Virus record (IMG/VR): IMGVR_UViG_3300035492_000044
Span: 46,179-110,178 of that record
Source: a virus
Taxonomy: Duplodnaviria > Heunggongvirae > Uroviricota > Caudoviricetes
Reading direction: 5' to 3' (one strand)
Length of the DNA stretch: 64,000 nt
The notes under the pieces are model-generated. The model ran no database searches. It saw only the letters and a list, made by a program, of their open reading frames with translations, and had not been told where the DNA came from. The position numbers and the translations under genes were made by a program. Numbering within the stretch: position 1 is the first letter of the stretch; the number at the start of each line of letters is the position of its first letter. This document shows positions 1 to 64,000 of the stretch, in pieces.

Positions 1-128
1 TCTTGAGAGACTTAAACAGCTTACTTAGTACGACGTTTAGGTACTCTGTAAGCCTGTTAGGTTGGGGTACGGGGTAAATCCGAGTATTCTAGTCCCCGTA
101 CATATTGTGAGAAAATGAGGTAAGTAAC

Positions 129-1049
129 GTGGATCTGAACAAACTGAAAGCTATTGCTGGTGATCTGAAGAAGAACCAGGAAGATCGTAAGAAGAATAGT
201 GGTGGGGGTGATTGGCCTAAGGCTACATTCCTCCCCGATGGTACCCACAAGGGTCGCTTCATCTTCGATCCGAATGAAGAAATCTATACCAAGTACGAGT
301 CCATCGGTTACTTTGCCAATGGTCTTCGTAACCCAGAGAACTACAAAGAGCAGTGGCCAGAAGGCTTCTACAATGAGATCCCCGATCTCAGCAAGGAGCT
401 GACTGGAGAGTACAAGATCTGGAAGTATGGTATGAAGACCAACTTCCTCGTATACTTCTACCTACTGGAGACTGATGCCAAGTCTGAGAACTGGCAGCCT
501 GGCACTCTGTATGCCATTATCGGCAACTGGAAGTTCGAAGATGCATTCACTGATCTTCTGACCAACATGGTGTCTGATGCCCCTGAGAAGATCCTGACCT
601 CCCTCGATCCGTCGAAGCCTGGTCCGGTATTCCAGATCACCTCTCAGGGTGGTAATCAGGGCAAGTGCAACATCTCGGCTACTTTCAAAGAGTCTCCGGA
701 GATCAGTATGGAAGGTCAGGGATACAAGTCCCTGGATGTCGCCTACATCCGTCCTGGCTTCGACCTCGAGAAGTACACCAAGATGGTCAAGGCTATGCGT
801 GAAGAACTGGCTCGATGCAAGCAGCGTCGTGCTGATGCTGGGTCTTCTGAGAAGAAGGAAGAGACTAAAGACGAGCCTAAGGCTCAAGAGTCTTCTTCTC
901 AAGCTCAGAGTGAGTCCACTCAGCAGGAACAATCTTCTACTGACGTGAAGCAGGAAGAAGCTAAGTCGGAGAATGTTGCAGAACAGGCTCAGTCTACTTC
1001 TACCGCTGAATCGACCGATGAGAATCCGTTCGCTAGATTCAAGCGTTAA
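129..1049 (+). CDS. ssDNA-binding protein, T4 gp32-like, with a long acidic S/E/Q-rich C-terminal tail
   Basis: N-terminal segment 'DWPKATFLPDGTHKGRFIFDPNEE' resembles the gp32 'W..L....G.AVIRFLP' region. Acidic low-complexity C-terminus is typical of SSBs. Preceded by a class-B motif at 31-65. Confidence 0.55.
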   Translation: MDLNKLKAIAGDLKKNQEDRKKNSGGGDWPKATFLPDGTHKGRFIFDPNEEIYTKYESIGYFANGLRNPENYKEQWPEGFYNEIPDLSKELTGEYKIWKYGMKTNFLVYFYLLETDAKSENWQPGTLYAIIGNWKFEDAFTDLLTNMVSDAPEKILTSLDPSKPGPVFQITSQGGNQGKCNISATFKESPEISMEGQGYKSLDVAYIRPGFDLEKYTKMVKAMREELARCKQRRADAGSSEKKEETKDEPKAQESSSQAQSESTQQEQSSTDVKQEEAKSENVAEQAQSTSTAESTDENPFARFKR

Positions 1050-1105
1050 GTGTTATGATGGGAGAGTTCGCAAGAGCTCTCCCATTTTATTTAGTGAGGA
1101 ATACC

Positions 1106-1963
1106 ATGCAACGAATAGTTATCGATGGCAACTGGCTAGGCATGAGAAACTTCCATGCTGCTGGTAAGATCCAGGATCGTAGTAAACTGGCCATCTCTAT
1201 CATGCAGTCCCTGTTGAAGATTATCCGGACAGATGAATATCGATCCCAGATTATTGTAGCATGGGACGGTGGTTCTTATCGGTATCGTGGATACCAAGAG
1301 GACTACAAAGAGGGTCGTGAGTATGACGAGGCATATAATTGTCTCTGGGAAGTACTGGCAACTCTACACGAACATCTACCTAAGATTGGCATCCACTCCA
1401 TTAGATGTAAGGGTGTTGAAGCAGATGATCTTGGGTACTATTACGGATGGCGTGCAGTTGAAGAGAATGTGTTCACTCTTCTTACTGCCATCGACCGTGA
1501 CTGGCTCATCTCCATAAATGAGAAGACATCGGTATTCCGTCCTGCTATCAATAAAGCACCTGAAGAGCTGGTTACTCACCAGAACATCGTTGAGAAGTTC
1601 CCTATCCAACACTTCTCCGAGTTCCTTATCTATAAGGCTATCTTCGGAGACGGTTCCGATAATATTCCAGGGGTAACTACTGGTGTTAATATTAACGAAG
1701 CTGTGTGCAAGTATAAGACAGGGCAACTCGGAGCTGATATTGTCGAGAAGATCGACAAGAACATCAACCTCATGCGACTTAATCACATTGTTACGGATAC
1801 AGAAGTCCATGAGATGATCAAAGAGTGTGAGAGTAAAATGGTACTTAATGTGCCTATCAGGGACCCTCTCACTGCTATTTGTGGCACCTTCCCTGAGTAC
1901 TTTAATGGTGTTGTTGGTAAATACCATCGTCTTCGCAAGTCAGAACTGATCGAGAGACTTTAG
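1106..1963 (+). CDS. 5'-3' exonuclease / flap endonuclease (T4 RNase H / PolI 5'-exo family)
   Basis: 'IVIDGNWLGMRNFHA', 'GVEADDL' and 'KAIFGDGSDNIPGV' match FEN/53EXO motifs. RBS 'gagga' before the ATG at 1106. Confidence 0.85.
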   Translation: MQRIVIDGNWLGMRNFHAAGKIQDRSKLAISIMQSLLKIIRTDEYRSQIIVAWDGGSYRYRGYQEDYKEGREYDEAYNCLWEVLATLHEHLPKIGIHSIRCKGVEADDLGYYYGWRAVEENVFTLLTAIDRDWLISINEKTSVFRPAINKAPEELVTHQNIVEKFPIQHFSEFLIYKAIFGDGSDNIPGVTTGVNINEAVCKYKTGQLGADIVEKIDKNINLMRLNHIVTDTEVHEMIKECESKMVLNVPIRDPLTAICGTFPEYFNGVVGKYHRLRKSELIERL

Positions 1964-1964
1964 C

Positions 1965-4742
1965 ATGAAATTTGTTATCTCAAGTGACGTACACATCTTC
2001 GACTTCCAACAGTTCAACTCTGGTGGTAATCGACTGAAGCAGTTCCCGCTTCTAGCTCATCGTCTTAATGCCATTGGTAGAGAGGAGGGGTCTAAGGACC
2101 TCATCCTCGCTGGTGACATTATTCACAAGGCAGTCCTCCGGCCATATGTAGTACACGTAGCTAAGGAGTTCTTCGATATCCTTCGGCTGCACTACACCAA
2201 CATCTATTACATCGTAGCTCAACACGATGCTGATAGTAAGGCTGAAGACTTAGGGTATGGTGATAGTCTTATCCCTATTATCTGCCCAGAAGCTAAGTAC
2301 ATGGACGGCCAGATCCTCGAGTTGGATAACAACCGTACTATGGCCTTCAGCAACTGGCGACCAGAGCAGAATTGGAGTTTCATTAAGGATAAGGTAGACA
2401 TTCTTATCGGGCATCTTACTCTGCATCCTATGTATGGCCAGGAGTACGATTGCAGCAAATACGAACTAGGATTCTTTGGTGACATACACCAGAAGTCCTC
2501 GTATGACAACGGTCGTACTAATACCATCAACGTTCCTATGCCTAACTACATCTCTGATGATCAGGAAGGCAGCGTAGTAGTTCTTGAGACTGATGACTTG
2601 TCATGGAAGCGTGTGCTGACTGAGTCTGAAGACTTCAAGTATCTGAAGATCTACTACGAAGACGAAGTACCTGCAGGTCTGGAAGGATATCCCAACCTAG
2701 CTCTGGTTGGACGATCGAAGGTGGATCCCTCCATTCAGCATATTCACACTTCAGTGAATGTTGATGAAGTAATCAAGGCGATTGTATCTAAGCTGGAGCT
2801 AGGTGAAATTCATAGCCAGCTTACTGGTCAAGTAGATCGTACTGATGTTTCTCCTCTCAATCTGAATTTCCGTCTCCGTACTATGGAGATCAACAACTTC
2901 AGGTCTATAGACAGGTTCGTATATGACTTTGATAGTGGTCTCACTACTATTACTGGCCATAATGGGGCTGGTAAGAGCTCCTTCATGGGAGCCCTTGACT
3001 ACGTACTTCGTGGATCATCCACGGCTCGTACTCTGGTTAAGAAAGGGACAGATAACATGTCTGTCACTATTACACTGGACTACGATGGTCGCTCTCACAC
3101 TATCATTCGTGGTGTTTCTGGTGGCAGCGGCATTATTAAGTACATTGTGGATGGTGAGGAGATGGTTGGAGCTGGCTCTCGTCAGATTGCAGCTGAAATC
3201 TCTGCCAAGCTTCCATTCTTAGCTCACTATGAGCTTATGTACCGTAGCCAGGAAGCTCCGGGACTACTTACCAGTTACGGTTATAATGACCGAATCAATA
3301 TGGTGAGTGAACTCCTGGGTCTTAGTCTGATCGGCAAATACCATGCAGTGGCTAAGACTAAGCTAGCTGAGGCTACCGCTCAGGTTAATCGTCGGAATAC
3401 TGAGATCGAAGGACTCAAGAGAGTTATTCTTGAGTACTCTGATGTTGATTTCTCTCTTCTTGACAATAAGAAGAACCTGGAAGATCAACTGGCATGGACC
3501 AATGAGTATCTCAAGTCCTATGAGGAGGATATGGGCAGACATAGAGAGCTTGCCCTAGTCCAGAATTCGATCAAGTCAACTCAGGACATGATCAATAGCC
3601 TTAATATTACCTTGACTGGTAATGAAGAGGCTGAAATCCAGGAACTACGTAAGCAGATTTCTGATGGGGAGAGCTTGATAGCTGAATTTACATCAGCCAA
3701 TAAGACTCACTCTGATGAAAGAGCAGCTAAGAAGCAGAGAGCCAAGTCCATTGAGAGTGATATTGAATCACTTAAGAAGCAGACTACTGGTGTTATGACT
3801 GCATGTCCTAGCTGTAAACGTGCATTCGATCCTTCGGATTATGAGAATGTTCTACAACACCTTCAGGATGAGATAGCCAAGAAGACTGAAGAGGCTAATC
3901 TGATACTCGAAGATATCCAGAAGACTGCTGAGCCTCCTCATGCAGAGTCTGATATCACTGAGATCAGAAATATCCTCAACGATCTTCGCAGCAAGATAAC
4001 CACTATCAATACTAAGATTGAGAACTACAATAAAGTTCGAGGTCTGGAAGAGAAGATGGTTACCCTCAAGCTACAGGAAGTTGGCATTCAAGCATCTATC
4101 AAGTATAAGCTGGATGAGATTACTAGTAAGAAGTCGGAGTTGCAAGGTCTGGCTGATGAATGCAATCGTCAACTGGGTGCTATCGATGGACTTCAGAAGC
4201 AATGGGATAAGCTCAAGTCATCTAAGACTGAACTGGCCGATGCTGAGAAGTGCTTAGAGGAGGATATTGCTACTAAGGAAGTACTTACTAAGTACGCAGG
4301 TATCTTCGCTCCGAGTGGTGATGTCACTGCATCTGTGTTCAAGTGTGTGGCTGATGAGATGACTGATGGTCGATTCAAGGTTCGTACCGTACGTGAGCTT
4401 GCTAGTGGTGAGACTCGCATTGACTTTGACATCGAACTCCAGGTTCACGATCTGATGCTACCTTATGGGGAACTGTCGGGAGGTCAACGTACCTATGCTG
4501 ACCTGTTCTTCATGAGTAAGCTGTTCAAGATGTCAGGTGTCGTAGGATGCTTGATTCTTGATGAATCACTTCGAGCTCTGGACCCAGATGCACTTGAAGA
4601 AGTTGTAGCTGAGATCAAGAGTGCTCCTATCAACAGCATCATTCTATCGACTCACGTAGAATCATTCCAGTTCTACGATGCCCGTCTGATGGCGCAACTG
4701 GTGGATAACACTACCAGATTCAGCGTTCACGGTAAGGTGTAA
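1965..4742 (+). CDS. Fused Mre11/SbcD-like phosphoesterase nuclease plus Rad50/SbcC-like ABC ATPase in one polypeptide
   Basis: N-terminus 'MKFVISSDVH..LILAGDIIH..IVAQHD..GHLTL' matches gp47/Mre11 metallophosphatase motifs. Then Walker A 'GHNGAGKSS', long coiled coil, zinc hook 'CPSCKRAF', signature 'LSGGQRTYADLFF', Walker B 'CLILDES'. Confidence 0.85.
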   Translation: MKFVISSDVHIFDFQQFNSGGNRLKQFPLLAHRLNAIGREEGSKDLILAGDIIHKAVLRPYVVHVAKEFFDILRLHYTNIYYIVAQHDADSKAEDLGYGDSLIPIICPEAKYMDGQILELDNNRTMAFSNWRPEQNWSFIKDKVDILIGHLTLHPMYGQEYDCSKYELGFFGDIHQKSSYDNGRTNTINVPMPNYISDDQEGSVVVLETDDLSWKRVLTESEDFKYLKIYYEDEVPAGLEGYPNLALVGRSKVDPSIQHIHTSVNVDEVIKAIVSKLELGEIHSQLTGQVDRTDVSPLNLNFRLRTMEINNFRSIDRFVYDFDSGLTTITGHNGAGKSSFMGALDYVLRGSSTARTLVKKGTDNMSVTITLDYDGRSHTIIRGVSGGSGIIKYIVDGEEMVGAGSRQIAAEISAKLPFLAHYELMYRSQEAPGLLTSYGYNDRINMVSELLGLSLIGKYHAVAKTKLAEATAQVNRRNTEIEGLKRVILEYSDVDFSLLDNKKNLEDQLAWTNEYLKSYEEDMGRHRELALVQNSIKSTQDMINSLNITLTGNEEAEIQELRKQISDGESLIAEFTSANKTHSDERAAKKQRAKSIESDIESLKKQTTGVMTACPSCKRAFDPSDYENVLQHLQDEIAKKTEEANLILEDIQKTAEPPHAESDITEIRNILNDLRSKITTINTKIENYNKVRGLEEKMVTLKLQEVGIQASIKYKLDEITSKKSELQGLADECNRQLGAIDGLQKQWDKLKSSKTELADAEKCLEEDIATKEVLTKYAGIFAPSGDVTASVFKCVADEMTDGRFKVRTVRELASGETRIDFDIELQVHDLMLPYGELSGGQRTYADLFFMSKLFKMSGVVGCLILDESLRALDPDALEEVVAEIKSAPINSIILSTHVESFQFYDARLMAQLVDNTTRFSVHGKV

Positions 4743-4750
4743 TTTGATTA

Positions 4751-4784
4751 GGGATAGTGGAGAAATCTGCTATCCCTTTTCATA
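4751..4784 (+). terminator. rho-independent terminator
   Basis: GGGATAG..CTATCCC hairpin + TTTTCAT after the SbcCD-like gene. Confidence 0.6.
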
Positions 4785-4796
4785 TGCAAAAATAGA

Positions 4797-4845
4797 GGGC
4801 GCTTACAGACGTCTAAAGCCAGTTAGGTTGGAAGGGGAATTCCCC
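4797..4845 (+). promoter_or_regulatory. Class-A conserved motif GGGCGCTTA-N9-AAAGCCAGTTARGGTGGAAG + GC hairpin (GGGGAATTCCCC)
   Basis: One of 9 near-identical copies: 4797, 16567, 22254, 28440, 32177, 57580, 61978, 62336, 63742. All on + strand, 25-60 nt upstream of a start codon. Confidence 0.6.
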
Positions 4846-4885
4846 AAATCAAAGCCAGTAAAAGGAAATGATCTTGAAAAATAAC

Positions 4886-5038
4886 ATGGTTCCGTTTGAT
4901 GCATCTTCGGTTGAATTCCTTATCACCAGCTACGACCCATTCGCTGGTGTATTCAACTGCGTTGACTCGGAGTTCAATGAATTCCGGGTATTCAAATGCA
5001 AGACTACTGGTAACCTGTTTATGGAGAAGTCGGTATGA
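4886..5038 (+). CDS. small hypothetical protein (50 aa)
   Basis: ORF found by eye below the track's size cutoff; lies between class-A motif 4797 and the next gene; ATGA overlap with the following ORF. Confidence 0.3.
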   Translation: MVPFDASSVEFLITSYDPFAGVFNCVDSEFNEFRVFKCKTTGNLFMEKSV

Positions 5039-5196
5039 AATTCAAATCTGGTCAGTCTTTCAAATATAAGGACAGGTACTTCGAAGTACTTGAACTGAAC
5101 ACTAATGAAGGGGCCTACATTTGCCTGGACGACCAGGAGGTTGTAGTTACCTTCCTAGTGACTGACGAGTCCGAGATGGAATTAGTGGAAGACTAA
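5035..5196 (+). CDS. small hypothetical protein (53 aa)
   Basis: ORF found by eye; translationally coupled to the upstream small ORF. Confidence 0.3.
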   Translation: MKFKSGQSFKYKDRYFEVLELNTNEGAYICLDDQEVVVTFLVTDESEMELVED

Positions 5197-5198
5197 AA

Positions 5199-5243
5199 CG
5201 ACGTTTTCTCATGTCGAAACCCTGTTAGGGGGAACGGTTCCCT
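5199..5243 (+). promoter_or_regulatory. Class-B conserved motif CGACGTTT-N7-10-TCGAAACCCTGTTAGGGTGGAAG + hairpin
   Basis: One of ~16 copies: 31, 5199, 8954, 9112, 12165, 17377, 26218, 33032, 34478, 35896, 36155, 36319, 41503, 43638, 47890, 52466. Some are degenerate. Confidence 0.6.
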
Positions 5244-5270
5244 TCCCTCTAACGTGATTGCGAGGACACT

Positions 5271-7268
5271 ATGTCGGCAGACATTAAGATTACAAAGTTG
5301 GTGTACCCGGAGACTATCCGCCAGAACGTGGGTATGTATCTGGGCGAGACTAAGGACTACACCACTCCGCTTCGTGAGATTATCAACAACTCCGAAGACG
5401 AAATCCTGAATAACCACGCCACTTGGATGCTGGTAGTCAACAAAGACAACGCCAAGATGGTCGTGGATAATGGCCGTGGTCTTCCAATCTACGAAGATCC
5501 TGACCATCCTGGTCGAGTGATTGCTCACTCCACCTTCACCGATGTCCACTCTGGTTCCAAGTTCGATAACCCGGATGAGGTTACTTCTGGTATCCACGGT
5601 GTAGGATCGTCGGCAGTAAACGCAGTAAGTGCACGCTACTGTGTGGCTGTCAACCTGAAGAAGAAAGATCTCAGCAAGACGACAGCAGCAATTCGTGCTG
5701 AAGTTGAGAACGAGAAGCTGAATAACCCCATCCTCTACATCGAGTACCAGAAGGGTCTGCTAGTGGCAGATCAAGTGCTGGATGGTGTCGAGTCTCTGAA
5801 GAATGTCTGGGGAGAAGATGTCCCTGAAGACTTTAGTACCGCAGTATTCATGGTACCGGACACCGATATCTACCAGTCCGGTCGAGCTAAGGTCTCGATG
5901 CTTCCGATTCAAATCATCCTGCAGGATAAGCCCAATGTGCGGATTACGGTGGACGGAGTAGAGGCTGAGCCCTACGACTTCGCTAAGTCCCTGGGTGATG
6001 AGGTAGCTCTATTCGAAGAAACTACTCTCAACTTCGAATACGAGCACAACTCCAGGCTGAAGATCAAAGGTGTGTTTGGTTTCGATACCAACACTATGAA
6101 CTACAACCACACCAGCTTGATTAACCTGATCGAGAACCCAGAAGGTGGTCTGATTGAGCGGGTAGTAACCCGAGCTCTTGGTGAATCCTTCAAGAAGCTG
6201 CATAGTGCACTTACCCCTTCGGATATCCGCATGGGGTTCAACCTGTTCACATCCAGCTTCAGCTCGTACAAGAAGAGCTTCGGATCTCAGACTAAGGAGA
6301 AACTGGTCAGCCTAGGTCTGCCAATGCACGAGGCATTGAGTAAGCTGAAGCTGCAGGGTCTGGAGGAGACTCCTGAGAATCTCTCGATTTACACCGTGAG
6401 TGAGGGGGAGATTCGTGATGGCCTGATCAAGTTCTTCGACAAGTTCATTAGCAAGAACAAGGCATTCTTCGAACTGCTAGCTGCTCGAGTAATTGAGTAT
6501 AAGCGTCAGATGAACCGCCTGTCTAGCATGGACTTCGTCAAGTCCAAGGTAATCATGGGCGATGAGAGTGACCGTAAGCGCTCTAATATCGCAGATGCTG
6601 CTAAGGTCTACGAGGCATCCTCGAGTGACTGGAAGCGACGTGAGCTCTACCTAACCGAGGGTCTCTCAGCATCAGGTGGCTTGATTAAGTTCCGTGATAA
6701 ACAACTTCAGTCCATTCTCCCACTTCGTGGTAAGATCCTGAACTGCTCTACCATGGAAGATGTTGACCTGGTGTCTAATGGTGAACTGCTGGCGGTGATT
6801 AACACCGTAGGTTGTGGTCTCGGAGAACTGGCCGATATCACCAAGTCCCGTTACGGCAAGATCATCATCGCAACAGACTCCGACTCGGACGGTAGCCATA
6901 TCGCCAACCTGATCCTTGCGATCTTCCTGATTCACGCCAGACCTCTGGTTGAAGCAGGTATGGTGTACAAGCTGACTCCTCCTTACTACCACGTGAAGAC
7001 AGGTAAGGAAGAGGCTTACTACAGCCACGCTGAACGTGACCTGATCGATTTCAATAAGTCGACGGTAACTAAGCGTAAGGGTCTTGGATCCTACAGCCCG
7101 GATGAAGTGAAAAAGTTCATGGTTAATCCGAGTACTCGCTGCCTTACCCAGATTACTCTGGATTCGGTGGATGAAGACACTCTGAAGCAAGCGATCTCCC
7201 TGCTCTACTCTAGCGCAGCACGTAAGAAGCTGATGATCGAAACTGGCGTACTGCGAGACGAGGAATAA
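5271..7268 (+). CDS. Type II DNA topoisomerase large subunit (GHKL ATPase + TOPRIM; T4 gp39/gp60-like)
   Basis: 'DNGRGLPI', 'IHGVGSSAVNAVS', TOPRIM 'YLTEGLSASG', 'IIIATDSDSDGSHI'. Confidence 0.9.
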   Translation: MSADIKITKLVYPETIRQNVGMYLGETKDYTTPLREIINNSEDEILNNHATWMLVVNKDNAKMVVDNGRGLPIYEDPDHPGRVIAHSTFTDVHSGSKFDNPDEVTSGIHGVGSSAVNAVSARYCVAVNLKKKDLSKTTAAIRAEVENEKLNNPILYIEYQKGLLVADQVLDGVESLKNVWGEDVPEDFSTAVFMVPDTDIYQSGRAKVSMLPIQIILQDKPNVRITVDGVEAEPYDFAKSLGDEVALFEETTLNFEYEHNSRLKIKGVFGFDTNTMNYNHTSLINLIENPEGGLIERVVTRALGESFKKLHSALTPSDIRMGFNLFTSSFSSYKKSFGSQTKEKLVSLGLPMHEALSKLKLQGLEETPENLSIYTVSEGEIRDGLIKFFDKFISKNKAFFELLAARVIEYKRQMNRLSSMDFVKSKVIMGDESDRKRSNIADAAKVYEASSSDWKRRELYLTEGLSASGGLIKFRDKQLQSILPLRGKILNCSTMEDVDLVSNGELLAVINTVGCGLGELADITKSRYGKIIIATDSDSDGSHIANLILAIFLIHARPLVEAGMVYKLTPPYYHVKTGKEEAYYSHAERDLIDFNKSTVTKRKGLGSYSPDEVKKFMVNPSTRCLTQITLDSVDEDTLKQAISLLYSSAARKKLMIETGVLRDEE

Positions 7269-7271
7269 GAA

Positions 7272-8519
7272 ATGACTGAAGCAATTCAAATCTCTGCTGA
7301 CAAGTTCCTGGTTGATAACTATCAGGACTACGGCAGTTACATCAACTTCAACCGAGTAATTCCTGGAGTTGATGGTCTCAAGCCATCGCTGCGTCGTATC
7401 CTGATGGCTCTTCATAAGGTAGCTGGTGGCTCACTTACCAGCACGGTGAATGCCATCGGTGCTACTCAGGTCTACCACCCATTCGGTGACATGTCCATCT
7501 TCAACACGATGACGGATATGGCCCGAGTTGGTGCAGTAGATAGCTTCGGTGACTTCGGAATCAAGCTGATCGAATCGGTCGATGCCTCTGCTCCTCGTTA
7601 TACCAAGGTAGGTCTGTCCAAGTCCCAAGACGACTACTACTTCAAGCTGCTGAACTACACTCCGCAGGTTGAAGGTGAAGAAACTATGGAGCCTGAGTTC
7701 CTTCTGGTTCCTGTTCCGTACTCTCTGATCTACGGCACCATGTCCTGGGGTCTGGGTATCAACGTCAGATCTCCGGCCTTCACTTACGACTCCATTGTGG
7801 AAGCGTATCGGTCAGATGACCCCAGCAAGCTAGTCCCTCAGTATGGCTATAAGATCAATCGTAGCCAGAGTGACCTAGAGGAACTCTGGAATAGAGGTAC
7901 TGGACGAGTAGCTCTGGGGTATAAGGTAGAGCGACTTGATTCGGACACCGTCCTTATGATTGGCTCTGGTGAGGTGTTTACTCCCAAGCTAGCTGCCTTC
8001 GGTAAATGGACTGAAGAGGGTCAGATCAAGGTAACTAACGAGTCCGACGAGAAGGTGATCATCCGGATTACCAGAATCAAGGGTGCTCGTAAGGTCAATA
8101 TGGACGAGGTCTACGAGACTGCAGTTCGAATTGGTACCAACATCCGACGCTACGATATCCGGATCGTACACGAGGGTAAGATTATCCGCCTCGGTATGAA
8201 GGACTGGCTGGATGTGACGATGACTCTGTTCAAGCAGAAGTACGAACAGTTCAAGTCAGATCGAGTTGCTAAGCTGGAAGAGGAGATCCGTGTACTGGAG
8301 ATCCTACCAGAAGTAGGTAAGCTGATTCTGGCTGGTAAGAGTAATGAGGAAATCGCTGATGCTGTCAAGGCTTCTGCCGAGGATGTAGCCAAGTGTATGA
8401 AGAAGCCTGTAGGCATGCTTCGTAAGGGTGAATTCACTGCAGAGATCAAGTCCAATGAAGACAAGATCAAGGCTATCAAAGCAGAGTCTGCCGAAGACCT
8501 GATTACCAAGGGCATGTAA
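7272..8519 (+). CDS. Type II DNA topoisomerase DNA breakage-reunion subunit (T4 gp52 / GyrA-like)
   Basis: 'GLKPSLRRILMAL' and the active-site region 'APRYTKVGLSKS'. Confidence 0.85.
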   Translation: MTEAIQISADKFLVDNYQDYGSYINFNRVIPGVDGLKPSLRRILMALHKVAGGSLTSTVNAIGATQVYHPFGDMSIFNTMTDMARVGAVDSFGDFGIKLIESVDASAPRYTKVGLSKSQDDYYFKLLNYTPQVEGEETMEPEFLLVPVPYSLIYGTMSWGLGINVRSPAFTYDSIVEAYRSDDPSKLVPQYGYKINRSQSDLEELWNRGTGRVALGYKVERLDSDTVLMIGSGEVFTPKLAAFGKWTEEGQIKVTNESDEKVIIRITRIKGARKVNMDEVYETAVRIGTNIRRYDIRIVHEGKIIRLGMKDWLDVTMTLFKQKYEQFKSDRVAKLEEEIRVLEILPEVGKLILAGKSNEEIADAVKASAEDVAKCMKKPVGMLRKGEFTAEIKSNEDKIKAIKAESAEDLITKGM

Positions 8520-8525
8520 TAAGTA

Positions 8526-8558
8526 GGGTGGGTGAAATATCCCACCCTATATTATTTT
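8526..8558 (+). terminator. rho-independent terminator (GGGTGGG..CCCACCC + TATATTATTTT)
   Basis: Hairpin + T-run after the topoisomerase genes. Confidence 0.65.
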
Positions 8559-8569
8559 GTAGGTGGCTC

Positions 8570-8938
8570 ATGATTGCATATCATTTCTCCCATCATGTGT
8601 TTAATCGTCCGGACTATGCCCAGATTCGAGCTAATCGAACTAACCATGAGAATGGCGCTCTAGGTCTATGGGTGGCGATGGAAGACACATGGGCCAGAGG
8701 CTTCGGAGAGAATAAGTATACTATCTGTTTTGATGATAGTCAAGCTTATCAGTTACCTGTCCATAAATTATCTCTAATGAGATTTGACGAGGAGCAGTTC
8801 TCGCAGATGAGAGATAATCTTATGGAGAAGGGGTATAAAGTAATTCACATAGTTGAGTCTAGTGGATCAATTGATATGATGGTCATTATGGACTTTGATT
8901 GTATCATTGATATCAAACATCAGAAAATAACTTCGTGA
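8570..8938 (+). CDS. hypothetical protein
   Basis: ORF; start moved to the ATG after RBS 'aggtgg' because the track start lies inside the terminator hairpin. Confidence 0.4.
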   Translation: MIAYHFSHHVFNRPDYAQIRANRTNHENGALGLWVAMEDTWARGFGENKYTICFDDSQAYQLPVHKLSLMRFDEEQFSQMRDNLMEKGYKVIHIVESSGSIDMMVIMDFDCIIDIKHQKITS

Positions 8939-9172
8939 AAAGTACAATCAGACCGACGTTTTAATCGCTCGAAACCCTGTTGGGGTGGAGGGCGGGTAGT
9001 AGGCCCAAGTGCTCTAGGATGCTCAGGCATCCTAGCCTACTTAATACACTACCACTATCAGGAGAGGAAAATAGAGGATATACATGAAGAGTGCACTTAT
9101 GAAAAATAGTACGACGTTCATGTACCTCGAAACCCTGTTAGGGTGGATTCCCCAATCACTAGGACCCAATAA

Positions 9173-10174
9173 ATGAACAATCTGGATTTACGTGCAGTAG
9201 TATTGCCAAAGGCAATCATCGAGAAATTCCTGAGCATCGAGAAAGAAGTACTCGAGTCTGGCAATCTGGCATGGTCAGTCTACGACAAGAACTGGTGGAA
9301 TGATGGTGGCATCTTCCGTATCCCAGTATCCAGCAATTGCACTGGTCAACTACTGGTAGCTATGTACCACATAGCTAAGCACGGTATCAAAGCTCTAGTC
9401 TACCCGAAGAATACCTTCGAGGGAATCAAGACTACTTATCGTATGCTTCATGCATTCGGTATTCAGACATACCAAGTGGATATGGGTCTCAATAACACCA
9501 ATATCCCATCTGCGGAAGATATCCGTGAACTCACTGGCCATTTTATCGATGACGTGCTTCTGGTAGCTACCAACATTGGTGGCATGAAGTTCGACTACGA
9601 TACCAGCGATTACCTCCATGTAATGCTGGATGGTGCACATGCCCAGTTCCTGGAATATGAAGAAGACGAGAACTACGACTCGGTAGTATACAGCTTCTTC
9701 GCTACTAAGTCTACTCCGGTGGGAGAAGGTGGTCTCATCGCTACTCGTGATGAAGAAATGGCTGACTGGCTCATCCAGACCCTTATGTACGACAAGCCTC
9801 ACTTCAAGGCTCTAGGTCTGAACTTCCGTGTATCTACGGCCACCGCTCTGAAGATGCGTTACCTCCTAACTAGTGGGGAGTCTACCAGTACTCTTCTCGA
9901 GCACAGAGTTGATATTTGGCAGATGTATGCCAAAGTATGTACTGAACTTGGAGTGAGCTTTGTCAATCCTCGTTCTGGTACCATGAACGGGTATAAGTTC
10001 ATGATTACCGATCCTCGGATCACTGACATGGAATGCCTGACTACCAGTAAGGCATTCGAACTGTACCACAACGTCTGCCCGGCTACTTATCCTCAACTGT
10101 CTGAGCAACTGCCAGAACTGGAAAGAGTATTCCGCAGTATCATCACCAAGAATCTGGAGAAAGCTTCAGCATGA
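9173..10174 (+). CDS. DegT/DnrJ/EryC1-like PLP sugar aminotransferase (short form)
   Basis: 'SFFATKSTPVGEGGLIATRDEEMADWL' resembles the DegT 'SFHxxKxxxxGEGG' lysine region. Preceded by two class-B motifs. Confidence 0.5.
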   Translation: MNNLDLRAVVLPKAIIEKFLSIEKEVLESGNLAWSVYDKNWWNDGGIFRIPVSSNCTGQLLVAMYHIAKHGIKALVYPKNTFEGIKTTYRMLHAFGIQTYQVDMGLNNTNIPSAEDIRELTGHFIDDVLLVATNIGGMKFDYDTSDYLHVMLDGAHAQFLEYEEDENYDSVVYSFFATKSTPVGEGGLIATRDEEMADWLIQTLMYDKPHFKALGLNFRVSTATALKMRYLLTSGESTSTLLEHRVDIWQMYAKVCTELGVSFVNPRSGTMNGYKFMITDPRITDMECLTTSKAFELYHNVCPATYPQLSEQLPELERVFRSIITKNLEKASA

Positions 10175-11307
10175 GTCACATGAACCTCAACCAACAAATC
10201 CCAGCTCGTCCTGTTCGTGAGTTCGACAAAGTAGTTGTCGTTACTGGTGGATCGGGATTCATCGGAGGTGCATGTGTCAAGCTCCTCAATGAAGATCCAT
10301 GCGTTTCTGAGATCCGAATCCTGGACGTAGCATTCCCTGACTACGAACTGACTTCGAAGATGCGCTACTTCCGAGTAGACGTCAACGATCTGGCAACTCT
10401 TCTGAAGTACTCTGTCGATGCTGACGAGTGGATCGACAACGTAGGTCTGCTCGGCACTGGTGATACTCATGAACTGGGTAGCTATCCTGCGACAGCTCTG
10501 GCGACTAACGTCAATGGCTTCCTCAATCAGCTGGAAGCTGCGTACCTCAACGGTGTACCTCGCTTCTTCCACCAGACCAAGAATCGCTTCGATACTACCA
10601 ATGGTACTGAAGGTGGTCTGTCTGAAAACTGGTATACTGCTACTAAGAGTATGGCGGAGATCGCTGCATTCTGGGCACGTAAGAGTCGTCATCAGCAGGT
10701 AACTGTAGTTCGTTACCTCAATGCATCCGGTCGTCGTCAGCATCTGGGTCCAGTTCGTAAGCTGTTCCCTCTGGCAGTAGTCAACGCTATTCTGGACATC
10801 GACTTCACTGTCTACGGTGATGGTCAGCAACTGGCCGACTTCATTCATGTGGAAGACCTGGCTTCTGCAGCTATGACCTTCATGCGTGCCGATAGCATGG
10901 ACAAGCCTGTCCGTATGCTGGATATCGGTACTGGTCAAGCTATCAGTATTCTTGATCTGGTCACCAAGATCAAGCAGAAGATTCCTAGCAGCAAGTCTGC
11001 TATCCAGTTCCTCCCTATGCGTAAGGGTGAGAAAGAGAATACTCGCATCGAAGCTGATCTTCGTGACATCGAGGAGGCTCGCAGCTATGGCTGGGAATGC
11101 AAGTTCTCTGAAGAAGATGTGATCAACGACTACATCCAGTACTACCTGTCTGGAGATGTGGACTACACTTACATCTACAATACCATGGTCTACTTCCAAG
11201 AGACCTACAGCCCATTCACTTCCAATGGTCAACCAATCAACATCCGTGATATGGGTGTCGAAGGTGTCCGTCAGAAGTTCATCGAGAAGATGCAGAACGA
11301 TGGCTAA
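10171..11307 (+). CDS. NAD-dependent sugar epimerase/dehydratase (extended SDR)
   Basis: 'VTGGSGFIGG' Rossmann motif and 'YTATKSMAE' YxxxK. Confidence 0.8.
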   Translation: MSHMNLNQQIPARPVREFDKVVVVTGGSGFIGGACVKLLNEDPCVSEIRILDVAFPDYELTSKMRYFRVDVNDLATLLKYSVDADEWIDNVGLLGTGDTHELGSYPATALATNVNGFLNQLEAAYLNGVPRFFHQTKNRFDTTNGTEGGLSENWYTATKSMAEIAAFWARKSRHQQVTVVRYLNASGRRQHLGPVRKLFPLAVVNAILDIDFTVYGDGQQLADFIHVEDLASAAMTFMRADSMDKPVRMLDIGTGQAISILDLVTKIKQKIPSSKSAIQFLPMRKGEKENTRIEADLRDIEEARSYGWECKFSEEDVINDYIQYYLSGDVDYTYIYNTMVYFQETYSPFTSNGQPINIRDMGVEGVRQKFIEKMQNDG

Positions 11308-12172
11308 ATACGACGTAGTGCTGACAGGTTCTGATGGCTACATTGGGACCTATGTCAAGAATGCTCTTTCCACTATGGGTCTGAGTGTTCTCTGTGTTGA
11401 CCTCAAGTCAGGTCTTCACATGGCTGACGTCATGGGTGTATCTGCTAAGTGGTTGATCCACTTAGCAGCACTTATTGATGTTCGAGAGAGCCATGACAAG
11501 AACCATGCTTACTTCGACAATAACTGTGGCGCCTACTACGATCTGGTGATGAAGAATGGTAACACATTCGAAAATATCATCTATGCTTCGAGTGCTGCAG
11601 TTTATGACGACCACGGGAACATCAATCCTCAGTCTGTCTACGGGATGACTAAGCTTAATGGGGAATACATCACTAAGATGGCTTCTCCTACTAATCACCT
11701 AGTTCTCCGGTTCGCTAACCCAGTTGGAGTCAGCCCGGTTAGTACTCCTAAGATGGGTGATGGTCTATTCTTCAAACTGGCTCAAGCAGCCGTTGATGAG
11801 AAGGTCTTCTCCATCCACAACTCCGAACATATGAAGCGGGACTTCTTCCCGGTAATCTGGATTCCTCTTCTGATCTCTGCGGTCATTAAGGATGAGAACT
11901 TCAGCATGTTCGGTACTCATGACCTATGTAGCGGAAAGCTGGTCACTGTTCGCAGTGTCGTTGAAGCTCTCTGCGATCTTCATGAGATCGGGTACAAACT
12001 GGTAGCACCTCCCATCGGAACTCTGGAGAATGTGGAAGAGCGTGATTGCCCTATCCTCAACCAGTACCTGGATATCGTTTATCGTGGGTATGATCCAGTT
12101 GCATTTGTTACTGAGCAGTTCCCCAACTATCTCAAGTTAGCAGCTAAGATCGCTATCAAGTCCAGCGTTTAA
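11300..12172 (+). CDS. NAD-dependent epimerase/reductase family (SDR)
   Basis: 'LTGSDGYIGTYV' and 'YGMTKLNGEY' YxxxK; ATG overlaps the upstream stop. Confidence 0.7.
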   Translation: MAKYDVVLTGSDGYIGTYVKNALSTMGLSVLCVDLKSGLHMADVMGVSAKWLIHLAALIDVRESHDKNHAYFDNNCGAYYDLVMKNGNTFENIIYASSAAVYDDHGNINPQSVYGMTKLNGEYITKMASPTNHLVLRFANPVGVSPVSTPKMGDGLFFKLAQAAVDEKVFSIHNSEHMKRDFFPVIWIPLLISAVIKDENFSMFGTHDLCSGKLVTVRSVVEALCDLHEIGYKLVAPPIGTLENVEERDCPILNQYLDIVYRGYDPVAFVTEQFPNYLKLAAKIAIKSSV

Positions 12173-12191
12173 GTACGGCGAAAGCCTGTTA

Positions 12192-12226
12192 GGGTAATGG
12201 CGCGAATGTCATTACCCTATTTATTT
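12192..12226 (+). terminator. terminator-like hairpin GGGTAATG..CATTACCC + TATTTATTTC, fused to a degenerate class-B motif
   Basis: The hairpin begins at the GGGT of the motif's GTTAGGGT. Confidence 0.5.
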
Positions 12227-12242
12227 CTAGGAGATATGATTC

Positions 12243-13385
12243 ATGAAGATTTCGTACATCCAGTCTGCGTATGGTGGTGCTCAATGTAAGCGTGGGTATC
12301 CACACGTACGTGACATCGTACCTCTTCTGAAAGGCCTGATGAATGATGGCCATGAAATCACCCAAGTATTCCCAGACTACGCTAAGGGTGGTCTGATTGA
12401 CCGTTACTGGCATGACCCTAAGGCTCGTCAAGAGAACTTGATGGAGCACTTCCGTCTAGGTGTTCGTCCGTATCACCATATCCAGAAGGAAGATACTGAC
12501 ATCGTTCTGATGTACGCTATGCCGTGGAGCGACATCAACACCAACTATGTAATCGAGGGTCTTCAGTGGTACACTGACCGCAAGATCCCCATCTATTACA
12601 TCTGCGCTGACTACGAGATCGAGAATACTCGCGCTGGTGATAGCGTGATCTTCAAGATCATTCGCACTCGTCATCCAGAAATCTGGGCGAATATCAAACA
12701 TATCTTCACGTGCATCCCGTTCTATCCAGAGAAGCTGAAGAATGAATTCGGTCTGGAGAATGTGACGTACATTCCGACTACTTATGACCCGAGCTATGAA
12801 CTTCCGATCCGTAATGTTCACGAACGTGACAGTACCCTAATTTTCGGAGGTCCTATCAGCTTCCGTCATAACCTGTTCGCTCATATGGACAAGCTGGTTA
12901 AGTCATCTGACCGACTGTGCCACTTCTATAATGAGTCGGACAAAGCTCGACGTAACTCTCGTGCCAAGGATCCGATCGATGTACGTGCTACGTACAAGGA
13001 CTCTCCGAACGTAGTAGTCTATGATGAGCCGATTTACATGGCTTATCCCGAGTATCTGGCCAAGCTGACTAATAGCTGCTTCGCTGTGGGTGATTCTACC
13101 TTTACTGATCTGAACATCGGTCATGATGTCAATCACCACACTACTCGCATCATCGATGGTCTCTATGCCGGCTGCCTGTCTCTGATGACTGAGACTCAGT
13201 CCATCAAGTTGTATGTAGGGAATCCTGATCAGTTCTTTATCGAGAGATTCGATCAGGACGATTTCATGGCAGTTCTGTCTAACAGTATCTTCTTTGATGA
13301 TGCAGTAAGAGCTCGTCGAGAAGCATTCAATGAGGCATTCGGTATCGATCGCTGGTACCCAATCTTCGCATCCAAACTGGTATAA
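12243..13385 (+). CDS. GT-B glycosyltransferase resembling T4 DNA beta-glucosyltransferase (Bgt)
   Basis: 'MKISYI', 'LIFGGPISFRH' vs Bgt 'VIYGGSFRSGQRE', and 'CFAVGDSTFTDL..RIIDGLYAGCLSLMTE' vs Bgt 'LIIGDKNYND..RVWETMASDAVMLIDE' (Bgt sequence recalled from memory). Confidence 0.45.
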   Translation: MKISYIQSAYGGAQCKRGYPHVRDIVPLLKGLMNDGHEITQVFPDYAKGGLIDRYWHDPKARQENLMEHFRLGVRPYHHIQKEDTDIVLMYAMPWSDINTNYVIEGLQWYTDRKIPIYYICADYEIENTRAGDSVIFKIIRTRHPEIWANIKHIFTCIPFYPEKLKNEFGLENVTYIPTTYDPSYELPIRNVHERDSTLIFGGPISFRHNLFAHMDKLVKSSDRLCHFYNESDKARRNSRAKDPIDVRATYKDSPNVVVYDEPIYMAYPEYLAKLTNSCFAVGDSTFTDLNIGHDVNHHTTRIIDGLYAGCLSLMTETQSIKLYVGNPDQFFIERFDQDDFMAVLSNSIFFDDAVRARREAFNEAFGIDRWYPIFASKLV

Positions 13386-13387
13386 TC

Positions 13388-14266
13388 ATGCTCAAGAATA
13401 CAGCTCTAGGCTACGTGATTGCATTCTACAATGAGACTGTGATCGATCGTTTCGTCAAGGGTGGTATTACTCGTCGTGTACCCCATGGGTACACTTCGGG
13501 TGACTCCACATACAGCACTCTGCTTCCTCTGGCTGAGTTCACTCCATACATAACTGTCTTCTTCGACCCAGCACTGGAAGATAAGATTAAGGAGTCTGGT
13601 GCATTCGATCTTATCAAGACCTTGTCTGATGAGTCGATGATCACTTATCACCATGAGATGTGCAAGCAATTCAAGGGTCGCTGGAGACTGATGCAGGAGA
13701 TGACTCAGCGTCAAGACGCTGAGTACCTGTTTATCGTCGAAGATGACTTTGTGCTGAACAAGCTGAACTATGACACCACTGTGCTTGATAATGCACTGGA
13801 GTCTGGCAAGTACGACTTCATCAGTCTTAATCGCAACTACAGCATGAAGGCCACTGAGGCTGAACATACTCATTCGTTCTATGGTATCCCCATGAGCGAG
13901 CGTGGTATGCGTGATGGATTTATTGTTCGTCGCACTATGACGAATGATCTCTTCGAGTATGCCATCAAGCACTTCTTCAAAGAATACAAGGCTGGTAACT
14001 ACAAGTACCACCACATCCATCAGTGGGATGACTGCCTCTGGGTTAGTGGAGTCAAGCACAATCCTCAGGTATTCTCCAGTGTAGTATACGAAGGAACTAT
14101 TCCTCTGATTCATGCTGAGTTCTATAGTAAGTCCGCCAGGTCTTCCTTCGTTCGTAACTACGAGATAGGTGGAGAGATTGCTCCACTGGAATCGTTCCTA
14201 CAAGAACTGATTGTGGAGTCTCATGTTGACTTCGCAACTAAACTCTATGGTGAACTCAATGTCTGA
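13388..14266 (+). CDS. putative GT-A fold glycosyltransferase (GT25-like)
   Basis: 'EYLFIVEDDFVL' DxD-like motif. Confidence 0.35.
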   Translation: MLKNTALGYVIAFYNETVIDRFVKGGITRRVPHGYTSGDSTYSTLLPLAEFTPYITVFFDPALEDKIKESGAFDLIKTLSDESMITYHHEMCKQFKGRWRLMQEMTQRQDAEYLFIVEDDFVLNKLNYDTTVLDNALESGKYDFISLNRNYSMKATEAEHTHSFYGIPMSERGMRDGFIVRRTMTNDLFEYAIKHFFKEYKAGNYKYHHIHQWDDCLWVSGVKHNPQVFSSVVYEGTIPLIHAEFYSKSARSSFVRNYEIGGEIAPLESFLQELIVESHVDFATKLYGELNV

Positions 14267-15071
14267 GATGCCAACAAGACAGAAATTAGTGATGTGTATT
14301 CTTAGTGGTGGATTCGATCCTATCCACTCTGCGCACATCGACATGATCAAAGATGCTGCAGAGAAGTATGACTTCGTCATTGTCGGTGTCAATAGTGACG
14401 AGTGGCTGACTCGCAAGAAGGGCATGAACTTCATGTCCATCAAGGATCGTATTGCAGTAGTCTCTCAATTCAAGGGAGTAACTGGTGTTCATACGTTCGA
14501 TGACTCTGACGATACAGCTAACCAGCTGATTCTGAAGATCCATGAAGAGTATGGGAATAACTACAAGATCGTCTTCGGTAATGGAGGTGATCGCGTAGCT
14601 GGTAAGACTATCCCAGAAGAAACCCTATGTAAGACTCTAGGTATCGACATCGTCGATGGCCTTGGCGGTACTACTAAGGGTAATAGCTCTTCGTGGATCC
14701 TGGGTCGCTGGTCTGACTTCGCACGTGAGGCTCAGCCAGTAGTCCGTAGATGGGGCAAGTTCTTCAGTCTGTTCAAGCAGGATGGAGTCAAGGTCAAGAA
14801 GCTGGTGATTGATTCTGGTAAGAGTATCAGTCTTCAGCTTCATCATCATCGTAGTGAGCACTGGATCGTAACTAGCGGCGCTGGTCTTTTCAGTGTAGAT
14901 GGACACGAACAATATCTGTCAGAAGGTAAGTCGGTATTCGTACCGGCATGTGCCCAGCACAAGATTACCAATACTGGCTCAATTCCTCTCGAGATCATTG
15001 AGGTTCAAACTGGCAAAATACTGTCAGAAGAGGACATCATCCGTTTCGAAACTATTGAAGGGTCTCTGTAA
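14259..15071 (+). CDS. Sugar-phosphate nucleotidyltransferase (cytidylyltransferase-like HxGH) fused to a C-terminal cupin domain
   Basis: 'SGGFDPIHSAHIDMI' nucleotidyltransferase motif. C-terminal 'HHHRSEHWIVTSGAG..VPACAQHKITNTG' is a cupin, like ManC/RfaE-type enzymes. Confidence 0.7.
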   Translation: MSEMPTRQKLVMCILSGGFDPIHSAHIDMIKDAAEKYDFVIVGVNSDEWLTRKKGMNFMSIKDRIAVVSQFKGVTGVHTFDDSDDTANQLILKIHEEYGNNYKIVFGNGGDRVAGKTIPEETLCKTLGIDIVDGLGGTTKGNSSSWILGRWSDFAREAQPVVRRWGKFFSLFKQDGVKVKKLVIDSGKSISLQLHHHRSEHWIVTSGAGLFSVDGHEQYLSEGKSVFVPACAQHKITNTGSIPLEIIEVQTGKILSEEDIIRFETIEGSL

Positions 15072-16567
15072 TGACACTCAAGATTGGCATCACTTCGTTT
15101 GGCTCTGGTGTACGTGGTATCTCCAAGTACGAGGAGAGTCTTAGTAATAGCGGTATCATCGATTCTGGTCTCTTCCAGATGTTGGTCCAAGAGATGGGTG
15201 CTGAACTCATCATTGTAGGTGCCATGCAGAAACGCTGTAAGGATATTGTGCAGGATGGCACTAATCCTTATCACGAGCCGTGGATGGACGGTATCCGAGT
15301 AGTTCAGTCATGGGCTGATATGCCAGAAGACCTGGATTGCCTAGTAGTGCAGCAAGGCGCTGAGAATCTTCGATTCACTGTCAGCTTTGATGGTGTCACC
15401 TGCACTGCTGCCTATCATGTCTACAAACTGATGGACGTATACCGCAACACTCCTGTTGTATACTTCCAGACAGACTTTGGCACTCCTCTCTGGATGCCAG
15501 AGACTTATGGTGGATTCTTCGCCAAGGCATTCAAGCCAGATGCTCTGTACAAGAAGCGTAAGGTGTATGTCCTTCCTGCTGGTCACATCAACAATGATGC
15601 AGCACGTAAGATCATGGTTAATACTCTGGCCTATCGTCATAGTGGAATCGAGATCCTGGACAACTATCCTGACATTCACTTCCTGACTGACATCAACTAC
15701 AAAGATAGTTACCCTATCACCAGTGCTCCGACAGGTCTGGCATTCGCTGGTAAGTCACGGAGATTCGGTGACAGATCTCCTCTCGTACGAGACATCATTA
15801 AGGCTCTGCCCAGTGAGATCAGCTTCACTCTCATGGGCAAGTGGTCTGAGATGGTAACTGAAGTCCTAAGAGAAAATGATGTCAATAAGGGTTATCTGCA
15901 GCAACATAGCGAAGTCTTGAAGACTTACAATGAAGCAGGATTCACTCTGTACATTACTGCCCCAGAGTATCGCACCATTCGAGCCTTCACGTCTCGTATG
16001 ACTGATGCCATTGTGGCTAATTGCCTGCCTATCATCTGGCACGAAGACTGGGATGTAATCAAGCATCAGTTCGGAGTTGATCCTGACGTAACTACTATCT
16101 TGGCTGGACTGGTAGTTGAAAAGGCAGAAGATATTCCCCATAAGATGGTTGAGTTCTACGATAAGGACAAGCGTGAGAGTATCCTGTCCATGCTTCGTAA
16201 TACTTTCCTCTATCAGTCGGATACTGCCAAGGAGAACATTGGTCGTAAGCTGGAGTACATCATCAATCACGACGATGCTGATGAGACTGTAGCGGTACCT
16301 ACTGAGATCTTCGGCTTGTACGTTGATGGGCAGTTGTCGGCACGTCGTAATAAGGCAGCCACTACTGAAGAAGCTCAAGCACGCTATGAAGAAGCATTCA
16401 ATAGCGAGCTGACAGCTAATGACATCTACAACGTTAAGATGCAGACTGGACTCTTCATGGAGTACGGTAGCAAGGAGACGTTCAAAGACGTACCTCAAGA
16501 GTGGCTGGAGAAGACCTTCAATACTCCATCTACTAAACGCTTCCTCGAGTACGCCCTATCCAACTAG
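15071..16567 (+). CDS. hypothetical; weak resemblance to T4 alpha-glucosyltransferase (Agt) N-terminus
   Basis: 'KIGITSFGSGVRGISKY' vs Agt 'RICIFMARGLEGCGVTKF'; 'RSPLVRDIIKA' vs 'RSPAFIAIKEKG'. Tentative. Confidence 0.3.
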   Translation: MTLKIGITSFGSGVRGISKYEESLSNSGIIDSGLFQMLVQEMGAELIIVGAMQKRCKDIVQDGTNPYHEPWMDGIRVVQSWADMPEDLDCLVVQQGAENLRFTVSFDGVTCTAAYHVYKLMDVYRNTPVVYFQTDFGTPLWMPETYGGFFAKAFKPDALYKKRKVYVLPAGHINNDAARKIMVNTLAYRHSGIEILDNYPDIHFLTDINYKDSYPITSAPTGLAFAGKSRRFGDRSPLVRDIIKALPSEISFTLMGKWSEMVTEVLRENDVNKGYLQQHSEVLKTYNEAGFTLYITAPEYRTIRAFTSRMTDAIVANCLPIIWHEDWDVIKHQFGVDPDVTTILAGLVVEKAEDIPHKMVEFYDKDKRESILSMLRNTFLYQSDTAKENIGRKLEYIINHDDADETVAVPTEIFGLYVDGQLSARRNKAATTEEAQARYEEAFNSELTANDIYNVKMQTGLFMEYGSKETFKDVPQEWLEKTFNTPSTKRFLEYALSN

Positions 16568-16642
16568 GGCGCTTAGAGTACTGGAGAGCCAGTTAGGGTG
16601 GGAGGAGTTTCGGCTCCCTCACCCTTCTACTTAGGAGACATC

Positions 16643-17362
16643 ATGAGCTACATGTCGTCACAAGAGATTCTGGATAGGTTAGTGGAATTGTCTGGTAAAG
16701 AAGACAAGACTGAGCTCATCCAGTTCGTAACTGATAAGCTGCCATGCATTAAGAATTCTGATATGTGCCAGCCTATCTTCGAATTCATCTACAAGAACGT
16801 ACCTGATCCATGGCATTACATGGATGACCGTCATAATGCCTTCAATATGAAGTTCATGAATGATCTTCGTCCACATATCGAAGGTAAGTCCGTAGTGGAT
16901 ATTGGATCTGGCGTAGGTGTTAAGTGGAACTATGCAGGATTTCCACTTCAGTCTGTTACTCTGGTGGATATTAGCCCAGAGTGCATTGAGAAGGCTAAGG
17001 AGCTGACTAAGCCTAATTCCTTCTTCGTGAACTACGTAGTCGGTGGATTCCAGGACTACGATATCCCAGAAGACTTGGATGTTCTCTATACGATGAACGC
17101 CCTGTACTATGTTCCGACCGGAGCACGTACTACCTTCTACCGTAATGTGGCTGTGAAGAAGCCTCGCATGATTATTACGGGATCGAATAATGTCGACCCT
17201 AATGACGACTGGCGTGACTACATGATCAAGTGGCCAGAACTCCTCAGCACCAGATACAAGTGTCAAGATGTACTTGGGGACAAGAAGTATGAGCTGGCTG
17301 GTGTAGTCCACACCGTTGACGGTGACTTGGATTACTACCTAAACGTCTACGTTTTGAAATAA
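16643..17362 (+). CDS. Class I SAM-dependent methyltransferase
   Basis: 'VVDIGSGVGV' motif I and 'DLDVLYTMNALYYV'. Start moved to the ATG after RBS 'aggaga', downstream of the class-A motif hairpin. Confidence 0.55.
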   Translation: MSYMSSQEILDRLVELSGKEDKTELIQFVTDKLPCIKNSDMCQPIFEFIYKNVPDPWHYMDDRHNAFNMKFMNDLRPHIEGKSVVDIGSGVGVKWNYAGFPLQSVTLVDISPECIEKAKELTKPNSFFVNYVVGGFQDYDIPEDLDVLYTMNALYYVPTGARTTFYRNVAVKKPRMIITGSNNVDPNDDWRDYMIKWPELLSTRYKCQDVLGDKKYELAGVVHTVDGDLDYYLNVYVLK

Positions 17363-17404
17363 AACGTGTAAAATCACGACGTTTAAGTCTCTTGAAAACC
17401 TGTT

Positions 17405-17436
17405 AGGGTAGGGGAACTCTTCCTCTACCCTATTTT
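17405..17436 (+). terminator. terminator-like hairpin GGGTAGGGGAA..TTCCTCTACCC + TATTTTTG, fused to class-B motif
   Basis: Hairpin + T-run immediately after the motif. Confidence 0.5.
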
Positions 17437-17451
17437 TGTGAGTAATTATTC

Positions 17452-18456
17452 ATGAGAAATAAGCCTGCAGACATACCTTATTGTGGGGTAGATAGAGCCA
17501 AGATTCTATCAGCACGCCCAATAATTAATGCTGATGTTCTCAGAATGTACGTGTCGTGGATCAAGCAGAGAGCTCACGTATACTACATGAAAGAGATTGT
17601 CGGAGAGCCTGGTCCATGGACCACTGATCCGATTCTTAGTAAGTACAAGTTCACCAATATCCGGCGAGAACTGGATCGGGAGACTAAGTGGCTTATTGAT
17701 AATGTGATCAACAGTGATAAGCTGTCTATCCTGGATAAGGCACTCAATTGTGCATTATTCCGGTGCATCAATACTGGGCAGTACTTCCAGGAAGTCTGGC
17801 ATGGTCCACTACGCCTTAGTAATATGAAGGATTTCGATTTCAATCATCTTAATGATATGGAACGAGATTCGGAATATTCTGGACCTCTGCAGTCTAATGC
17901 GTACTTCCTTTCTCAGATGAGACGAGTGGCTAACGACCTATGCAAGAGGCAGAATGCTAGTCATCTAGCATACAGCAATACTGCTCTAGCGTACTTCATA
18001 TGGTTCCATCGCCGGACTATTGAAGATGCATTAGCAGCTGATACTCCATCTAAGGCTACGATTCTTCTGGAGACTATCCCAGGATTCGGTAAGTTCATGT
18101 CATACCAAGTGTGGGTAGACTGGACTTACATGGAAGACTACGAGTTTAGTGAAAATGAGTTCGTACTATCTGGACCAGGATGTGACCTAGGCCTGTCGTA
18201 TCTATTCAAAGACCAGGATGGCATGTCTCCAGAAGAGACTCTATTCTGGATGAGAGACAATCTAGTTAAAGTCTGCAGAGACCTTGAAATAGATTTTGAT
18301 CCTGGAGTGATTCAGAGCTACTTACCACCAGATAAACGTAACTTTGGTGTTATGCAGCACGAAAATGGTCTATGTGAGCTAAGCAAGTATTACCGTCTTC
18401 ATACAGGTGAACGTATGAGGGCAAGATATTATGCCCCTGGTACTGATAGTAAATAA
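17452..18456 (+). CDS. hypothetical protein
   Basis: ORF preceded by class-B motif 17377 and RBS. Confidence 0.4.
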   Translation: MRNKPADIPYCGVDRAKILSARPIINADVLRMYVSWIKQRAHVYYMKEIVGEPGPWTTDPILSKYKFTNIRRELDRETKWLIDNVINSDKLSILDKALNCALFRCINTGQYFQEVWHGPLRLSNMKDFDFNHLNDMERDSEYSGPLQSNAYFLSQMRRVANDLCKRQNASHLAYSNTALAYFIWFHRRTIEDALAADTPSKATILLETIPGFGKFMSYQVWVDWTYMEDYEFSENEFVLSGPGCDLGLSYLFKDQDGMSPEETLFWMRDNLVKVCRDLEIDFDPGVIQSYLPPDKRNFGVMQHENGLCELSKYYRLHTGERMRARYYAPGTDSK

Positions 18457-18862
18457 GAGGACTTATCCTCTAACTGACATTGAGTATGTCGGGAGACCCT
18501 CTCCTCTTGGTAATCCGTTCGAGATAGGATGTGATGGTACCAGACGAGTTGTAATAGAAAAGTATCGATTGTGGTTACATGAGAAGATAAGTAATCGCGA
18601 CCCTCTTATTATTACTGAGCTGACAAGACTTCATAATGAGTTAGTCAGCAAGTATATGATTAAGTTAGCATGTTGGTGCTCCCCTCTTCAGTGTCATGCA
18701 TGTGTGATAAAACACGTTCTTGATAATTGGGAGAAGTATATGTCTACTGAAGTAGAAAGCTGTCTTGATGACATTAATGAAGTTATTCCGCCTGAGGATA
18801 AACCTCTGGAAGATGTAAATGACGGTGATGCTACACCGGCATATGTTAATCAAGACCGGTAA
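18431..18862 (+). CDS. hypothetical Cys-rich protein
   Basis: ORF overlapping the upstream gene end. Confidence 0.35.
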   Translation: MPLVLIVNKRTYPLTDIEYVGRPSPLGNPFEIGCDGTRRVVIEKYRLWLHEKISNRDPLIITELTRLHNELVSKYMIKLACWCSPLQCHACVIKHVLDNWEKYMSTEVESCLDDINEVIPPEDKPLEDVNDGDATPAYVNQDR

Positions 18863-18871
18863 GGACTAGTT

Positions 18872-21106
18872 ATGATTGAGTTAGTGACTAAGCGAGATGG
18901 ATCTGTAGTCCCATTTGATGCAGATAAACTCAATATGTGGGCTGAGTATGCTTCCAACGAGGGAGTATCTTGGTCGTCAGTAGTCCTTGAGGCTGTAGAT
19001 AAGCTTCATAATCTGATTGAAACACGCAAGATTCAGCAAGCCCTGGTTGATGTTCTTATCTCCAAGAAGACTGAGGCAGCTGCACGTATGGCAGCTAAAC
19101 TCACTATTGGTGATATTTACAAACAGGTTCATGGTGGACTGTGGCCATCTCCATTCTCCCAGAGATACCGTCAACTGGTAGCTGATGGCTACTGGAAGGA
19201 CTACAATCTGACTGATGAGGAACTGGCTCGACTAGAAGCAGAAATTGATCATGACTTTGATCACACGTACGAGTATGCTTCTCTCCATCAATGGGCCAGT
19301 AGATATGCACTGAGGCGTAAGTCTGATGAGGAACTCGTTGAGTCTCCACAAGAGACCCTTATGGGTATCGCTATCTGCCTATTCGAACATGAGAAAGGTG
19401 ATCGTGTTCATCAGATGCTGCGGTACTACCGTAAGTCTAAGCCACGTAAGCTCAATCAGGCTACTCCGATTCTAGCTGCCTCTCGTACCGGTGAGAATGC
19501 CCAGGCGTCCTGCTGTGTAATCACTGCGGGGGATAGTATCCCTAGTCTAATGGCGGCTGAGAACGTAGCATTCGGCATGACTGCTGCACGTGCAGGTCTA
19601 GGTGTCGAATTCGATATCCGCTCCTATGGGGATATCGTAGGTAATAATAAGTGCAAGCACTCAGGAAAGATACCTCAGTTTAATAAACTGCTGCATTCCA
19701 TCAAGTCTGTCACCCAAGGTGTACGAGCAGGTGCGGCTACAGTAAGCTTCAACTGCATGGACCCAGAGTTCGAAGATCTAATTCGACTCAAGCGAGTTAC
19801 TACTCCGGAAGATCGTCGTATCCTTCTTCTGGACTACTCTCTGGTTATCAATAACGACTTCCTGTCTCGAGTAGCTCGTAATGATGACTGGATGCTAGTC
19901 TCTAAGAGAGTTGCCCCAGACCTGTGGCATGCCTTCTACGAAGACAGAGATGCATTCCCAGGTATCATGCAGAGATATCTGGATGAGCGTAAGGTAGGTG
20001 TCGGTACTGTAGTTAAGGCTCGTGAAGTACTTACTGCGTACATTCAATCTCGTTACGATACTGGTCGTTACTACCGCTTCAATGTGGATAACGTCAATGA
20101 TCACACACCGTTCCGTGATGTTGTTCGTTTATCTAACCTATGCCAAGAGATTGCTCTGGTAACCAAGGAGTATGGTTCCGTCATGGAACTATTCCGTGAA
20201 TATCAGGATGGTGATGGTATTACTGCACTGTGCTTCCTCCTAGCTGTTGACGTAGCTAAGATTGAGGATGACGAAGACTATGCTGAGACCATTAGCATTG
20301 GTCAGCGTGCTCTTGATAATATCATCCAGCACATGCACTATCCATTCCCGAATATCGAATCCACTGCCAAAGGATTCAATAGCATTGGTATTGGTATCAC
20401 CAACTTAGCTTATCTGTTGGCTCGAGAAGACCTGACATATAGCAGCGAGGAAGGTCGTAACTTCATCCATCGTCTATCTGAAACTCACCTGTATCACTCC
20501 ATTAAGTCGTCCATTGAGCTGGCTAAGGAGAGAGGTGCATTCAAGTTTATTGATAAGACTAAGTGGGGTGATGGCTATCTACCCATTGACTCGTACAAGC
20601 GTGAAATTGACGAACATCACTCTCAACCTCTGCTGCGTGACTGGGAATCTCTGAGACCTCAGCTGAGAACCTATGGATGTCGCTTCAGTACTCACGTAGC
20701 TCATATGCCGTGTGAGTCTTCAAGCGTATTTGGTTACAGTACTAATGGTCTATATCCGATTCGTCAAGGTATCCTACTCAAAGGTAAGGAGAGACTTCTC
20801 TTCATCGCACCTGAGTGGGAACGTCTGCAAGATAAGTACGAGATGGCATGGGACATCGCTACTCGTGACTTGTATAAGTGCTATGGTCTTGTCCAGAAAT
20901 TCTCTGATCAAGCTATCAGTGCTGATACTTATGTGGACTTCAGCCAGTATCCAGACGGTAAGGTACCTCTTCGTGAGTCTATGTCTGACTTCCTATTTGG
21001 TAATAAGATAGGTATGAAGACAGATTACTACCTCACTCCAAAGACTAGTTTCGATCTAGGTGGTGACGAGGGAACTGATCCATGTGGCGGTGCATGTAAA
21101 ATGTAA
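18872..21106 (+). CDS. nrdA: Ribonucleotide reductase class I large subunit with ATP-cone
   Basis: N-terminal 'VTKRDGSVVPFDADKL' ATP-cone, 'SNLCQEI' active-site motif, C-terminal 'CGGACKM' redox tail. Confidence 0.9.
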   Translation: MIELVTKRDGSVVPFDADKLNMWAEYASNEGVSWSSVVLEAVDKLHNLIETRKIQQALVDVLISKKTEAAARMAAKLTIGDIYKQVHGGLWPSPFSQRYRQLVADGYWKDYNLTDEELARLEAEIDHDFDHTYEYASLHQWASRYALRRKSDEELVESPQETLMGIAICLFEHEKGDRVHQMLRYYRKSKPRKLNQATPILAASRTGENAQASCCVITAGDSIPSLMAAENVAFGMTAARAGLGVEFDIRSYGDIVGNNKCKHSGKIPQFNKLLHSIKSVTQGVRAGAATVSFNCMDPEFEDLIRLKRVTTPEDRRILLLDYSLVINNDFLSRVARNDDWMLVSKRVAPDLWHAFYEDRDAFPGIMQRYLDERKVGVGTVVKAREVLTAYIQSRYDTGRYYRFNVDNVNDHTPFRDVVRLSNLCQEIALVTKEYGSVMELFREYQDGDGITALCFLLAVDVAKIEDDEDYAETISIGQRALDNIIQHMHYPFPNIESTAKGFNSIGIGITNLAYLLAREDLTYSSEEGRNFIHRLSETHLYHSIKSSIELAKERGAFKFIDKTKWGDGYLPIDSYKREIDEHHSQPLLRDWESLRPQLRTYGCRFSTHVAHMPCESSSVFGYSTNGLYPIRQGILLKGKERLLFIAPEWERLQDKYEMAWDIATRDLYKCYGLVQKFSDQAISADTYVDFSQYPDGKVPLRESMSDFLFGNKIGMKTDYYLTPKTSFDLGGDEGTDPCGGACKM

Positions 21107-21156
21107 TATGAAGGGGAGTTGAAATATACTCCCCATCTCTTAATGTTGGAGATGTC

Positions 21157-22251
21157 ATGAGAGAGATTTTCAATCCGTCCAATAGTAATAACCTAAGAGG
21201 TCACTACCCTCTACTTCTGGGTGAAGACCTTGGATTCCATGATAACATCAACGTAACATATCCGAAGATAGCTAAGGTTCGTGACGAACTCAAAGCGAAT
21301 AACTGGGTGTGGGATGAGATCAAGCTGAAGCAGGATGCTCGTGACATCCTCAACCCAGCACTTGCTCCGTCAGTTGATGTAATGATCAAGACACTAAGTT
21401 TCCAGATGGCTGGTGATGCTATTGCGTCACGTAGCGTCCAGGATATCTTAGGTCTGTTCTGCAGTAATAACGAGTTAGATGGTCTTCTGAAGTACTGGGC
21501 ATGGAACGAGTATGTCCATGGCATGACTTACTCTGAGATTGTACGTGCAGCCTTCCGTAATAGCCAGGAAGTCTTCGAGTCGATTAAGAGCGACATGCAT
21601 GTACTTAAGAGAGCTAAGTCTGTAGCTAAGGTATTCAAAGAGACCTATGAACTAGGTCTTCGCTATAAGCTCGGTGAGAACATTCCTCGTGAAGTTCTGA
21701 TGAGAGCTATCCTGCGGTACCTGGTTGTACTGTACGCTCTGGAGACTATCAGCTTTGGTGCATCGTTCGCATCTACTTTTGCTCTGGTAGACTCTACTAA
21801 GAGCTTCGTAGGTATCGGATCTAATGTTCAGCTGATTGCCAAGGATGAGCTGAAGCACTCATTCGCTGGTAAGACTATTCTGATGATCCTGTTGAAGGAC
21901 ATTGAATGGCGTAAGGTGTATGCTTCTATCCTCCTTGAGGTTAAGTATCTTCTTGATGAAGTTATGACCCTTGAATTCTCATGGGGTCCATACTTGTTCA
22001 GTGAAGGTCGTCAGATCCTCGGTCTTAACTCCAAGCTACTGGCTAACTACACTACTCATCTGGCAGCTCCTGTCTATGATTTCCTGGAGATCAAGATGGA
22101 GTATCAAGCCCCGTCATCGAATCCTCTACCTTGGATGGATGATTGGCTTGATATGGATAAGTCCCAGAAAGCTGCTCAGGAAGAACAACTGGTTAACTAC
22201 AAAGTTAATAGTGTAGTTGACGATCTTGGTAGTGATGTTCTGACGTTCTAA
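21157..22251 (+). CDS. nrdB: Ribonucleotide reductase class I small subunit
   Basis: 'WNEYVHGMTYS' and 'ALETISFGASFASTFAL' ferritin-like motifs. Confidence 0.85.
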   Translation: MREIFNPSNSNNLRGHYPLLLGEDLGFHDNINVTYPKIAKVRDELKANNWVWDEIKLKQDARDILNPALAPSVDVMIKTLSFQMAGDAIASRSVQDILGLFCSNNELDGLLKYWAWNEYVHGMTYSEIVRAAFRNSQEVFESIKSDMHVLKRAKSVAKVFKETYELGLRYKLGENIPREVLMRAILRYLVVLYALETISFGASFASTFALVDSTKSFVGIGSNVQLIAKDELKHSFAGKTILMILLKDIEWRKVYASILLEVKYLLDEVMTLEFSWGPYLFSEGRQILGLNSKLLANYTTHLAAPVYDFLEIKMEYQAPSSNPLPWMDDWLDMDKSQKAAQEEQLVNYKVNSVVDDLGSDVLTF

Positions 22252-22253
22252 TC

Positions 22254-22307
22254 GGGGCGCTTACAGACTGTAAAAGCCAGTTAAGGTGCGAGGGGCGAAC
22301 TGCCCCT
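22254..22307 (+). promoter_or_regulatory. Class-A motif copy + hairpin AGGGGCGAACTGCCCCT
   Basis: 'GGGGCGCTTACAGACTGTAAAAGCCAGTTAAGGTGCGAGGGGCGAACTGCCCCT' upstream of 22330. Confidence 0.6.
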
Positions 22308-22329
22308 TCTACCTACTTTGGAGATCCAC

Positions 22330-22656
22330 ATGAGCAAGCAACTTGACCTTATCAAAGAAGCCTATGCCAAGCATAAGGATGTAATCGATGCCTACATAAT
22401 TGCTGTGGCAGACAAGTTCGTAGGTGAAGACCTCGATACGTCCTACGCCTACACCATGATGTTCGACGATGGATGCCTCGATGCATTCTCGAACTGCTAC
22501 GAGCCCTACCTGGAGTACGTAGCTGAATATGGAAATGACGATGATGATGCCGAGTTCGCCGGTCAAGTGTGGATTGATGTTCTGCGGGAAACTGGTGACG
22601 ATAAATACGAGGCAATCCTCGCTCGCTTCGTCGATATCCAGGAAAATGGTTTGTAA
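22330..22656 (+). CDS. small highly acidic protein
   Basis: D/E-rich composition ('GNDDDDAEFAG'); preceded by class-A motif 22254 and RBS 'ggaga'. Confidence 0.5.
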   Translation: MSKQLDLIKEAYAKHKDVIDAYIIAVADKFVGEDLDTSYAYTMMFDDGCLDAFSNCYEPYLEYVAEYGNDDDDAEFAGQVWIDVLRETGDDKYEAILARFVDIQENGL

Positions 22657-22717
22657 CCCTACGTGATCTAATGGGTGGAGAAATGTCCCTTCGCCCTATA
22701 CATAAGGAGATGCCCTC

Positions 22718-22978
22718 ATGAAATTCATTACCTCCCTCGCTATCGTAATGGCTATGGCTACTATCGCCCAGGCCGATCCTGTCAACTCTACCATGGATCT
22801 GAAGGAGTTCACTCCTCAGATTGTACTGGCGAAGTTCTACGACTTCGATGCCGACGTAATCTGCTACGCTCAAACTACCAATACCTTCTCGTGTGTCTCG
22901 GTAAATACCTTGACCACTGATGGCCAAGATCACTATCTGGAGAAGAAGGAACAATATCTCCGGTCGATAGATAAGTGA
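22718..22978 (+). CDS. small secreted protein with signal peptide
   Basis: 'MKFITSLAIVMAMATIAQA' signal-peptide-like N-terminus. Confidence 0.5.
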   Translation: MKFITSLAIVMAMATIAQADPVNSTMDLKEFTPQIVLAKFYDFDADVICYAQTTNTFSCVSVNTLTTDGQDHYLEKKEQYLRSIDK

Positions 22979-22986
22979 GGTAGCTT

Positions 22987-23400
22987 ATGAGTGCTCGAAG
23001 TCTAGGAGAGTTTAATCTCCTGTTAGAGGGAGCAGAGAGGGATGCGATGTGCTACCTAATACGTAAGCACTTGCCAGAGCACCTACATCTTCGACAAGAC
23101 CCAGAAGATCCATGCCTAGTAGCCACCGACCTTGAATGGGCTATTAAGATATTGGATGCCTGTCCTGAGTATTTAGTTCCTTATATGGAGCGAGTACTAG
23201 CCGAAGCGATAATCCGAGCTACTGCTCACATTGACCAGAAGATATTTAAGAAGTACTTCAATGAGCCCCTAACTGAGTTCACTGTCCAGAGAATGAACCA
23301 GACTCTGCGTGAATGGGAACATAAAGAGGTACGAGAAGGAAGATTTGGTCTTCGTGATTTGATTCTGCACTATTCTGGTGTAGTTCCAGCTAATAAATAA
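22987..23400 (+). CDS. hypothetical protein
   Basis: ORF; N-terminus 'MSARSLGEFNLLLEG' loosely fits the LxE paralog peptide. Confidence 0.4.
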   Translation: MSARSLGEFNLLLEGAERDAMCYLIRKHLPEHLHLRQDPEDPCLVATDLEWAIKILDACPEYLVPYMERVLAEAIIRATAHIDQKIFKKYFNEPLTEFTVQRMNQTLREWEHKEVREGRFGLRDLILHYSGVVPANK

Positions 23401-23672
23401 TAAGGAGAAGTTGCATGTGGTTGTTCATTGTATTTTCGTGTGGTCTGATGGATCATAATTGCCGGGTAGAGAAGACCCAGTATCCAACAGAAGAGTCATG
23501 CGGTATCCGATCGGAGTCATTTGCAGCTAGTCTCGAAGTAATTAAGCCTAAGGCACGTATTATCTACTACTGCCAAGAGGCTGCTCTGGAGGATGAACAA
23601 ACTCCATGAGAAAGAATTCCGTCTGGTATAACCAGTTAGAAAATAACTAACTTAAATATGAGGTTTATCACG

Positions 23673-23963
23673 ATGAGTAAAGCGAAAGAGGTGTTATCTC
23701 ACCTTAACGAGATAAACGAGGCTGCAGCTGTTGATATGCAGGGAGCAGCTAAGGCTATTAAGGCAGAGCTTGCCGGCAAGTATAACCGTGCAGTTCTATA
23801 CTCTGATCGAGATCAGCCAGGTGTGATCAATGTGGCTTTTAATATTGATATGGACGATGTTCCGGACTCTGTGGTTTATGGCCTAGAGAACATAGGGAAG
23901 AAGTTTAATGTTAAAGTGTGGTCAAGCCGAGCAATATACGGTGACAGCCTGGAGAGAATGTGA
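23673..23963 (+). CDS. paralog-family protein (N-terminal 'MSKAKEVLSHLNEI')
   Basis: Shares the N-terminal peptide with the four downstream paralogs; start chosen at the second ATG to match the family. Confidence 0.5.
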   Translation: MSKAKEVLSHLNEINEAAAVDMQGAAKAIKAELAGKYNRAVLYSDRDQPGVINVAFNIDMDDVPDSVVYGLENIGKKFNVKVWSSRAIYGDSLERM

Positions 23964-24862
23964 TGAGTAGGGCTAAATCTCTTATCGACTTATGTGAAGC
24001 AGTCGATAAATACGGGGTAGGTCAGGTGATTGATGTCGACTGGGATGGTCCCAGTAAGGCGCTAATTGCTAGTCGCGAAGGATCCGACAGCTACATACTG
24101 AAACGGGTTATCAATGGGAAGCCGTCTAATAAAGACGAAGACCATTGCGAAGTCAGTAAGGCTGAACTGGAAGATATGATGGAGTCCAAGACTGAATTCA
24201 ATCTAATCAAGTTCAACGACAGAAAGACTTACGACGCTGCCCTTCGTAAGTTCGATTCCCAGATCGAATTTGAGAATGAGGATCCGGACGAGCTTACTCT
24301 GAAGGTTCCATCGAGGGTATCCGATGCTATTGAAGACTACCTTAACGACAGTTCTCTGTACAAGGTGACCTTTAATATCCAAGAGGCAGTAGAAGATAAT
24401 GGATGCTACTGGGTTTGGACTAAGAGACTTAGTCACTTACAGAAATATGACTGGGTTATCGAGCGAGGCTATGAAACAGAGCAGGATGCCTATTCTGCCG
24501 CTAAGTCGATTATCCATAACGGTAAGAGGCCAGTGCTAGCGGCTATTGGCACTGAGACTATGCCTGGTTATCTGGTTAACTACGGGATGACTTTCAAAGA
24601 AGTCAAGAGTAAACCTCTAGCTAAAGCTGTTAATGAGGCCCTTGACCTTACTACTATGATGAAAGCGGGTAAGACTTATGCGGTCTACATGAATGATCCC
24701 CGTACTAATGAGTGGTCGTATCTTATGGGGTACTACGAAGCCAAACCTAATCAGGATCTCAAAGCATTCAAGAAGAGCATGCACCCAGACTGGGCGTACG
24801 TTTATGTGTTTGAAGAACCTGTCAGAGACAACAAGAAGGTAAAAGAGGTAGGTGAAAAATGA
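23960..24862 (+). CDS. paralog-family protein (N-terminal 'MSRAKSLIDLCEAV')
   Basis: Conserved N-terminal peptide; tandem array. Confidence 0.55.
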   Translation: MMSRAKSLIDLCEAVDKYGVGQVIDVDWDGPSKALIASREGSDSYILKRVINGKPSNKDEDHCEVSKAELEDMMESKTEFNLIKFNDRKTYDAALRKFDSQIEFENEDPDELTLKVPSRVSDAIEDYLNDSSLYKVTFNIQEAVEDNGCYWVWTKRLSHLQKYDWVIERGYETEQDAYSAAKSIIHNGKRPVLAAIGTETMPGYLVNYGMTFKEVKSKPLAKAVNEALDLTTMMKAGKTYAVYMNDPRTNEWSYLMGYYEAKPNQDLKAFKKSMHPDWAYVYVFEEPVRDNKKVKEVGEK

Positions 24863-25788
24863 ATAAGGCTAAGAAACTACTAAGCATATGTGAATCTATT
24901 CAGCAAGGAGATCGAGTTTTCCTGACTTCCGCTGGATGGTGGAAAAGCAGAGCCACTGCTATGACGGAAGAGTGGTCTCATGAGGACCGTCCAGGTCACG
25001 TCATTATTCTGAAGGACGATAGTTCAGATCCGTCTTACGTAGTAAATAGAAAGACAATTCACAATGGGCCTCTGGCTGGTAAGACCTTCCAGAATCTCAT
25101 TATGAAGGGGATTGAAGAATCGGGATCTCCGTACCAGGATCTGGTGGCTAAGTACATCAAAGAGAATGGTAAAGATGACAAGCCCGTCATCAATGCTCTT
25201 GAGAACTTCGCCAATATGTGCGATGATGGCGCAGATGAACAGGAAGCATTTGACGATGCTTTCCGTAAGTTCGCTCATGGTACCAAGGAGAATATCAAGC
25301 ATAAGCTGAAAGGCTTGGGTATTGATATTCAGGAGTCAAAGGACGAAGGATTCAAAGTTATTTGGACTGATCGTGACTATAAGGAGTTTAGCAAGAACTT
25401 TAGTAATAGCAAGTTAGGATCTCCAGATGAAGCTGAGAATAAAGCGCGTAGCTTCATGAAGAAACTGGAGAAGGATGAGAATATTCGCTCAGTGTCAATG
25501 AAGTCTATTAATGAGGCCCAAGCTGCTACGTGGGTAAAGACCACAGCTGACGGCAATCGTGCTCTCGAGTACTTTGATAAGTCAGGTAGCGGCGAGACTT
25601 ACGTTGTAGTTAAGGATCCTAAAGTATACAACAGATTCGAAGTGTATGCTATCGGATGGGAAGATGACTCTGTATCCTTCAAGGTAGATAATTACGACGC
25701 CTTCAAGAATACCTACGATAAGTCATTCGGCCATGGACCAGTTCCAGGAGAGAATGAGTATAATTATCTAGTAACAGGTAAGAAGTAG
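24859..25788 (+). CDS. paralog-family protein (N-terminal 'MNKAKKLLSICESI')
   Basis: Conserved N-terminal peptide; translationally coupled. Confidence 0.55.
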   Translation: MNKAKKLLSICESIQQGDRVFLTSAGWWKSRATAMTEEWSHEDRPGHVIILKDDSSDPSYVVNRKTIHNGPLAGKTFQNLIMKGIEESGSPYQDLVAKYIKENGKDDKPVINALENFANMCDDGADEQEAFDDAFRKFAHGTKENIKHKLKGLGIDIQESKDEGFKVIWTDRDYKEFSKNFSNSKLGSPDEAENKARSFMKKLEKDENIRSVSMKSINEAQAATWVKTTADGNRALEYFDKSGSGETYVVVKDPKVYNRFEVYAIGWEDDSVSFKVDNYDAFKNTYDKSFGHGPVPGENEYNYLVTGKK

Positions 25789-25789
25789 G

Positions 25790-26164
25790 ATGAATAGGTC
25801 TCAGAAACTAATATCTCTTTGTGAATCTATAAAACAAAAGAAGATTTCTGAAGAAGAGGCCAAGTCTAAAGGATGGTACTTACTCCCAGAACATAAGAAG
25901 TGGTTGGCAGACAATCTTTCAACTCTAGTTGAGGTTAATGTCGATGACTGTTATCAATGGGAATATAATCCACCTCTTGATGAAAACAACAAGACTGTGA
26001 TTAGTATAGTAGATGATATGAAACAGGGTTATCGTCTTCCTATTATCGAAATACGATATGACAGCTCTCGTAGAAAATACAAGATCTCTGACGGTCAGCA
26101 TAGATGGGTTGCATGGGGAAGTCTAGGTAATAAGACCATCCCAGCCTTGCTAACTAAAGAGTGA
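25790..26164 (+). CDS. paralog-family protein (N-terminal 'MNRSQKLISLCESI')
   Basis: Conserved N-terminal peptide. Confidence 0.55.
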   Translation: MNRSQKLISLCESIKQKKISEEEAKSKGWYLLPEHKKWLADNLSTLVEVNVDDCYQWEYNPPLDENNKTVISIVDDMKQGYRLPIIEIRYDSSRRKYKISDGQHRWVAWGSLGNKTIPALLTKE

Positions 26165-26286
26165 TTTAATGCTGGTACTCGATTTAGGGTACCAGCTTTT
26201 TATATGCCATTCATTCCAACGTCCAGATAAGTCGAAACCCTGTAAGGTCGGGGAAGGTCCTCCACTTAATTAGGAGTTTAATTAGT

Positions 26287-26571
26287 ATGTCCATTACTAT
26301 CAATGTCTTCAATGAGAATCGTGAGCTGGTATCTGATTATCCATTTCTGCGTATGTGGAAACAGTTCATTGATGCGTGGACTGGCAAGGACCTGTATATT
26401 GAGGAAGAAGGATGCTATCTCTGCGAGCTATCTCGTCTCGATGCTAAACACTTCTTCTCCTTCATTCTGAATGTAGGTACTAATGATAATGTCTGGGACA
26501 AGATGGATCTTCAGAAGCTCCTTCGTGACATCGAGTATTATAAAGACTGCACAGTGAGGATTGTTGGATGA
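26287..26571 (+). CDS. hypothetical protein
   Basis: ORF after class-B-like motif 26218. Confidence 0.4.
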   Translation: MSITINVFNENRELVSDYPFLRMWKQFIDAWTGKDLYIEEEGCYLCELSRLDAKHFFSFILNVGTNDNVWDKMDLQKLLRDIEYYKDCTVRIVG

Positions 26572-27101
26572 GTCATGTTCGGATCTACCACTACCACATA
26601 ACCGTGGAGTGTGATCGTGAAGAACTGATTAATTTCTCCAAACTATTAGGAGCTAAGGCAACTACTATCGATTTGCATCGAGATGCCAGGATGCAGATTG
26701 ACCGTATGCTAACCAAATACTCCACCGATCTGGCAGATATGAAGAGTATTACTGCCAGTCATTCAACCCAGATCCACGAATTAGGATATGAGGTAAAGAG
26801 AGCAAAGATCGAGGAAGTCCTTAGTACCTTCGTAGGTATTGACATAAAGGACTACTTGTATCTTGAGGCTCATATCAAAGTGGCTGATGACGGCCATCTC
26901 CCGGACGTAGATGGATTCTCAATGTCCACTAATCCATTCCAGGGAAATAGATTCTATAATGCTCGTATTTATACTGAGGAAGACCTCGTACGATACTGGC
27001 GGAATATTAAGTATCTACCTAACATAGTCAAGACTCAACTCGAAGGAGTAGTCTATGACTCAAACCAAGACCACGACAAGTGGTGGAGTAATCATGAATA
27101 A
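26568..27101 (+). CDS. hypothetical protein
   Basis: ORF, ATGA-coupled to the upstream gene. Confidence 0.4.
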   Translation: MSHVRIYHYHITVECDREELINFSKLLGAKATTIDLHRDARMQIDRMLTKYSTDLADMKSITASHSTQIHELGYEVKRAKIEEVLSTFVGIDIKDYLYLEAHIKVADDGHLPDVDGFSMSTNPFQGNRFYNARIYTEEDLVRYWRNIKYLPNIVKTQLEGVVYDSNQDHDKWWSNHE

Positions 27102-27588
27102 AGCACAGAAAGTTCTTAGTAAGCTTCGTAGCATTAATGAGGGCTATATCGCTATCTCATTTGATGCAGATACACGTCAGCGTCTGTCGGAGATCTGTGA
27201 TCTTATTGGCGAGACTTCTATCATGGAGGAAATCTCCTTCGTCGATAGTAACGAGTTCCATACGACCCTCATGTACTCTCCCACTACCCCGGTACTAGAC
27301 ATCATTCCGGAACTGGTAGGTAAGACTATCGTGGCACATAACCCACGATTCCAACTGTTCGGACCAGAAAATGATGTACTCGTAATTCAGTTCGAATCTC
27401 CCGAGCTGGATATTCTGAATCAGAAGTACAAGGATATGGGTGAGATTCCAAGTGAACTGAGTGCAGAGTACAAGCCTCACATTACTCTGGCTAAGGATGT
27501 AGTAGGCCTTGAAATGCCTACTCTTCCGGCACTACCTCTCAACATCCCATTGGTTATTACTGACCATTACGCTGAAGAAATCAAGTAG
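27094..27588 (+). CDS. 2H phosphoesterase (LigT/Acb1-like) carrying the paralog-family N-terminal peptide
   Basis: Two HxT/S motifs, 'FHTTLMYS' and 'PHITLAKD'; N-terminal 'MNKAQKVLSKLRSINEG'. Confidence 0.7.
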   Translation: MNKAQKVLSKLRSINEGYIAISFDADTRQRLSEICDLIGETSIMEEISFVDSNEFHTTLMYSPTTPVLDIIPELVGKTIVAHNPRFQLFGPENDVLVIQFESPELDILNQKYKDMGEIPSELSAEYKPHITLAKDVVGLEMPTLPALPLNIPLVITDHYAEEIK

Positions 27589-27593
27589 GTAAT

Positions 27594-28418
27594 ATGGCCA
27601 ATAAGGTTTATCGTGATGGCGAGCGAGACGGATACGGTCCTCGCCATACTAAGAACTTTAATCCCAATAACTACATCACTGTCTTTACTGATGCCTCCTA
27701 TTGTGATAGGACAGGTAAAGGAGGTATGGCTGCCTGGATCAAGGCAGCCGATGGAGTTACCCATAAACTGTACGAGAGCTTCCGAGCTAAGGACTCTGTA
27801 TCAGCAGAGAAGCAGGCTCTACAAACAGCGCTTGACTACATTATTCAGAACTTCCACACTGAGAACAAGACTCTTGTAATCAACTGTGACTGCATGCCTG
27901 TACTTGAGAGTCTGGATGTAGAGGAGATTGAAGAAGCTGGGATGTTCCTGAAGATTACTCTGAAACATGTCAAGGCTCACCGAGGTGTAAATGGACCTCG
28001 TTCATCAGTGAACACCTGGTGTGACAGCAGAGCTAAGGAGATCATGAGACTCTTCCGGGATCAGAATACGGAAGTAGGGTTTACTGTAGAAGTAGAAGAC
28101 TTCGCAGCCAGACATCGTGATAGTAAGAAGACAATAGAGGAACCATCTATGCAGGGTGAGTACAAGACATTCAACGAATGGAAGTCGTTGGGTAGAATAG
28201 TATGTAAGGGAGAACGCTCTCATAAGAGGAATGATGAGGGCAAGGCTGTATTTCATTATGACCAGACGGATAGTCTAGGTAAGAGTGAGGCTCCTCGTAA
28301 TGTCAATCACGTGAGAGGTTCCGGCATACCGGATCTTGAGAATTCTCGTGAGAATGAGAATCTGGTTAGTTCCTATACAATGTACGATGAGTACTGCAAG
28401 GAAGCTCCCTTCATGTAA
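27594..28418 (+). CDS. RNase H1-like ribonuclease with C-terminal extension
   Basis: 'VFTDASY' (D), 'AEKQAL' (E), 'INCDCM' (D), 'KAHRG..NTWCDSRAK' (H/D) catalytic pattern. Confidence 0.7.
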   Translation: MANKVYRDGERDGYGPRHTKNFNPNNYITVFTDASYCDRTGKGGMAAWIKAADGVTHKLYESFRAKDSVSAEKQALQTALDYIIQNFHTENKTLVINCDCMPVLESLDVEEIEEAGMFLKITLKHVKAHRGVNGPRSSVNTWCDSRAKEIMRLFRDQNTEVGFTVEVEDFAARHRDSKKTIEEPSMQGEYKTFNEWKSLGRIVCKGERSHKRNDEGKAVFHYDQTDSLGKSEAPRNVNHVRGSGIPDLENSRENENLVSSYTMYDEYCKEAPFM

Positions 28419-28511
28419 CGAAAAATAGTTTAGTATATCGGGGCGCTTAGGAGCCTCTAAAGCCAGTTAAGTTGGAAGGCGGGACTTCCCGCCGTACTTA
28501 CTACTTTAGAG

Positions 28512-28826
28512 GTGACAAGCATGGTTCGTCCAGTTTCGGTTATTATGCGCGAATATCGTCAGTCCACTGTTTCTTCGATTGCAGTATTCGACGAGCTTCT
28601 CAGCTACCTTCGACTGGAGGTTCGCCACGTATCTCTTGACGTGATCGCTGACCGCTGCAATATGCACCCGAATACTCTGGCTCGTTGGATGTCTGGTGAC
28701 ACCAAGTACCCCAGAACAATTTCTATCATGCAAGTGGCAGAGTACTTCGGTCTTGAACTCCAGCTTGTAGCTATCCGCAGCAAGACTATCAAGGCCAAGT
28801 CGAAGATCGATATCCGGAAAGTATGA
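28512..28826 (+). CDS. HTH DNA-binding protein (XRE-like)
   Basis: 'VSLDVIADRCNMHPNTLARWMSG' helix-turn-helix; preceded by class-A motif 28440. Confidence 0.5.
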   Translation: MTSMVRPVSVIMREYRQSTVSSIAVFDELLSYLRLEVRHVSLDVIADRCNMHPNTLARWMSGDTKYPRTISIMQVAEYFGLELQLVAIRSKTIKAKSKIDIRKV

Positions 28827-28833
28827 GGTAAAT

Positions 28834-29208
28834 ATGCAGCTTCCTTCAAATCTTCTTGAGATCCAACTTAACTCGTCCTCAGTCCAGACTGCTATTGAAG
28901 TGGTTCTGGACGAGATTATCGGGGCATATGTTCCAGTGAAAGCTAACCTGGAGATAGGGCCAGAAGGTCCCATGATTCAGGTTACCTCGACATCCGAGCT
29001 CAGTACTCCCCGTCCTCGAGTATTTAAGAGCCTCAAGCTCGAGAGTAAGGGTGGCTGCTGGGATGCTGAGAAAGAAGTTTACCGCATCCCGATGATCTAC
29101 GTTTACACCAACATCAACGATGAGTCTGGTGAGATCCCGATTGTCGAAATACGAGTTAACTCTCGCGGGACTTACCACAGTAATTCCAACGATGGGGAGA
29201 TTGTGTAA
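28834..29208 (+). CDS. hypothetical protein
   Basis: ORF. Confidence 0.35.
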   Translation: MQLPSNLLEIQLNSSSVQTAIEVVLDEIIGAYVPVKANLEIGPEGPMIQVTSTSELSTPRPRVFKSLKLESKGGCWDAEKEVYRIPMIYVYTNINDESGEIPIVEIRVNSRGTYHSNSNDGEIV

Positions 29209-29519
29209 TGAGAAAGTGTCTGAAGAATGGCGTCAACCTGCTGGTAGATGGCAAGCTGAGTCGTGGTGACCTCTACCTCGAAAATGGTGCTCTGATGGTT
29301 CGTGGAACTGATCCTATTGTTCACCCTGAGATGCACCACATCGACATGAAGATCCTGGCTCATAAGTCGGAGGAGGAACGTGGCTACGTCAACTTCTATC
29401 CTGACCCATCGGAGCAGATTATCTTCTCCATTCAGTTCTTAAATGAGGTCTGTAAAATCAACCCAGATCTGGATCTCAAGTCTTCCTGTCGTATTTCCGT
29501 CGTCGGAATAATCCACTAA
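29208..29519 (+). CDS. hypothetical protein
   Basis: ORF. Confidence 0.35.
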   Translation: MRKCLKNGVNLLVDGKLSRGDLYLENGALMVRGTDPIVHPEMHHIDMKILAHKSEEERGYVNFYPDPSEQIIFSIQFLNEVCKINPDLDLKSSCRISVVGIIH

Positions 29520-29532
29520 GTAGGACCCTGAA

Positions 29533-29724
29533 ATGATCAAGACGTTGACACTGCAGTGCTCAGGTATTCGGTCTACTGACCGAGGTGTAGTTGTCTCACA
29601 TGATGACTCCTTGGACATTGTAATTCACGGAAAGAATAGTTCTGTCAACTCACTTGTTCTTAGCCTCGAGGACACCATACGTCTTCGGGACTTCCTTAAT
29701 GACCACATAGAGAAGAGAACATAA
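29533..29724 (+). CDS. hypothetical protein
   Basis: ORF. Confidence 0.3.
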   Translation: MIKTLTLQCSGIRSTDRGVVVSHDDSLDIVIHGKNSSVNSLVLSLEDTIRLRDFLNDHIEKRT

Positions 29725-30065
29725 TGGAAGAGTTTAATGGGTATAAGGAAATCGTAACTCAGTTCTGGGGATTCGATGGCCGTTATGCCAGCCAGCTGAT
29801 GTATGCTCTCCCTGATAGGGAATTCCTGGAGAGTCCAGTATTGTTTCTAGATACTGACGAATGCCCTGAGGGCTTTATTGAGGGAAGCCGTCTCCTTAAG
29901 TATATGGGGACTGACATGGTGCGGGTCACTATCCCCATCAACGGCGAAGAGATACCGGCAGTTACTATGACAGCTGACGGCGGATTTATCAGCTTACTGT
30001 TTCTTGCCAAGCACAAAGACAAGATTGAAGCAGAGTTCCCTGGTATAGCGTGGGTGAAGAAGTGA
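29724..30065 (+). CDS. hypothetical protein
   Basis: ORF. Confidence 0.35.
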   Translation: MEEFNGYKEIVTQFWGFDGRYASQLMYALPDREFLESPVLFLDTDECPEGFIEGSRLLKYMGTDMVRVTIPINGEEIPAVTMTADGGFISLLFLAKHKDKIEAEFPGIAWVKK

Positions 30066-30232
30066 TTGAAGACGAGAAAGAGAAAGACTTCCATAAGCTT
30101 TCTGCAGCTAAACGATTCGGTGTACCTGTCGAGAAGGTGACTCCTGAACAGAGGAGGGCAGCTAAGTCTGCCAATTACTTCGATATGTACCACGATCCTG
30201 AATCCTTCAATAAGTTCTTCCAGTCTTTGTAG
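30050..30232 (+). CDS. hypothetical protein
   Basis: ORF, weak. Confidence 0.3.
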   Translation: MGEEVIEDEKEKDFHKLSAAKRFGVPVEKVTPEQRRAAKSANYFDMYHDPESFNKFFQSL

Positions 30233-30246
30233 AAGATAACAATAAA

Positions 30247-30579
30247 ATGACTAAATCCTTTATTGACCGGGTTGAGGACACTAGTATCCTCCAGTACATC
30301 GATCTCTCGTCAGATAACACCGAGTTCCATTGTGACGGAGAAGTTATCTGTCAAGTCGATGGAAATATGGCTTTCCTGACGGATAGCCTAGGTGTCCGCA
30401 TAGGTCGATTCCACCTCCATAATGGTGAAGGTGGATATCGCTGGGTATTCAAACGTGAAGAGTTCCCGGACGATGACTATGGTCGCTCAGTTCGTGATGA
30501 CCTGATCAGCTACGAACGAACTGTAGTCGCGAGACTAGTTGCTGAGAAAGTAATCAAAGTACCTGAGGTGTCTGAGTAA
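30247..30579 (+). CDS. hypothetical protein
   Basis: ORF. Confidence 0.35.
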   Translation: MTKSFIDRVEDTSILQYIDLSSDNTEFHCDGEVICQVDGNMAFLTDSLGVRIGRFHLHNGEGGYRWVFKREEFPDDDYGRSVRDDLISYERTVVARLVAEKVIKVPEVSE

Positions 30580-31112
30580 TGAATAAGCCCTGGATGATTC
30601 AAGTTGATAACGCAATGCAGACTAACTATCAGTACGCGCTTATCATGCCAGTTGGTGATCTAAGTGATCTTCCTAACTTCAAGCCAGAATTAACTCCATT
30701 CCAGATGCTGGAGTATGGAGTATTTGGTGGTAAGTACTTCGGTGATATCCCAGATACTACGGAGTACAACGAAGAGTTCAGGGAGCTTATTCGTCGTAAG
30801 TCGGCAGGGGTAGGTAAGCCCTACGATGTAAATCTCAATTACTTCAAGGTAGATGCAAGTCAGTCTCTGACTGATTGGGTAGCTAGTGGCTGGGTACGTG
30901 AGCAAGATCCTCGTGGATGGTTCGAGTGGTATTGCCGTACCTGGTTCGGTCGCAGAAGTCCCGACGATAATCGGCAGATTGGAAGATGGTCAGCCATTAC
31001 TCGCCATATTGGACAGATTAAGAAGCACTGTGAAATAGGTGACCATAACTGCCGTCCTCGTCAACGTCAAGCTCTACTTCACTGGGCTTATGACACTGTA
31101 GGTAAGTATTAA
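30579..31112 (+). CDS. hypothetical W/R-rich protein
   Basis: 'PRGWFEWYCRTWFGRRSPDDNRQIGRW'; no family recognised. Confidence 0.4.
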   Translation: MNKPWMIQVDNAMQTNYQYALIMPVGDLSDLPNFKPELTPFQMLEYGVFGGKYFGDIPDTTEYNEEFRELIRRKSAGVGKPYDVNLNYFKVDASQSLTDWVASGWVREQDPRGWFEWYCRTWFGRRSPDDNRQIGRWSAITRHIGQIKKHCEIGDHNCRPRQRQALLHWAYDTVGKY

Positions 31113-31543
31113 TGGAAAGAATAGATTCATTCAGAGGAGAGTATGAATTCCTCTCCAATATGTACCCAGTTAAGCTGGTGTACGAAGGGATCGAATATCC
31201 GTCTTCTGAGAATGCCTATCAAGCAGCTAAGTACACGGATGTCAAAGTCAAGATGCATATAGCTACCTTGACACCTAAGGAATCGAAGAAGTATTCACGT
31301 GAGCACCCAATTACTACTCCTAATTGGAATGCTGTTCGTCTCCACACTATGTACCGAATCCTTGAGATTAAGTTCTCTGTCCCTGAGTTGTTATTCAAGC
31401 TCTTGAAGACAGGTAATGCTGAGCTTGTTGAAGGGAACTGGTGGGGAGACATCTACTGGGGTAAAGTAGATGGATGTGGCCATAACTTCATGGGCAAGCT
31501 ATTAACCGGAATACGTGAAGTAAATAAGGACGTGAGGATATAA
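31112..31543 (+). CDS. NADAR (YbiA-like, DUF1768) domain protein
   Basis: 'FRGEYEFLSNMYP', 'SSENAYQAAKY', and the C-terminal 'ELVEGNWWGDIYWG' match the NADAR/YbiA pattern. Confidence 0.75.
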   Translation: MERIDSFRGEYEFLSNMYPVKLVYEGIEYPSSENAYQAAKYTDVKVKMHIATLTPKESKKYSREHPITTPNWNAVRLHTMYRILEIKFSVPELLFKLLKTGNAELVEGNWWGDIYWGKVDGCGHNFMGKLLTGIREVNKDVRI

Positions 31544-31545
31544 CG

Positions 31546-31947
31546 ATGTCTGACAACGAAGTTCAAATGAATCCCTATGAAGTCAAGTTCAAAGACCACT
31601 TCATGGCTGCTACTACCTTGACAAAGCAGATAATTCAGAAGAGTCAGGATACTGAGAACAAGATTATGCAGGCGTGCAGAGATCTTGATTCTCTCGATGC
31701 ATCTCTGAATCTCCTGGAAGATCAGGTAGCTAAGGATGCTATAACAGCCAAGATGGACTCTCTTCGCGAAGACATCAAGTCTTTGAATCGTCTCCTTGAG
31801 ACGTACAAGAGACAAGGTACGGAGAACTCGAATAAGATCCGTATTCTCCAGGAAGTATGCCCTCATACTGAAACTGTATGGGATCACGACAATCCTCATA
31901 CTCGTGAGGACTACTACCGCTGCACTCTGTGTAATTCTGTTAACTAA
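31546..31947 (+). CDS. hypothetical protein with C-terminal zinc ribbon
   Basis: 'CPHTE..CTLCNS' Cys pairs. Confidence 0.4.
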   Translation: MSDNEVQMNPYEVKFKDHFMAATTLTKQIIQKSQDTENKIMQACRDLDSLDASLNLLEDQVAKDAITAKMDSLREDIKSLNRLLETYKRQGTENSNKIRILQEVCPHTETVWDHDNPHTREDYYRCTLCNSVN

Positions 31948-32111
31948 TAAGGAACTTCTGTGGACACTTACGAATTCAATGTACTGATGAAGAACGGCAC
32001 TCAGGACAAGGTACGTGCTACCGGTCATGACTATAAGTCGGCTCACCAGACTGCAAAGAATAGTAATAAGAAGATCGTGAAGATTATCTCCGGTCGCAAG
32101 ATGTAAGTATA

Positions 32112-32146
32112 GTCGGGAGTGGGAAACTGCTCCCGACTATTATTTT
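32112..32146 (+). terminator. rho-independent terminator (GTCGGGAG..CTCCCGAC + TATTATTTT)
   Basis: Hairpin + T-run. Confidence 0.65.
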
Positions 32147-32253
32147 GATATTCACTGAAAAATATTTTCAAATACAGGGGCGCTTACAGACTCCAAAAGC
32201 CAGTTAAAGTGGAAGGGCCGGTTGGCCGCAACTAAATAAACTGGAGCTAAATC

Positions 32254-32718
32254 ATGGGTAACTTCTCTTACATCTCCCAGAACCGTAATGAAGCAGTAAC
32301 CAATCCGTGGCATAACGAGACTCTCTGCGAAATCCAATACGTGAAGGATGGCGTAGTTCGGGAGACCTTCCGCGGTATTTACGATGGTTACGGCTGCGTT
32401 AAGCTGGATCGTCAGTTCAAGCACATGGTCTGGAGCGGTGAGGTGAACTGCCTGGTTGACGTTACTGAGAATACCAGGTTCTCCTACGAGCAGAAGGAAT
32501 TCGCATGCTCCGGTAGTGCTTGGCAGTATGAGACTACCGAAAACTCCGATGGTTGGGGTGAAATGGTTGATGTCCACTTCGGTAATGGAACTGACGGTTT
32601 CGCTATCTGGCACCTGCGTGACATGAACGAGCTGGTGCCGATGGCTACCCAACGTAGTAAGAACGACCCTAATCAGGGTGACCTCTTCGACGATGAAGAA
32701 GACGACGAAGAATACTAA
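32254..32718 (+). CDS. hypothetical protein with acidic C-terminal tail
   Basis: Preceded by class-A motif 32177; ends 'DDEEDDEEY'. Confidence 0.45.
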   Translation: MGNFSYISQNRNEAVTNPWHNETLCEIQYVKDGVVRETFRGIYDGYGCVKLDRQFKHMVWSGEVNCLVDVTENTRFSYEQKEFACSGSAWQYETTENSDGWGEMVDVHFGNGTDGFAIWHLRDMNELVPMATQRSKNDPNQGDLFDDEEDDEEY

Positions 32719-32764
32719 TTTAAATAGGGGCTCTTAATTGAGCCCCTTATCTGGAGAAAAGAAG

Positions 32765-33022
32765 ATGATCGTTGAATACACTATCCGCCAAGTAAATCCG
32801 GAAATGCCGGTTAGTACCGTAACCGTTACTCGAGTTGACGGTAAGGTAGCTAGTATGGAAATCCCGGTAGCTGCTAGCAAGATCCTGAAGTGGTTCGGTA
32901 CTCCGAAGACTGTACGTCCCTTTGCACAGGATTACTTCCAGGAGCTCAATGCCAGTCAACGGGAATTCCTTATCAGTGGAATTACTCCTGAAGAATGGGA
33001 TGAAATGTTCAAGGAGATGTGA
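32765..33022 (+). CDS. hypothetical protein
   Basis: ORF; start at the ATG after RBS 'ggagaaaagaag'. Confidence 0.35.
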   Translation: MIVEYTIRQVNPEMPVSTVTVTRVDGKVASMEIPVAASKILKWFGTPKTVRPFAQDYFQELNASQREFLISGITPEEWDEMFKEM

Positions 33023-33135
33023 AACTCCAAACGACGTTTATGTCCTGCGAAAACCTGTTAGGGTGGCGGGTGGGTCCAGTACTCCCGCTTACTGTACTTA
33101 CTCAGAGACTACTTAGGAAGAGAGGAAAGAAGAGT

Positions 33136-33327
33136 ATGAATAGTGACACTAAGAATAAGAAGAGGTACACTGGTGCAGTACTGCTGGTGATCATTGTAGT
33201 CCTATACGGAATTACTGGGAATATGTCCTACGATGACGCTAAGGATAGTGTGTCTACCTATTGCTCAATGGTAGAGCAAGGGACATGGCCTGATTATAAC
33301 GAGAACTATAATCAGGTGTGTAAGTAG
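33136..33327 (+). CDS. small membrane protein
   Basis: TM helix 'AVLLVIIVVLYGI'; RBS 'aggaaagaagag'; class-B motif 33032 upstream. Confidence 0.4.
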   Translation: MNSDTKNKKRYTGAVLLVIIVVLYGITGNMSYDDAKDSVSTYCSMVEQGTWPDYNENYNQVCK

Positions 33328-33335
33328 GGAGTAGA

Positions 33336-33364
33336 TGGGGCCATCAAGGCCCCACTATATTTTT
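33336..33364 (+). terminator. rho-independent terminator (TGGGGCC..GGCCCCA + CTATATTTTT)
   Basis: Hairpin + T-run. Confidence 0.65.
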
Positions 33365-33384
33365 GACAATACCTGGAGATTAGC

Positions 33385-33636
33385 ATGGCGGTAATTCAGG
33401 GTATACTTTACTGGGATTTATTCAATCCCTCGTCAAGACCAAGTAGTCAGAAACTACGTGACGTACTTAAGAAGATGGGCTTCTCTGAAAGAGATATGCC
33501 TGGGGATCTACATTCCCTTATTGAATGGACCCAGACTAAAGTCCATCTGTTCATGGGGAGATATTTAGCATGTCCTCCTGAGGACTTCTTCCAGACAACG
33601 ATAGTACTTCCTACCGGAATTAGGGTAATAGCATAA
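33385..33636 (+). CDS. hypothetical protein
   Basis: ORF after terminator 33336. Confidence 0.35.
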   Translation: MAVIQGILYWDLFNPSSRPSSQKLRDVLKKMGFSERDMPGDLHSLIEWTQTKVHLFMGRYLACPPEDFFQTTIVLPTGIRVIA

Positions 33637-33998
33637 TGAAGCGTAAATACATCGAGCCTCCATATCCGGCCAAGATAAGCGACATAGTAAGGTTCTATGC
33701 TCAACTTCAGGCAGAGCATGGTGACATAGTTGTTCATCAAGATGCAGGTCATAATAATATCGAGACCTACATCAACGAGGAAGATAACTGGATCATCCAA
33801 GTACGCGACAAGTCTGCGAAGAGAAACGCTACTAAAGAGTATATCTTTAGTGTAAGAGCTTCAGTTGATTCTCTGGAAGTAGAGACTACCTTTGCTAAGG
33901 AGTCTGCTGAACAGTTTACAGATAGTAAAGTCGAAGTACTCCGGAAGCTAGCAGCACTGCTGGGGTATGACAAGATTATTGAGGCAATAAAGCTGTGA
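33636..33998 (+). CDS. hypothetical protein
   Basis: ORF. Confidence 0.35.
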   Translation: MKRKYIEPPYPAKISDIVRFYAQLQAEHGDIVVHQDAGHNNIETYINEEDNWIIQVRDKSAKRNATKEYIFSVRASVDSLEVETTFAKESAEQFTDSKVEVLRKLAALLGYDKIIEAIKL

Positions 33999-34243
33999 GG
34001 AAGTTAGTTATGAAGATCGATGACAATAGTCTCCCACGGTTCGCGGCTGATAAAGTAGCCGTTCAGCTGAGTAAGGGAGTTCAGAAAGGTTACTCCAGAT
34101 CTAGCTGGACTGACCCAGACCGTTGTGATACTGAACATCTCCACAGAATGGCAGAGCAGAAGTTAGCTGAGAAGGATTACGATTCGGCTATGACTTACTG
34201 TGCCATGCTCTCTGCCAGAGAACGTAATAAGGAAGCTAGCTAA
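33995..34243 (+). CDS. hypothetical protein
   Basis: ORF. Confidence 0.3.
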   Translation: MRKLVMKIDDNSLPRFAADKVAVQLSKGVQKGYSRSSWTDPDRCDTEHLHRMAEQKLAEKDYDSAMTYCAMLSARERNKEAS

Positions 34244-34470
34244 TGACTCTCGAAGAAGCTAAAGTATATAAGGCTTCACTCAAGCCTGAAGGCATGGATG
34301 AAATCTACGCTGAGATCAAGAAGAGCATAGACAAGAATCATTCATACACCACGTACTACAATCTTGATCATCTCCAGATACTTAAACTGGAGCAAGATGG
34401 CTATGAGGTCGTTAATCAGGGGAAGAATCAGATGGATCAGAACACTATGTTCAGAATCTCTGGTTGGTAA
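34243..34470 (+). CDS. hypothetical protein
   Basis: ORF. Confidence 0.3.
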   Translation: MTLEEAKVYKASLKPEGMDEIYAEIKKSIDKNHSYTTYYNLDHLQILKLEQDGYEVVNQGKNQMDQNTMFRISGW

Positions 34471-34556
34471 CTCCAAACGACGTTCAGATAAGTCGAAACC
34501 CTGTTAGTGTGTAAGTCCCGAAACTCTGTTCTCAACTAAATAAAGGAAATAGCTTC

Positions 34557-35885
34557 ATGCTCGTATCTATCGCTATTGGCGTAGTTATCGCTCTGCTGGC
34601 TCTGGCAGTTATCGTTGCATTCATGTTCCGTCGTGTAGTACCGACTAACATGGTGCATATCGTGCAGTCCTCCAAGAAGACTACGGCCTATGGTCGGGGT
34701 AAAGATGACGGCAACACCTACTATGAATGGCCGAGCTTCCTGCCATTCATCGGTGTCAATGTCACTACCTTCCCTGAGTCGATCTTCCAGGTGAACCTGT
34801 CCGACTATGAAGCCTATGATTCGGCACGTCTGCCATTCATGGTTGATGTTGGTGCATTCTTCCGTGTCGATGACGCTAGCACTGCAGCTCAGCGTGTATC
34901 CTCCTTCGGTGAACTGCAACAGCAACTGGTATCGGTACTGCAGGGTGCAGTTCGTCGTATCCTGGCTACTAACTCTCTGGAAGAGATTATGCAGGAGCGT
35001 AGCAGCTTCGGCGTACAATTCACCAATGAGGTGAAGGATCAAATCAAAGAGTGGGGTGTTCTGCCTGTCAAGACTATCGAGTTCATGGACATCCGTGACT
35101 CCAAGGGTTCTCAGGTGATTCAGAACATCATGGCTAAGGAGAAGTCTCGTATCGAGATGGAATCCCGTGTCCAGGTAGCTGAGAACATGCAGAATGCTCA
35201 GCTGAAAGAGATCGATGCTCAGCGTACTGTTGACGTTCAGCAACAGGATGCACTGCAGCAGGTAGGTATCCGTACTGCTGAGAAAGACAAGATCGTTGGT
35301 ATTGCTAAAGAGCAATCTCAGCAGGAGATCAAGGCTCAGGCCAAGATTACCACTGAGCGTTCGATGGAAGTTACCAAGGTCGAACAAGTCCGTCATGCAG
35401 AAATCGCACGTGATGTGGCTGTAGTTCATGCTGAACAGCAGGCCAAGGTAGCTGTAGTGGCAGCTGATGCTGACAAGCAGACTACCATCGTCCGTGCTGA
35501 CGGTCAGCTGGAAGCTGCTAAGCGTGAAGCTGAGGGTATCAAGGTCAATGGTCTGGCAGCAGCTGAAGCTGAGAAGGCCATGCTCATGGCACCGGTCGAT
35601 ACCCAGATTACTCTGGCGAAAGAGATCGGTGAGAATCAGGGTTATCAGCAGTACCTGATCACCATCGAGCAAGTCAAGGCCAATCAGTTCGTAGGTATCG
35701 AGATGGCGAAAGCTCTCGGCCAGTCGGATCTGAAGATCATCGCCAACTCCGGCGATATCGGTGGTGGTGTGAAGAACTTGGTAGATCTGCTGTCTCCTCA
35801 GGGCGGTACTGCTATTGGCGGTATGCTGGAAGCTCTGAAGAACACTGATGCTGGTAAGGCTCTGCTGTCGAAAGTCGGTCAGTAA
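34557..35885 (+). CDS. SPFH/Band-7 (flotillin/YqiK-like) membrane protein
   Basis: N-terminal TM 'IAIGVVIALLALAVIVAF', PHB domain, long Q/A/E-rich coiled-coil, Gly-rich C-terminus. Confidence 0.75.
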   Translation: MLVSIAIGVVIALLALAVIVAFMFRRVVPTNMVHIVQSSKKTTAYGRGKDDGNTYYEWPSFLPFIGVNVTTFPESIFQVNLSDYEAYDSARLPFMVDVGAFFRVDDASTAAQRVSSFGELQQQLVSVLQGAVRRILATNSLEEIMQERSSFGVQFTNEVKDQIKEWGVLPVKTIEFMDIRDSKGSQVIQNIMAKEKSRIEMESRVQVAENMQNAQLKEIDAQRTVDVQQQDALQQVGIRTAEKDKIVGIAKEQSQQEIKAQAKITTERSMEVTKVEQVRHAEIARDVAVVHAEQQAKVAVVAADADKQTTIVRADGQLEAAKREAEGIKVNGLAAAEAEKAMLMAPVDTQITLAKEIGENQGYQQYLITIEQVKANQFVGIEMAKALGQSDLKIIANSGDIGGGVKNLVDLLSPQGGTAIGGMLEALKNTDAGKALLSKVGQ

Positions 35886-35895
35886 GACTCCAGAA

Positions 35896-35934
35896 CGACG
35901 TTTTCATAAGTCGAAAACCTGTTAGGTTGGAAGT
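35896..35934 (+). promoter_or_regulatory. Class-B motif copy at the entrance of the tRNA island
   Basis: 'CGACGTTTTCATAAGTCGAAAACCTGTTAGGTTGGAAG'; further copies at 36155 and 36319 precede tRNAs. Confidence 0.6.
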
Positions 35935-36059
35935 GGGAATAACTGGTGCTATCAGTCTGGCAGATTAGTTCGCAACTAATTGTCAATTCACTAGTGAGAA
36001 CGAAAACGAGATCCTCAGGATAAACGTCTTCTCAAGTCAAGACTGAATTCCCACGATTT

Positions 36060-36144
36060 CCGGGTATGGTGAAATCGGTAGACACAAGAGCCTTAAACCC
36101 TCTGGACTATTGTCATGCCAGTTCGAGTCTGGCTACCCGGACCA
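36060..36144 (+). tRNA. tRNA-Leu (anticodon TAA), type II
   Basis: Acceptor CCGGGTA/TACCCGG, long variable arm, T-arm GCCAG-TTCGAGT-CTGGC, encoded CCA. Confidence 0.75.
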
Positions 36145-36359
36145 TATTTCTAAACGACGTTTTACTACGTCGAAACCCTGTTAGGGTGGAAGACGAGTGT
36201 ATTTGAGAAGGCTGGCCAGAATAGCTTCTGGTAGGGTGAACTCTCTGGAGACCGATGACGCCATGCTTCGGTAGCGCATGAAGATGATCCGTCAGTCCTT
36301 CTCCAATACAATCTAGACCGACGTCCAAATAAATCGAAACCCTGTTAGGTTGGAAGTGC

Positions 36360-36438
36360 GATTAAAAGGACCCTAGGCTAACCTCAGTAGGTCTCCCCCA
36401 GATGCTGAAGCTGGATGTCCTAGGATCCTTTTAATCTC
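36360..36438 (+). repeat. Long imperfect inverted repeat (~17 bp arms, ATTAAAAGGACCCTAGG / CCTAGGATCCTTTTAAT) forming an ~80 nt stem-loop
   Basis: Lies directly between class-B motif 36319 and tRNA-Arg. Confidence 0.5.
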
Positions 36439-36443
36439 ATTTC

Positions 36444-36520
36444 GCGTCCATAGCTCATCTGGATAGAGCAGGGGATTTCTAATCCCCTGGTGGTAGGTTC
36501 GAGTCCTACTGGACGCGCCA
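36444..36520 (+). tRNA. tRNA-Arg (anticodon TCT)
   Basis: Acceptor GCGTCCA/TGGACGC, anticodon loop TTTCTAA in stem GGGGA/TCCCC, GGTTCGAGTCC T-arm, CCA. Confidence 0.8.
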
Positions 36521-36969
36521 TATACCCGGCACTTACTGATGTCGTAGCTCGATAAACTCTAGTATCATTAGTTAGGATCGAAACCTCTACTAATGCTCTA
36601 TTAGATAAGGTTGGGTCAGTGGAGCAGTAGCCCTTACGTGGAGTGGGTATGTGTCAGAAGAGGCACTCCGCTCGATAACTGTCACGTGTGAATAATGAAT
36701 ACTATGCAGCTAGTTTTATTATTCTGGGTTTAGATGTCATGCTGCTACTCATGCATTATTTCTCCTGTTGGAGAGTGCAGGCGGAGAGGAGGCATCCTCG
36801 TAGAAGCCGAGTAGAGTCGACCACGGTCTAGCGGTGGAGGCAGTGCCCGTACTGTCATTTAGAATGATATCCTTCGGCTGTAAGGATGACGGGTAATAGA
36901 GCAAGCGGTGAGTACTAACTGCCTGCAGGACTTTGATGTGGTGTCAGAGTCCTGTGGAGTAAGTATTCT

Positions 36970-37046
36970 GCGGAATTAGCTCAGTTGGATAGAGCATCTG
37001 CCTTCCAAGCAGAGGGTCACGAGTTCGAGTCTCGTATTCCGCTCCA
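36970..37046 (+). tRNA. tRNA-Gly (anticodon TCC)
   Basis: Acceptor GCGGAAT/ATTCCGC, loop CTTCCAA, U73, CCA. Confidence 0.8.
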
Positions 37047-37050
37047 TTAT

Positions 37051-37127
37051 TGGGGTATAGCACAGTTGGTAGTTGCGTCTGACTGTTAATCAGAATGTCG
37101 TAGGTTCGAGCCCTACTACCCCAGCCA
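37051..37127 (+). tRNA. tRNA-Asn (anticodon GTT)
   Basis: Acceptor TGGGGTA/TACCCCA, loop CTGTTAA, GGTTCGAGCCC T-arm, CCA. Confidence 0.7.
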
Positions 37128-37371
37128 AATTTGGTGTTACTCCCGATCGAAAGATACTGAAACATGAAATCGTCTCCGCACGATGTAGGCCTTACGAGGT
37201 CATGATCAGCCAAGAGATGACAGGTCCGAGTAGATTAGTAGCACCGTCTTAATCACGCAGAGGCGGACTGCATCGAGAGCCATTAGAAAAGTGTAACTCC
37301 ACGAGAACCTCAGACTCTGGACTACATGACCGGCACTAGCTTCACTCGATCTAATAATTAAACGCAACCAT

Positions 37372-37456
37372 GCGGATGTGGTGAAATTGGTAGACACACC
37401 TGGTTTAGGTCCAGACGCCTACGGGCGTGAGAGTTCGAATCTCTCCATCCGCACCA
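37372..37456 (+). tRNA. tRNA-Leu (anticodon TAG), type II
   Basis: Acceptor GCGGATG/CATCCGC, long variable arm, loop TTTAGGT, CCA. Confidence 0.65.
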
Positions 37457-37711
37457 TATTCGAGACCCCACTAGTCAGCCGAAGTACTGGTGGAGATTAG
37501 TGTCATGAGCTAGTCTGCCCAGGTCTCGAATCAAAACAGGAGAGTCCTTAGATGGTGCTATCTAGCCAGTTGCATTCGTAGTCTACCCGTCGGCTACATT
37601 GAATGCCTAAGTGACTCTCCGCCTATTATGGGGTATGCCTCGTCTAAAGCATTGGGATCTGTGATGATACCAGGGTGGGTAACTACGTAGTCCCACATAC
37701 TCCACCAGTTT

Positions 37712-37787
37712 GCCGGTATAGCTCAGCTGGTAGAGCAGCTGACTTGTAATCAGCAGGTCGTGAGTTCGAATCCCACTGCCGGCACCA
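37712..37787 (+). tRNA. tRNA-Thr (anticodon TGT)
   Basis: Acceptor GCCGGTA/TGCCGGC, stem GCTGA/TCAGC with loop CTTGTAA, CCA. Confidence 0.8.
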
Positions 37788-37799
37788 TATTGTGGTTAC

Positions 37800-37916
37800 T
37801 GGTTCCTATCATTATGTGGTTGGAAGCAAAAAGTCTAGTAATCACAACCTAATTGCTGTAATCCCTCTTGAAGTGAAACATGATGGACGGGAGTTCGACT
37901 CTCCCCAGCTCCACCA
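37800..37916 (+). ncRNA. ssrA: tmRNA acceptor piece (3' half of a permuted ssrA): T-arm + 3' acceptor strand + CCA
   Basis: 'GGACGGGAGTTCGACTCTCCCCAGCTCCACCA' ends 37916 and closely matches the E. coli tmRNA 3' end '..GGGTTCAACTCCC.CCAGCTCCACCA'. No matching 5' acceptor strand upstream. Left boundary is approximate. Confidence 0.65.
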
Positions 37917-37986
37917 TAGTTACCCTGGTAGTGACAGCCTTTGAGTGCGGTCTTAATCTACCATGGCTATCAGAGTAACTATGATG

Positions 37987-38240
37987 GGGCTGATCTGGAT
38001 TCGACATTGTGCGTAGTGAATAGAGGCAGCACAGGTAGATGACTGCCTGAAGTTGAGCCACCTTGCGGAAGGTCTGGGCTCAGCTGAAATAGCATAAATC
38101 AAGTAACTGCCAACGATGAATCGTTCGCACCTCTGGCTCTGGTTGCTTAAGTAACCTGATGCTGGTCGGGTATCTTCGGATCGCTCTCCTGCTATAGCTA
38201 ATACCTATAGTTGCCTCGGAACAGAAAGAGAGCACCTATT
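37987..38240 (+). ncRNA. ssrA: tmRNA coding piece (5' acceptor strand GGGGCTGATCTGGATTCGAC..., tag ORF ANDESFAPLALVA-stop)
   Basis: 'GGGGCTGATCTGGATTCGAC' at 37987 matches the tmRNA 5' end 'GGGGCUGAUUCUGGAUUCGAC'. Tag frame 'GCC AAC GAT GAA TCG TTC GCA CCT CTG GCT CTG GTT GCT TAA' at 38109-38150. Lies downstream of the CCA end, so the gene is circularly permuted. 3' boundary approximate. Confidence 0.7.
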
Positions 38241-38257
38241 TCATTAGTGAGGACTAA

Positions 38258-38467
38258 ATGGAACATCACATCCTTAATCTCACTGCCCAGAAGGGTCGCC
38301 TGTATTACTACCAGGGTAATTTCTACCATCCGCTTGATCTGGTAGGTAACTCGGTAGGTCTAGTGAAGAGAGGAATTCGAGAGTTCCTCGCTAAGAATAA
38401 AGATATGGTAGCTCGTGACAGAGCTAGCCCAGACTACAAGACTCTGGTTGAATTATCAGGTCTTTAA
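38258..38467 (+). CDS. hypothetical small protein
   Basis: ORF within the tRNA island. Confidence 0.3.
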   Translation: MEHHILNLTAQKGRLYYYQGNFYHPLDLVGNSVGLVKRGIREFLAKNKDMVARDRASPDYKTLVELSGL

Positions 38468-38570
38468 CTAATCCTGTCGTTGGGACTACCCAGTAGCCAT
38501 GAACTTCTGGGCGTCAGTAGAAGATACTGGACCAGTACGAAACCTGGTAATAATTAATTAGGAGAGCAGC

Positions 38571-38774
38571 ATGATGCTATCTGAGTTGGGTCAACGTATC
38601 TTGGCCCACTATGTTGAAAGACGTAGCGGTAAGTCGGGTAACTACATCCCTACTGACTGTGATCGTAAAGCAGCTCAACTAGCTGCTGAGAATACCACGG
38701 ATCATCTACGTGGAGCTACTGTTATGGCTCGGATGTATGATGACAAGCTTGCTGGTAAGGCTCCTATTAAGTAG
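38571..38774 (+). CDS. hypothetical small protein
   Basis: ORF with RBS 'ggagag'. Confidence 0.3.
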   Translation: MMLSELGQRILAHYVERRSGKSGNYIPTDCDRKAAQLAAENTTDHLRGATVMARMYDDKLAGKAPIK

Positions 38775-38917
38775 GAGCCGACTCGTACTTTCTGATGAGT
38801 AGCCCGAGTATAAAAGGCACGAAACTGTAATAGTCAAAGAGCCACTGATGGTGGCCAGTTAGTAACTCACACTGTAGCTAACTGAATTACGTTTGCAGAG
38901 GACCGTCAATCTGAAGC

Positions 38918-39625
38918 ATGAAGTGTACGCCTATGGTACTGACACTACCTTGGAAGTTGTACTGTGCTGGCGCTATACCAGCACTTAATACAGTGCAGCC
39001 TACAATCTATTCTTGCCTCGAACTGGATGAGTCCACAGAGGATGCGCACTTGAGTAGATTGTGGGAAGTACTGGAGATAATCATGACCAGAGAAGATTTA
39101 ATAAATCTATCCAAGATACCTCCTTCAAATATATCAGTAGCAAAGTCTCTTGAAGCTAGAGGTTATCCATATTATGGTAACCTAAAATCTTCATATCCGA
39201 TTCATTGGGCCAGCTTCTCTGCTATGCACGGAAGAGTTAGAGATTTTGGCCTTGATTGTGATTTTCCTAGAAATGTGGATGGATTTATTGATTTTATCCT
39301 TTATGTCGGACCTGTTCCTGGAGATATGATTAGGCCAACTCTTGGTAGATCAGATCATTCAATTGGGTACTTAAAGGGTAATTTTAAGTGGCAGGAGTCC
39401 AGTGATAATACATCGGAGTCTGCTACAAGAAACAAGACTGTAGTCAAGATTCAAGAGTGTCGTTTAAATAGGTTGGAAGACCTAGTAAGTAGTCTAGGGG
39501 ATAAAGTTGAAATAGACTCCTTATTTACGACCTCTCACTTTAGATATAAGAAGGATTTGTACAGGCTACTTAGAAGTAGGGGATATAAAATATCTTCTGA
39601 CTATAAAGTAGCTAGTAAAGTTTAA
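38918..39625 (+). CDS. HNH homing endonuclease (paralog 1)
   Basis: 'LGRSDHSIGYLKGNFKWQ' resembles the HNH 'RIDNxxGYxxxNxRW' motif; AT-rich codon usage differs from the neighbours; embedded between tRNAs. Confidence 0.5.
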   Translation: MKCTPMVLTLPWKLYCAGAIPALNTVQPTIYSCLELDESTEDAHLSRLWEVLEIIMTREDLINLSKIPPSNISVAKSLEARGYPYYGNLKSSYPIHWASFSAMHGRVRDFGLDCDFPRNVDGFIDFILYVGPVPGDMIRPTLGRSDHSIGYLKGNFKWQESSDNTSESATRNKTVVKIQECRLNRLEDLVSSLGDKVEIDSLFTTSHFRYKKDLYRLLRSRGYKISSDYKVASKV

Positions 39626-39626
39626 T

Positions 39627-39716
39627 GGAGAGTTGGCCGAGTGGTTTAAGGCACCTGACTTGAAATCAGACGGATCAGCAATGGTCCCCAGGGTTCGAAT
39701 CCCTGGCTCTCCACCA
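39627..39716 (+). tRNA. tRNA-Ser (anticodon TGA), type II
   Basis: Acceptor GGAGAG../..CTCTCC, long variable arm, loop CTTGAAA, GGTTCGAATCC T-arm, CCA. Confidence 0.7.
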
Positions 39717-40045
39717 TATTGACCTAAGAAGATTACACTCATCATGGGTGGGATTAGCCTCTTATCTTCTTGGTCAATATTCTCTGTTACTCACAAGTAC
39801 CTTAACTAACAACTGCACAGACGTTAGCCAACCAGATGTGAGTAATCGAGGTTCCACTCTCATTCCGAGAGTGTTGATAAGGGGGTGATCCTTATCTCCG
39901 GCTGCAGCTACGGATACTGCAGAAAGGCTAGTTAATGTCGTGAGACATCGACAGGCCTACCGTTGTACCAGAGGCGAATAGGGTAGCTCCCGTTCCAGCA
40001 CTGCTTTGCTGGATAGCCTCTTCTTATACCTAAGCAGAGGTTAGT

Positions 40046-40585
40046 ATGAACATACCTGAAATAAAATATGATACCGAGTACCTAATAAAAATAGCTTTCC
40101 ATAATTTTGATTTATGGAGCCATCACGAGCAAATGGCCGTTAAGTCTATGGAAGCTAGAGGTATTCCATGTTATGGTTTATTACCTAAAATGTTTCCGAT
40201 TCATCGGAACCGTTTTAGAAATATGCATAATAGAATAGACGAACAGTGTTTAGAGACTTCGTTTAAAAGAGATTTAGAAGGTTTTGCTAAATTTGTGGAA
40301 TATCTTGGACCAGTTCCTACTGAAATGAAAGTCCCGTCTTTAGGAAGAATCGATCATTCTAAAGGTTATGTAATAGGCAACTTTACATGGCAGGAACTTA
40401 GAGATAATATAGAAGAAATGGCCAATAGAACCAAGTCTTCAGATAATAAGTTCTGGGTAAACAGCCCAGGATGCACAGGTTATAGATGGTATAACGACGG
40501 ACAGACTGAATTCTTTCTGAGAGAAAATAATCCTTTAATTGAAGACGCTGGTCTAGTTAGAGGTCGGTTTTCTAATCGACGTTAA
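40046..40585 (+). CDS. HNH homing endonuclease (paralog 2)
   Basis: 'SLGRIDHSKGYVIGNFTWQ' HNH motif; clear paralogy to 38918-39625 ('EARGIPCYG', 'LGPVPTEMKVPSLGR'). Confidence 0.55.
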   Translation: MNIPEIKYDTEYLIKIAFHNFDLWSHHEQMAVKSMEARGIPCYGLLPKMFPIHRNRFRNMHNRIDEQCLETSFKRDLEGFAKFVEYLGPVPTEMKVPSLGRIDHSKGYVIGNFTWQELRDNIEEMANRTKSSDNKFWVNSPGCTGYRWYNDGQTEFFLRENNPLIEDAGLVRGRFSNRR

Positions 40586-40638
40586 TCCATCAGAAGCCAC
40601 TAATGCTGTGGAAAACTCTGCAAAAATTTAGGTGACTT

Positions 40639-40932
40639 ATGAATAAGGTAGTTAGATTCCTTAATGCCATTCGTAGGTCACACCCAGATATGGTCGAGTT
40701 GTATACTCAGGGCCAATGCTACAACTTCCATCTTATCCTCCGAGAGGTCTTCCCAGATGCTGTTGCCTGGTATGACCCAGTTGAGGGCCATGTGTACTCC
40801 AAGATTGGAGACTGCTGGTACGATATAAGAGGAAGACATTTCAAACTGGATCCACGAGCTAGTATTCTGGATCATCGTATGTCCGACAAACCTCATCGCT
40901 GGGGTGGACGTGATAGAAGAAGACTAAGGTGA
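40639..40932 (+). CDS. hypothetical protein
   Basis: ORF. Confidence 0.4.
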   Translation: MNKVVRFLNAIRRSHPDMVELYTQGQCYNFHLILREVFPDAVAWYDPVEGHVYSKIGDCWYDIRGRHFKLDPRASILDHRMSDKPHRWGGRDRRRLR

Positions 40933-40935
40933 GTT

Positions 40936-41502
40936 ATGGCTCGTAAATCATTCAAGGACATGACCCAGTTTCAAGTAGGCCAGCACTTCTGTGAATGTGA
41001 TCTAGGCCAGGTACTCGAGTTCGCTATCACTACCGAACCTGTAGTTAAGGACGTGGATGGTCGACGCCAGATTACCTGGACAGGTCGTGACGTGAAGACT
41101 CAGCGGGATATTGAGTATCTCGTTACTGAGGGCTTCGAACATTATGGCCCTAAGATCTACGACCCAGCTGACATGTTCAGCCCAGAGGATGTAGCTCTTG
41201 CTCTCCGACAGTTGCGCCAGTCTCCTAATGTCCTTCAGAAGGTCGAGGTAGATCCTGGTGCACCTGGTGGTGATGAGACGGTAGTTAGCTGTATAGTTCC
41301 TATTAATGGAAAAGATCATCACCTAGTCCTACCGGTTACATTGCATTATCGTGGTATCTGCAGACTGGCTGGATATAATGACGACAGACTGTACACCATT
41401 ACCTACGTCTCTCAGCAAGGTAGTGGTATAGTCGGGCCTAATGACTCTCTCCAGATTACAGCTGGTACAAAGATAAATGTGGCATTGACCAACAATGCAT
41501 AA
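40936..41502 (+). CDS. hypothetical protein
   Basis: ORF. Confidence 0.4.
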   Translation: MARKSFKDMTQFQVGQHFCECDLGQVLEFAITTEPVVKDVDGRRQITWTGRDVKTQRDIEYLVTEGFEHYGPKIYDPADMFSPEDVALALRQLRQSPNVLQKVEVDPGAPGGDETVVSCIVPINGKDHHLVLPVTLHYRGICRLAGYNDDRLYTITYVSQQGSGIVGPNDSLQITAGTKINVALTNNA

Positions 41503-41546
41503 CGACTTCCAGATAGTCCGAAACCCTGTTAGGGTGGAAGTCGGAA

Positions 41547-41888
41547 ATGGAGAGAGTTATGCTTGGTAAACCCATGAAGTCGATTAAGGTTCAATATGAG
41601 CCTGGCTGGAATGGTGGAACTTGGTCTGTAGTCAGTCGGAAGATTGATGCAGTATCTAAAGTCCACGATCTTCCTATGGATGTCAAGGTCAAGATACGGG
41701 GTATCCTAATCGACGCCTGTAAATCTACTCGAAAGGGTACTGACTATGACATGGGCCATCAGTACGACTGGGAATCCTGGGACCTGACTCTTAAGGTCAA
41801 GACTGAACTGGGTGTAATGGAGTTCAGTTTCTATGAGTATGCCCAGAAGCATCCTCGAGTCAAGACCTGGGAGATCTTCTACGAATAA
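41547..41888 (+). CDS. hypothetical protein
   Basis: ORF after class-B motif 41503. Confidence 0.4.
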   Translation: MERVMLGKPMKSIKVQYEPGWNGGTWSVVSRKIDAVSKVHDLPMDVKVKIRGILIDACKSTRKGTDYDMGHQYDWESWDLTLKVKTELGVMEFSFYEYAQKHPRVKTWEIFYE

Positions 41889-41966
41889 GGGCCTCTAGCA
41901 TAACTGGTAAATGCGTCCGGCTCATAACCGGAGGACAGATCGGTTCGAATCCGACGGGGCCCACCA
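41889..41966 (+). tRNA. tRNA-Met/Ile2 (anticodon CAT)
   Basis: Acceptor GGGCCTC/GGGGCCC, stem TCCGG/CCGGA with loop CTCATAA, GGTTCGAATCC T-arm, CCA. G1-C72 pair means it is not an initiator. Confidence 0.75.
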
Positions 41967-42484
41967 CACATCCTTGTCAAAAGTGCCTACTGGGAACAAA
42001 TAATCCAAGAGGCTGGAATGGCGTAATGGCCTACTGCACACATGTTGACCCGAATGTGTTAAGACATGAAATAATCGGGTCCTGAATCTAAATAACACGA
42101 GGTGTGTATTATGTTGCTAGCAGCCTACTGCGCTGCGGTGATTATGATGCATACTCAGATTCCAACGATAGACATCTGCACTGCGCCGTCTCTGTACGCC
42201 GCTCCTGATGTCATTCTGCGGAATATCGTGCAACCTGCCATAGTCAAATTATCCTCACCTGATAAGAAGACTATTGGTGTTTTCATAATCGACCTGACTA
42301 TCCCGGGACCTGTCGAGGTATTCCGGGACATGGCTAGACGGCCAACTAATAGTACGGATCGAATATGAAGCTCGGGTTGTCGCTGAGTGAGCAGCTAATC
42401 CCGCCAGCAAATTATCATGAAGGTCAGATACTTATCCCCCATATCCGTGTAGCTATGGCAGGGTGAGATAAGTCAGTGCCTAGT

Positions 42485-42510
42485 AAAAGCCCGCTCAGTG
42501 CGGGCTTTTA
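42485..42510 (+). terminator. rho-independent terminator (AAAAGCCCGC..GCGGGCTTTT)
   Basis: Perfect bidirectional-type hairpin flanked by A and T runs. Confidence 0.8.
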
Positions 42511-42688
42511 TGTAGTCATCATAGTAGTCCACTATCACACGTACTGACCATCTCTTCATCTCGAAGGTAGGTGCCGTTAGTAGAGTCGGACTAAGTAGCT
42601 CATTAATGAGACCACCGATTCCAGGAGTACCCATTGAATGGTACTTGATAGTGGACTCCTATGATGATTCCTACTGAGGAAGTGTAGT

Positions 42689-42880
42689 ATGAACGGTGAG
42701 ACTCTGGTACAGAAGTACCGTAAAGCTATCGCCAGTTATTATGCAGAGGTTGAGAAGGTAGACCGGTGCCGTCGTCTCAACCTCCGTCATAAGGACAAGC
42801 GTGACCTTATTAAGGTCAAGGTAGCTAAACTCAAGAAGCAACTGGATCAACAAGCTAAGGGTGTGGTAATCAAACCATGA
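42689..42880 (+). CDS. small basic protein
   Basis: ORF translationally coupled to the dUTPase gene. Confidence 0.35.
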   Translation: MNGETLVQKYRKAIASYYAEVEKVDRCRRLNLRHKDKRDLIKVKVAKLKKQLDQQAKGVVIKP

Positions 42881-43581
42881 ATGAAGCACAACTACGTACA
42901 ATGCTAGGTCTGCAATATGACCTGAACAAGGCCATCTTCCCAGACTTCCTGGAACGTAAGCTACCGTACTATCGAGCTACCTGGATCGAAGCAGGTGAGC
43001 TGATGGACCACGTAGGTTACAAGTGGTGGAAGAAGCGTAATGATGACCTGAGTCAGGCTCGCCTGGAACTGGTTGACATGTGGCACTTCATCCTCAGTGA
43101 ACTGATGGTCGGTGCTTATGTACTGATCAAGACCACTGATCGTGACCGCATCATCGAGACTGCTATCGATATGGTGCTCGATGACGTTACCTCTGAGATG
43201 GGTGTCATTGAGGGTGTCGATGTACTCGACCTGATCGAGCAGTTCACCTGTAATCTCCTCCAGACTCGTCTTGGTCAGGGAGCTAACTTCTGCAGTGACA
43301 TCAGTATGTTCCGTCAACTGTGCCTGACTCTGGGCCTGACTGATGAGCAGCTGTTCCTGCAGTATATCGGCAAGAATACCCTGAATCACTTCCGTCAGCA
43401 ACATGGGTACAAAGAAGGTACCTATCGGAAGAATACCTGGGGTATGTCGTCCAATCAGGAAGACAATGAATTCCTGACCGACGTCCTGAATGCATATCAG
43501 GAACAGCTGCTGAGCTCCAATCCGGAAGAGGTCTCGGAGAAGGTATATGACCTGCTCCGGATCAACTATCCGAAGATGTAA
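42877..43581 (+). CDS. All-alpha (dimeric-type) dUTPase/dCTPase, T4 gp56-like NTP pyrophosphatase
   Basis: 'YYRATWIEAGELMDHVGYKWWKK' and 'ARLELVDMWHFILS' are hallmark motifs of dimeric dUTPase/dCTPase. Confidence 0.7.
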   Translation: MNEAQLRTMLGLQYDLNKAIFPDFLERKLPYYRATWIEAGELMDHVGYKWWKKRNDDLSQARLELVDMWHFILSELMVGAYVLIKTTDRDRIIETAIDMVLDDVTSEMGVIEGVDVLDLIEQFTCNLLQTRLGQGANFCSDISMFRQLCLTLGLTDEQLFLQYIGKNTLNHFRQQHGYKEGTYRKNTWGMSSNQEDNEFLTDVLNAYQEQLLSSNPEEVSEKVYDLLRINYPKM

Positions 43582-43590
43582 GTGAAGATA

Positions 43591-43626
43591 GGGTAGATTC
43601 CTCACGGGGTCTACCCTATTTATTTA
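43591..43626 (+). terminator. rho-independent terminator (GGGTAGA..TCTACCC + TATTTATTT)
   Basis: Hairpin + T-run after the dUTPase gene, immediately before class-B motif 43638. Confidence 0.65.
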
Positions 43627-43697
43627 CCTATTTATTCCGACGTTTATGTGCTTCGAAACCCTGTTAGGGTGTAGGTTGTTCAACGTGAGGTATAACC

Positions 43698-44438
43698 ATG
43701 TCAAGTAAGAAACACTCAGTAGTGTTTACTGGACCTCAGGGATCTGGTAAGACTACTCTCGCACAAGCCTGGAGTCAGCACTACGATGTACCGTATGCTG
43801 GTATTGAGACTCGCAAGTTCCTACCACCAGGTATCAAGAGCCATCTGGACGTACTGAGTCTCGCAGTAAACGAGCCTGACTCTGGTATCTCATTCCAGGA
43901 GAATCTCATCCGCAAGAGAGCCGAACTATTCAAGGATCTCCGGGATACTAAGAAAGTGTATACTAGTGATCGAGCTGTCATTGATAGCTTCGTCTACTAC
44001 GCTATGCACAACTCGATGTTCTCCTCTGCTGAGAAGAGTAAGGAACTCGAAGAGATCACTCGTGAGGCTCTGTGCTACCCAGATATCACGATCATGCTCT
44101 ACCCATCGTCCATCCAGATCGCTGATGACGGTGTTCGTATTCACAGTAGCCCATACTACTCTGCATTCGGCGCTACTATGAACTACGTAATGAATGCCAT
44201 GCTGCGAGAGAAGACATCTCCTGATCTTCCTCCTGTCCAGATTACTATCAGTGACAAGCTGACTGTTCAAGTGGCAGTAACGACAGAAGGTAGTCTGGTA
44301 GCATTCTTCCTGGAGAATAATGGATTCTCTAGCATGGAAGATCGTATTGCTGGAGTCGAGTGGCTTACTCACTTCAAGAGTAATCCGAAGGCTACCTATG
44401 GTAACCACTATCCTGTCAATGTTCAGACTGTTCACTGA
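43698..44438 (+). CDS. Deoxynucleoside/deoxynucleotide kinase-like P-loop kinase
   Basis: Walker A 'FTGPQGSGKTTLA' and dNK-type 'TSDRAVIDSFVYY' (ERS-like) motif. Confidence 0.6.
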   Translation: MSSKKHSVVFTGPQGSGKTTLAQAWSQHYDVPYAGIETRKFLPPGIKSHLDVLSLAVNEPDSGISFQENLIRKRAELFKDLRDTKKVYTSDRAVIDSFVYYAMHNSMFSSAEKSKELEEITREALCYPDITIMLYPSSIQIADDGVRIHSSPYYSAFGATMNYVMNAMLREKTSPDLPPVQITISDKLTVQVAVTTEGSLVAFFLENNGFSSMEDRIAGVEWLTHFKSNPKATYGNHYPVNVQTVH

Positions 44439-44449
44439 GAGTTCATCCC

Positions 44450-45514
44450 ATGCACGTAGTAAAGGCACGTGGCATTAATGATGCCGTCAAGCAACTGATC
44501 CATGATGTTCACCATTTCGGTACTGAGACTAAGTCCGATAAGGGGACAGTGAAGGAAATCAATCGTCTACTACTGGAGATCGAGCGGCCTGTCAATCGAT
44601 ATCTGTGCATCCCTGGACGTAAGAACAACATCTACGCCATGATCGCCGAGACCATGTGGGTACTGTCAGGCACCAATCTGATTGAACCATTGCTGTCGGC
44701 AGTTCTCCCAAGAGCTAAGGACTTTAGTGATGATGGAGTTTCCTGGAGAGCTGGCTACGGTCCTCGACTCTATAAGGATGGGCAGCTCGATACTGCTATT
44801 AATCGTCTTAGGAAGTCACCTGCTACTCGCCAGTCTGTTATCTCGATTTACGATCCTGCTCTTGATACCGATAGTGCAATTCACGCGCAGCTTGGTGTAT
44901 CTGCTAGTAAGGATGTACCTTGCAACAATATGCTGTATCTCTATACTGACCCTGATAATCGCAATAGACTCAATCTGAGTGTGATTCAGCGCAGTGGTGA
45001 TGCACTATGGGGCTTTGGTAGCATCAATATCTTCGAGTGGTCGTTCCTCCAGGAAGTGGTGGCATCTGTTCTGGGTATGGATGTGGGTACTTACGCCCAC
45101 TACTGCAACAATACCCATATCTACTACGACAAGCCGGTAGTGCTCCGCCAAGTCCAGGATATCGTCGCCAATACTGATGCCGTATCGCCGAATATGGCTA
45201 CTGGAATGCAGATGGACATTGGTGTCATTCACAGTGCTCACGATATCCGCATGTTCTTCAATCTGGTATGCCAGGTTATGGGACGAGTGGCTATCAAAGA
45301 GCTCGACCGTGAAGCAGGCATGTCTGCTATTCGTAATGTCTTCGAGACTTACCGAGTAGCTCGCACTACTAACAAGCTGTGGCACTACTGCGAACTGGTA
45401 GTAGCTCAGTTGACTCCGGAAGAAGAGGAACAGATCGATCTCTCTGGGTATTCTCAGGACTTGATCAATGCTGTATGCTGCAGCACGTTCACTAAGTTCA
45501 AGTACATTATTTAA
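44450..45514 (+). CDS. Thymidylate synthase family enzyme (ThyA or dUMP hydroxymethylase) with ~80 aa C-terminal extension
   Basis: Catalytic Cys 'DVPCNNMLYLY' (vs 'APCHAFFQFYV'), 'IQRSGDALWGFGSINIFEWSF' (vs '[20 protein letters not shown]'). Asn at the pyrimidine-discriminating position suggests a uracil substrate. Confidence 0.85.
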   Translation: MHVVKARGINDAVKQLIHDVHHFGTETKSDKGTVKEINRLLLEIERPVNRYLCIPGRKNNIYAMIAETMWVLSGTNLIEPLLSAVLPRAKDFSDDGVSWRAGYGPRLYKDGQLDTAINRLRKSPATRQSVISIYDPALDTDSAIHAQLGVSASKDVPCNNMLYLYTDPDNRNRLNLSVIQRSGDALWGFGSINIFEWSFLQEVVASVLGMDVGTYAHYCNNTHIYYDKPVVLRQVQDIVANTDAVSPNMATGMQMDIGVIHSAHDIRMFFNLVCQVMGRVAIKELDREAGMSAIRNVFETYRVARTTNKLWHYCELVVAQLTPEEEEQIDLSGYSQDLINAVCCSTFTKFKYII

Positions 45515-45526
45515 GGTAGGTTCGTT

Positions 45527-46192
45527 ATGAGCATTGCTCAGTTAGTTACTTTCATGAAGGAAGTTGATGGTCTCCGATTCACTGGTCGCTGGAATGGCCA
45601 CTTTATGTTCGATCGGAGTAATGTTGCTGAGCACAGCTTCCGGGTAGCATGGTGGGCTAGTCTCATCACCGACACGTACACCACTACCGATCGTGGTGAT
45701 AATACTCCTCTCTGCACAGTGAACGAGCATGAGCTCTACTCCTGTGTCCAGCGTACCATCCTGTCTCACGACATGGCTGAGAAGTACACTGGTGATGTTC
45801 GTCATGACATCAAGCGTGAGTACCCCACTCTGAAGGCAGTGCTGGATGATGTGGAAGAGGATCTCCTCAATCGTGTCATGCCATTCCGGAATAAGGTCAC
45901 TTATAGTGACGAAGTCCGTAAGATCACCAAGGCTATCTACAAGGGAGCTGACATTCTCGACTTCACTCTGGAGGCATTGAAAGAGATGAAGCGTGGTAAT
46001 GAGATCGTCGACTTCCCAGTAGCAGTAGTCCGTGGTCTGGTTCATATCCAGAGCCTTCCAGTCGAGGATGTTTCCTACATCTGCGAGGCTATGTTCTCCT
46101 ACATGCTGAACTCGTACGGTTATGAGTACAATAAACTCCGTGACCAGTACGCCAGTCAAGCTCAGTTCCACACTGATGGCGTTAGTGCCTAA
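45527..46192 (+). CDS. HD-domain phosphohydrolase (YfbR-like 5'-deoxynucleotidase)
   Basis: 'VAEHSFRVA' (H) and 'ILSHDMAE' (HD) motifs. Confidence 0.65.
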   Translation: MSIAQLVTFMKEVDGLRFTGRWNGHFMFDRSNVAEHSFRVAWWASLITDTYTTTDRGDNTPLCTVNEHELYSCVQRTILSHDMAEKYTGDVRHDIKREYPTLKAVLDDVEEDLLNRVMPFRNKVTYSDEVRKITKAIYKGADILDFTLEALKEMKRGNEIVDFPVAVVRGLVHIQSLPVEDVSYICEAMFSYMLNSYGYEYNKLRDQYASQAQFHTDGVSA

Positions 46193-46207
46193 TAAGTTGA
46201 GGTAGGT

Positions 46208-47182
46208 ATGAAGATCGACCTTGCTCGTATGATCAAACAGCCTACTTCAATGTTAGTGAATACTTCCACATTATCGAAGAAGGTGTTTGAGTTCGATCCT
46301 GCTGAACATGAGGTTCATGGCCACAGTAAGAATCACGAGCACTACATCTGTCCGTTGTGTAAGGAAGAACATGGAGATGACTACGCTAAGGTCAAGCTCT
46401 ATTGGAACTACGAGAAGCTAATTGGGTTCTGCTTCATATGTGAACATGTGGCAATCCTCAAGACTGATCGTCCACGCTACGAGGTGGCTCTGACAGTAAT
46501 TCTAAATAGGTTGCTGTCAGACCTCTCTCATAATCCCGAGATTATGGAGCGTGAGCTTAGGAGCTTCAGTGAAATCAATTATTCTGGGATAGCTAAAGCA
46601 CCTACTGATGTAGCGGTCGAGTACTTAGCTCATCGTGTACCTATCTACCCAGACTTACTTGATGTCTTCAGATTCGGAGAGGTGCCGAAGACAGGAGTAA
46701 CTGTACCTGTCTTCATTAATGGCAAGATAGTGTCGTACATCCTCCGGTTCTACAAGCCGCCAGGTAAGATGAAGTACTACCTGCCTGAGAACTCCAAGGT
46801 ATTGTATTCGCCTACTGGGGATCTCTGGATAGGTAAGCATGTCGAAGAGATTACTCTAGTTGAGGGTCCATTCGATGCGATAGCTGCGGCTATTGATGGC
46901 TTCCCTAATCCTATGGCAGTATTTGGCAAGACTATTACTCCATTCCAGACCTATCTGCTTCGCAGTATGGCCCCAGATAAGATTAACTTCTATCTGGACG
47001 AGACTGAGTTATCTCAGAAGATGAGGATGGAAGTACGTGGCCAGTTGCCGACTGTTAGTAGTACTCGTGTAATTAGATCTCCTGGAGACGATCCTGAGGA
47101 GAGGCTATTGTGGAAATTAATGAACTACGGAGACGACTATCTTCAAAAGTTAAGTGAGAATATTCAGAGACTAAAAGGGTAA
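46208..47182 (+). CDS. DNA primase (N-terminal zinc ribbon + TOPRIM)
   Basis: 'CPLCKEEHGDD..CFICEH' Zn ribbon; TOPRIM 'ITLVEGPFDAIAAAIDG'. Confidence 0.6.
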   Translation: MKIDLARMIKQPTSMLVNTSTLSKKVFEFDPAEHEVHGHSKNHEHYICPLCKEEHGDDYAKVKLYWNYEKLIGFCFICEHVAILKTDRPRYEVALTVILNRLLSDLSHNPEIMERELRSFSEINYSGIAKAPTDVAVEYLAHRVPIYPDLLDVFRFGEVPKTGVTVPVFINGKIVSYILRFYKPPGKMKYYLPENSKVLYSPTGDLWIGKHVEEITLVEGPFDAIAAAIDGFPNPMAVFGKTITPFQTYLLRSMAPDKINFYLDETELSQKMRMEVRGQLPTVSSTRVIRSPGDDPEERLLWKLMNYGDDYLQKLSENIQRLKG

Positions 47183-47186
47183 TCTG

Positions 47187-47903
47187 ATGAGTAAGATACT
47201 TGAGATAGCTCTTAAGTCAAAGATATGCAGACCATCGAAGAAGGTGGTGGATGACTACAAGCCATGGGGCATCTCCATCACCCAAACGATGAATTGCATG
47301 AGGTTCAACTGGATTAACTACAATCGACCTAAGGAGATTGATGGGTACGAATTCGTCTACATGAAGGATGACCCTTACAACTACTCTGGTTCGCTGATTG
47401 TAGGTATGGGGTACTGTGTTGAGAATATTGTGGCAGAGTTCCTCAAGGAGTCTGGCATCTTCATCTCCACTCAGGATAAGGTCCGGGACCTAGGTAACAA
47501 GTGGAGAGGTAACCTCGACTACCTAGTCAATCTCAAGCCATGGGGTTATGGTATTGGTGACTGTAAGGGTATGTCAGAGAGGAAGTTCCAGGGATTCCTG
47601 GAGAGACCACTCAAAGAGGTTATGTTCGACTACTACGTCCAGTTGACCTCTTACATCCACATCATGGATGTACCGTACGGATTCATCGTTGGAGTAAACC
47701 GAAGTAATGGCAAGGTAGAAGTACGTGTCATTACTAAGGAAGAGACCAAGGATGACTTCCTGTTCTATCGTGGTCGAGTCAAGCAGACCCTAGATGCTCA
47801 GAGTGTGTACGATCTCCCTATCGAGGAAGATAAGTGCCATGGGTGCAGTAATGTACCTTTCTGTCATCGAGGTAAGCCTGAATTGATTGCGACGTTCACG
47901 TAA
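47187..47903 (+). CDS. Cas4/RecB-like PD-(D/E)xK nuclease with Cys cluster
   Basis: 'LDYLVN..IGDCKG' (D..DxK) and 'YYVQLTSY' (QxxxY). One N-terminal Cys plus C-terminal 'CHGCSNVPFCH' (Fe-S-like). Confidence 0.5.
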   Translation: MSKILEIALKSKICRPSKKVVDDYKPWGISITQTMNCMRFNWINYNRPKEIDGYEFVYMKDDPYNYSGSLIVGMGYCVENIVAEFLKESGIFISTQDKVRDLGNKWRGNLDYLVNLKPWGYGIGDCKGMSERKFQGFLERPLKEVMFDYYVQLTSYIHIMDVPYGFIVGVNRSNGKVEVRVITKEETKDDFLFYRGRVKQTLDAQSVYDLPIEEDKCHGCSNVPFCHRGKPELIATFT

Positions 47904-47950
47904 CTCGAGAACCTGTTAGGGTGTTGGAAGACACCCTACTGGAGGTATGT

Positions 47951-48199
47951 ATGAGTGACAACGAAACATCTGGTGCATGTATCGGAACATTCGATCGACG
48001 AGTGTCCTTTGATGTAACCAGTCAGCGACATGGTAACCACAGCTTCTGTATCGATCTGGACGACCTCTCGGCAGCTAAGTTCGAGGATGACCCCATGACC
48101 ATTATCGTGAAGCATCGTGGTACTACGGAGAAGACCAATATCCTCTTCGAAGATAAGGCTCAGTACGAGTCTGCTAAGGCTCTCCTCACCGGCAAGTAA
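47951..48199 (+). CDS. hypothetical protein
   Basis: ORF; start after RBS 'ggagg', downstream of class-B motif 47890. Confidence 0.4.
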   Translation: MSDNETSGACIGTFDRRVSFDVTSQRHGNHSFCIDLDDLSAAKFEDDPMTIIVKHRGTTEKTNILFEDKAQYESAKALLTGK

Positions 48200-48210
48200 T
48201 AGGTACCGTT

Positions 48211-49830
48211 ATGTCAGATGTTGAACGTCTGTTAGATTCTGTAGTGGCGGATGTATTTCCGTCATTCCAGTGGCGTCCTAACCAGAAAGAAGCAGTGATG
48301 GAAGTGCTCACTGCCTTTCTGGTGGATAACTACACCAAGGTAGTCCTGGATGCACCTACTGGTGCTGGTAAGTCATGGATTGCACGGATCATCGCTGAGT
48401 GTCTGAATCGGGTAGTGGGTCAGGTAGCATCTACTCTGTTCCTCACCAAGACCATCAGTCTCCAGAATCAGTATCTTCGTGACTTCCCTAGCATGAAGAA
48501 GTTGATGGGAGCTAGTAACTACAGCTGCCATACTGATAATCCGCCGGCAATTCTCCCAGCACATAAACACCATACGTCGTGTAAGTATTCCACTTCTGAT
48601 GGTCAGTGTGAGTACAATATCGCCCGTAGTGAGTACAAGGCTGCTCCTCTCAAGACCCTGAACTATGCATTCTATTTTACTGGGTATCCTCGCTATGCAG
48701 GCGTTGATACTCTTATTGTGGATGAGTGCCACAATCTACCAGATTTCCTCATTGATTATACGAAGGTCGAGTTCAACCTTAATCGTATTAATGAGATGAC
48801 TCCTGAAGTCACCATGACGGATTACTTCAATCCGATCGAACTGAATAAGCGTGGTCTTCAGTTCAGTGACCTACCGGAGATCTATGAGTTCATTCGTGAT
48901 ACTCAATCCGCAGTTCAAATGGCATTCAATGAACTGATGGACTCCATTGAGAATATGCCTGAAGATAGTAAGCTGGCTAAGCTACTGTCCGATAAGCTGA
49001 TTCCTCTAGAGAAGGATGTTAAGTATCTTCAGGGTCTAGGTGGCAAGCTACTGAATATGGCTAGCCAGGACAAGAGTAATCTGGTGATCGATAGTGACGA
49101 GAATGAGAGCCTGAAGTTCTCCATTACTCCTATCTTCATTCCGGATTATGCCATGGAGATTCTGGATAAGAGCACATTCACTCTGCTTATGTCCGCTACT
49201 CCATTCCTGATGGTACGTGAACTGGATCGCTGCAAGGTACGCTACAAGCGTGTCATCATGCCGTACTCCTACCCAGTTGAGCATCGTCCGTTCATCATCC
49301 AAGGTGAGATGCCGAAGATCAACCACAGTACTCGTCAGCAAGTAATTCAAGAGTACGTTGAGCAAGTAGACAAGATTCTGGACCAGGCTACTGAGTCCGG
49401 ACTTATTCACTCCTCATCGTACAGCTATGCTGAAGATGTACTTAAGTACTCTCGTCATCGTAACCGTCTGTATATCCCACGTGGTGAAGAGCTACGTAAC
49501 ATCAAGTCCGTAGTCCGTCCAGGTCGAGTACTGGTGAGTCCATCTCTCATTGAAGGTGTTGACTTCGCTGGTGATATGGCTGAGTTCCAGATTATTCTCA
49601 AGGTACCGTATCCGGCACTGGGTGATAACTGGATCAAGACTAAGATGGATGTGGATGAAGGGTGGTATGATGCAGTCACCATCACCAATATCATTCAGGC
49701 CTCTGGTCGACCTATCCGTAGTGCTGAGGATGTGGCAGTAACTATCTGTCTGGACCCATCCTTCAAGTGGCTACTCAATCGAGTTAGAAATGACGTACCG
49801 TCCTGGTTCATGGACTCCGTCAGTCAATAG
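48211..49830 (+). CDS. SF2 DNA helicase, DinG/Rad3 (XPD)-like
   Basis: Q-motif, Walker A 'DAPTGAGKSW', 'LIVDECHNL' DEAH box, motif VI 'QASGRPIRS'. Confidence 0.75.
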   Translation: MSDVERLLDSVVADVFPSFQWRPNQKEAVMEVLTAFLVDNYTKVVLDAPTGAGKSWIARIIAECLNRVVGQVASTLFLTKTISLQNQYLRDFPSMKKLMGASNYSCHTDNPPAILPAHKHHTSCKYSTSDGQCEYNIARSEYKAAPLKTLNYAFYFTGYPRYAGVDTLIVDECHNLPDFLIDYTKVEFNLNRINEMTPEVTMTDYFNPIELNKRGLQFSDLPEIYEFIRDTQSAVQMAFNELMDSIENMPEDSKLAKLLSDKLIPLEKDVKYLQGLGGKLLNMASQDKSNLVIDSDENESLKFSITPIFIPDYAMEILDKSTFTLLMSATPFLMVRELDRCKVRYKRVIMPYSYPVEHRPFIIQGEMPKINHSTRQQVIQEYVEQVDKILDQATESGLIHSSSYSYAEDVLKYSRHRNRLYIPRGEELRNIKSVVRPGRVLVSPSLIEGVDFAGDMAEFQIILKVPYPALGDNWIKTKMDVDEGWYDAVTITNIIQASGRPIRSAEDVAVTICLDPSFKWLLNRVRNDVPSWFMDSVSQ

Positions 49831-49842
49831 GAAGTACCCTTT

Positions 49843-50385
49843 ATGTCTATGTTGAGCTACCGTCGTATTATGGAACTGGTTGAGGCTGGTTCTATCCTGG
49901 TCGATAAGAAGTATGTTCAGAGTGCTAGTGTGGATGTTCACTTGAGTGAGAACCTCAAGCTGGAGAGTCCATTCGCTGCACTACTGGACCCCATGAATCC
50001 ATCGAATACTCCCCATCTGCGTGATATCAAGATCCACAAGAGTGGGTACATGCTACGTCCTCGCCAGATCTTCCTAGGTGTTACTGTGGAGCGATTCAAT
50101 CTCCCCAATAACATCGTAGGTGAGTTCACCATGAAGTCATCGATCGCTCGTTGCTTCCTGAATCACCTGCACAGTGATCACATGGATCCAGGCTTCAATG
50201 GTCACTTGACTCTGGAGATGGTGAACATGAATGAACAGCATTCTATTCGCCTGAGTGCAGGTATGCCTATTGGCCAGATCAAGTTCTACGAAGTAGAGCC
50301 GGTACCTGACCACATCCTGTACTCCAATGTGGGCCAGTACAACAATCAGTCTGAGATGCCTGTAGCTAGTAAGGGCGCTCGATAG
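49843..50385 (+). CDS. dcd: dCTP deaminase (Dcd/dUTPase trimeric superfamily)
   Basis: 'SSIARCFLNHLHSDHMDPGFNGHLTLEMVN' and 'AGMPIGQIKF' match Dcd signature regions. Confidence 0.75.
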   Translation: MSMLSYRRIMELVEAGSILVDKKYVQSASVDVHLSENLKLESPFAALLDPMNPSNTPHLRDIKIHKSGYMLRPRQIFLGVTVERFNLPNNIVGEFTMKSSIARCFLNHLHSDHMDPGFNGHLTLEMVNMNEQHSIRLSAGMPIGQIKFYEVEPVPDHILYSNVGQYNNQSEMPVASKGAR

Positions 50386-50394
50386 GAGTCTATT

Positions 50395-50850
50395 ATGGGC
50401 GATGTTATCAATGCCGGAATTATTCACGCTGAGACTGGAGACCTCTTCGATGTCAACGTAGAGGGTAAGAAGAGAGTTAATCTTCATCTTATCTGCCGAG
50501 ACTACAATGCTATCGAGGAAGGTAGTAAGCCTTATGTGGTATTCCGGTTTGATAGCATCGGTGTCCCATGGCCTAAGGAAGTAGCTCCTGATGTAGTGAC
50601 TCAGGTACTCCGGCCACTGCTGACTAAGTACCGTCTTCATAAGTGTCAGCTCCGGGCTGATGAGCTAAGAGCTGACATTGAGAAGATAGGTAGAATTAGA
50701 AAAGAAGTGGAGACCCTCTCCGAAGAAGCACAGGATACTCTGAAATCCCTACTTGAGGATGAGGAGAATGAGACCGAGGGATATCTCCGGAATAAACTGA
50801 TCGAAATACGTGATCTTAGTAAACAGCTTGGAGTGAAGAGTAATGGGTAA
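50395..50850 (+). CDS. hypothetical protein
   Basis: ORF. Confidence 0.4.
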   Translation: MGDVINAGIIHAETGDLFDVNVEGKKRVNLHLICRDYNAIEEGSKPYVVFRFDSIGVPWPKEVAPDVVTQVLRPLLTKYRLHKCQLRADELRADIEKIGRIRKEVETLSEEAQDTLKSLLEDEENETEGYLRNKLIEIRDLSKQLGVKSNG

Positions 50851-51229
50851 GTATGTCAAGAAGCCTATCGTAATCGAGGCACACCAGTGGTTCAAGAATG
50901 GTGATCATCCTCTGGACTACAGTAAGGAACATGATGGCCTACGTGATGGTGTGATGAGTGTCTTCACTCCAGAAGAGCGTAAGGCTAATAACTGGGAGGG
51001 AGATATCGTACGGTACTTCCGCCATCCAGATATCCCAGGTGACTGCAAGTGTGAGATCTGCGGTGTAACTATGCATAACCACGGTTATATCGAAACTCAG
51101 ACTGGTGGTAATATCGTATGCCCTGGTGACTATGTAGTTGAGACACACTCTGGATGGTATGGAGCGATTAAGAAGGATATCTTCGAGGCTACCTACGATA
51201 AGGTAACTGAAGATGAACAGACCGTTTAA
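50843..51229 (+). CDS. hypothetical Cys-containing protein
   Basis: ORF. Confidence 0.4.
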   Translation: MGKYVKKPIVIEAHQWFKNGDHPLDYSKEHDGLRDGVMSVFTPEERKANNWEGDIVRYFRHPDIPGDCKCEICGVTMHNHGYIETQTGGNIVCPGDYVVETHSGWYGAIKKDIFEATYDKVTEDEQTV

Positions 51230-51497
51230 TCTGGAAGACCTGATCGCTCTTCGAGAGAAGATGAAGGAGCTAAATCCTATTAGCCCTGCTCTCCAGGAAA
51301 TTCTCAATAGGATGGGTGCTAAGTGCGACTTCGATCCAGCTAAGCATACTATGATCCTCCATAGTCGATTTCAGAGCATGATCCCTCACCCGCCAGAGTG
51401 GCTATCATTCTCCTCTATGATTGAGCCTAATCAGGTAATCATGATGGAGAGACCTAACATCGACTTCCTCGATATTGAGATGAAGTTCACTTACTGA
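51213..51497 (+). CDS. hypothetical protein
   Basis: ORF. Confidence 0.35.
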   Translation: MNRPFNLEDLIALREKMKELNPISPALQEILNRMGAKCDFDPAKHTMILHSRFQSMIPHPPEWLSFSSMIEPNQVIMMERPNIDFLDIEMKFTY

Positions 51498-51504
51498 GGT
51501 AAGC

Positions 51505-51714
51505 ATGAATAGTCTACTGTCTCTTCTAATAGGCATGGTCCTAGGAGTTACTCTGGCTGCTAGCTTAATGCAATCCAATTTCAAGACAGACTGCACTGAA
51601 GCCGGTGAGACTAGAATCGGTGATACCTTCTATAGCTGCGATCCAGTAGGAGCTATGGTTAATGGTGAACGACGTGCATTTAATGATGCATTCAACGATC
51701 CGTCTAATGACTAA
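51505..51714 (+). CDS. small membrane/secreted protein
   Basis: Hydrophobic N-terminus 'LLSLLIGMVLGVTLAASL'. Confidence 0.4.
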   Translation: MNSLLSLLIGMVLGVTLAASLMQSNFKTDCTEAGETRIGDTFYSCDPVGAMVNGERRAFNDAFNDPSND

Positions 51715-51756
51715 CTAAGTGTTAGTTTTAGTTTATCTCTCCATAAGGAGTTAGTA

Positions 51757-52275
51757 ATGAAACAGTCTAAGTTGATGTCTCTTATCGAGACTATCGTCAA
51801 TACCATCATCGGATTTCTCCTGTCACTGTTCGTAGTATGGCCTTTAGTGAGTATTGTCCTAGGTCTCGAGCATAGTGCTAAGGAGGACTTCCTCATCGTT
51901 ACTCTGTTCACTGTCGTAAGTATCATCCGGGGGTATGTAATCCGTAGATGGTTCGAGACTAAGATCCATGGACTATCTGCCTGGATCACTGAGTTCTTCG
52001 ATACTGAACCAGAGAACTCACCTACTCGGATAGTGAAGAAGTACGTACTATTCCCTGGATGGATACGTAGCCGTAGCGATAATCAACGGCACTACATCAG
52101 TTATGTCAAGCTAGCTAATCTGTATGGAGTCGACCTTAAGGAGTGCATAGTCATGCCTGATGTTGACAGTCCTCAGTACCACACTGAACTACAGAGACTG
52201 GCTGATATGAGAGAGTTGATCATGCTCCATCCTCAGTACGACGGTAACTACACTATCTCGGAGGTTCTCGCATGA
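51757..52275 (+). CDS. membrane protein (2 TM)
   Basis: 'IVNTIIGFLLSLFVVWPLVSIVLGL' and 'FLIVTLFTVVSIIRGYVI'. Confidence 0.45.
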   Translation: MKQSKLMSLIETIVNTIIGFLLSLFVVWPLVSIVLGLEHSAKEDFLIVTLFTVVSIIRGYVIRRWFETKIHGLSAWITEFFDTEPENSPTRIVKKYVLFPGWIRSRSDNQRHYISYVKLANLYGVDLKECIVMPDVDSPQYHTELQRLADMRELIMLHPQYDGNYTISEVLA

Positions 52276-52409
52276 AATACGAAGTATCGGTAGCCATCAT
52301 CTGCCTAACTATTCTGGGTATCTTCTTTGCAGGTGAACATGACCTGATGGATAGTATCAAGGAGAGGATGGCTACTCCAGTATGTGAAGTAGTAGATCGT
52401 TCAGAATAA
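52272..52409 (+). CDS. small membrane protein (45 aa)
   Basis: ORF found by eye; ATGA-coupled; 'VAIICLTILGIFFAG' TM segment. Confidence 0.3.
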   Translation: MKYEVSVAIICLTILGIFFAGEHDLMDSIKERMATPVCEVVDRSE

Positions 52410-52465
52410 AGTAGTATGGGTAGCCTCTTGATGAGCCTACCCTATTACTGTGGGTACTGTCAGTA

Positions 52466-52503
52466 CGACGTTTTACTGTCTCGAAACCCTGTTAGGTTGG
52501 AGC
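52466..52503 (+). promoter_or_regulatory. Class-B motif copy upstream of the DNA polymerase gene
   Basis: 'CGACGTTTTACTGTCTCGAAACCCTGTTAGGTTGGAGCAG'. Confidence 0.6.
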
Positions 52504-52525
52504 AGTCCTACACTAGGAATCAACA

Positions 52526-55500
52526 ATGAAGTTAATCACTGAACCATCGAAGAGTAAGTATGCTGTCGTAGGTATCGGTCTGGGGCAGAGTGAGGGTGCA
52601 TTCTCCACTGATGCTGGCGACATGATGCGAGCTATCTTCCTCTCCCAGACCGTCTTCCCGCACTATGTAGAACTCCGTAAGGATAACTTCGATGACGAAG
52701 AAATTCCTGATGAGCTAAAGTCTGCTGTTTATTCGTATCTGGCAGACAACGGTATCGAGAAAGTCATCCTACTGGGTTCTCAGACTGCACGGCAGCTAGC
52801 ACCTAGTCTTACTGCCAAGTCCACTATCGCTAAGCTCAACAGTATGCCATTCCTAGGCGTACAAGAGTTTACTGCACAGGCAGCAGTGATCCACCATCCT
52901 CGATTCGTAGTGCATGCACTGAAGAATAACCCTGACTCCGAGATCGAGTATTCCAATCGTATTCAAGGTCTACTGAAGCACACACCTCAAGCCTACAATA
53001 TCCACATCAATAGTATCTCGATCGATGGACTGATATCGGATATCCTACCATGGCTACTCAATAACTATCGAGGCAAGATAGGGGTAGACTTCGAGACTAA
53101 TGGAGAGGAGATCTGGCATAAGGACTTCAAGATCACCCTATTCAGTCTATCGATGAAGGATGACGATGGATCCCACATTACATGGTGGATACCTGTAACG
53201 GGTAATGAGACCGAATGGGAATTAGAACAGCTGCGCTCATTCTTTTTGGGAACTAAGGATAGGCTGTGGGCATTCAACTGTCCATTCGAGATGAAGGTAT
53301 TCTGGCGATGGCTAGGAGTATTTATCGGGATCAACGACTCGATGGTACTGATCACGATGGAGTCCTCGCGTAGTAGCTTGAAGGACGCAGTACGTCGTCA
53401 CCTAGCATCAGACTTCTGGGAAGCTGAAGTACACGAGCAGCTGAACGCATTCTCAGCTACCTTTAAGCAGATGACCAAGATGATTAAGGGTCAACCTGAA
53501 CTCATCGAGACTCTTCGTAATGGTGGATATCCTGCCATGGAAGAGATTCAGCACAACGAGAGTCTGCAATTCATCCGTGAAAACCACGAGGATATTCTCG
53601 AGGATTACGGTATTGAAGAACTAGCACGATGCATTACTGGATACCCGTATCACTGGGCGGCAGTTCCCCACGAGATTCTGGGACCATACTGCTGTCGTGA
53701 CTCGGCGTACGGTGTAATCCTAGCTGAGAAGTTCGAAGACAAGTTCCGTGATGGATATCCGGTGTATATCCGCCATCCATGGCTTGCAACAGTGTTCGAA
53801 TCGTATGGAATCACCTACGATCGTGATGTTTCCTATGAGGAACAGAACAAATTCACTCAAGAAATGATCGCGTCGCTGAACCTAATCATCCAAGACTTGG
53901 ACATTCCGATTGAGTCAAAGATGAAGGCTAACGACATCCTGTCATGGAACCTTCCGCATACGATCGTGTCATATACCGAGAAGACCAAGAAGGAGAAGCG
54001 TAGGGTCATTAAGGATGAAGGTGATCGTCACGAAGAACTGAAGGGTATCTTCAATCCTGCGAGTAACCATAGTACTACTCGGGATATGTTCTGGAACCAC
54101 TATCTTGATGAAAGTATCGAGATGGCAACTATTCTGTGGGCATTCGTAACCGAATTGCGTAATCGGGATATCTGGCCTGAAGTATTGAAGAACTTGAGTA
54201 CCTTCAGTACCGAGGAAGAGTTCCTTAGGTCCAAGCCTGCTGATGAAATGATGGATTCCCTTATTGGGCTAATGCAGCAGCATCAGGGCAAAATATTCGG
54301 TATCGATATTCAGAACTGTCTGGTCGAGGCTACGAACAACTACAAGGAGCTTTATACTGGTCGATTTGCACGTGATGTAATGGAAGCTCAGTACAAGGTC
54401 CACACTTACTTCTTCGGCGTCAATGTCGACGATAAGTCAACGTGGAATCCTAAGTTCGAGCTACTGTTCAACCTGCATAAGTGGAAGAAGCTAGCTAAGA
54501 CGGTAAGTACTTACATCACGGGTTCTATCGGCCGTGACTCAGTCTACCTGTCTAAGTACGATCCCAAGGACATTACTAAACCGCCAATTCGGATAGCTAA
54601 GGCTGACCTCCTGCCTCTGGATTACCAATTGAAGGAGGATGAGTGCTGGGTATTCAACGTAGGGTTCAACTCTCTATCGGCGATTACTCATCGTTGGTCA
54701 TCGGGAGCACATACGATCCCTTCGGGATCATCAGTAAGACGCATGCTCATTCCGCGTAATCCTGACGGTGTGTGGTTCCATGCTGACTTCAGTCAGGCTG
54801 AACTAGTTATCCTATCGTTCTTCAGTCAAGACCCGAAGATGCTTCAGGTATTCTTGTCTGGTGGTGACATGCACCGTTATGTTGCTAGCCAGGTATTCAA
54901 GAAGCCCGAAGATGAGGTTACTAGTGAGGAGCGACGTGGAGCTAAGGCAGTATCGTTCGGTATTATTTACGGTAAGTCCATTGAATCTACTGCGGTAGAG
55001 ATCTTCGGTGGTGACGTAGGTCGTACTCAAGCGATGTTCGATGCATTCTTCCTCCAGTTCCCTGGTATTAAGGTCTGGATGGAGGAGCGTTACAAGGAGG
55101 TCGATACTCACGGTAAGGTAACCAACATGTTTGGTGCACTTATCCAGGTTGAGACTGACGCGCCAGGTAACGCTAAGTACCGTCAAGGCTGCAACTATCC
55201 GATTCAGTCATCAAGTAGCATGCTTGCTGGTACTTCCATGTGGAACTTGCATGAGCACTGCCAGACGATTGATCTGACTCAGCTGTCTCACAACTTCACC
55301 CATGACGCCCTCGATTCTGAGTGCGAAGTAAGAAGGATATTCGACTACACCAAAGCTCTGCGATTCAAGATGCAGGACGAGTTGTATGAGCAGCTTGGTG
55401 CACCTATGCGTATTGACCACGAGGTAGGTATTAACTGCTTCCACATCTGCGGTATTGGAGATATCGAGGAGACCCCTGACGGGATCAAATTCGAGCTTGA

Positions 55501-55702
55501 AGGCACTCAAGAGGCAGTTGATCTTCTTCTGGACAAGATGAATAAGCATAGTCCATGGGTAGTTGACAGTACCGAGATCGTTAAGACTAAGGAACTGTAC
55601 ACTAGCTGGGATGAGATGTTCACTACCAAGTCAGCTTACAAGAGCTACTGGGGTGTTACTCAGACCAAGATCGTTGCACATATTCAACTGAAGAATAAGT
55701 GA
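52526..55702 (+). CDS. Family A DNA polymerase with 3'-5' exonuclease and an N-terminal UDG-like domain
   Basis: Motif A 'HADFSQAELVIL', motif B 'RRGAKAVSFGIIYGKS', motif C 'THDALDSE', Exo I 'GVDFETNG'. N-terminal 'VVGIGLGQSEGAFSTDAGDMMRAIF ... VIHHPRF' loosely resembles family-4 UDG motifs. Confidence 0.9.
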   Translation: MKLITEPSKSKYAVVGIGLGQSEGAFSTDAGDMMRAIFLSQTVFPHYVELRKDNFDDEEIPDELKSAVYSYLADNGIEKVILLGSQTARQLAPSLTAKSTIAKLNSMPFLGVQEFTAQAAVIHHPRFVVHALKNNPDSEIEYSNRIQGLLKHTPQAYNIHINSISIDGLISDILPWLLNNYRGKIGVDFETNGEEIWHKDFKITLFSLSMKDDDGSHITWWIPVTGNETEWELEQLRSFFLGTKDRLWAFNCPFEMKVFWRWLGVFIGINDSMVLITMESSRSSLKDAVRRHLASDFWEAEVHEQLNAFSATFKQMTKMIKGQPELIETLRNGGYPAMEEIQHNESLQFIRENHEDILEDYGIEELARCITGYPYHWAAVPHEILGPYCCRDSAYGVILAEKFEDKFRDGYPVYIRHPWLATVFESYGITYDRDVSYEEQNKFTQEMIASLNLIIQDLDIPIESKMKANDILSWNLPHTIVSYTEKTKKEKRRVIKDEGDRHEELKGIFNPASNHSTTRDMFWNHYLDESIEMATILWAFVTELRNRDIWPEVLKNLSTFSTEEEFLRSKPADEMMDSLIGLMQQHQGKIFGIDIQNCLVEATNNYKELYTGRFARDVMEAQYKVHTYFFGVNVDDKSTWNPKFELLFNLHKWKKLAKTVSTYITGSIGRDSVYLSKYDPKDITKPPIRIAKADLLPLDYQLKEDECWVFNVGFNSLSAITHRWSSGAHTIPSGSSVRRMLIPRNPDGVWFHADFSQAELVILSFFSQDPKMLQVFLSGGDMHRYVASQVFKKPEDEVTSEERRGAKAVSFGIIYGKSIESTAVEIFGGDVGRTQAMFDAFFLQFPGIKVWMEERYKEVDTHGKVTNMFGALIQVETDAPGNAKYRQGCNYPIQSSSSMLAGTSMWNLHEHCQTIDLTQLSHNFTHDALDSECEVRRIFDYTKALRFKMQDELYEQLGAPMRIDHEVGINCFHICGIGDIEETPDGIKFELEGTQEAVDLLLDKMNKHSPWVVDSTEIVKTKELYTSWDEMFTTKSAYKSYWGVTQTKIVAHIQLKNK

Positions 55703-55816
55703 CTTGAAGGGAGACTTGGGTAACCATTTCTCCCTAATAGTCGTTTATGAGAAGTGTACTGATGATCCTAAGTGCATGGTTAATCCTGGATCAAACTGTC
55801 TATTTAGGAGAGATAA

Positions 55817-56974
55817 ATGGACTCCAACCCTATGAATGGCGGTATCCATACGATTGAGGAGGCTCTGGGGGATATTACTCGATATCTTGACGAACAGACC
55901 ATTGCCCACCTCATTGCGGATCAGAAACAGGCTGATCAACGAGGCGTAATGTCTCAGTATCAGCGTTTCTCCCGTATGGCTGAACAAGAGCCTGATGCTC
56001 GCAAGAAGATCTACTACGAGTTCCGGGCACTTCTCCCAGAAGACCTAGCTCGTAAGCTAGCTATGGAGTATTACCAGAAGGAGATCCGTAATGGGGTTTA
56101 CTCTCTGGACTCGATGATGGATAGCCCTGATGGTGAAGGTGAGATGGAATCATCCGCACTGAACATCAAGGGATCCTACGGTAATCCGAATATCACCAAG
56201 GGCATGTTCGAGACTATGCTCAATAAGGGCATGGACACTCCTGAACGTCGTCTTGAGGTATCGGACCTGTTCGAGAAACTCATCGATAATCTGGGCAGAG
56301 CTGCACGAATCATCCTGATTACTCGCCTCGTAACTGGGGCAAGTACTGGTAAAATACGTCAGAAGGAAGGTAGTCCGATGTTTGGACTCGACCTTACCCA
56401 GATCGTTCGTAAGATCCCTGCCGAGTACAATCTGGTGATGAATCAGATTAAGGCTCTCGAGAAGGAGACTCTGGTTAAGCCTGAGCACATCACTTCTACT
56501 CTTATCTTCAACGGCACCACTAAGATGGTTGGTAACGATGAACGTAAGGTCGAGCGGATTATCGGTAAGCGAGAAATCACTTCTGGTAATGAGGAGCTTC
56601 AGAAGGCTCTGATGAAGCTATCTGGTGCATCGGATCTGAAAGAGCTAGTTGCATTCCTGGATGTTCGTGAGTCTAAGGACGACGTTCCGGCTGGAGCTAT
56701 GCTGAAGGCTATCGAAGCTATCCTGTCGGGGGGTAAGGTAGAACTCAGTACTCTTATTCGTGTAATCGTGATGGCTGTTAGTGCGAATATCAAAGGAGCT
56801 ACCGACCTAAGTCTGAGTAAGGCATGGTCTGGTCGTCCTCTGAAAGAGATCGCCAGGAGCTACCTCAATATGGCCAAGATAGCTCGTACTGAGCTTGACT
56901 GGATGCCTCTTCAAGATCTAATTATGGCTCCGGTTTTTGATAAAGAGAATCCGTTAGCTAAATTAGTTAAGTAA
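55817..56974 (+). CDS. hypothetical protein
   Basis: ORF. Confidence 0.4.
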   Translation: MDSNPMNGGIHTIEEALGDITRYLDEQTIAHLIADQKQADQRGVMSQYQRFSRMAEQEPDARKKIYYEFRALLPEDLARKLAMEYYQKEIRNGVYSLDSMMDSPDGEGEMESSALNIKGSYGNPNITKGMFETMLNKGMDTPERRLEVSDLFEKLIDNLGRAARIILITRLVTGASTGKIRQKEGSPMFGLDLTQIVRKIPAEYNLVMNQIKALEKETLVKPEHITSTLIFNGTTKMVGNDERKVERIIGKREITSGNEELQKALMKLSGASDLKELVAFLDVRESKDDVPAGAMLKAIEAILSGGKVELSTLIRVIVMAVSANIKGATDLSLSKAWSGRPLKEIARSYLNMAKIARTELDWMPLQDLIMAPVFDKENPLAKLVK

Positions 56975-57024
56975 AATGGAGAGGGGTGAGTTAATACCCA
57001 CCCCTCTCTTACGAGAACTTAGAT

Positions 57025-57486
57025 ATGGAAGATATTGGTCTACTTAGGCGAAAATATAAGCAGAAAATAATCAATGCCCAAAAGGATGGTTTTAATGTCT
57101 ACCTGACATTCGAAGAGTATTTAGCCAAGGCAGAAGAAGCTGGGATTAAACATCCTGATGAGATATCTCCTAGTGGGTTTCATTTATCTCGAGTTAATGA
57201 CGAGGGAGATTACAGAAATGATAACTGCCGATTCTTACCGTGTAAGGAGAATCATAGAGAGAAGAAACACTTACGTGGGGTTAATCACCCATGTTATGGG
57301 AAGCCTGGTAATTTACTAGGTAAGAAGGTAGTGAGGAGTTGTAATAGAAAGCTCTCTGACGATATGGTAGTTGCTATCTTTAATGACACCAGAAAAGTAG
57401 GTGAAATATGCAAAGAGTATAATGTAGTTGTCTCTACTGTCAATAAGATAAAGAGACGAGAAATTTATAGCTATCTTACAAGTTAG
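57025..57486 (+). CDS. putative HNH homing endonuclease
   Basis: 'GFHLSRVNDEGDYRNDNCRF' HNH-like; AT-rich codons differ from neighbours; free-standing between large conserved genes. Confidence 0.45.
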   Translation: MEDIGLLRRKYKQKIINAQKDGFNVYLTFEEYLAKAEEAGIKHPDEISPSGFHLSRVNDEGDYRNDNCRFLPCKENHREKKHLRGVNHPCYGKPGNLLGKKVVRSCNRKLSDDMVVAIFNDTRKVGEICKEYNVVVSTVNKIKRREIYSYLTS

Positions 57487-57645
57487 TTCTCTGGGTATCA
57501 GTGTTGAGTACTCAGAGATTCGGAGGATAAATTATTTTTCTGAAATACGAAAAATACTTTATCTATTCGTGGTTTTTCAGGGCGCTTACAGACTGTTAAA
57601 GCCAGTTAGTTTGGCCTTGGAGGCCTAACCTCTTGCAATAAGGCA

Positions 57646-58233
57646 ATGCTAATGTCAGACCAACGGAAATTATCAACACTAAAACTGGATACCTCGGGGG
57701 AATTCCTTGACCTTAGCTTCTACGATACGGTGCTTAAAGAGAAGTCCGTTGACCGGATGGACTACTACTTAAGTCGGGTTACTAATAACCCAGCCTACTC
57801 TGAATCTCTTCGTCTCGAAGCATACAACCACTTCCATCCGCGATTTGGTAAGTTCTGCTCTCTTGGTGAAGTGTCCGACTCGGTGGCTACTACGCCCACC
57901 TCTCAAGTTACGGTACTTGAGTCCACTTCTGTTAAGCAAGCAAGTCCTTCTTCTGACGCTAAGACCGACTTGACCTTAACTCGGTTAGTACGTATTATCA
58001 GCACTAAGCCGAATTCTGACAACCTACTCAAAGTCCTTGCATGGCATCTGGTGATGTGCAACATTACATTCTCCAATCCCATGCTGGATGAGCTTATCGC
58101 ACAATTCCGTCGTATATCCAATCTCACCTTCAACCACTTAATAGAGTGTATTGGATCGCGGTACGGTGCAGAACGAGCTAGAGAGAGTTTCAAATCGGTT
58201 TACAATAAGCACGTTCTGGGACAAATGGAGTAA
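57646..58233 (+). CDS. hypothetical protein
   Basis: ORF after class-A motif 57580. Confidence 0.4.
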   Translation: MLMSDQRKLSTLKLDTSGEFLDLSFYDTVLKEKSVDRMDYYLSRVTNNPAYSESLRLEAYNHFHPRFGKFCSLGEVSDSVATTPTSQVTVLESTSVKQASPSSDAKTDLTLTRLVRIISTKPNSDNLLKVLAWHLVMCNITFSNPMLDELIAQFRRISNLTFNHLIECIGSRYGAERARESFKSVYNKHVLGQME

Positions 58234-58239
58234 TTAGGG

Positions 58240-59694
58240 ATGCGTCCTGTACTTAAGATCAAACTTATGTCAGACAGCAATATTAAGTCTGTCAGTTCTG
58301 GGGAAATTGAGTCCTACCGTCTGTACAACTTCAAGTACAAGACACCTCGCCCAGTACCGGGTGGTCTATTCTGCGAGAAGATCTTTGGTCCTATCCAGGA
58401 TTACACCTGTGCCTGCGGTATCCGTCACTCTATTGCCTTGAAAGTATGCGAGACCTGCGGTGTGCCTATTCTTAGTGCACGTGAACGCCGTAATCGTATG
58501 GGGCATATCAATTGTCGCCTCCCCTACCTAAATCCAATTGCCTCTGACCTAGTCGGCGGTATCTTCGGAGTTAGTGGTAAGGCTCTCCTCGATGTGGCAG
58601 TAGGTACCTCGCGGTACTACATAGAGGAGGCAGCTGGTTCAGGTCCATTGATCAGTTCGAGCGGTGTGCGTTATCGCATTCAAATCGTAGGTAAGGAAGA
58701 TCCTGAGTGGGAGAACTCCGATTACTCGATTTACTCGCTTCTCTCTGACCTGATTGACCTGGACATTAGTGGTGAGGAGACACTCTCCAAGCACAAAAAT
58801 CCTGATGTTCGTCGGTATTATGAAAACGGGTTCACTTCGGTCCTGAATTTCTTCAATACCTCAGTTCTTGTTCCGCCACCTCTCCACCGAGATATCTCCA
58901 TCTCGAATGGTGAGATTTCGTATCACCCCACTAATATCCTCTACCTTCGACTCATTCGAGTAGCTCATCGATTCCAGGTTATTATGGAATCGGAGAACGA
59001 GGATATGTTGGTTCTACTCCGTGAAGAAGCTCGAGTTCTCCAGCATCTGGTGAATTCAGTTTACACTGAAGGAGCTAAGGACCATCGCGGTAACGCTATC
59101 CCAGCCATTATGGACAAACTGGGAGGTAAAGAGGGTCTGTTTCGTGGTAATATGCTAGGCAAGCGTATTGACTACTCCGGACGTTCCTCGATTACTACAG
59201 GTCCCGATCTCCCGATTGATACCTGCGCTGTACCGTTCAAAATGATGTACACTCTGCTTGAACCCCATATCCTCGGAAGGCTAGTTACTCTGGCAGAAGA
59301 GCGATTCAATGGGGAGGCTAATCCGTACACTGTGGCTTCTCGTTGGTATAAGAGGCAGACCACTGAGGCGGTTGAAGCCTGCTATGACCTTGCCAAGGAG
59401 GCTATTGTAATCCTTAACCGAGCTCCATCGCTCCATCGCTATTCGGTAATGGGATTTAAGGTAGTTCTTCACTCTGGTAAGAGTATCCGGATACCTCCGC
59501 TAATCTGCTCCCCATTCAACGCAGACCATGATGGCGACACCATGGCGATTCACCTGCCGTTGTCTAAGCAGGCACTAGCTGAGTTCCCTCTGTATTCGGT
59601 TCAGCATAATCTGATGAGTTCTATCGATTATGACACCCCGAATATGTCTCCGTCCCACGAGGCTGTAGTGGGTCTGTACCAGCTCACCCTGTGA
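58240..59694 (+). CDS. Multisubunit RNA polymerase beta' subunit, N-terminal half
   Basis: Zn-binding 'DYTCACGIRHS..CETCGV', 'ARERRNRMGHINCRLPYLNPI' (vs 'RRERMGHIELASPTAHIW'), catalytic 'NADHDGDTMAIHLPLS' (vs 'NADFDGDQMAVHVPLT'). Confidence 0.9.
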   Translation: MRPVLKIKLMSDSNIKSVSSGEIESYRLYNFKYKTPRPVPGGLFCEKIFGPIQDYTCACGIRHSIALKVCETCGVPILSARERRNRMGHINCRLPYLNPIASDLVGGIFGVSGKALLDVAVGTSRYYIEEAAGSGPLISSSGVRYRIQIVGKEDPEWENSDYSIYSLLSDLIDLDISGEETLSKHKNPDVRRYYENGFTSVLNFFNTSVLVPPPLHRDISISNGEISYHPTNILYLRLIRVAHRFQVIMESENEDMLVLLREEARVLQHLVNSVYTEGAKDHRGNAIPAIMDKLGGKEGLFRGNMLGKRIDYSGRSSITTGPDLPIDTCAVPFKMMYTLLEPHILGRLVTLAEERFNGEANPYTVASRWYKRQTTEAVEACYDLAKEAIVILNRAPSLHRYSVMGFKVVLHSGKSIRIPPLICSPFNADHDGDTMAIHLPLSKQALAEFPLYSVQHNLMSSIDYDTPNMSPSHEAVVGLYQLTL

Positions 59695-59775
59695 TTTAGA
59701 AGGATTTAGAATGTAATCTGACTAACAATAAGTTAGAATTACTTAGTCTTGTTAATTAATCTGAGGTAATCCATA

Positions 59776-61299
59776 ATGCTGGTAAATAACGTTCATTATT
59801 TCAACAATCCTCAAGCAATTCACGAAGCGTATGAGAACGGGTTGATTACTTACCATACCGAGGTTAAGTATAAGTTCCGGGACACTACTGAGTGGGTTGA
59901 CATTACTTATGGGCGATTCCTGATCTGGGAATTCACTGGGTACCTCCCAGAGGGTGCCCTTAGTAAGAAGGGTGTGAAGAATCTCGTTATCCACATTAAC
60001 CGGGAGTACAGCCCTGAAGTAGCTGTTAAGAAGATGAAACAGCTACAAGATCTGGCTTTCAAGATCGCCACTGAGAAGGGAATTACCCTTGGGATGGACG
60101 ACTTCCACCCAATGCCTGGTACTAACGAGATCATGGCAGAAGAGCAGGTCCGTATCTCGGCTCTTCCTATCGAAGAGCGAGCTGAAGAGTGGGATACCGT
60201 TATTAACGGCCAGGTAGATCGCTGGATTAACGAGGTCGATCGAAATAACCCTCTCTACGCCATGTACCAGTCAGGTGCTCGAGTAACTCCCTCCCAGATA
60301 CGCCAGATGGTTGTTGGTAAGGGTCTTCTCACTAAGATGAACGGTGAGATTAACCCGGATGCAGTTACTCAGTCTCTGGCAACAGGACTTAGTGTGTACA
60401 ATTACTTCATGACATGTGGGCCTGCTCGGAGAGGTCTGGCTAACAACTTCTTCGTAGTTCCTGCCTCTGGATACTTCGCACGGCAGCTGGTTAATGCTGC
60501 GCGTGACCTTACCATCGTAGAAGAGGACTGCGGTACTCGAGAGGGGGTAGAGGTCAAGTCGAAATACGCAGTAGGTCGCTACCTTGCAGGTACATCCGAA
60601 CTCTGGACTAAGGACAGCAAGACTGACATGCCTTACCTCAAGGTGAGGAGTCCTCTTACCTGCTCCTCTGTTCTAGGTGGACTCTGCGCTAAGTGCTGTG
60701 GACAGGATCCTGCCACTAACGAGGATTGGAGAGTAGGTTTCGGTATGGGGACAGCGTCGGCTCAGCATATCTCGGAACCAGCTACTCAGGCCGGTCTACG
60801 TGGTAAGCATACCTCAGGTTCGGTTACTCTGGCGGATTACCGTAACTCGGTTGATAACGTACTTCCGAACATCATCAGGGCTTTCGGTGGTATCGGTACT
60901 CAGTTCGTAACTACTGAGGGAGCTACTTCGAAGACCCTATACGACTTCAGCAAGACTGAGAAGGATCCTATTACTGCAGCTGAGAAGCTCTGCCAGCACA
61001 TTAAGGACCTGTTCGTGGAGGGTGGTCTGGGTGTAGCTAGCATCCACATCGAGGTAATTATTCGCTCCTGTATTGAGCAGGTAATTAAGAAAGATGGTGA
61101 AGTAGGTCTTCGGTCTCATGGAGATGAGGGCCGAATCAAGTGCCTCAACGTGAGTCAGGTTCCTCTTAATTACCCGAGCTGGCTGAAGTCTATCAGCTTC
61201 GGCTACACCTCCAGCCGACTCCGTAAGGCAGTATGCCGGATGGAGAAGACTTACGGCGTAATGACGGAGCAGATTATGACAACTGCGTTCCAACACTAA
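59776..61299 (+). CDS. Multisubunit RNA polymerase beta' subunit, C-terminal half
   Basis: 'VPASGYFARQLVNAARDLTIVEEDCGT' (vs '[26 protein letters not shown]') and trigger-loop 'SEPATQAGLRGKHTSG' (vs 'GEPGTQLTMRTFHIGG'). Confidence 0.85.
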   Translation: MLVNNVHYFNNPQAIHEAYENGLITYHTEVKYKFRDTTEWVDITYGRFLIWEFTGYLPEGALSKKGVKNLVIHINREYSPEVAVKKMKQLQDLAFKIATEKGITLGMDDFHPMPGTNEIMAEEQVRISALPIEERAEEWDTVINGQVDRWINEVDRNNPLYAMYQSGARVTPSQIRQMVVGKGLLTKMNGEINPDAVTQSLATGLSVYNYFMTCGPARRGLANNFFVVPASGYFARQLVNAARDLTIVEEDCGTREGVEVKSKYAVGRYLAGTSELWTKDSKTDMPYLKVRSPLTCSSVLGGLCAKCCGQDPATNEDWRVGFGMGTASAQHISEPATQAGLRGKHTSGSVTLADYRNSVDNVLPNIIRAFGGIGTQFVTTEGATSKTLYDFSKTEKDPITAAEKLCQHIKDLFVEGGLGVASIHIEVIIRSCIEQVIKKDGEVGLRSHGDEGRIKCLNVSQVPLNYPSWLKSISFGYTSSRLRKAVCRMEKTYGVMTEQIMTTAFQH

Positions 61300-61312
61300 T
61301 AAGGCGGAGTAG

Positions 61313-61978
61313 ATGTCCGGTCGAGTTTACAACATAGCTAAACTCACCAGTTCTCCCTCGAAGATATTCTTCGAGGGAGATATTTTAATATCTGGTGATA
61401 GTCTAACGGTTAGGAGTAAGAATCTGGAGTCAGATGTATTTGCTAACTCACGTAGAGGCCGGAATGTTAATCTCCGAGTCACTGAGGAAGCATGCGTAAG
61501 ACTACTCCAGACATTTGATAATCCTCAATATCCATATAACGATTTCATCTGCTATTCCATACTCACAGTTAAGAAGATAAGGCTATCGAGTTACAGAGAG
61601 GTTGCTCATGACCTTAAGTATCTAGATCTTCTTCTGATGAAGCCAGGTATAACGAACATCGTTACTAGAATCTGCCATCAATTTGACGTTATACTTACAG
61701 ACTACCCCACTCTGATTGGTAAGACACAGTCGAAGATAATTGATCTTAATAAGGTATCCCTAGATGGAATTCCTCTTCCTAAGGTCAGATCCCGAGATAT
61801 TCTAGTAGAGAAGAATATTATGCAGGAGATAAACAACCAGACTAATGCTGGGATAAATCACAGGCATAAAGTTCTAGTACTGCTATATGACAATCAGTTA
61901 GTGGCCCATGATATATCTATGTTCGATAGACATAAGATTCTACCTTGTACACTCCTGAAATATCCAGGGTGTATTTAG
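61313..61978 (+). CDS. hypothetical protein
   Basis: ORF directly downstream of the beta' genes. Confidence 0.4.
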   Translation: MSGRVYNIAKLTSSPSKIFFEGDILISGDSLTVRSKNLESDVFANSRRGRNVNLRVTEEACVRLLQTFDNPQYPYNDFICYSILTVKKIRLSSYREVAHDLKYLDLLLMKPGITNIVTRICHQFDVILTDYPTLIGKTQSKIIDLNKVSLDGIPLPKVRSRDILVEKNIMQEINNQTNAGINHRHKVLVLLYDNQLVAHDISMFDRHKILPCTLLKYPGCI

Positions 61979-62053
61979 GGGCGCTTACAGAGCTCTAAAG
62001 CCAGTTAAGGTGAGGGGGAAGTTCCCCAGACTTCTGTTTAGGTGGAGAAAATT

Positions 62054-62317
62054 ATGTTTCGTGAACGTGATGAAGGTTTTACTTACGCACCCACTCTCAC
62101 TTCTGAGAAGGGTCGAGTGACTCTTACTTGGGACCATTCCGACAACATGTACTACGTTTTCGTACATGGTGAGGATGAAAATCCTCGAGCTTACCGGAAT
62201 ATCCTTGATAGCATTATCGGAGCCAAGGCTGCTGCAGATCACCTTCTGGACTCGTTCAGTCAGGTTGATATGGAGAAGTTTATTGACTTCCGAGTCGGTC
62301 ATCCTCACGCAGCGTAA
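62054..62317 (+). CDS. hypothetical protein
   Basis: ORF after class-A motif 61978; RBS 'aggtggag'. Confidence 0.4.
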   Translation: MFRERDEGFTYAPTLTSEKGRVTLTWDHSDNMYYVFVHGEDENPRAYRNILDSIIGAKAAADHLLDSFSQVDMEKFIDFRVGHPHAA

Positions 62318-62335
62318 AAATAATTTGCTGTTTGA

Positions 62336-62392
62336 GGGCGCTTAGAACGTCCAAAAGCCAGTTAAAGTGGAAGGGCGGACTTACCGCTTTCC
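62336..62392 (+). promoter_or_regulatory. Class-A motif copy + hairpin
   Basis: 'GGGCGCTTAGAACGTCCAAAAGCCAGTTAAAGTGGAAGGGCGGACTTACCGCTTTCC' upstream of 62419. Confidence 0.6.
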
Positions 62393-62418
62393 TTTAGTAC
62401 TTACTTAGGAGAAACATC

Positions 62419-62799
62419 ATGGTTGCTGCAACTACTACCCCGAAGAAGAAAAACACCACTAAGCCGATGGGTGCTAAGGCCCGGTCTTTCCTGAATCAGG
62501 TGGCTGAGACCGTAGAGTCCAAGTCCAAGACAGCGGCTACTGAGGAGCTCTTCACCGGCCAGAAGCAGGAGGAGGCTCCTGTAGCTCCGGTAGCTGCTCC
62601 GTCGGTTACTGAGGAAATGGCCAAGAAAGGTCTTCAGTGCTGGGCCTGGATCGAAGAGCACAGTAAGTACTACCGTGCTCGAATCACTGAAGTGGTGGAA
62701 CCTGGTAAGTACAACGTGATCTACCGTGACTTCAAGGCAACTGTCGGCCTGGATGACCTCCAGCTGGAGAAGCCGAGTAATCTCAAGGCTAAGGCCTGA
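62419..62799 (+). CDS. small basic protein (Lys-rich N-terminus)
   Basis: After class-A motif 62336; 'TTTPKKKNTTKPMGAKAR'. Confidence 0.45.
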   Translation: MVAATTTPKKKNTTKPMGAKARSFLNQVAETVESKSKTAATEELFTGQKQEEAPVAPVAAPSVTEEMAKKGLQCWAWIEEHSKYYRARITEVVEPGKYNVIYRDFKATVGLDDLQLEKPSNLKAKA

Positions 62800-62811
62800 T
62801 TCAAATCCCTA

Positions 62812-62846
62812 GGGTGAGTGTACTTTGTGTACTCACCCTATTTTTG
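62812..62846 (+). terminator. rho-independent terminator (GGGTGAGTGTAC..GTACTCACCC + TATTTTTG)
   Basis: Hairpin + T-run. Confidence 0.7.
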
Positions 62847-62857
62847 TGCTAAATTAA

Positions 62858-63738
62858 TGAGGTTGAAAATGAAGTGCCGTAGAATTATTTCTCATCTCCT
62901 TGCTGAAGCTCGTCGTCTGGAGGATGAGGGAGATAAATGGCGTAGTATCGCCCATCGTAAGGGTGCTTCTGCCATTAGTCAAGTTCTTAAGTCGAACGAG
63001 GAAGTACCTAAGGATTTTGACTGGATGAGCATAAGTGGAATAGGTCCAAGTCTTAATTCCAAGATTCAAGCAGTATTGGCCGGAGAAGTGAGTACAAATA
63101 CATCTTGGATGGACTGGATGAGTAAGGAAGATAGAGCCGAAATTCTTAAATACTTTGACTGTCAGAGTGATCACGAATTTCTACTCGAGATTAGAAAATC
63201 TCCGTACTATACCCACGTGTCCGATGCCGTACTAAAGCACTACGGGCTATTTAGGATCCCAGAATTATTATACCCGTTGACTCAGGTACTAGAGACCTAC
63301 TTGGGAGACTTGGTAATCCAAGTTACTGGAGGTATACGTAGGAAGAACAATGTGGGGCACGATATTGATTACGTAGCTGCGTGCTCACATGAGGAGTTGA
63401 TGAAGAGGATTGACAAGATAAATAATTCCTCTAAAGTGCAATTGACTCCAATTAATCAGGGTGAGAGCTTCCCTCGATTTATAGCTGATTTCCGAGGACA
63501 TAAAATCAATGTGGACTTCCGTCTCTGTGAACCCAGATTCTTCGCATCCATGGTCCTTTATTTAACTGGGTCTAAGGAGCATAATATTCGGCTTCGTTCG
63601 ATAGCCAAGAAGAAGGGATTCCTTCTTAATGAGTATGGACTTACCAGAATAGGTGCAGAATCCCCTATGGAAATATGGTCTGAGATGGGAATATTTGAGG
63701 TACTTGGTGAGCCTTATATAAAACCAGAGTACCGCTGA
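62858..63738 (+). CDS. Family X DNA polymerase (Pol beta-like, minimal)
   Basis: HhH 'ISGIGPSLNSKI', 'GGIRRKNNVGHDIDYV' (vs Pol beta 'GSFRRGAESSGDMDVLL'), 'YLTGSKEHNIRLRSIAKKKGFLLNEYGL' (vs '[28 protein letters not shown]'). Confidence 0.8.
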
Positions 63739-63825
63739 TTAGGGGCGCTTAGAAGCTTCTAAAGCCAGTTAAAGTGCAGGGGAAGCGCCGCCGCTTACCT
63801 AATTATTTCCTTCGGAGAATGTAAA

Positions 63826-64000
63826 ATGGAAAACGTTGACTTCAATAAGATTAAAGACAAAATCCGTAAGCTGCTGGCTGTAGCTAATGGCAAGGCTAAT
63901 GAGAACGAGTCGCTGATTGCAGCTCGTCAAGCTAACAAGCTAATGGAGAAGTACAACCTCTCGATGGCTGACGTGATTGTCAAGGATCTGGAGAAGGACG
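63826..64000 (+). CDS. DUF2786-like protein (5' partial, runs off the window)
   Basis: 'KIRKLLAVANGKANENESLIAARQANKLMEKYNLS' after class-A motif 63742. Confidence 0.4.
   Translation, partial: MENVDFNKIKDKIRKLLAVANGKANENESLIAARQANKLMEKYNLSMADVIVKDLEKD

Follow-up and report, generated by a model that had tools for sequence, protein, structure and literature searches.

Does the sugar-gene block at positions 9173-17362 of this phage DNA serve to decorate the phage's own genome and, if so, which base carries the sugar? An earlier note, made from the sequence, had proposed that the block builds an unusual activated, possibly amino, sugar and transfers it to hydroxymethylated pyrimidines. We examined the whole 64 kb stretch of DNA (the window), which comes from a large uncultured phage. 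Given a relative of T4 beta-glucosyltransferase (BGT), sugar-building genes, and enzymes predicted to replace thymine with hydroxymethyluracil (hmU), the phage most likely sugar-coats hmU in its DNA and would thereby escape host nucleases. We assign a probability of about 0.6 to the specific form of this reading, namely O-glycosylation of 5-hmdU after replication, within the phage's own DNA and with a modified sugar that the phage makes. Such a system would extend the T4 paradigm to the transfer of a phage-made activated sugar onto a hydroxymethylated pyrimidine in DNA.

Layout of the block and its sugar-nucleotide genes

The block and its two hairpins comprise the following features.

9173-10174, + strand: ORF1, divergent DegT/DnrJ/EryC1-type PLP enzyme, sugar aminotransferase-like, 333 aa (Pfam PF01041)
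10171-11307, + strand: ORF2, extended SDR, nucleotide-sugar epimerase/dehydratase/decarboxylase-like, 378 aa (Pfam Epimerase 1e-21, GDP_Man_Dehyd 5e-12)
11300-12172, + strand: ORF3, GalE/RmlD-like extended SDR, 290 aa (Pfam Epimerase 1.4e-12, RmlD_sub_bind 8e-9)
12190-12219, + strand: terminator-like hairpin TAGGGT...ACCCTA with T-rich tail, between ORF1-3 and ORF4-8 (terminator scan)
12243-13385, + strand: ORF4, probable GT-B glycosyltransferase, distant relative of the ORF7/BGT-like family, 380 aa (hhalign)
13388-14266, + strand: ORF5, function-unassigned protein inside the ORF4-8 unit, 292 aa
14223-15071, + strand: ORF6, cytidylyl/adenylyltransferase-like nucleotidyltransferase fused to a type II phosphomannose-isomerase-type cupin (Pfam, NCBIfam)
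15071-16567, + strand: ORF7, T4 BGT homolog, predicted DNA glycosyltransferase (profile, hhalign, AF2/Foldseek)
16643-17362, + strand: ORF8, small-molecule-type class I SAM methyltransferase, 239 aa (Pfam Methyltransf_25 2.4e-8)
17404-17432, + strand: terminator-like hairpin TAGGGT...ACCCTA with T-run, closing the ORF4-8 unit (terminator scan)

All eight ORFs are genuine and close-packed: where neighbours overlap they share 4, 8, and 1 bp, and elsewhere they lie 2 to 75 bp apart. Their G+C is the same as that of the remaining window. They are co-directional, as the earlier note had stated, but this is no signal by itself because all credible genes of the 64 kb window lie on the + strand. Two conserved terminator-like hairpins divide the block into ORF1-3 and ORF4-8 (six such hairpins observed in the window vs 0.07 expected by the terminator scan). 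The block sits within a replication and nucleotide-metabolism module, with topoisomerase II on one side and HMUDK_hel/RNR on the other.

Profile searches bore out the labels previously given to the sugar-nucleotide genes (a DegT-like aminotransferase, two SDRs, a nucleotidyltransferase-cupin fusion, and a SAM methyltransferase). ORF1 scored 38.5 bits against Pfam PF01041 DegT_DnrJ_EryC1 (E=1e-9; gathering cutoff 19.8) and carries the PLP-lysine motif YSFFATKSTPVGEGG, which holds the family Schiff-base Lys; it gave weak NCBIfam matches to DesI and PseC and no sequence match in the PDB. The motifs TGGSGFIGG and YTATK can be read off ORF2, whose top solved relatives in the PDB are UDP-glucuronate decarboxylase (1.7e-11), then GalE and RmlB, and whose NCBIfam matches each lie under their equivalog cutoff. 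ORF3, for which a start at 11156 was replaced by the ATG at 11300 overlapping the ORF2 stop, matched NCBIfam galE and rmlD below threshold. ORF6 matched CTP_transf_like (3e-12) and MannoseP_isomer (2.6e-32) in Pfam, rfaE_dom_II (1.7e-12) and the GMP_PMI C-terminus (9e-34) in NCBIfam, and ethanolamine-phosphate cytidylyltransferase (7e-8) in the PDB. ORF8, whose start at 16643 is preceded by an AGGAG ribosome-binding site, also matched Pfam Methyltransf_11 and, weakly, NodS, with sub-threshold NCBIfam matches to UbiG and BchM. The block would build an unusual sugar, probably an amino sugar; since the SDR and DegT matches all fall far under NCBIfam equivalog cutoffs, the pathway carries no assignable name, and neither a phosphomutase nor a sugar kinase was found for it.

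ORF7, a homolog of T4 BGT, and its relatives

Three independent routes identify ORF7 as a BGT homolog. First, the profile of its family, which has 24 representatives only among 1.84 billion entries, matched T4 BGT (1bgt, E=2.3e-13) as the sole glycosyltransferase among 177,635 PDB sequences, with the next match at E=0.15. Second, hhalign matched ORF7 to T4 BGT at 97.1% (E=7e-11). Third, Foldseek placed T4 BGT at ranks 1-3 in the PDB (E=6e-10 to 5e-9, TM 0.67-0.74) for the AF2 model of ORF7 (pLDDT 89.2, pTM 0.88). Further, D135, R230, R235, and R309 of ORF7, invariant or nearly so, align with D100, R191, R195, and R269 of BGT, i.e., its catalytic Asp and three UDP-binding Arg, and the score of the BGT D100A mutant in the PDB drops at exactly the D100 column of the family profile. 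ORF7 has an additional ~150-aa helical region at its C-terminus.

Could this likeness reflect shared GT-B ancestry only, in a pathway for a non-DNA glycan such as capsule, LPS/O-antigen conversion, or protein glycosylation? Surface-polysaccharide loci typically contain DegT, SDR, nucleotidyltransferase, and GT-B enzymes, and the Foldseek list for ORF7 also holds many non-DNA GT-B enzymes (E=1e-8 to 1e-6). ORF7 is acidic (pI 5.2 vs 9.05 for T4 BGT) and hence lacks a global DNA-binding signature, while no member of its family matched the T4 BGT-type Pfam models at E<=0.01 and five match Pfam Glyco_trans_1_2 only. However, the profile singles out T4 BGT in the PDB, the catalytic and UDP-binding residues are kept, and the family was seen only in phage replication modules, near TS, kinase, HMUDK_hel, and polymerase genes; in addition, no flippase, polysaccharide polymerase, or lipid-carrier transferase genes are present. 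We therefore regard a non-DNA glycan as quite improbable.

ORF4, previously called Bgt-like, gave no significant BLASTP match to T4 BGT and no sequence match in Pfam, PHROGs, NCBIfam, or the PDB (phmmer); its sole homolog among GenBank phages is gp116 of Maribacter phage Molly (27.5%), which adjoins an aminotransferase gene. Together, ORF4 and gp116 matched the ORF7 family by hhalign (82.8%, E=9e-6, 309 columns), and the ORF4 AF2 model, a weak one made with a borrowed alignment (pLDDT 64, pTM 0.64), retrieved generic GT-B enzymes, with T4 BGT at rank 24 only. ORF4 is probably a GT-B glycosyltransferase. The possible Agt-like label on ORF7 was rejected (hhalign probability 1%), so that comparison with Bgt and Agt yielded a BGT match with the two labels swapped and nothing Agt-like. 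ORF5 had been labelled a GT-A DxD transferase from an EDD tripeptide only, a label that fell away, with no significant match in Pfam, PHROGs, NCBIfam, the PDB, or GenBank phages and no homologs in related BGT-like loci; its only tie to the system is its position within the ORF4-8 unit.

The gene neighbourhoods of the BGT-like family recur repeatedly across independent phages and contigs; its cultured carriers include Molly and the Acinetobacter phages Ab1-TPeters and vB_AbaM_3098. The order is UDP-Glc dehydrogenase, SDR, BGT-like, and TS in Molly; SDR, BGT-like, and radical SAM in contig L012; BGT-like, kinase, and TS in L011; BGT-like, ligase, HMUDK_hel, kinase, and TS in L016/17; and polymerase, HMUDK_hel, BGT-like, and DegT in L019/20. 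In L021, an ORF1-like DegT homolog (27% id, E=3e-13) lies immediately upstream of the BGT-like gene, which is followed by kinase and TS genes, and in L022, a homolog of the ORF6 N-terminal nucleotidyltransferase domain (46% id, E=1e-15) lies immediately downstream. Every accompanying TS homolog that was examined carries the uracil/hydroxymethylase signature.

These neighbourhoods bear on a split of functions, in which ORF7, possibly aided by ORF4, would glycosylate DNA from an ordinary host nucleotide sugar, e.g., UDP-glucose, while ORF1-3, ORF6, and ORF8 would serve another acceptor, e.g., in virion protein glycosylation or host envelope remodelling. The sugar donor of T4 BGT is host UDP-glucose, and one terminator-like hairpin separates ORF1-3 from ORF4-8. 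In related Acinetobacter phages, a BGT-like gene and two glycosyltransferases occupy the same slot without sugar-synthesis genes, indicating that a BGT-like transferase can function without them. Such a split is nevertheless unlikely, given that ORF1 (DegT-like) and ORF6 nucleotidyltransferase homologs adjoin BGT-like genes in the unrelated contigs L021, L022, and L019/20, that the BGT-like genes of Molly and L012 have SDR and UDP-glucose dehydrogenase neighbours, that ORF6 and ORF8 flank ORF7 in one transcription unit, and that structural and lysis genes are absent near the block.

The predicted acceptor base and its linkage

Outside the block, the following genes bear on the acceptor.

17452-18456, + strand: HMUDK_hel protein, tied to 5-hmdU DNA hypermodification and termed aGPT-Pplase clade 1 in the literature (Pfam PF18723 E=6e-57, no other domain match)
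18431-18862, + strand: DUF4326 protein, membership uncertain (Pfam DUF4326 5e-19)
42877-43581, + strand: all-alpha dUTPase_2-type NTP pyrophosphatase, for dUMP supply and/or dTTP/dUTP exclusion (Pfam PF08761 5.5e-25)
43698-44438, + strand: P-loop nucleotide kinase, predicted 5-hmdUMP kinase, adjoining the TS homolog (Pfam AAA_28 3e-10)
44450-45514, + strand: thymidylate-synthase (TS) homolog with C-terminal extension, predicted dUMP hydroxymethylase (Pfam Thymidylat_synt 8e-18)
45527-46192, + strand: YfbR-like HD 5'-deoxynucleotidase, predicted dTMP/dNMP clearance (Pfam PF12917 1e-17)
49843-50385, + strand: dCTP deaminase-like enzyme, a route to dUTP/dUMP (Pfam DCD 1.4e-28)
52526-55702, + strand: family A DNA polymerase, 1058 aa, related to SP15-like polymerases of T-hypermodified phages (Pfam DNA_pol_A)

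Remote from the block, Pfam recovered the extended TS-family enzyme, kinase, and dUTPase that the earlier note had mentioned. The nearest relatives of the TS homolog, which is flanked by DCD, dUTPase_2, kinase, and HD nucleotidase genes, are in ViI-like phages (47% over 68% of length), and it matches PhiW-14 gp230, a deoxyuridylate hydroxymethyltransferase, at 33% over its full length; these phages are known makers of hmU-derived bases, and their enzymes are the closest to it. It has Cys146, Asp169, and Asn177, and its residue at Cys-3 is Asp, as in the T4 gp42 and PhiW-14 hydroxymethylases. By the residues diagnostic of substrate base, hydroxymethylase, and 5hoC synthase in this family (PMC13326640), Asn at the ThyA-177 position is uracil-type, and the retained Asp169 indicates that it is not a 5hoC synthase, for which Asn at 169 is the marker. 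Because the signature is that of a uracil-type hydroxymethylase and the relatives are dUMP hydroxymethylases, we predict 5-hydroxymethyluracil, not hmC, as the base that accepts the sugar. The proposed transfer of an activated sugar to a hydroxymethylated pyrimidine, favoured by homology and recurrent neighbourhoods, thus survives in its uracil form.

A system built on cytosine, like those of T4 or RB69/DLP3, with sugars on 5-hmC or 5-hydroxycytosine, would suit the natural BGT acceptor (5-hmC), and a sequence search of the PDB with the TS homolog gave CMP hydroxymethylase MilA as the top match. It is very improbable against Asn rather than Asp at the specificity position and Asp rather than Asn at 169 (PMC13326640), dUMP hydroxymethylases as closest phage relatives, and an encoded dCTP deaminase, with no cytosine methyltransferase or TET enzyme seen in the window.

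Homologs of the kinase were found only in RP13, Ab1-TPeters (as 'thymidylate kinase'), EP_H11, and IME392, and the same kinase-TS pair adjoins BGT-like genes in L011, L016, and L021. In Ab1-TPeters, the gene syntenic with the HD nucleotidase carries a dATP triphosphohydrolase annotation. The polymerase, in which Pfam detected no UDG domain, is nearest to those of Ab1-TPeters (38.7%), RP13 (36%), and EP_H11/IME392 (34%).

The HMUDK_hel gene, missed by the earlier note, adjoins the block just downstream and, of all the contextual evidence, points most strongly to thymidine hypermodification. Its best phage match is Ralstonia RP13 ORF120 (41%), named aGPT-Pplase1 (bioRxiv 10.1101/2025.03.26.645540), and homologs are present in ViI-like phages too and adjoin or lie near BGT-like genes in L016/17 and L019/20. 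Neither 5-HMUDK nor clade 2 aGPT-Pplase was found in the window.

Alternatively, the sugars might sit on a longer linker and/or phosphate at uracil C5, as in SP-15, YerA41, and Carin-5, rather than on the hydroxymethyl oxygen, with the BGT-like/GT-B enzymes glycosylating the linker or extending an oligosaccharide and HMUDK_hel helping to install the linker. The polymerase relatives in RP13 and EP_H11/IME392 belong to the SP15-like group (described in bioRxiv 10.1101/2025.03.26.645540); in SP-15, YerA41, and Carin-5, which have related polymerases, sugar-bearing thymidines have been chemically demonstrated (PMC12686479; bioRxiv 10.1101/2025.03.26.645540), and these linker-phosphate-sugar thymidines accompany a sugar/GT block near the polymerase gene (PMC12686479). 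The HMUDK_hel/aGPT-Pplase1 gene is common to this phage and RP13, and an SP-15 glycosyltransferase is among the structural neighbours of ORF7. Yet tblastn gave no ORF7 homolog in SP-15, RP13, or any YerA41-like record that may be in the collection searched, no 5-HMUDK-type kinase or pentyl-linker-building enzyme was recognised in the window, and BGT is known to glycosylate the hydroxymethyl group of a flipped-out pyrimidine. Further, YerA41, RP13, and Carin-5 DNA proved refractory to standard sequencing, whereas the DNA studied here, unlike that of SP-15/YerA41/Carin-5-type phages (PMC12686479), was assembled by ordinary metagenomics into a 110-kb contig, which argues, also under our main reading, against a very bulky modification on most T residues. 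We consider this linkage unlikely, though the foremost of the alternatives.

Proposed pathway to glycosylated hmU

Glycosylation of the hydroxymethyl oxygen, our preferred reading, could proceed in three steps. First, before replication, dCTP deaminase and dUTPase_2 would supply dUMP, the TS homolog would convert it to 5-hmdUMP, and the P-loop kinase together with host kinases would yield 5-hmdUTP, while the HD nucleotidase would remove competing dTMP and the family A polymerase would put hmU into DNA instead of T. Second, the nucleotidyltransferase domain of ORF6, whose cupin is of phosphomannose-isomerase type, may activate a sugar-1-phosphate, which the two SDRs would oxidise, epimerise, or reduce; the DegT-like enzyme would turn a keto intermediate into an amino sugar by transamination, and the ORF8 methyltransferase would N- or O-methylate the sugar. 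Third, after replication, ORF7 would flip out the hmU base and move the sugar onto its hydroxymethyl oxygen by an inverting mechanism as in T4 BGT, with D135 as the base and with the diphosphate gripped by R230, R235, and R309, and the second GT-B enzyme, ORF4, may attach an additional sugar or a different one. T4 and other hypermodified phages suggest, by analogy, that the modification would shield the DNA against restriction and other defences that target DNA. ORF5 may participate, and the HMUDK_hel protein could act as an hmU-DNA-associated accessory; the DUF4326 gene is listed solely for its overlap with the gene of that protein.

Gene content of the cluster and relationship of ORF7 to T4 BGT

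Eight ORFs (ORF1 to ORF8) are placed between the genes for topoisomerase II and ribonucleotide reductase, and two further genes, both outside the set that the earlier note had described, follow ORF8; the second of these, which precedes ribonucleotide reductase, may be part of the modification module.

9173-10174, + strand, ORF1: divergent DegT-type PLP enzyme with Lys motif
10171-11307, + strand, ORF2: extended SDR
11300-12172, + strand, ORF3: extended SDR
12243-13385, + strand, ORF4: candidate transferase, distantly similar to the ORF7 family
13388-14266, + strand, ORF5: protein without library match
14223-15071, + strand, ORF6: cytidylyl/adenylyltransferase-like domain fused to a phosphomannose-isomerase-type cupin
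15071-16567, + strand, ORF7: homolog of T4 DNA beta-glucosyltransferase (BGT)
16643-17362, + strand, ORF8: small-molecule-type SAM methyltransferase
17452-18456, + strand: HMUDK_hel protein (PF18723, E=6e-57, no other Pfam match), called aGPT-Pplase clade 1 in the literature
18431-18862, + strand: DUF4326 gene, sharing 26 bp with the 3' end of the HMUDK_hel gene

For ORF1, ORF2, ORF3, ORF6, and ORF8, the five labels proposed from the sequence were borne out by Pfam and NCBIfam, while a single-sequence PDB search with ORF1 found no match and the best solved relatives of ORF2 were UDP-glucuronate decarboxylase, GalE, and RmlB. The matches of these five ORFs were far below equivalog cutoffs, and therefore no specific activity can be named. 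We considered a UDP-Ara4N-like sugar (from a UXS-like SDR and the aminotransferase), a perosamine-like sugar (from the PMI cupin, a dehydratase-like SDR, and the DegT enzyme), and an ADP-heptose derivative (from an RfaE-like nucleotidyltransferase); none was better supported than the alternatives, and none is claimed.

ORF7, ORF4, and ORF5 had no match in Pfam, PHROGs, or NCBIfam, nor in PDB as single sequences, and even at E≤10 Pfam returned nothing for ORF7 besides a spurious Exostosin match. Word-indexed homolog searches with ORF7, ORF4, or a four-sequence ORF7 alignment returned the query alone, and the four-sequence ORF7 profile found nothing in PDB. BGT surfaced only with a 24-sequence profile built from an exhaustive HMMER search, by which the ORF7 family is rare (24 representatives among 1.84 billion proteins); BGT-type Pfam models matched none of these 24 members at E≤0.01. 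Searched against all PDB sequences, this profile had BGT as its sole match (1bgt, E=2.3e-13, BGT residues 47-340 aligned), and hhalign of the family against T4 BGT, taken from the T4 genome, gave a probability of 97.1% (E=7e-11). The AlphaFold (AF2) model of ORF7 (pLDDT 89.2, pTM 0.88) had three T4 BGT structures (1qkj, 1j39, and 1bgu) as its best three Foldseek PDB matches, with TM scores of 0.67-0.74 normalised on BGT. Further, D100, R191, R195, and R269 of BGT align with D135, R230, R235, and R309 of ORF7, and among the 24 sequences R230 and R309 are invariant while D135 and R235 are conserved in at least 90%. In BGT, according to the structural literature, Asp100 is catalytic and Arg191, Arg195, and Arg269 bind the diphosphate, roles with which the D100A entry 1nzd in the PDB profile search is consistent. 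Relative to BGT, the family has an additional C-terminal helical region of ~150 residues; ORF7 is not basic overall, and its global charge is uninformative or slightly negative as an indicator of DNA binding.

The earlier note had called ORF4 Bgt-like and ORF7 possibly Agt-like, and had proposed profile and structure comparisons with BGT and with T4 DNA alpha-glucosyltransferase (AGT). These comparisons assign ORF7 to BGT and not to AGT (hhalign probability 1.1%, with AGT structures absent from the top Foldseek matches), and the Agt-like reading is rejected. ORF4, compared directly with T4 BGT, had no detectable similarity, and hence the two labels were effectively swapped. A joint alignment of ORF4 and its sole homolog, gp116 of Maribacter phage Molly, is co-linear with the ORF7 family (hhalign 82.8%, E=9e-6); the ORF4 model, built on an alignment borrowed from that family, resembles GT-B enzymes in general, and we do not rely on the structural ranking because the borrowed alignment gave a pLDDT of only 64. 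The GT-A label given to ORF5 found no support, as no GT-A family similarity was detected in Pfam (E≤10), PHROGs, NCBIfam, PDB, or GenBank phages. A Peptidase_M1 match to ORF5 (E=0.004, below cutoff) was dismissed as spurious, the HEXXH motif being absent.

The thymidylate-synthase homolog and the predicted target base

Three genes of the window bear on the target base:

43698-44438, + strand: P-loop nucleotide kinase
44450-45514, + strand: thymidylate-synthase (TS) homolog
52526-55702, + strand: family A polymerase, 1058 aa, ~700 N-terminal residues without Pfam match

The TS homolog, the only one seen, has the catalytic Cys. Three residues before it stands an Asp, which T4 gp42 and the dUMP hydroxymethylase of PhiW-14 share; the counterpart in E. 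coli ThyA is Leu143. Asn in place of Asp169 marks 5-hydroxy-dCMP synthases (PMC13326640); the TS homolog keeps Asp at this position (RSGD motif) and is thus not such an enzyme by that criterion. Position 177 is the uracil-specifying Asn, in contrast to Asp in T4 gp42. Among phage enzymes, it is closest to those of ViI-like phages and of PhiW-14, which make bases derived from 5-hydroxymethyluracil (hmU) (PMC8989533). The gene is flanked by dUTPase_2, the P-loop nucleotide kinase, and an HD nucleotidase, with a dCTP deaminase nearby, and these genes form the classical set for replacing T by 5-hmdU. Signature residues, relatives, and neighbours together point to a dUMP hydroxymethylase type, with hmU rather than hmC as the predicted acceptor. 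The hmC acceptor expected from the T4 paradigm was thus not borne out; the residues of the TS homolog contradict a cytosine-based system, and both the 5hoC and 5hmC readings were rejected on them.

The HMUDK_hel protein is the ortholog of g120 of Ralstonia phage RP13, named aGPT-Pplase1 (bioRxiv 10.1101/2025.03.26.645540). Among the window ORFs scanned, there was no Pfam match to a clade 2 aGPT-Pplase (amino acid:DNA transferase) and no 5-HMUDK, the sole candidate P-loop kinase being that at 43698-44438. This kinase has no similarity to the kinases of ViI, M6, or PhiW-14 and was rejected as a 5-HMUDK; it is read as a nucleotide kinase partnered with the TS homolog. No UDG domain was found by Pfam in the first 400 residues of the polymerase, whose nearest relatives are members or neighbours of the "SP15-like" UDG-fused group of T-hypermodified phages.

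Gene neighbourhoods, proposed pathway, and comparison with known systems

The surroundings of other ORF7-family members were compared, and wherever flanks sufficed these were phage contigs. The setting was a replication module, with the sole exception of one locus (L018) in which the gene follows a T4-like portal gene.

Genes around other ORF7-family members (BGT-like, the ORF7-family gene; L numbers, loci of other phages or contigs)
Molly: UDP-glucose dehydrogenase, SDR, BGT-like, TS homolog
L021: ORF1-like DegT (27% identity, E=3e-13, same Lys motif), BGT-like, kinase, TS homolog
L022: BGT-like, then ORF6-like nucleotidyltransferase (46% identity)
L019/20: polymerase, HMUDK_hel, BGT-like (overlapping), DegT
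L016/17: BGT-like, ligase, HMUDK_hel, kinase, TS homolog
L012: SDR, BGT-like, radical SAM
L011: BGT-like, kinase, TS homolog

The uracil/hydroxymethylase signature was present in all TS homologs examined that accompany BGT-like genes (5/5). Through these neighbourhoods, sugar-nucleotide enzymes and a BGT-like transferase are tied to the hmU pathway and to HMUDK_hel in a single module that recurs, and this is our main argument that ORF1-3, ORF6, and ORF8 feed a DNA transferase rather than a surface glycan. A locus serving purely a non-DNA glycan is unlikely, given the exclusive match to BGT and the genomic setting. A split of functions, with ORF7 using a host sugar while the pathway genes serve another acceptor, is weakened by the repeated adjacency of pathway genes and BGT-like genes.

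Cultured carriers of the ORF7 family number three, namely Molly and the Acinetobacter phages Ab1-TPeters and vB_AbaM_3098. The Acinetobacter phages have weak ORF7 homologs directly after topoisomerase II, the same slot as in the window, and in Ab1-TPeters two annotated glycosyltransferases follow. The homolog in Molly, gp102, was deposited in GenBank as "beta glucosyl transferase" and is not discussed in the Molly paper, and DNA modification is unmentioned in the published papers on Molly and vB_AbaM_3098. Pattern scans of IMG/VR, run for both the ORF4 and the ORF7 family, returned Molly only or nothing. Molly has homologs of both ORF7 and ORF4 (gp116) (L006 5953-7107; L001 7738-12497), and its genome also encodes UDP-glucose dehydrogenase, an aminotransferase, an SDR, and a TS homolog of uracil type, a gene set reminiscent of the UDP-4-amino-4-deoxy-arabinose route; the predicted sugar-hmU DNA could therefore be sought in Molly, which is in culture. 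Separately, the "complete" record of vB_AbaM_3098 (PV081573, L002) is 55.6 kb, against 109.8 kb in its close relative Ab1-TPeters, whose gene order is identical in the part common to both, and the deposited record may be incomplete.

On computational evidence, namely homology, fold, the conserved catalytic residues, the signature residues of the TS homolog, and gene neighbourhoods, we propose the following pathway. 5-hmdU would replace T; a modified nucleotide sugar, probably an amino sugar and possibly methylated, would be built by ORF6, both SDRs, the DegT-like enzyme, and the methyltransferase; ORF7, like BGT with hmC, would flip the hmU base out and place this sugar on its hydroxymethyl oxygen; ORF4 would add a second or alternative sugar; and the modification would protect the DNA. 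A bolder reading, to which we give roughly one chance in three, is that the ORF7 family is a previously unrecognised hmU-specific BGT-like clade whose carriers have "base J-like" O-glycosyl-5-hmdU, that the sugar in the present phage is a phage-made methylated amino sugar rendering the DNA zwitterionic, and that the HMUDK_hel/aGPT-Pplase clade 1 protein is an hmU-recognising partner.

Compared with T4, ORF7 is homologous to BGT (1bgt, 1j39, and 1qkj), with the GT-B fold, the catalytic Asp, and the three diphosphate-binding Arg kept, and its gene, as in T4, is part of a replication/nucleotide module in a virulent-type phage whose TS homolog is predicted to make a hydroxymethylated pyrimidine before replication. 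However, ORF7 shares only ~16-18% identity with BGT, is acidic, carries the extra C-terminal helices, and lacks a BGT-type Pfam match; the companion TS homolog is of uracil type, so that hmU rather than hmC is predicted; and there is no AGT counterpart. Whereas T4 uses host UDP-glucose, the present phage has sugar-nucleotide tailoring enzymes of its own.

Thymidine hypermodification in ViI, M6, PhiW-14, SP10, and PaMx11 combines a dUMP hydroxymethylase, a 5-HMUDK, and an aGPT-Pplase2/AADT (PMC8989533). The present phage is predicted to share the pre-replicative 5-hmdU route, with a TS homolog closest to those of ViI-like phages and PhiW-14, and the logic of post-replicative hmU decoration, and ViI-like phages also carry an HMUDK_hel/aGPT-Pplase clade 1 gene. 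In contrast, neither the 5-HMUDK nor the clade 2 aGPT-Pplase was seen among the window ORFs scanned, and the appended group would be a sugar transferred from a nucleotide sugar by glycosyltransferases, instead of an amino acid or polyamine that displaces phosphate.

Oligosaccharide-modified thymidines occur in SP-15 (Bacillus), YerA41 (Yersinia), and Carin-5 (Cobetia) (PMC12686479; PMC9023294; bioRxiv 10.1101/2025.03.26.645540). The likeness lies in sugars on a thymine-replacing base (predicted here), in the same broad polymerase group (RP13 and EP_H11 being nearest), and in a replication region with dCTP deaminase, dUTPase, TS homolog, and a sugar-nucleotide/glycosyltransferase block. We know of no established enzymology for any of the SP-15, YerA41, and Carin-5 blocks. 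A linker/phosphate-type modification as in these three phages is the most serious rival to glycosylation of hmU by ORF7. Such modifications (pentyl-type linker plus phosphate, ~0.5-1 kDa) block ordinary sequencing, whereas the contig of the window assembled routinely by standard metagenomic assembly; further, tblastn found ORF7-type BGT homologs in the phage collection only in Acinetobacter and Maribacter phages, and not in SP-15 or RP13.

Cytosine-based systems comprise glycosylated 5-hydroxycytosine in RB69, DLP3, and RL38J1 (PMC13326640) and TET-dependent 5hmC glycans (bioRxiv 10.1101/2023.12.21.572611). In these too, a TS homolog or oxidase provides a hydroxyl group to which GT-B transferases attach one to three sugars on DNA, and nucleotide-sugar synthesis (nucleotidyltransferase, isomerase) is phage-encoded. 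They differ in their cytosine targets, in TS homologs with D169N, in transferases resembling GT4 enzymes (BshA, MshA, and PimA) rather than BGT, and in sugar pathways (arabinose from ribulose-5-P; galactofuranose) without orthologs of ORF1-3 and ORF6.

The predicted product class, an O-glycoside on the hydroxymethyl of 5-hmU, is that of kinetoplastid base J (beta-D-glucosyl-hydroxymethyluracil). Base J is made on DNA, where JBP dioxygenases form hmU and an unrelated transferase glucosylates it, and serves transcription control. In the phage, hmU would instead arise at the nucleotide level and be modified by a BGT-like transferase, probably with a sugar other than plain glucose; the mode of action would be common to both, but family membership is not.

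Glycosylated DNA bases are a main means by which phages evade restriction enzymes, CRISPR-Cas, and other defences, and DNA-glycosylating enzymes are valued reagents, T4 BGT being the standard tool for 5hmC mapping. To our knowledge, enzymes that place sugars on DNA have so far been defined for cytosine derivatives only, and for the sugar-bearing thymidines of SP-15, YerA41, and Carin-5, whose chemistry is partly known, we know of no identified transferase. By analogy, the phage system may work like T4 glucosyl-hmC, arabinosyl-5hoC, and TET-dependent 5hmC glycans, and a BGT-like family travelling with uracil-type hydroxymethylases is a concrete candidate for the missing hmU glycosyltransferase and a possible reagent to label 5hmU. 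The combination of a BGT-clade transferase, a uracil-type hydroxymethylase, and a dedicated amino-sugar-like pathway with an aGPT-Pplase clade 1 gene was not found in the available literature, and the HMUDK_hel proteins gain a testable functional context. Since three cultured phages carry the ORF7 family, the prediction is directly checkable by mass spectrometry.

Phage relatives and other genome features

The window belongs to a large virulent-type phage, whose source contig is ~110 kb (the analysis covers 64 kb) and in which the + strand holds every credible gene. Its content includes an SbcCD fusion, a 5'-3' exonuclease, a two-subunit topoisomerase II, ribonucleotide reductase, a helicase, 8 tRNAs and a permuted tmRNA, the 1058-aa family A polymerase, and split RNA polymerase beta' genes. 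None of the GenBank phages is close at the DNA level, megablast of the cluster being without match; by polymerase, the nearest relatives are Ab1-TPeters (38.7%), RP13 (36%), and Escherichia phages EP_H11/IME392 (34%).

1965-4742, + strand: SbcD (metallophosphoesterase) and SbcC (SMC-type ATPase) fused as one 925-aa protein
27055-27588, + strand: Acb1-like anti-CBASS phosphodiesterase (Pfam 3e-12)
31112-31543, + strand: NADAR domain protein (Pfam 1e-16)
37807-38159, + strand: permuted (two-piece type) tmRNA
58240-59694 and 59776-61299, + strand: split multisubunit RNA polymerase beta'-like genes (Rpb1 domains 1-2 and 3-5)
62818-63738, + strand: PolX/pol-beta-like gene
8524-8549, 12190-12219, 17404-17432, 43589-43618, 47917-47938, and 62810-62840, + strand: six intergenic hairpins with common stem ends TAGGGT...ACCCTA

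Acinetobacter relatives have a syntenic ORF of ~935 aa, similar in length to the SbcCD fusion and annotated as SbcC-like in Ab1-TPeters, and the split RNA polymerase beta'-like genes are notable in a genome of only ~110 kb. The Acb1-like and NADAR genes are both likely anti-defence genes, NADAR domains having been linked to the removal of ADP-ribose from DNA. The tmRNA, lying among 8 tRNA genes in the block 36060-41966, scored 104 bits with Rfam tmRNA_permuted and 86.6 bits, just above the gathering score, with beta_tmRNA, and ARAGORN gave its tag as ANDESFAPLALVA; this beta-proteobacterial flavour hints at the host group and fits the relative RP13, a Ralstonia phage. Finally, the six hairpins, against 0.07 expected by chance, are mostly directly 3' of stop codons, have T-rich tails in those caught by the terminator scan, and include two that mark off ORF1-3 from ORF4-8 within the cluster; they resemble a terminator or RNA-processing signal specific to the phage.

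Follow-up and report, generated by a model that had tools for sequence, protein, structure and literature searches.

A short N-terminal peptide shared by five neighbouring genes of an RP13/YerA41-group phage is a candidate capsid-targeting propeptide

Why should five neighbouring phage genes encode proteins that start with the same short peptide and then part ways? These genes lie in a 64,000-nucleotide stretch of phage DNA (the window), and a first-pass annotation had proposed that the peptide is a T4-like capsid-targeting sequence (CTS) on ejected effector proteins. A six-frame motif scan found the peptide (the tag) exactly five times, always at the start of an ORF on the + strand (23673, 23963, 24859, 25790, and 27094). 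The PSSM of the five peptides scored its own tags at 35 to 46 and all remaining start codons of the window below 12. When the PSSM was built only from the tags of an unrelated IMG/VR contig, four of the five tags were the top 4 of 387 ORF N-termini (window, EP_H11, YerA41, and T4) and the fifth was at the 99th percentile. The scan and the PSSMs thus confirmed the shared peptide. The second gene, previously started at GTG 23960, most likely starts at ATG 23963, given an SD-like GGAG upstream and an independent gene call. The genes, described as consecutive, are neighbouring but not strictly so: genes 4 and 5 are separated by two untagged genes, a strong terminator, and a promoter-like motif.

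The tag is a short amphipathic, Lys-rich peptide of 12 to 16 residues at the extreme N-terminus, with the consensus M-[NS]-[KR]-[AS]-x-x-[LV]-[LI]-x-x-[LC]-x-E..., and is the only part common to the five genes; the earlier consensus fitted genes 3 and 4 best and the other tags less well. The (L/I)-x-E motif had been correctly recognised and is present in every tag: LNE and INE in gene 1 (MSKAKEVLSHLNEINE), LCE in gene 2 (MSRAKSLIDLCEAVDK), ICE in gene 3 (MNKAKKLLSICESIQQ), LCE in gene 4 (MNRSQKLISLCESIKQ), and INE in gene 5 (MNKAQKVLSKLRSINE, followed by GY). What is conserved is Glu, not Asp, with a hydrophobic residue at P3. The divergence after the tag also held, since pairwise BLASTP similarity ended after ~16 to 21 residues, with the single exception of a weak match between genes 2 and 3 (23% over 178 aa, E = 0.004). 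Identical tag residues are encoded by different codons (6/6 in genes 1 and 3, 6/9 in genes 1 and 5), nucleotide identity is 31 to 73% in the tag codons and 17 to 33% in the next 16, and the 30 nt upstream of the five tags are unrelated to one another. The low nucleotide identity and differing codons indicate that the signal resides in the peptide rather than in a nucleic-acid (DNA or RNA) element, and that no recent duplication accounts for it. The tag therefore exists, is modular, and is conserved at the peptide level.

Behind the tag, one cargo is an Acb1 cyclic-nucleotide phosphodiesterase and one is ParB-N-like; the other three lack a recognised fold. No cargo family was identified for gene 1 (23673..23963, +, 96 aa) or gene 2 (23963..24862, +, 299 aa); a homologue of the latter in a related contig (L028) bears the tag (V)SKARNLIELFKSLDKY. 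Gene 3 (24859..25788, +, 309 aa) has a modular cargo, with an N-domain (residues ~10 to 67) homologous to the T4-type-CTS protein P0103, a widespread "VVWTDRDYKE" domain (residues ~155 to 222), and a C-domain (residues ~213 to 305). The cargo of gene 4 (25790..26164, +, 124 aa) contains a DGQHR motif and is weakly ParB/Srx-N-like (PF02195, 17.7 bits, below the cut-off; phrog_1033, 3.6e-5). Gene 5 (27094..27588, +, 164 aa), first described as a 2H phosphoesterase, is more exactly a member of the Acb1 family of anti-CBASS 2H phosphodiesterases (PF23474; 2.6e-12; 47.1 bits against a cut-off of 27; residues 18 to 163), with HTT and HIT motifs. Its tag is kept in the orthologues of EP_H11, IME392, and two Vibrio phages, where the tag Glu lies just ahead of the first strand of the 2H domain, and the Acb1 proteins of E. 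coli and Vibrio phages retain the same peptide despite only ~27 to 42% overall identity.

The phage belongs to the RP13/YerA41 group, with hypermodified thymidine and a multisubunit RNA polymerase, and the tag array is surrounded by non-structural, nucleotide-metabolism genes. Intergenic listing and a motif scan revealed a class-B promoter-like motif at 22252..22329 (+; GGGGCGCTTACAG-N-AAAGCCAGTTAAGGTG, then a GC stem), one of ~10 copies of this bipartite motif on the + strand of the window, which probably starts the transcription unit ending with genes 1 to 4. This unit is closed by an intrinsic terminator at 26171..26196 (+; a 10-bp stem with 6 GC pairs, then TTTTTAT). A class-A promoter-like motif (26214..26258, +; AACGTCC-N-GTCGAAACCCTGTAAGGTCGGGG) then precedes the unit with the tagged Acb1 gene. 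Ahead of that gene lie two genes outside the tag family (26287..27101, +), at 26287-26571 (94 aa) and 26568-27101 (177 aa, phrog_22504). Class A has ~16 copies in the window, and its EP_H11 analogue (CCGCTCTTT-N10-TCGAAAGGCTGTTAAAGTG) has 23 copies. Class B also stands ahead of RNA polymerase genes and class A ahead of replication genes, rather than ahead of known late genes; by analogy with YerA41, the genes behind them may be early or middle. The protease, scaffold, and capsid genes of the phage itself lie beyond the window.

The same peptide was found on unrelated cargo in unrelated contigs. Uncultivated phage contigs carry arrays of up to ~47 tagged genes, including a homologue of the anti-Thoeris protein Tad6; cargo elsewhere also includes RimK-like ATP-grasp, DUF3990, and DUF5661 proteins. 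In one IMG/VR contig the tag is on ~47 of 63 ORFs, and among 39 of its tags, picked without regard to downstream residues, positions +2 to +5 held Glu in 35 and Asp in 4, while the two residues are equally frequent in the protein bodies of that contig. The motif [LIVFM]-x-E occurred in 31 of these 39 tags, compared with a background rate of 1.8% per position.

The T4 CTS is a propeptide of 10 to 20 residues with cleavage after Glu. By sequence, the label "T4-like" failed: the ungapped tag profile did not detect T4 CTS sequences and showed no significant similarity to them, and the tag is ~2 to 6 residues longer (MNKAKKLLSICE against MKTYQEFIAE). The link lies in position. Residues 10 to 67 of gene 3 are 50% identical to P0103 (BLASTP, 1e-18; phmmer against 1.84 billion proteins, 2.9e-10), and the P0103 N-terminus, MKTFKDFLTE-RINE-GDRV, aligns to MNKAKKLLSICE-SIQQ-GDRV of gene 3 with LTE opposite ICE. 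P0103 is encoded on a T4-like contig carrying uvsY, downstream of this gene and of a second gene starting MKSFKDFLTE; in T4, IPI starts MKTFKEFTST, and IPII and IPIII start MKTYQEFIAE. The tag thus takes the place that, on a homologous cargo domain, belongs to a true T4-type CTS. In P0100, MNKSQKVISICESV is joined directly to the C-half of gene 3 (81% identity), i.e., a tag swap, and further homologues of gene 3 domains begin with MSKAKEILEKLNIFNEG or MNKSEKLVHLCTSINEA. The tag may resemble the T4 CTS in function alone or be very remotely related to it, homology being unproven.

Relatives in the clade encode a T4 gp21-type (S77) prohead protease and a gp23-type capsid protein. A 478-aa head protein of EP_H11 matches phrog_207 "head maturation protease" (1.5e-15) and aligns to T4 gp21 over the catalytic H85 and S140, dozens of its homologues bear PF03420 (Peptidase_S77), YerA41 has a "prohead core protein protease," and the capsid protein of relatives matches Pfam Gp23. 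Head-module proteins of the clade have tag-like N-termini themselves: the capsid protein (M-x-x-K-I-K-T-L-x-E-[IV]-N-E-[SA]), a small protein between portal and protease (...INE followed by DAAT), and a conserved, very basic protein of 92 to 96 aa (MVTAEEVLSSVDEA, MHAKDLLEIIAES, MTTAKTFLLKLEEA). In YerA41, the late paralogues 205c, 206c, 208c, 209c, and 210c have the common N-terminus MS(R/K)ISxLNxKFE(A/S), and most of them are virion proteins by mass spectrometry; the GenBank record marks four as structural. Gene lengths pair 206c and 205c with g008 and g009, which entries in Table S2 of the YerA41 paper give as late and virion-associated. An ATP-grasp virion protein carries ...RRLLNKFEAADE.

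Taken together, this comparative evidence makes it the best and a probable reading that the tag is a capsid-targeting propeptide of divergent sequence, borne by a diversifying set of effectors that are injected along with the DNA. The tag would dock newly made proteins on the scaffolding core of the assembling prohead and be removed when the gp21-type protease cuts after the conserved Glu of (L/I)-x-E; the mature cargo would stay in the head and enter the next host cell with the DNA. The locus would then be an internal-protein-like array in which a constant delivery tag is combined with interchangeable effector domains, including at least one with an anti-defence role, the joins having arisen by duplication and domain swapping. 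We favour this reading because a homologue of a gene 3 domain bears a real T4-type CTS at the same position, the clade has the matching protease and capsid protein and head-module proteins with tag-like N-termini, the YerA41 paralogues are mostly in virions, the modular tag is selected at the peptide level, the tags of the IMG/VR contig are specific for Glu, and Acb1 and Tad6 fit effectors. It is weakened by the array's setting among nucleotide-metabolism genes behind promoter-like motifs not of late type, by the failure of the tag profile to find the T4 CTS, by the Lys at P3 of the YerA41 N-terminus (KFE) in place of Leu or Ile, and by EP_H11 and IME392, the closest cultured relatives, in which only Acb1 is tagged outside the head module. 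In some contigs ~75% of genes are tagged, including an intein-containing AAA+ ATPase; these would be many proteins to package and could mean a more general role. The first-pass idea of a cleaved, delivery-directing tag is thus partly supported on comparative grounds, without the T4 sequence similarity and in a non-structural setting. Its anti-defence array is backed by Acb1 here and tagged Tad6 elsewhere, but such an identity is demonstrable for just one cargo out of five.

Of the other readings, the one that fares best, although unlikely, is that the tag is a prohead-protease site used for regulation. The S77 protease, once active late in infection, would then switch the pro-forms on or eliminate them; in the case of Acb1, this is the moment when protease activity can trigger CBASS. 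A 2026 preprint describes that T4 gp21 cuts CD-NTase loops at I/LxE and thereby activates CBASS, an effect masked by Acb1 and Acb2, and this fits the strict Glu preference of (L/I)-x-E, the S77 protease of the clade, and the tag Glu just before the first 2H strand. However, T4 gp21 works inside proheads on core-bound substrates, so that access would itself imply targeting, and neither the virion presence of the YerA41 paralogues nor the tag-like N-termini on head-module proteins would be explained.

Slightly less likely again, the tag could be read by a non-capsid host or phage factor, as a ClpXP/AAA+ protease degron limiting early effectors or as a membrane or localisation helix. An amphipathic, Lys-rich extreme N-terminus, an array in a non-structural region, and the very many tagged genes of some contigs suit this, as does a superficial likeness to the ClpX signals of lambda O (MTNTAKILNF) and Dps (MSTAKLV). 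Those N-termini do not score on the tag profile, however, and a degron leaves unexplained the near-invariant Glu with its hydrophobic P3, the alignment to a true T4 CTS on homologous cargo, and the YerA41 paralogues in virions. Delivery to the tail or baseplate (e.g., the spike or tube lumen) is very improbable: in the Vibrio phages 150E35-1 and 1.031.O a tagged Acb1-like gene does lie between PAAR and baseplate-wedge genes, but the tag-like head-module proteins named above, a cleavage-type motif that suits a head protease, and the T4-type CTS equivalence all indicate the head. Least credible is a functionless relic of tandem duplication or gene-start cassette recombination, or a nucleic-acid-level translation-initiation region, which the tandem genes, the possible distant paralogy of genes 2 and 3, and A-rich second and third codons (these help translation) would favour, and which the codon comparison and the independent PSSM largely refute, together with the unrelated upstream sequences, the tag's retention on diverged Acb1 proteins, and its presence on unrelated cargo in unrelated contigs.

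A capsid-targeting propeptide on delivered effectors has several counterparts. The anti-restriction Dar proteins of phage P1 are pre-loaded in the capsid and delivered with the DNA, and their N-terminal regions are needed for packaging; unlike the cargo here, they are incorporated in an ordered, hierarchical way with a different head protease, and we know of no short tag common to them. The closest are the T4 internal proteins IPI, IPII, and IPIII (and Alt) and the hypervariable T-even ip loci, where the small proteins of adjacent genes are likewise unrelated except for a short N-terminal peptide ending in (L/I)-x-E, the gp21 site, and include anti-defence proteins (T4 IPI* against GmrSD). The phage here is not a T4 relative, however, and Acb1 itself is tagged. 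In SPN3US, the paralogues gp53 and gp54 (~34% identity) keep identical 15-residue N-termini (MANFVKSKLARESVE) with AxE-12; the last residue of the protease motif is Glu-12 or Glu-15. A gp21-like protease serves the propeptides of ejection and inner-body proteins in the giant phages SPN3US and phiKZ (gp93), which the authors compared to the T4 CTS; unlike the tag, these propeptides have A/S/G-x-E specificity, are mostly >100 residues long, and belong to genes in head regions. Within the same phage group, the YerA41 paralogues are small adjacent genes whose N-terminus stays constant over 12 residues (MSRISxLNKKFE, then A), up to a Glu-12 that is followed by Ala or Ser; they differ in having K-F-E, not L/I-x-E, in lying inside the head module, and in a cargo without identity. 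Their shared N-terminus is not mentioned in the accessible portions of the YerA41 paper's text. The Acb1 gene lies beside tagged genes here, as T4 acb1 (57B) adjoins ipI in the anti-defence island 57B-ipI, but T4 Acb1 (gp57B), which is not known to be packaged, has only a 9-residue IPI-CTS-like N-terminus (MMEFKDFST) without the Glu site. The Acb1-like protein of Vibrio phage Va1 has the extension MNPKSFREHLNQTSTDFITE, followed by A; the genes next to it encode proteins beginning MKFKQFLAES and MKFKEYLNEL.

Five genes on the + strand of the window, g1 to g5 (starting at 23673, 23963, 24859, 25790, and 27094, respectively), share an N-terminal peptide, which reads MSKAKEVLSHLNEINE in g1, MSRAKSLIDLCEAVDK in g2, MNKAKKLLSICESIQQ in g3, MNRSQKLISLCESIKQ in g4, and MNKAQKVLSKLRSINE in g5. 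A six-frame pattern scan found this tag at exactly five sites, all of them ORF starts, as the first-pass annotation had described. A PSSM built from the five tags gave them scores of 35 to 46, with every other start codon of the window below 12. The bodies diverge past the tag, also in agreement with the earlier description: similarity is confined to residues 1-16/21, the sole exception to unrelated bodies being g2 and g3 (weak similarity, 23% over 178 aa). The (L/I)-x-E motif was recovered in 5/5 tags (LNE/INE, LCE, ICE, LCE, and INE in g1 to g5). Two details had to be corrected. The second gene most likely starts at ATG 23963 instead of 23960, and the genes, five as reported, are not all consecutive: g4 and g5 are separated by a pair of untagged genes, by a strong terminator at 26171-26196, and by a promoter-like motif. 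Mis-called starts were rejected as an explanation, given the peptide itself, the SD-like sites, and an independent gene call. Residues that are identical between genes often use different codons, the nucleotide identity of the tags is just 31 to 73%, and the flanks are unrelated, which argues that selection acts on the peptide; on the codon analysis, a DNA-level repeat or translation element was rejected.

The 2H phosphoesterase announced among the five genes is g5 (27094-27588), predicted from its sequence to be an anti-CBASS 2H cyclic-nucleotide phosphodiesterase of the Acb1 family (PF23474, 47.1 bits, above the cut-off of 27, E = 2.6e-12; phrog_755, 2.5e-19). Both of the catalytic H-x-T/S motifs expected in a 2H fold are present (HTT in FHTTLMY and HIT in PHITLAK). 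The Pfam domain covers residues 18 to 163, beginning immediately past the tag, and T4 Acb1 has no tag, so that the tag was discarded as a piece of the Acb1 fold. An AlphaFold2 model of g5 made without an alignment was unusable (pLDDT, 36.7), and a word-indexed homologue search with g5 returned only itself. The g4 product (25790-26164) is weakly ParB/Srx-N-like by its matches to PF02195 (17.7 bits, under the 26.3 cut-off), TIGR00180 (23.2, under the 58.45 cut-off), and phrog_1033 (3.6e-5), and contains a DGQHRW motif of the DGxHR type. The cargoes of g1, g2, and g3 had no family match in Pfam, PHROGs, or NCBIfam. A search against 1.84 billion representative proteins revealed that g3 is modular, with an N-domain (~10-67), a widespread "VVWTDRDYKE" domain of ~65 aa in the middle (~155-222), and a C-domain (~213-305). 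We found no near-identical DNA among cultured phages, no tblastn match of concatenated proteins 1-4 to phages, and no close relatives of g3 and g5 in IMG/VR.

The tag itself extends beyond the window. The Acb1 orthologues of the related phages EP_H11 and IME392 begin MNKSEALLGLIQSIDEGY and MNKAEVVLGLVQSVDEGY, respectively, and those of Vibrio phages 150E35-1 and 1.031.O begin MYSASKILDICERLDVENNY. In another relative of the window phage, a tag (MNKSQKVISICESV) is fused directly onto the C-terminal half of g3 (81% identity), and the g2 homologue carries the tag (V)SKARNLIELFKSLDKY; further homologues of g3 domains begin MSKAKEILEKLNIFNEG, MNKSEKLVHLCTSINEA, or MSIAARLLNVFDVSVNES. These N-termini indicate that the tag predates the window array and is modular. 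When IMG/VR was searched with a degenerate DNA pattern for the tag, two contigs with large arrays were matched. In IMGVR_UViG_3300001687_000013 (positions 1-27159), ~47 of the 63 ORFs across 27 kb are tagged, with the consensus M-x-K-[AS]-x-[DEK]-[IVL]-L-x-[LI]-[IL]-E. Among 39 of these tags, chosen by an anchor blind to downstream residues, Glu was found at +2..+5 in 35 and Asp in only 4, the two residues being equally frequent in the protein bodies, and [LIVFM]-x-E occurred in 31/39 tags versus a background of 1.8% per position. The tagged cargo of this contig includes a homologue of the anti-Thoeris protein Tad6 (PF25188, 1e-28), a RimK-type enzyme in which ATP-grasp is combined with a Zn-protease, and DUF5661 and DUF3990 proteins. 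In the second contig, IMGVR_UViG_3300022700_000208, the terminase genes are flanked by tagged genes and an intein-containing AAA+ ATPase is itself tagged. In these contigs of uncultivated phages, tags of one type sit on most genes across tens of kilobases. When 387 ORF N-termini were ranked with a profile built solely from the tags of IMGVR_UViG_3300001687_000013, g3, g4, g2, and g1 took the top four places and g5 fell at the 99th percentile. The window tags and the IMG/VR array tags form a single motif family. Arrays of such size, and a tag on an AAA+ ATPase, would also be compatible with the tag having a more general role.

T4 internal proteins have in common only a capsid-targeting sequence (CTS) of 10 to 20 residues, which docks them on the scaffolding core and is removed by gp21 after the Glu of (I/L)-x-E. 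The proposal that the tag is a T4-like CTS is not supported by sequence; what is shown is an equivalence of position on a homologous cargo. With the tag profile, T4 IPI, IPII, and IPIII fell at the 26th to 82nd background percentile, and a claim of direct homology was rejected on these grounds; the profile being blind to T4 CTS sequences, we treat the tag as an analogue, with homology unproven. The N-domain of g3 is nevertheless 50% identical (1e-18) to P0103, a 77-aa protein from a UvsY-carrying T4-like contig, which begins MKTFKDFLTERINEGDRV and whose LTE aligns with the ICE of g3. Since P0103 is preceded by a uvsY gene and by a gene starting MKSFKDFLTE (the N-terminus of T4 IPI is MKTFKEFTST), it lies in a T4-like ip-type array, and the window tag thus stands where this homologous cargo has a true T4-type CTS.

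The head module of the window phage lies outside the window; its relatives possess the machinery that tag processing would need. In EP_H11, protease and scaffold are fused in a head protein of 478 aa (phrog_207, 1.5e-15), which aligns with T4 gp21 across the catalytic H85 and S140. PF03420 (Peptidase_S77) occurs in many homologues of this protein, and a PDB sequence search with it gave no match. The related phage YerA41 encodes a "prohead core protein protease." The capsid protein of the clade is gp23-like, with the N-terminus M-x-x-K-I-K-T-L-x-E-[IV]-N-E-[SA] and a conserved F-C-E-[ST] further in. Besides the capsid protein, tag-like N-termini are found in a conserved, very basic protein of 92 to 96 aa in the clade head module (MVTAEEVLSSVDEA, MHAKDLLEIIAES, and MTTAKTFLLKLEEA) and in a small protein of the portal-protease interval (INE followed by DAAT). 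YerA41 is the only group member with a virion proteome, and in its head module five neighboring genes have MS(R/K)ISxLNxKFE(A/S) in common. One such N-terminus is MSRISQLNKKFE followed by AADE, with A13 after the putative cleavage site. Four of the five paralogues are marked as structural (virion) in the GenBank record, and Table S2 of the YerA41 paper gives g008 and g009, matched to 206c and 205c by gene length, as late and particle associated. A virion-associated ATP-grasp enzyme of YerA41 bears RRLLNKFEAADE; apart from it, the first 50 kb of that genome showed no obvious tag, the tag paralogues being present only in the head module.

T4 offers a further comparison, since its acb1 (57B) abuts ipI (NC_000866, 73952-74410 and 73591-73878, respectively). 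The N-terminus of T4 Acb1 (gp57B), MMEFKDFSTG, resembles the CTS of IPI (MKTFKEFTST) and the metagenomic MKTFKDFLTE but lacks the Glu cleavage site; it may be a relic, or a signal that targets the protein and is not cleaved. In Va1, an Acb1-like protein has the extension MNPKSFREHLNQTSTDFITE followed by A, and its neighbors are CTS-like.

From these comparisons we consider capsid targeting by a divergent propeptide to be the most likely mechanism, and a reasonably probable one. The tag would bring a diversifying set of effectors, Acb1 among them, into the phage head, an S77 protease would process the propeptide, and the loaded proteins would be co-injected with the DNA. The system would then follow the T4 internal-protein/CTS logic, but in another phage lineage, with its own tag and new cargo. 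A caveat is that the array sits in a nonstructural region. The transcription unit ending with g1 to g4 begins at a promoter-like motif of class B, a type also present ahead of RNA polymerase genes, and the Acb1 unit at one of class A, a type also present ahead of the topoisomerase, helicase, and DNA polymerase genes; in YerA41, genes of the RNA polymerase and replication kind are early or middle. In the two Vibrio phages, the tagged Acb1-like gene (12001-12474 in 150E35-1 and 11956-12429 in 1.031.O) is inserted in the baseplate module, flanked on the same strand by the PAAR spike-tip gene and baseplate-wedge genes, which suggests late coexpression with structural genes.

Among the less likely alternatives, the tag could be a protease-controlled pro-form switch that acts without packaging, a reading that gains some interest from the reported triggering of CBASS by gp21 activity. 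It could also target the tail and not the head, as the PAAR and baseplate-wedge neighbors of the Vibrio gene suggest. A degron or other targeting signal is a further alternative; the N-termini of lambda O and Dps fell at the 73rd to 74th background percentile with the tag profile, showing no fit to ClpX N-motif-1, and the conserved Glu of the tag is absent from that motif. A neutral or nucleic-acid-level remnant is largely excluded, being contradicted by the codon analysis and by the conservation of the tag across phages.

Should the capsid-targeting propeptide be the correct reading, an anti-CBASS nuclease and other effectors would arrive ready-made with the DNA, ahead of phage gene expression. 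To our knowledge, the examples of defense evasion by pre-packaged proteins described so far are mainly T4 IPI, T4 Alt, and the P1 Dar proteins. Tags of this logic recur in YerA41 virion proteins, in clade head-module proteins, and in huge arrays of uncultivated phages, one with a Tad6 homologue, so that an N-terminal motif could flag candidate injected effectors and anti-defense proteins. The tag could also serve as a portable label to load foreign proteins into non-T4 capsids. A bolder and more doubtful extension, which we put forward tentatively, is that such tags constitute a widespread, largely unrecognized non-T4 delivery system that pre-loads heads with large, fast-evolving effector arsenals acting at DNA entry. 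The candidate arsenal comprises Acb1, Tad6, ADP-ribosyltransferase-like, ATP-grasp, and ParB-like proteins and dozens of unknown ones, with a maximum of ~47 tagged genes per contig. If this were true, the tag would serve as a sequence signature, letting complete "ejectomes" and novel anti-defense proteins be read directly in genomes, and carrying Acb1 pre-packaged would amount to a novel way of evading CBASS. The wider distribution of the tag, together with its links to Acb1 and Tad6, justifies following it up by experiment, and the likeness of the T4 Acb1 N-terminus (MMEFKDFST) to the CTS of the neighboring IPI raises a testable question for T4.

The + strand of the window carries bipartite motifs of two families in its intergenic regions, probably promoters recognized by the phage RNA polymerase; in both families a GC-rich stem often follows. 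Class A (ACGACGTT-N10/11-TCGAAACCCTGTTAGGGTGG) lies ahead of replication and nucleotide-metabolism genes, for example at 5221, 9134, 17399, 26239, 33054, 34500, 35918, 36177, 36341, 41525, 43660, 47912, and 52488. Class B (GGGGCGCTTA(C/G)AG-N7/8-AAAGCCAGTTA(A/G)GTGG) lies ahead of the RNA polymerase subunit genes and others, for example at 4819, 16589, 22277, 28463, 32200, 57602, 62001, 62358, and 63765. EP_H11 has 23 copies of a class A analogue (CCGCTCTTT-N10-TCGAAAGGCTGTTAAAGTG), only on the strand of the nonstructural genes. Sigma-70 promoters were not enriched around the array (10 found versus 16 expected).

The window phage belongs to the "RP13-like"/YerA41/SP-15 group with hypermodified thymidine. 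The window has genes for split beta' subunits of a multisubunit RNA polymerase, for a family A DNA polymerase, topoisomerase II, and RNR, and also for sugar-nucleotide enzymes and a protein resembling 5-hydroxymethyluracil DNA kinase. Its closest cultured relatives, at ~40% protein identity, are Acinetobacter phage Ab1-TPeters, Escherichia phages EP_H11 and IME392, Ralstonia phage RP13, and Rhizobium and Vibrio phages. The sequence was also found on Logan contigs of run SRR11791770 and on a JGI contig of 110 kb. A DNA hypermodification block (9173-18456), consistent with the RP13/YerA41/SP-15 group, encodes a DegT aminotransferase, epimerases/dehydratases, a nucleotidyl-transferase/cupin protein, a methyltransferase, and the kinase-like protein (PF18723).

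The neighborhood of Acb1 looks like an accessory or anti-defense region. Immediately past Acb1 lies a gene (27594-28418) for an RNase H domain with a C-terminal segment (weak ArdC-N and small PHROG matches), and 3.5 kb beyond it a NADAR-domain protein implicated in ADP-ribose processing (31112-31543). Immediately upstream of Acb1, and overlapping it, an untagged 177-aa protein (26568-27101; phrog_22504, of unknown function) has H-I-T and H-I-K motifs (YHYHITVE and EAHIKVA) and might be a second, divergent 2H-type phosphoesterase. The predicted transcription unit of g1 to g4 also includes an 86-aa protein (22718-22978) with a signal-peptide-like N-terminus, MKFITSLAIVMAMATIAQA. Finally, a permuted two-piece tmRNA of betaproteobacterial type (37807-38159, + strand; RF04321, 104 bits; RF01850, 86.6 bits), with the tag peptide ANDESFAPLALVA according to ARAGORN, is set inside a cluster of eight tRNA genes (36060-37787, 39627-39716, and 41889-41966) and may hint at a betaproteobacterial host.

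Follow-up and report, generated by a model that had tools for sequence, protein, structure and literature searches.

The prevailing view is that Acb1 is made after infection. The enzyme is an anti-CBASS nuclease; anti-Pycsar activity, which the initial annotation of the locus described here had also credited to Acb1-type enzymes, belongs to Apyc1, whose MBL fold is unrelated (PMC9117128). In T4, acb1 adjoins ipI, the gene of a tagged, injected anti-restriction protein (PMC9117128). T4 internal proteins have N-terminal propeptides of 10–19 residues that target them into the head, the capsid-targeting sequence (CTS) MKTYQEFIAE being found on IPI, IPII and IPIII, including the injected anti-restriction protein IPI*, and S77 proteases cut after Glu (PMC9026906, PMC8442874). 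Gp15 of T7/ICP3-like phages, an essential ejectosome protein, binds and inhibits a CBASS effector and leaves cGAMP levels unchanged (bioRxiv 10.1101/2025.07.23.666291). The portal of cyanophage Pam3 (PDB 8HDS) has a C-terminal Acb1-like domain (residues 481–619, profile E = 2.2e-18), which the Pam3 paper does not discuss. We found no report in the literature of a capsid-targeted or packaged Acb1.

Here we describe an Acb1-family gene whose product shares with Gp15 the concept of particle-borne anti-CBASS activity from DNA entry on, and would differ from that structural, moonlighting protein in being a dedicated nuclease with a putatively removable address tag. As in the Pam3 portal, an Acb1-family domain would be associated with the head, there by covalent fusion to a head component and here through a tag of cleavable type. 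The gene lies in a 64 kb stretch of phage DNA (the window), directly behind an untagged gene:

26568..27101, + strand: untagged gene 5' of the Acb1 gene, 177 aa, phrog_22504, unknown function; overlaps it at ATGAATAA
27094..27588, + strand: gene for an Acb1-family 2H phosphodiesterase precursor, 164 aa, stop codon included (open reading frame, PF23474, phrog_755, AlphaFold, Foldseek)

Read from the sequence, the open reading frame runs from an ATG at 27094, preceded by a GGAG Shine-Dalgarno motif, to a TAG at 27586–27588. Its start overlaps the stop of the preceding gene within ATGAATAA, by which the two genes are translationally coupled. In the closest homologues from cultured phages, those of IME392 and Escherichia phage EP_H11, translation begins at the Met equivalent to this ATG, which makes a longer reading frame from 27055 an unlikely form of the gene. 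The product of the upstream gene has homologues in 187 phage records, and its single-sequence AlphaFold model reached a pLDDT of only 36, too low for use; as it contains 'YHITV' and 'AHIKV', it was considered as a second 2H enzyme, and rejected when hhalign against the Acb1 profile returned a probability of 1.4%. For the Acb1 gene itself, no match to the region was found in the phage collection by megablast, a word-indexed protein search returned the self-match only, an exact-product look-up found nothing, and a scan of IMG/VR gave zero relatives.

The initial annotation had singled out this product as an Acb1-like candidate on the strength of two HxT motifs, both of which are present in the 164-residue protein:

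27259..27267, + strand: first catalytic HxT motif, H56-T57-T58 (read from sequence)
27478..27486, + strand: second catalytic HxT motif, H129-I130-T131 (read from sequence)

Profile and fold comparisons bear the candidate out, and on these grounds the protein is assigned to the Acb1 branch of the 2H superfamily and not to LigT/ThpR. It scored 47.1 bits against Pfam Acb1 (PF23474, cutoff 27, E = 2.6e-12), residues 18–163 aligning to profile positions 4–137 of 144, and fell below the cutoffs of Pfam 2_5_RNA_ligase2 (13.5 bits, cutoff 27) and NCBIfam ThpR (TIGR02258, 22.2 bits, cutoff 65.7). A family profile built from 95 relatives matched the FBB1 Acb1 structure 7t26 at E = 5.6e-31 and BCSR5 Acb1 at E = 8.8e-22. 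The AlphaFold model of the whole protein was confident (pLDDT 94.8, pTM 0.86), and its five best Foldseek matches were Acb1 entries (7t26, 7t27, 9q2y, 9q2g; E about 1e-7 to 1e-6, TM-score 0.57–0.72), with LigT next. The protein shares with ThpR/LigT the 2H superfamily fold and HxT/HxT chemistry, and it differs from them in scoring well below their thresholds, those enzymes being larger and having a different substrate cleft.

Compared with characterised Acb1 (T4 gp57B; Erwinia phage FBB1, 7T26/7T27; Burkholderia phage BCSR5, 9Q2G/9Q2Y), the protein has the same family assignment, compact 2H fold and HxT/HxT tetrad, at 18–28% identity to the solved structures. The equivalents of H56/T58 and H129/T131 in Acb1 are H44/T46 and H113/T115 (PMC9117128). 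H56 and T58 were invariant in the 95-sequence family alignment (A3) and in two smaller alignments (A2, A5); H129 was at least 90% conserved in A3 and invariant in A2 and A5. Residues invariant against FBB1 and T4-type 57B proteins were Y18, H56, T58, F89, H129 and E161, which include the Tyr of a G-x-Y motif (Y18, equivalent to Y12), the aromatic of an L-F-G motif (F89) and a Glu in the C-terminal region (E161). Among the equivalents of the base-contacting residues Y12, W74, F107 and E141, Y18, F89 and E161 are conserved, the mapping of published numbers onto our alignment being approximate. Unlike FBB1 Acb1, the protein has a Ser (Ser123) where that enzyme has an aromatic residue, six positions N-terminal to the second catalytic His, and it stops three residues past an E-E motif (...H-Y-A-E-E-I-K), so that the lid Trp equivalent to W147 is missing. 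The lid aromatic is likewise absent from the closest relatives (P0003–P0005) and from T4-type 57B of Aes012, so it is not universal in the Acb1 family. The substrates of this subfamily, with Ser123 and no lid Trp, may differ from those of T4 and FBB1 Acb1.

Unlike FBB1 and T4-type 57B proteins, the protein also begins with a 16-residue extension. The Pfam match starts only at residue 18, and in the AlphaFold model the extension forms a helix (residues 3–11) and a linker with a pLDDT of about 78, against 98 for the domain. Its end coincides with the start of the Acb1 fold, where G-Y-I-A-I aligns with G-L-Y-V-A of FBB1 Acb1. Writing a predicted protease site as a slash, the site would be I14-N15-E16/G17, and the mature N-terminal peptide from G17 would be GYIAISFDADTR. 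Similar N-termini occur on four further proteins of the window:

27094..27141, + strand: N-terminal tag MNKAQKVLSKLRSINE, residues 1–16 of the Acb1 protein, a putative capsid-targeting propeptide (outside the Pfam match)
27142..27585, + strand: predicted mature enzyme G17–K164, 148 aa, 16.6 kDa, pI 4.3 (from alignments with FBB1)
23673..23963, + strand: tagged reading frame, 96 aa, MSKAKEVLSHLNEINE/AAAV, cargo of unknown function (tag pattern and profile)
23963..24862, + strand: tagged reading frame, 299 aa, MSRAKSLIDLCE/AVD (tag pattern and profile)
24859..25788, + strand: tagged reading frame, 309 aa, MNKAKKLLSICE/SIQ (tag pattern and profile)
25790..26164, + strand: tagged reading frame, 124 aa, MNRSQKLISLCE/SIK, cargo a weak ParB/Srx-like domain with DGQHR (tag pattern and profile)

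The tag occupies the first 12–16 residues, with the consensus M-[NS]-[KR]-[AS]-x-x-[LV]-[LI]...[LI]-[CN]-E. In a six-frame translation of the window, the pattern M.[KR][AS][KQ].[LVI][LIV] occurred five times, each time at the start of a reading frame (23673, 23963, 24859, 25790 and 27094). Scored with a tag profile among 1,511 candidate start sites, these five reached 19.8–23.5 bits and the best unrelated site 9.1 bits; the sole intermediate score (14.1 bits) belonged to an alternative upstream start of one of the tagged frames. All five tags end in hydrophobic-x-Glu followed by a small residue. The motif [LIV][CN]E[SAG] was found nine times in the 18,634 residues of the window, seven of them in the five tagged proteins and five of these at the tag end; the 299- and 309-residue proteins each have a second, internal site (A-V-N-E/A at residues 223–226 and S-I-N-E/A at residues 217–220, respectively). 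The initial annotation had described a peptide shared with neighbouring paralogs. The shared peptide stands, at five starts; the paralogy does not, since pairwise similarity among the five proteins was significant only through residues 16–21, the two 300-residue proteins being a marginal exception with a 23% match.

The cargo of the 96-residue protein had no match in Pfam, PHROG or NCBIfam; the 124-residue protein matched phrog_1033 at 3.6e-5, and Pfam ParB_N (E = 0.0037) and TIGR00180 (23 bits) below their cutoffs. No homologues of the four cargos other than Acb1 were found in EP_H11, Vibrio phage 150E35-1 or 80 metagenomic loci. The predicted mature cargos are mostly acidic (pI 4.3–5.4, one 7.8). 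Their genes stand amid same-strand replication and nucleotide-metabolism genes; a cluster of tRNA genes is also present in the source phage. Head genes are absent from the window, and an EP_H11 capsid query, a 41-sequence capsid profile and a metagenome scan did not recover the source phage's own genes for capsid, scaffold and protease; Logan contigs of the same phage (L006 and L007) reach 0.6 kb and 5.5 kb past the window.

The tag is kept in the closest Acb1 homologues, and was absent from the FBB1 Acb1 crystal construct and from the T4-type 57B proteins checked (Aes012, Ac42). What is conserved is its amino-acid sequence, the DNA varying by synonymous changes (mean DNA column identity 58%), and its helical amphipathicity was not significantly above that of shuffled controls. 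Two other readings of the peptide were set aside. N-terminal ClpX degrons of the lambda O or Dps type require T or a hydrophobic side chain in second position and a hydrophobic side chain behind the basic residue; the tag lacks both features. As for an import signal of a phage nucleus, no chimallin-type gene was seen among the scanned proteins, and we know of no N-terminal signal of this type.

By comparison of N-termini, this class of tag is common to many unrelated proteins of RP13/YerA41/EP_H11-like myoviruses. Heads in this clade are T4-type: EP_H11, YerA41 and Vibrio phage 150E35-1 encode a Gp23-like capsid protein and an S77 prohead protease. The capsid protein of these relatives narrowly exceeded the cutoff for Pfam Gp23 (PF07068; 24.6 bits, cutoff 24.4), and their protease matches phrog_207, Pfam Peptidase_S77 scoring 31.7 bits in the metagenomic relative L041 (cutoff 27) and, below the cutoff, only 16.6 bits in EP_H11.

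In these three relatives, the tag endings are similar or identical to sites in the head proteins, at the N-terminus of the capsid protein and within the scaffold. In EP_H11, the Acb1 tag ends in ...S-I-D-E/G, the small head protein in ...A-V-D-E/S and the capsid protein in ...N-V-D-E/A, and the scaffold has four [IV]-D-E/S sites; genome-wide, outside the scaffold, five of the eight occurrences of the ending motif fall at residues 11–16 of a protein. One tagged protein of this phage is encoded between the portal and the protease. In YerA41, tags end in ...K-F-E/[AS], with K-K-Y-E/S in the capsid protein and K-[FYL]-E/S in the scaffold, and a putative portal gene and the capsid gene follow shortly after the tagged genes. 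Vibrio phage 150E35-1 has I-C-E/[ASR] tags on its Acb1 homologue and on four reading-frame starts right after the capsid gene. Its capsid protein ends in ...I-N-E/S, unlike its I-C-E tags; both I-C-E and I-N-E endings are present among the tags of the window. The tagged Acb1 gene of this phage lies between PAAR/VgrG-like genes and baseplate wedge genes. Most of roughly 97 capsid-protein homologues begin M..K..L.[EQ]-I-N-E/[AS], and in the metagenomic relatives L041, L078 and L060, arrays of tagged reading frames flank the head genes.

Virion data exist for YerA41. By our own reading of its record, g003–g006, g008 and g009 have an equivalent tag, and these six proteins are late-expressed and particle-associated by LC-MS/MS (Table S2, PMC7354516). 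The YerA41 virion proteome is permissive, comprising 63 of 201 proteins with many replication enzymes among them, and presence in it therefore counts for less than it might seem. YerA41 is also distant, with a capsid protein 26% identical and a tag that differs in detail. The virion proteome of phage G did not include that phage's Acb1 homologue (PMC12484599), and we found no proteomics of EP_H11, IME392 or RP13 in the literature.

The comparison with the T4 CTS has two sides. In both systems, a short N-terminal peptide is common to otherwise unrelated, fast-evolving proteins and ends in hydrophobic-x-Glu, the site type of S77 prohead proteases; a Gp23-like capsid and an S77-like protease, here those of the clade, go with it; and the cargo includes an anti-defence function. 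The tag of the window (MNKAxxLLxxL.E type) is nevertheless dissimilar to MKTYQEFIAE and longer (12–16 residues), and its cargos are mostly acidic, unlike the basic T4 internal proteins. The T4 cargo is an inhibitor of restriction enzymes, the cargo here a predicted enzyme degrading second messengers, and targeting and cleavage of the present tag are putative.

The initial annotation had proposed that the Acb1 protein is packaged and injected, and homology and context favour this: the unrelated cargos, the hydrophobic-x-Glu ending, the YerA41 virion proteins and the relative in a baseplate module. The tag marks virion-packaged proteins in related phages, which makes it probable that the Acb1-type enzyme is already carried in the particle and enters the cell together with the DNA. 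In full, we consider it an even call that the gene encodes a virion-delivered precursor in which an Acb1-family enzyme (residues 17–164) is joined to a capsid-targeting propeptide cut after Glu16. Cleavage at E16, packaging and ejection of the Acb1 protein, and its substrates are what we infer. By analogy with the T4 CTS, the tag would bring the precursor to the scaffolding core while the prohead is being assembled, the prohead protease would cut after Glu16 (I-N-E/G) and remove the tag, and the 16.6-kDa mature enzyme would be retained in the head and ejected along with the DNA. Cyclic-oligonucleotide signals would then be destroyed prior to any phage gene expression. Homology to Acb1 predicts that the enzyme cleaves the 3'-5' bonds of cyclic di- and trinucleotide immune signals by metal-independent HxT/HxT chemistry with a 2',3'-cyclic phosphate intermediate.

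More tentatively, at somewhat less than even confidence, we suggest that the whole clade uses an undescribed family of capsid-targeting propeptides of the type M-[NS]-[KR]-[AS]-x-x-hydrophobic-hydrophobic ... hydrophobic-x-E/ to load a fast-changing arsenal of enzymes into the head for co-injection. Its predicted cargo would include Acb1, ParB/Srx-like, HAD-like and HExxH-like proteins, with Acb1 as a pre-loaded effector that would destroy the cyclic-oligonucleotide signals of CBASS or type III CRISPR before expression begins.

Packaging could be dispensed with if the Acb1 enzyme acted only in the producing cell, its tag being a protease-removable pro-peptide or decoy, or a helix for partner binding or oligomerisation. 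As a decoy, the tag would couple Acb1 activity to the time of prohead protease activity. In at least some systems, the CD-NTases of CBASS are switched on late in infection, when phage prohead proteases cleave them (PMC12991175), so that an anti-CBASS enzyme gated by such a protease would come at the right moment. The acidic cargos, unlike T4 internal proteins, also fit, as does the placing of the tagged genes of the window amid early/middle-type genes, those of YerA41 being late. We nonetheless regard action in the producing cell alone as unlikely: one tag shared by five unrelated cargos here, and by dozens in the related phages, speaks for a general address and against inhibition of one particular enzyme, in the model the tag stands apart from the fold and at a distance from the active site, tagged proteins are present in YerA41 virions, and the Vibrio relative encodes its tagged Acb1 inside a baseplate module. 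That last position, directly downstream of PAAR and near VgrG-like and baseplate wedge genes, would suit another route of virion delivery, in which the tag loads the protein onto tail or spike components and the enzyme leaves through the tail tip or baseplate in the manner of PAAR/VgrG-associated effectors. Delivery by the tail appears very unlikely, however, given that the other tagged frames of the same phage directly follow its capsid gene, that one tagged protein of EP_H11 and those of YerA41 are encoded beside portal, protease or capsid genes, and that the residues closing the tag are similar or identical to those at capsid and scaffold sites of the kind typical for an S77 head protease.

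The activity of the enzyme and the very function of the tag can also be read differently. An RNA-end-healing 2',3'-cyclic phosphodiesterase of the ThpR/LigT kind, or a 2'-5' phosphodiesterase acting against host tRNA or RNA nucleases, would have the same 2H fold and HxT motifs, and would fit the tRNA cluster of the phage and the loss of the lid Trp and of one base-stacking aromatic of characterised Acb1. The family is moreover named 'RNA ligase' by JGI and in several GenBank records, but these names are older than the discovery of Acb1. With scores far below the ThpR and LigT thresholds (22.2 against 65.7 and 13.5 against 27 bits) and above that of Acb1, Acb1 structures first in both profile and fold searches, and neither an RNA ligase nor a polynucleotide kinase as a partner in the seven neighbours scanned, we hold a role in RNA repair to be quite unlikely. 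Least probable of all, and very unlikely in our view, is that the shared N-terminus has no protein-level function and is a by-product of cassette shuffling or of constraints on translation initiation, for instance recombination linkers conserved at the 5' end or early codons rich in A. The tagged genes are indeed clustered and tightly packed, with A-rich first codons (ATG AAT AAA ...), and hyperplastic loci of T4-type phages do shuffle via conserved flanks. Yet conservation is at the amino-acid level, across synonymous changes; the hydrophobic pattern and terminal Glu persist across phages whose proteins are 25–45% identical; and in EP_H11 and YerA41 the tag ending tracks that of the phage's own capsid and scaffold.

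Beyond this clade, T4-CTS-like N-termini of the type MK[TS]F.[EQ]F were present in 16 of 124 Acb1-family representatives. Together with the Acb1 domain on one portal, they make it possible that virion delivery of signal-degrading nucleases is a wider strategy; it may be widespread and overlooked. If Acb1 is packaged, it would arrive with the genome at a dose set by the previous host and independent of new expression, which would bear on phage escape from signalling-based defences and on defences like Panoptes, which sense when cyclic nucleotides disappear. The tag would offer a simple sequence rule for predicting injected effectors among the unknown proteins of this sizeable and little-studied clade of phages with hypermodified DNA, and might serve as a handle for bringing foreign proteins into capsids other than that of T4.

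The Acb1 gene and its two HxT motifs lie in the window as follows.

27094-27588, plus strand: Acb1 gene, ORF of 164 aa
27259-27267, plus strand: first HxT motif, H56-T-T58, read from the sequence
27478-27486, plus strand: second HxT motif, H129-I-T131, read from the sequence

We prefer the start at 27094 over a longer ORF from 27055 because its ATG is preceded by a GGAG Shine-Dalgarno sequence, shares bases with the stop of the upstream gene (ATGAATAA), and is equivalent to the start Met of the homologues in the cultured Escherichia phages IME392 and EP_H11. Sequence comparison places the protein in the Acb1 family, in agreement with the initial annotation, which had noted both HxT motifs and proposed an Acb1-like 2H enzyme. 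Residues 18-163 matched Pfam Acb1 (PF23474) at 47.1 bits (gathering cutoff 27), against 13.5 bits for the generic 2'-5' RNA ligase Pfam model (cutoff 27) and 22.2 bits for the NCBIfam ThpR equivalog (cutoff 65.7). HMMER, run exhaustively against 1.84 billion cluster representatives, returned 124 relatives, and a profile built from 95 of them matched the crystal structures of two Acb1 proteins, from Erwinia phage FBB1 (E = 5.6e-31) and Burkholderia phage BCSR5 (E = 8.8e-22). The AlphaFold model was confident (pLDDT 94.8), with Acb1 structures at the top of its Foldseek matches and LigT next. In an alignment that also included FBB1 Acb1 and a pair of gp57B proteins of the T4 type, the catalytic tetrad, Y18 (G-x-Y), F89 (L-F-G), and the C-terminal E161 were invariant. 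It differs from FBB1 Acb1 in lacking the lid Trp, since it ends three residues past the E-E motif, and in carrying Ser in place of the aromatic residue six positions ahead of the second catalytic His. Acb1 works without metal, by acid-base catalysis, cleaving 3' of adenosine and passing through a cyclic phosphate intermediate (PMC9117128); this is the best-supported chemistry for the window protein, and Acb1-family phosphodiesterase activity is very likely. Anti-Pycsar activity, also mentioned at first, does not apply: the fold of Apyc1 is of the metallo-beta-lactamase type and unrelated (PMC9117128). In two very large metagenomic proteins, the Acb1-like query matched 11 separate segments (P0010, 2628 aa) and 5 (P0030, 1433 aa), which suggests tandem arrays of predicted 2H domains.

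The gene is translationally coupled to the one before it (26568-27101), which encodes a 177-aa phrog_22504 protein with homologues in 187 phage records, the Rheinheimera Barba phages and Phapecoctavirus among them; no relationship of this protein to 2H enzymes was detectable, and single-sequence AlphaFold gave a pLDDT of 36. The gene directly downstream (27594-28418) encodes an RNase H-like protein (Pfam RNase_H, 32.9 bits) whose additional C-terminal region (phrog_24889) has weak ArdC-N similarity. In EP_H11, too, an RNase H gene sits next to the Acb1 homologue, with the order reversed.

The Acb1 domain begins at G17-Y18, aligned with S-G-L-Y at the start of the crystallised FBB1 construct, and residues 1-16 (MNKAQKVLSKLRSINE) are an add-on to it. 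AlphaFold predicted this tag as a helix (residues 3-11) plus linker, at lower confidence than the domain. Four other tagged ORFs sit just upstream (a slash marks the predicted protease cut here and below).

Start 23673: tag MSKAKEVLSHLNEINE/A
Start 23963: tag MSRAKSLIDLCE/A
Start 24859: tag MNKAKKLLSICE/S
Start 25790: tag MNRSQKLISLCE/S
Residues 223-226 of the 23963-24862 protein: second internal site, A-V-N-E/A
Residues 217-220 of the 24859-25788 protein: second internal site, S-I-N-E/A

A simple tag pattern occurred only at these four starts and the Acb1 start in a six-frame translation of the window, and a tag profile run over 1,511 candidate starts gave the five tags at least 19.8 bits, with the best unrelated site at 9.1 bits. 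The tag is conserved at the protein level and varies synonymously at the DNA level. An N-terminal peptide common to neighbouring paralogs had been described; the common peptide holds at five ORF starts, but the proteins are unrelated past residue 16-21 and are therefore not paralogs. Each of the five tags closes with [LI]-[CN]-E, and the next residue is Ser, Ala, or Gly. This four-residue ending motif occurred nine times in the 18,634 residues of window ORFs, seven of them in tagged proteins: five at the tag end and one in each of the two 300-aa proteins, about three-quarters along. The second site of the same type in each suggests that both may be cut twice. The 25790-26164 cargo is a small ParB/Srx-like domain with DGQHR, all family scores being below threshold, and would be a candidate injected nucleotide- or DNA-binding effector. 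Elsewhere, a 172-aa predicted membrane protein (51757-52275) starts MKQSKLMSLIE/T, scores 6.7 bits against the tag profile, and continues into hydrophobic segments; the weak resemblance to a tag is probably coincidental.

The clade has T4-type head machinery. Its capsid protein matches Pfam Gp23, and the neighbouring gene is a protease-scaffold fusion whose product matches phrog_207; the protease scored 31.7 bits against Pfam Peptidase_S77, the T4 gp21 family (cutoff 27), at the metagenomic locus L041 and 16.6 bits, below cutoff, in EP_H11. In T4, phiKZ, and SPN3US, the S77 protease cleaves a short motif on the C-terminal side of Glu (PMC9026906), and T4 internal proteins carry N-terminal propeptides of 10-19 residues that target the prohead core and are then removed (PMC9026906; capsid targeting sequence, CTS, PMC8442874). 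Searches for this phage's own head genes recovered none of them. Tag endings were compared with head-protein endings in relatives.

Tag and head-protein endings in relatives
EP_H11, tags: Acb1 ...S-I-D-E/G; small protein encoded between the portal and protease genes ...A-V-D-E/S
EP_H11, head: capsid protein N-terminus ...N-V-D-E/A; scaffold-protease, four [IV]-D-E/S
YerA41, tags and capsid: tags ...K-F-E/[AS]; capsid protein N-terminus K-K-Y-E/S
YerA41, scaffold and protease: scaffold K-[FYL]-E/S; protease K-[ML]-E/S
Vibrio phage 150E35-1, tags: ...I-C-E/[AS] at four ORF starts just past the capsid gene; Acb1 homologue ...D-I-C-E/R
Vibrio phage 150E35-1, head: capsid protein N-terminus ...I-N-E/S; scaffold, one V-C-E/A

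Outside the scaffold, five of the eight [IV]DE[SAG] occurrences in the EP_H11 genome fell at protein residues 11-16 (chance expectation about 0.3). No single ending is common to the tags and capsid protein of Vibrio phage 150E35-1; the window tags include both I-C-E, the commonest, and I-N-E endings. Most of about 97 capsid-protein homologues begin M..K..L.[EQ]-I-N-E/[AS], an ending they share with the Acb1 tag of the window. Two small EP_H11 proteins, at 58060 (plus strand; L004:8060 in our stretch of that record) and, listed second, 88816 (minus strand; L004:38816), have [IV]-D-E/A at residues 11-16 (the pair's sequences being MYNAFNGPHPEALPVIDE/AN and MVTAEEVLSSVDE/AT) and may be processed head proteins too.

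The tagged genes of YerA41 (locus tags 211c, 210c, 209c, 208c, 206c, and 205c; example MSRISDLNKKFE/A) correspond, by order and protein length, to g003-g006, g008, and g009 of the original study, where all six were late-expressed and found by LC-MS/MS in purified particles, in a broad particle proteome of 63 of 201 proteins (PMC7354516). The phage G Acb1 homologue was undetected in phage G virions (PMC12484599). The tagged Acb1 gene of Vibrio phage 150E35-1 is part of the structural module, with PAAR/VgrG-like genes on one side and baseplate wedge genes on the other; the homologue (25225-26071 of L090, our locus for this phage) is directly downstream of the PAAR spike-tip gene, a layout reminiscent of the paired PAAR and effector genes of type VI secretion systems. 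Metagenomic relatives have up to about ten tagged ORFs in arrays beside protease and capsid genes, with diverse cargo including HAD-like, HExxH-containing, and SWIM-finger proteins. In T4, acb1 adjoins ipI, which encodes an anti-restriction protein that bears the CTS and is injected (PMC9117128). The portal protein of cyanophage Pam3 (PDB 8hds chain A) has a C-terminal Acb1-like domain at residues 481-619 with both HxT motifs (profile E = 2.2e-18), and searching the Pam3 structure paper by terms turned up no reference to either a phosphodiesterase or an RNA-ligase-like domain.

The tagged genes of the window sit among replication-type genes. The window is a piece of a large phage genome, with genes for a split multisubunit RNA polymerase beta', family A DNA polymerase, ribonucleotide reductase, and topoisomerase II, eight tRNAs, and one tmRNA-like gene. 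Its proteins share 24-45% identity and partial synteny with those of EP_H11 and IME392, members of an 'RP13-like' myovirus clade with hypermodified thymidine (PMC12686479). The tRNA cluster (36060-41966; Leu x2, Arg, Gly, Asn, Thr, Ser, Met) includes a predicted permuted tmRNA at 37824-38241 (tag peptide ANDESFAPLALVA); the only ORFs that a naive map gave there were small and spurious. Gene calls on a Logan contig of this phage place DegT-type aminotransferase, epimerase/dehydratase, and RmlD-like reductase genes at about 9170-12170, plus strand (L007:14725-17724); these may decorate DNA with sugar, a role proposed because of the clade's hypermodified thymidine (PMC12686479). The Pfam match of the 1058-aa DNA polymerase (52526-55702) begins at residue 733, after a long N-terminal region; related polymerases of the clade reportedly carry an N-terminal UDG-like domain (PMC12686479; bioRxiv 10.1101/2025.03.26.645540). 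Contigs of 9.4 kb and 19 kb (L006, L007) in the Logan assembly of run SRR11791770 encode products identical to two window proteins, so reassembly of that run could complete the phage.

The tag probably serves as a propeptide that targets the capsid and is cleaved off by a protease. What the analysis shows is the family, fold, and catalytic residues of the enzyme; that the tag is modular, confined to five starts, and enriched in the ending motif; how tag endings relate to those of head proteins in relatives; that tagged YerA41 proteins are virion-associated; and that a Vibrio relative has its tagged Acb1 gene in the structural module. We infer for the window protein cleavage at E16, packaging and ejection, and its substrates, as follows: the tag would recruit the precursor to the scaffolding core, the prohead protease would cut after E16, and mature Acb1 (148 aa, 16.6 kDa) would stay in the head, enter the next host with the DNA, and degrade cyclic-oligonucleotide signals there at once. 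A virion-targeting role for the tag is somewhat favoured, and we give even chances to the whole statement, in which a tagged Acb1 enzyme is packaged and delivered. The tag could instead make Acb1 a protease-gated pro-enzyme or decoy, a reading that gains interest from the activation of CBASS by prohead proteases (PMC12991175). Delivery might use the tail tip rather than the head, the enzyme might heal RNA ends, or the tag might be a functionless relic of recombination or translation constraints. Taken in combination, the modular cargo, the relationship between tag and head-protein endings, and the virion proteomics are explained less well by each of these four than by capsid targeting.

Acb1 is already known, as is an anti-defence protein packaged through the CTS (T4 IPI*), and a virion protein with anti-CBASS activity, Gp15 of T7/ICP3, has been reported (bioRxiv 10.1101/2025.07.23.666291). 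In full-text literature searches, neither a tagged or packaged Acb1 nor this tag family in RP13-like phages turned up. The window tag has no sequence similarity to the T4 CTS, and its amphipathicity was not significant. T4 internal proteins are basic, whereas the predicted mature tagged cargo is mostly acidic (pI 4.3-5.4; ParB/Srx-like, 7.8). Of the 124 Acb1-family representatives, 16 have N-termini that resemble the T4 CTS (MK[TS]F.[EQ]F[LI].E), as do a few more whose starts were probably mis-called; among background ORFs drawn from a different clade, only 3 of 1,762 do. This apparent resemblance is a lead that may widen the finding.
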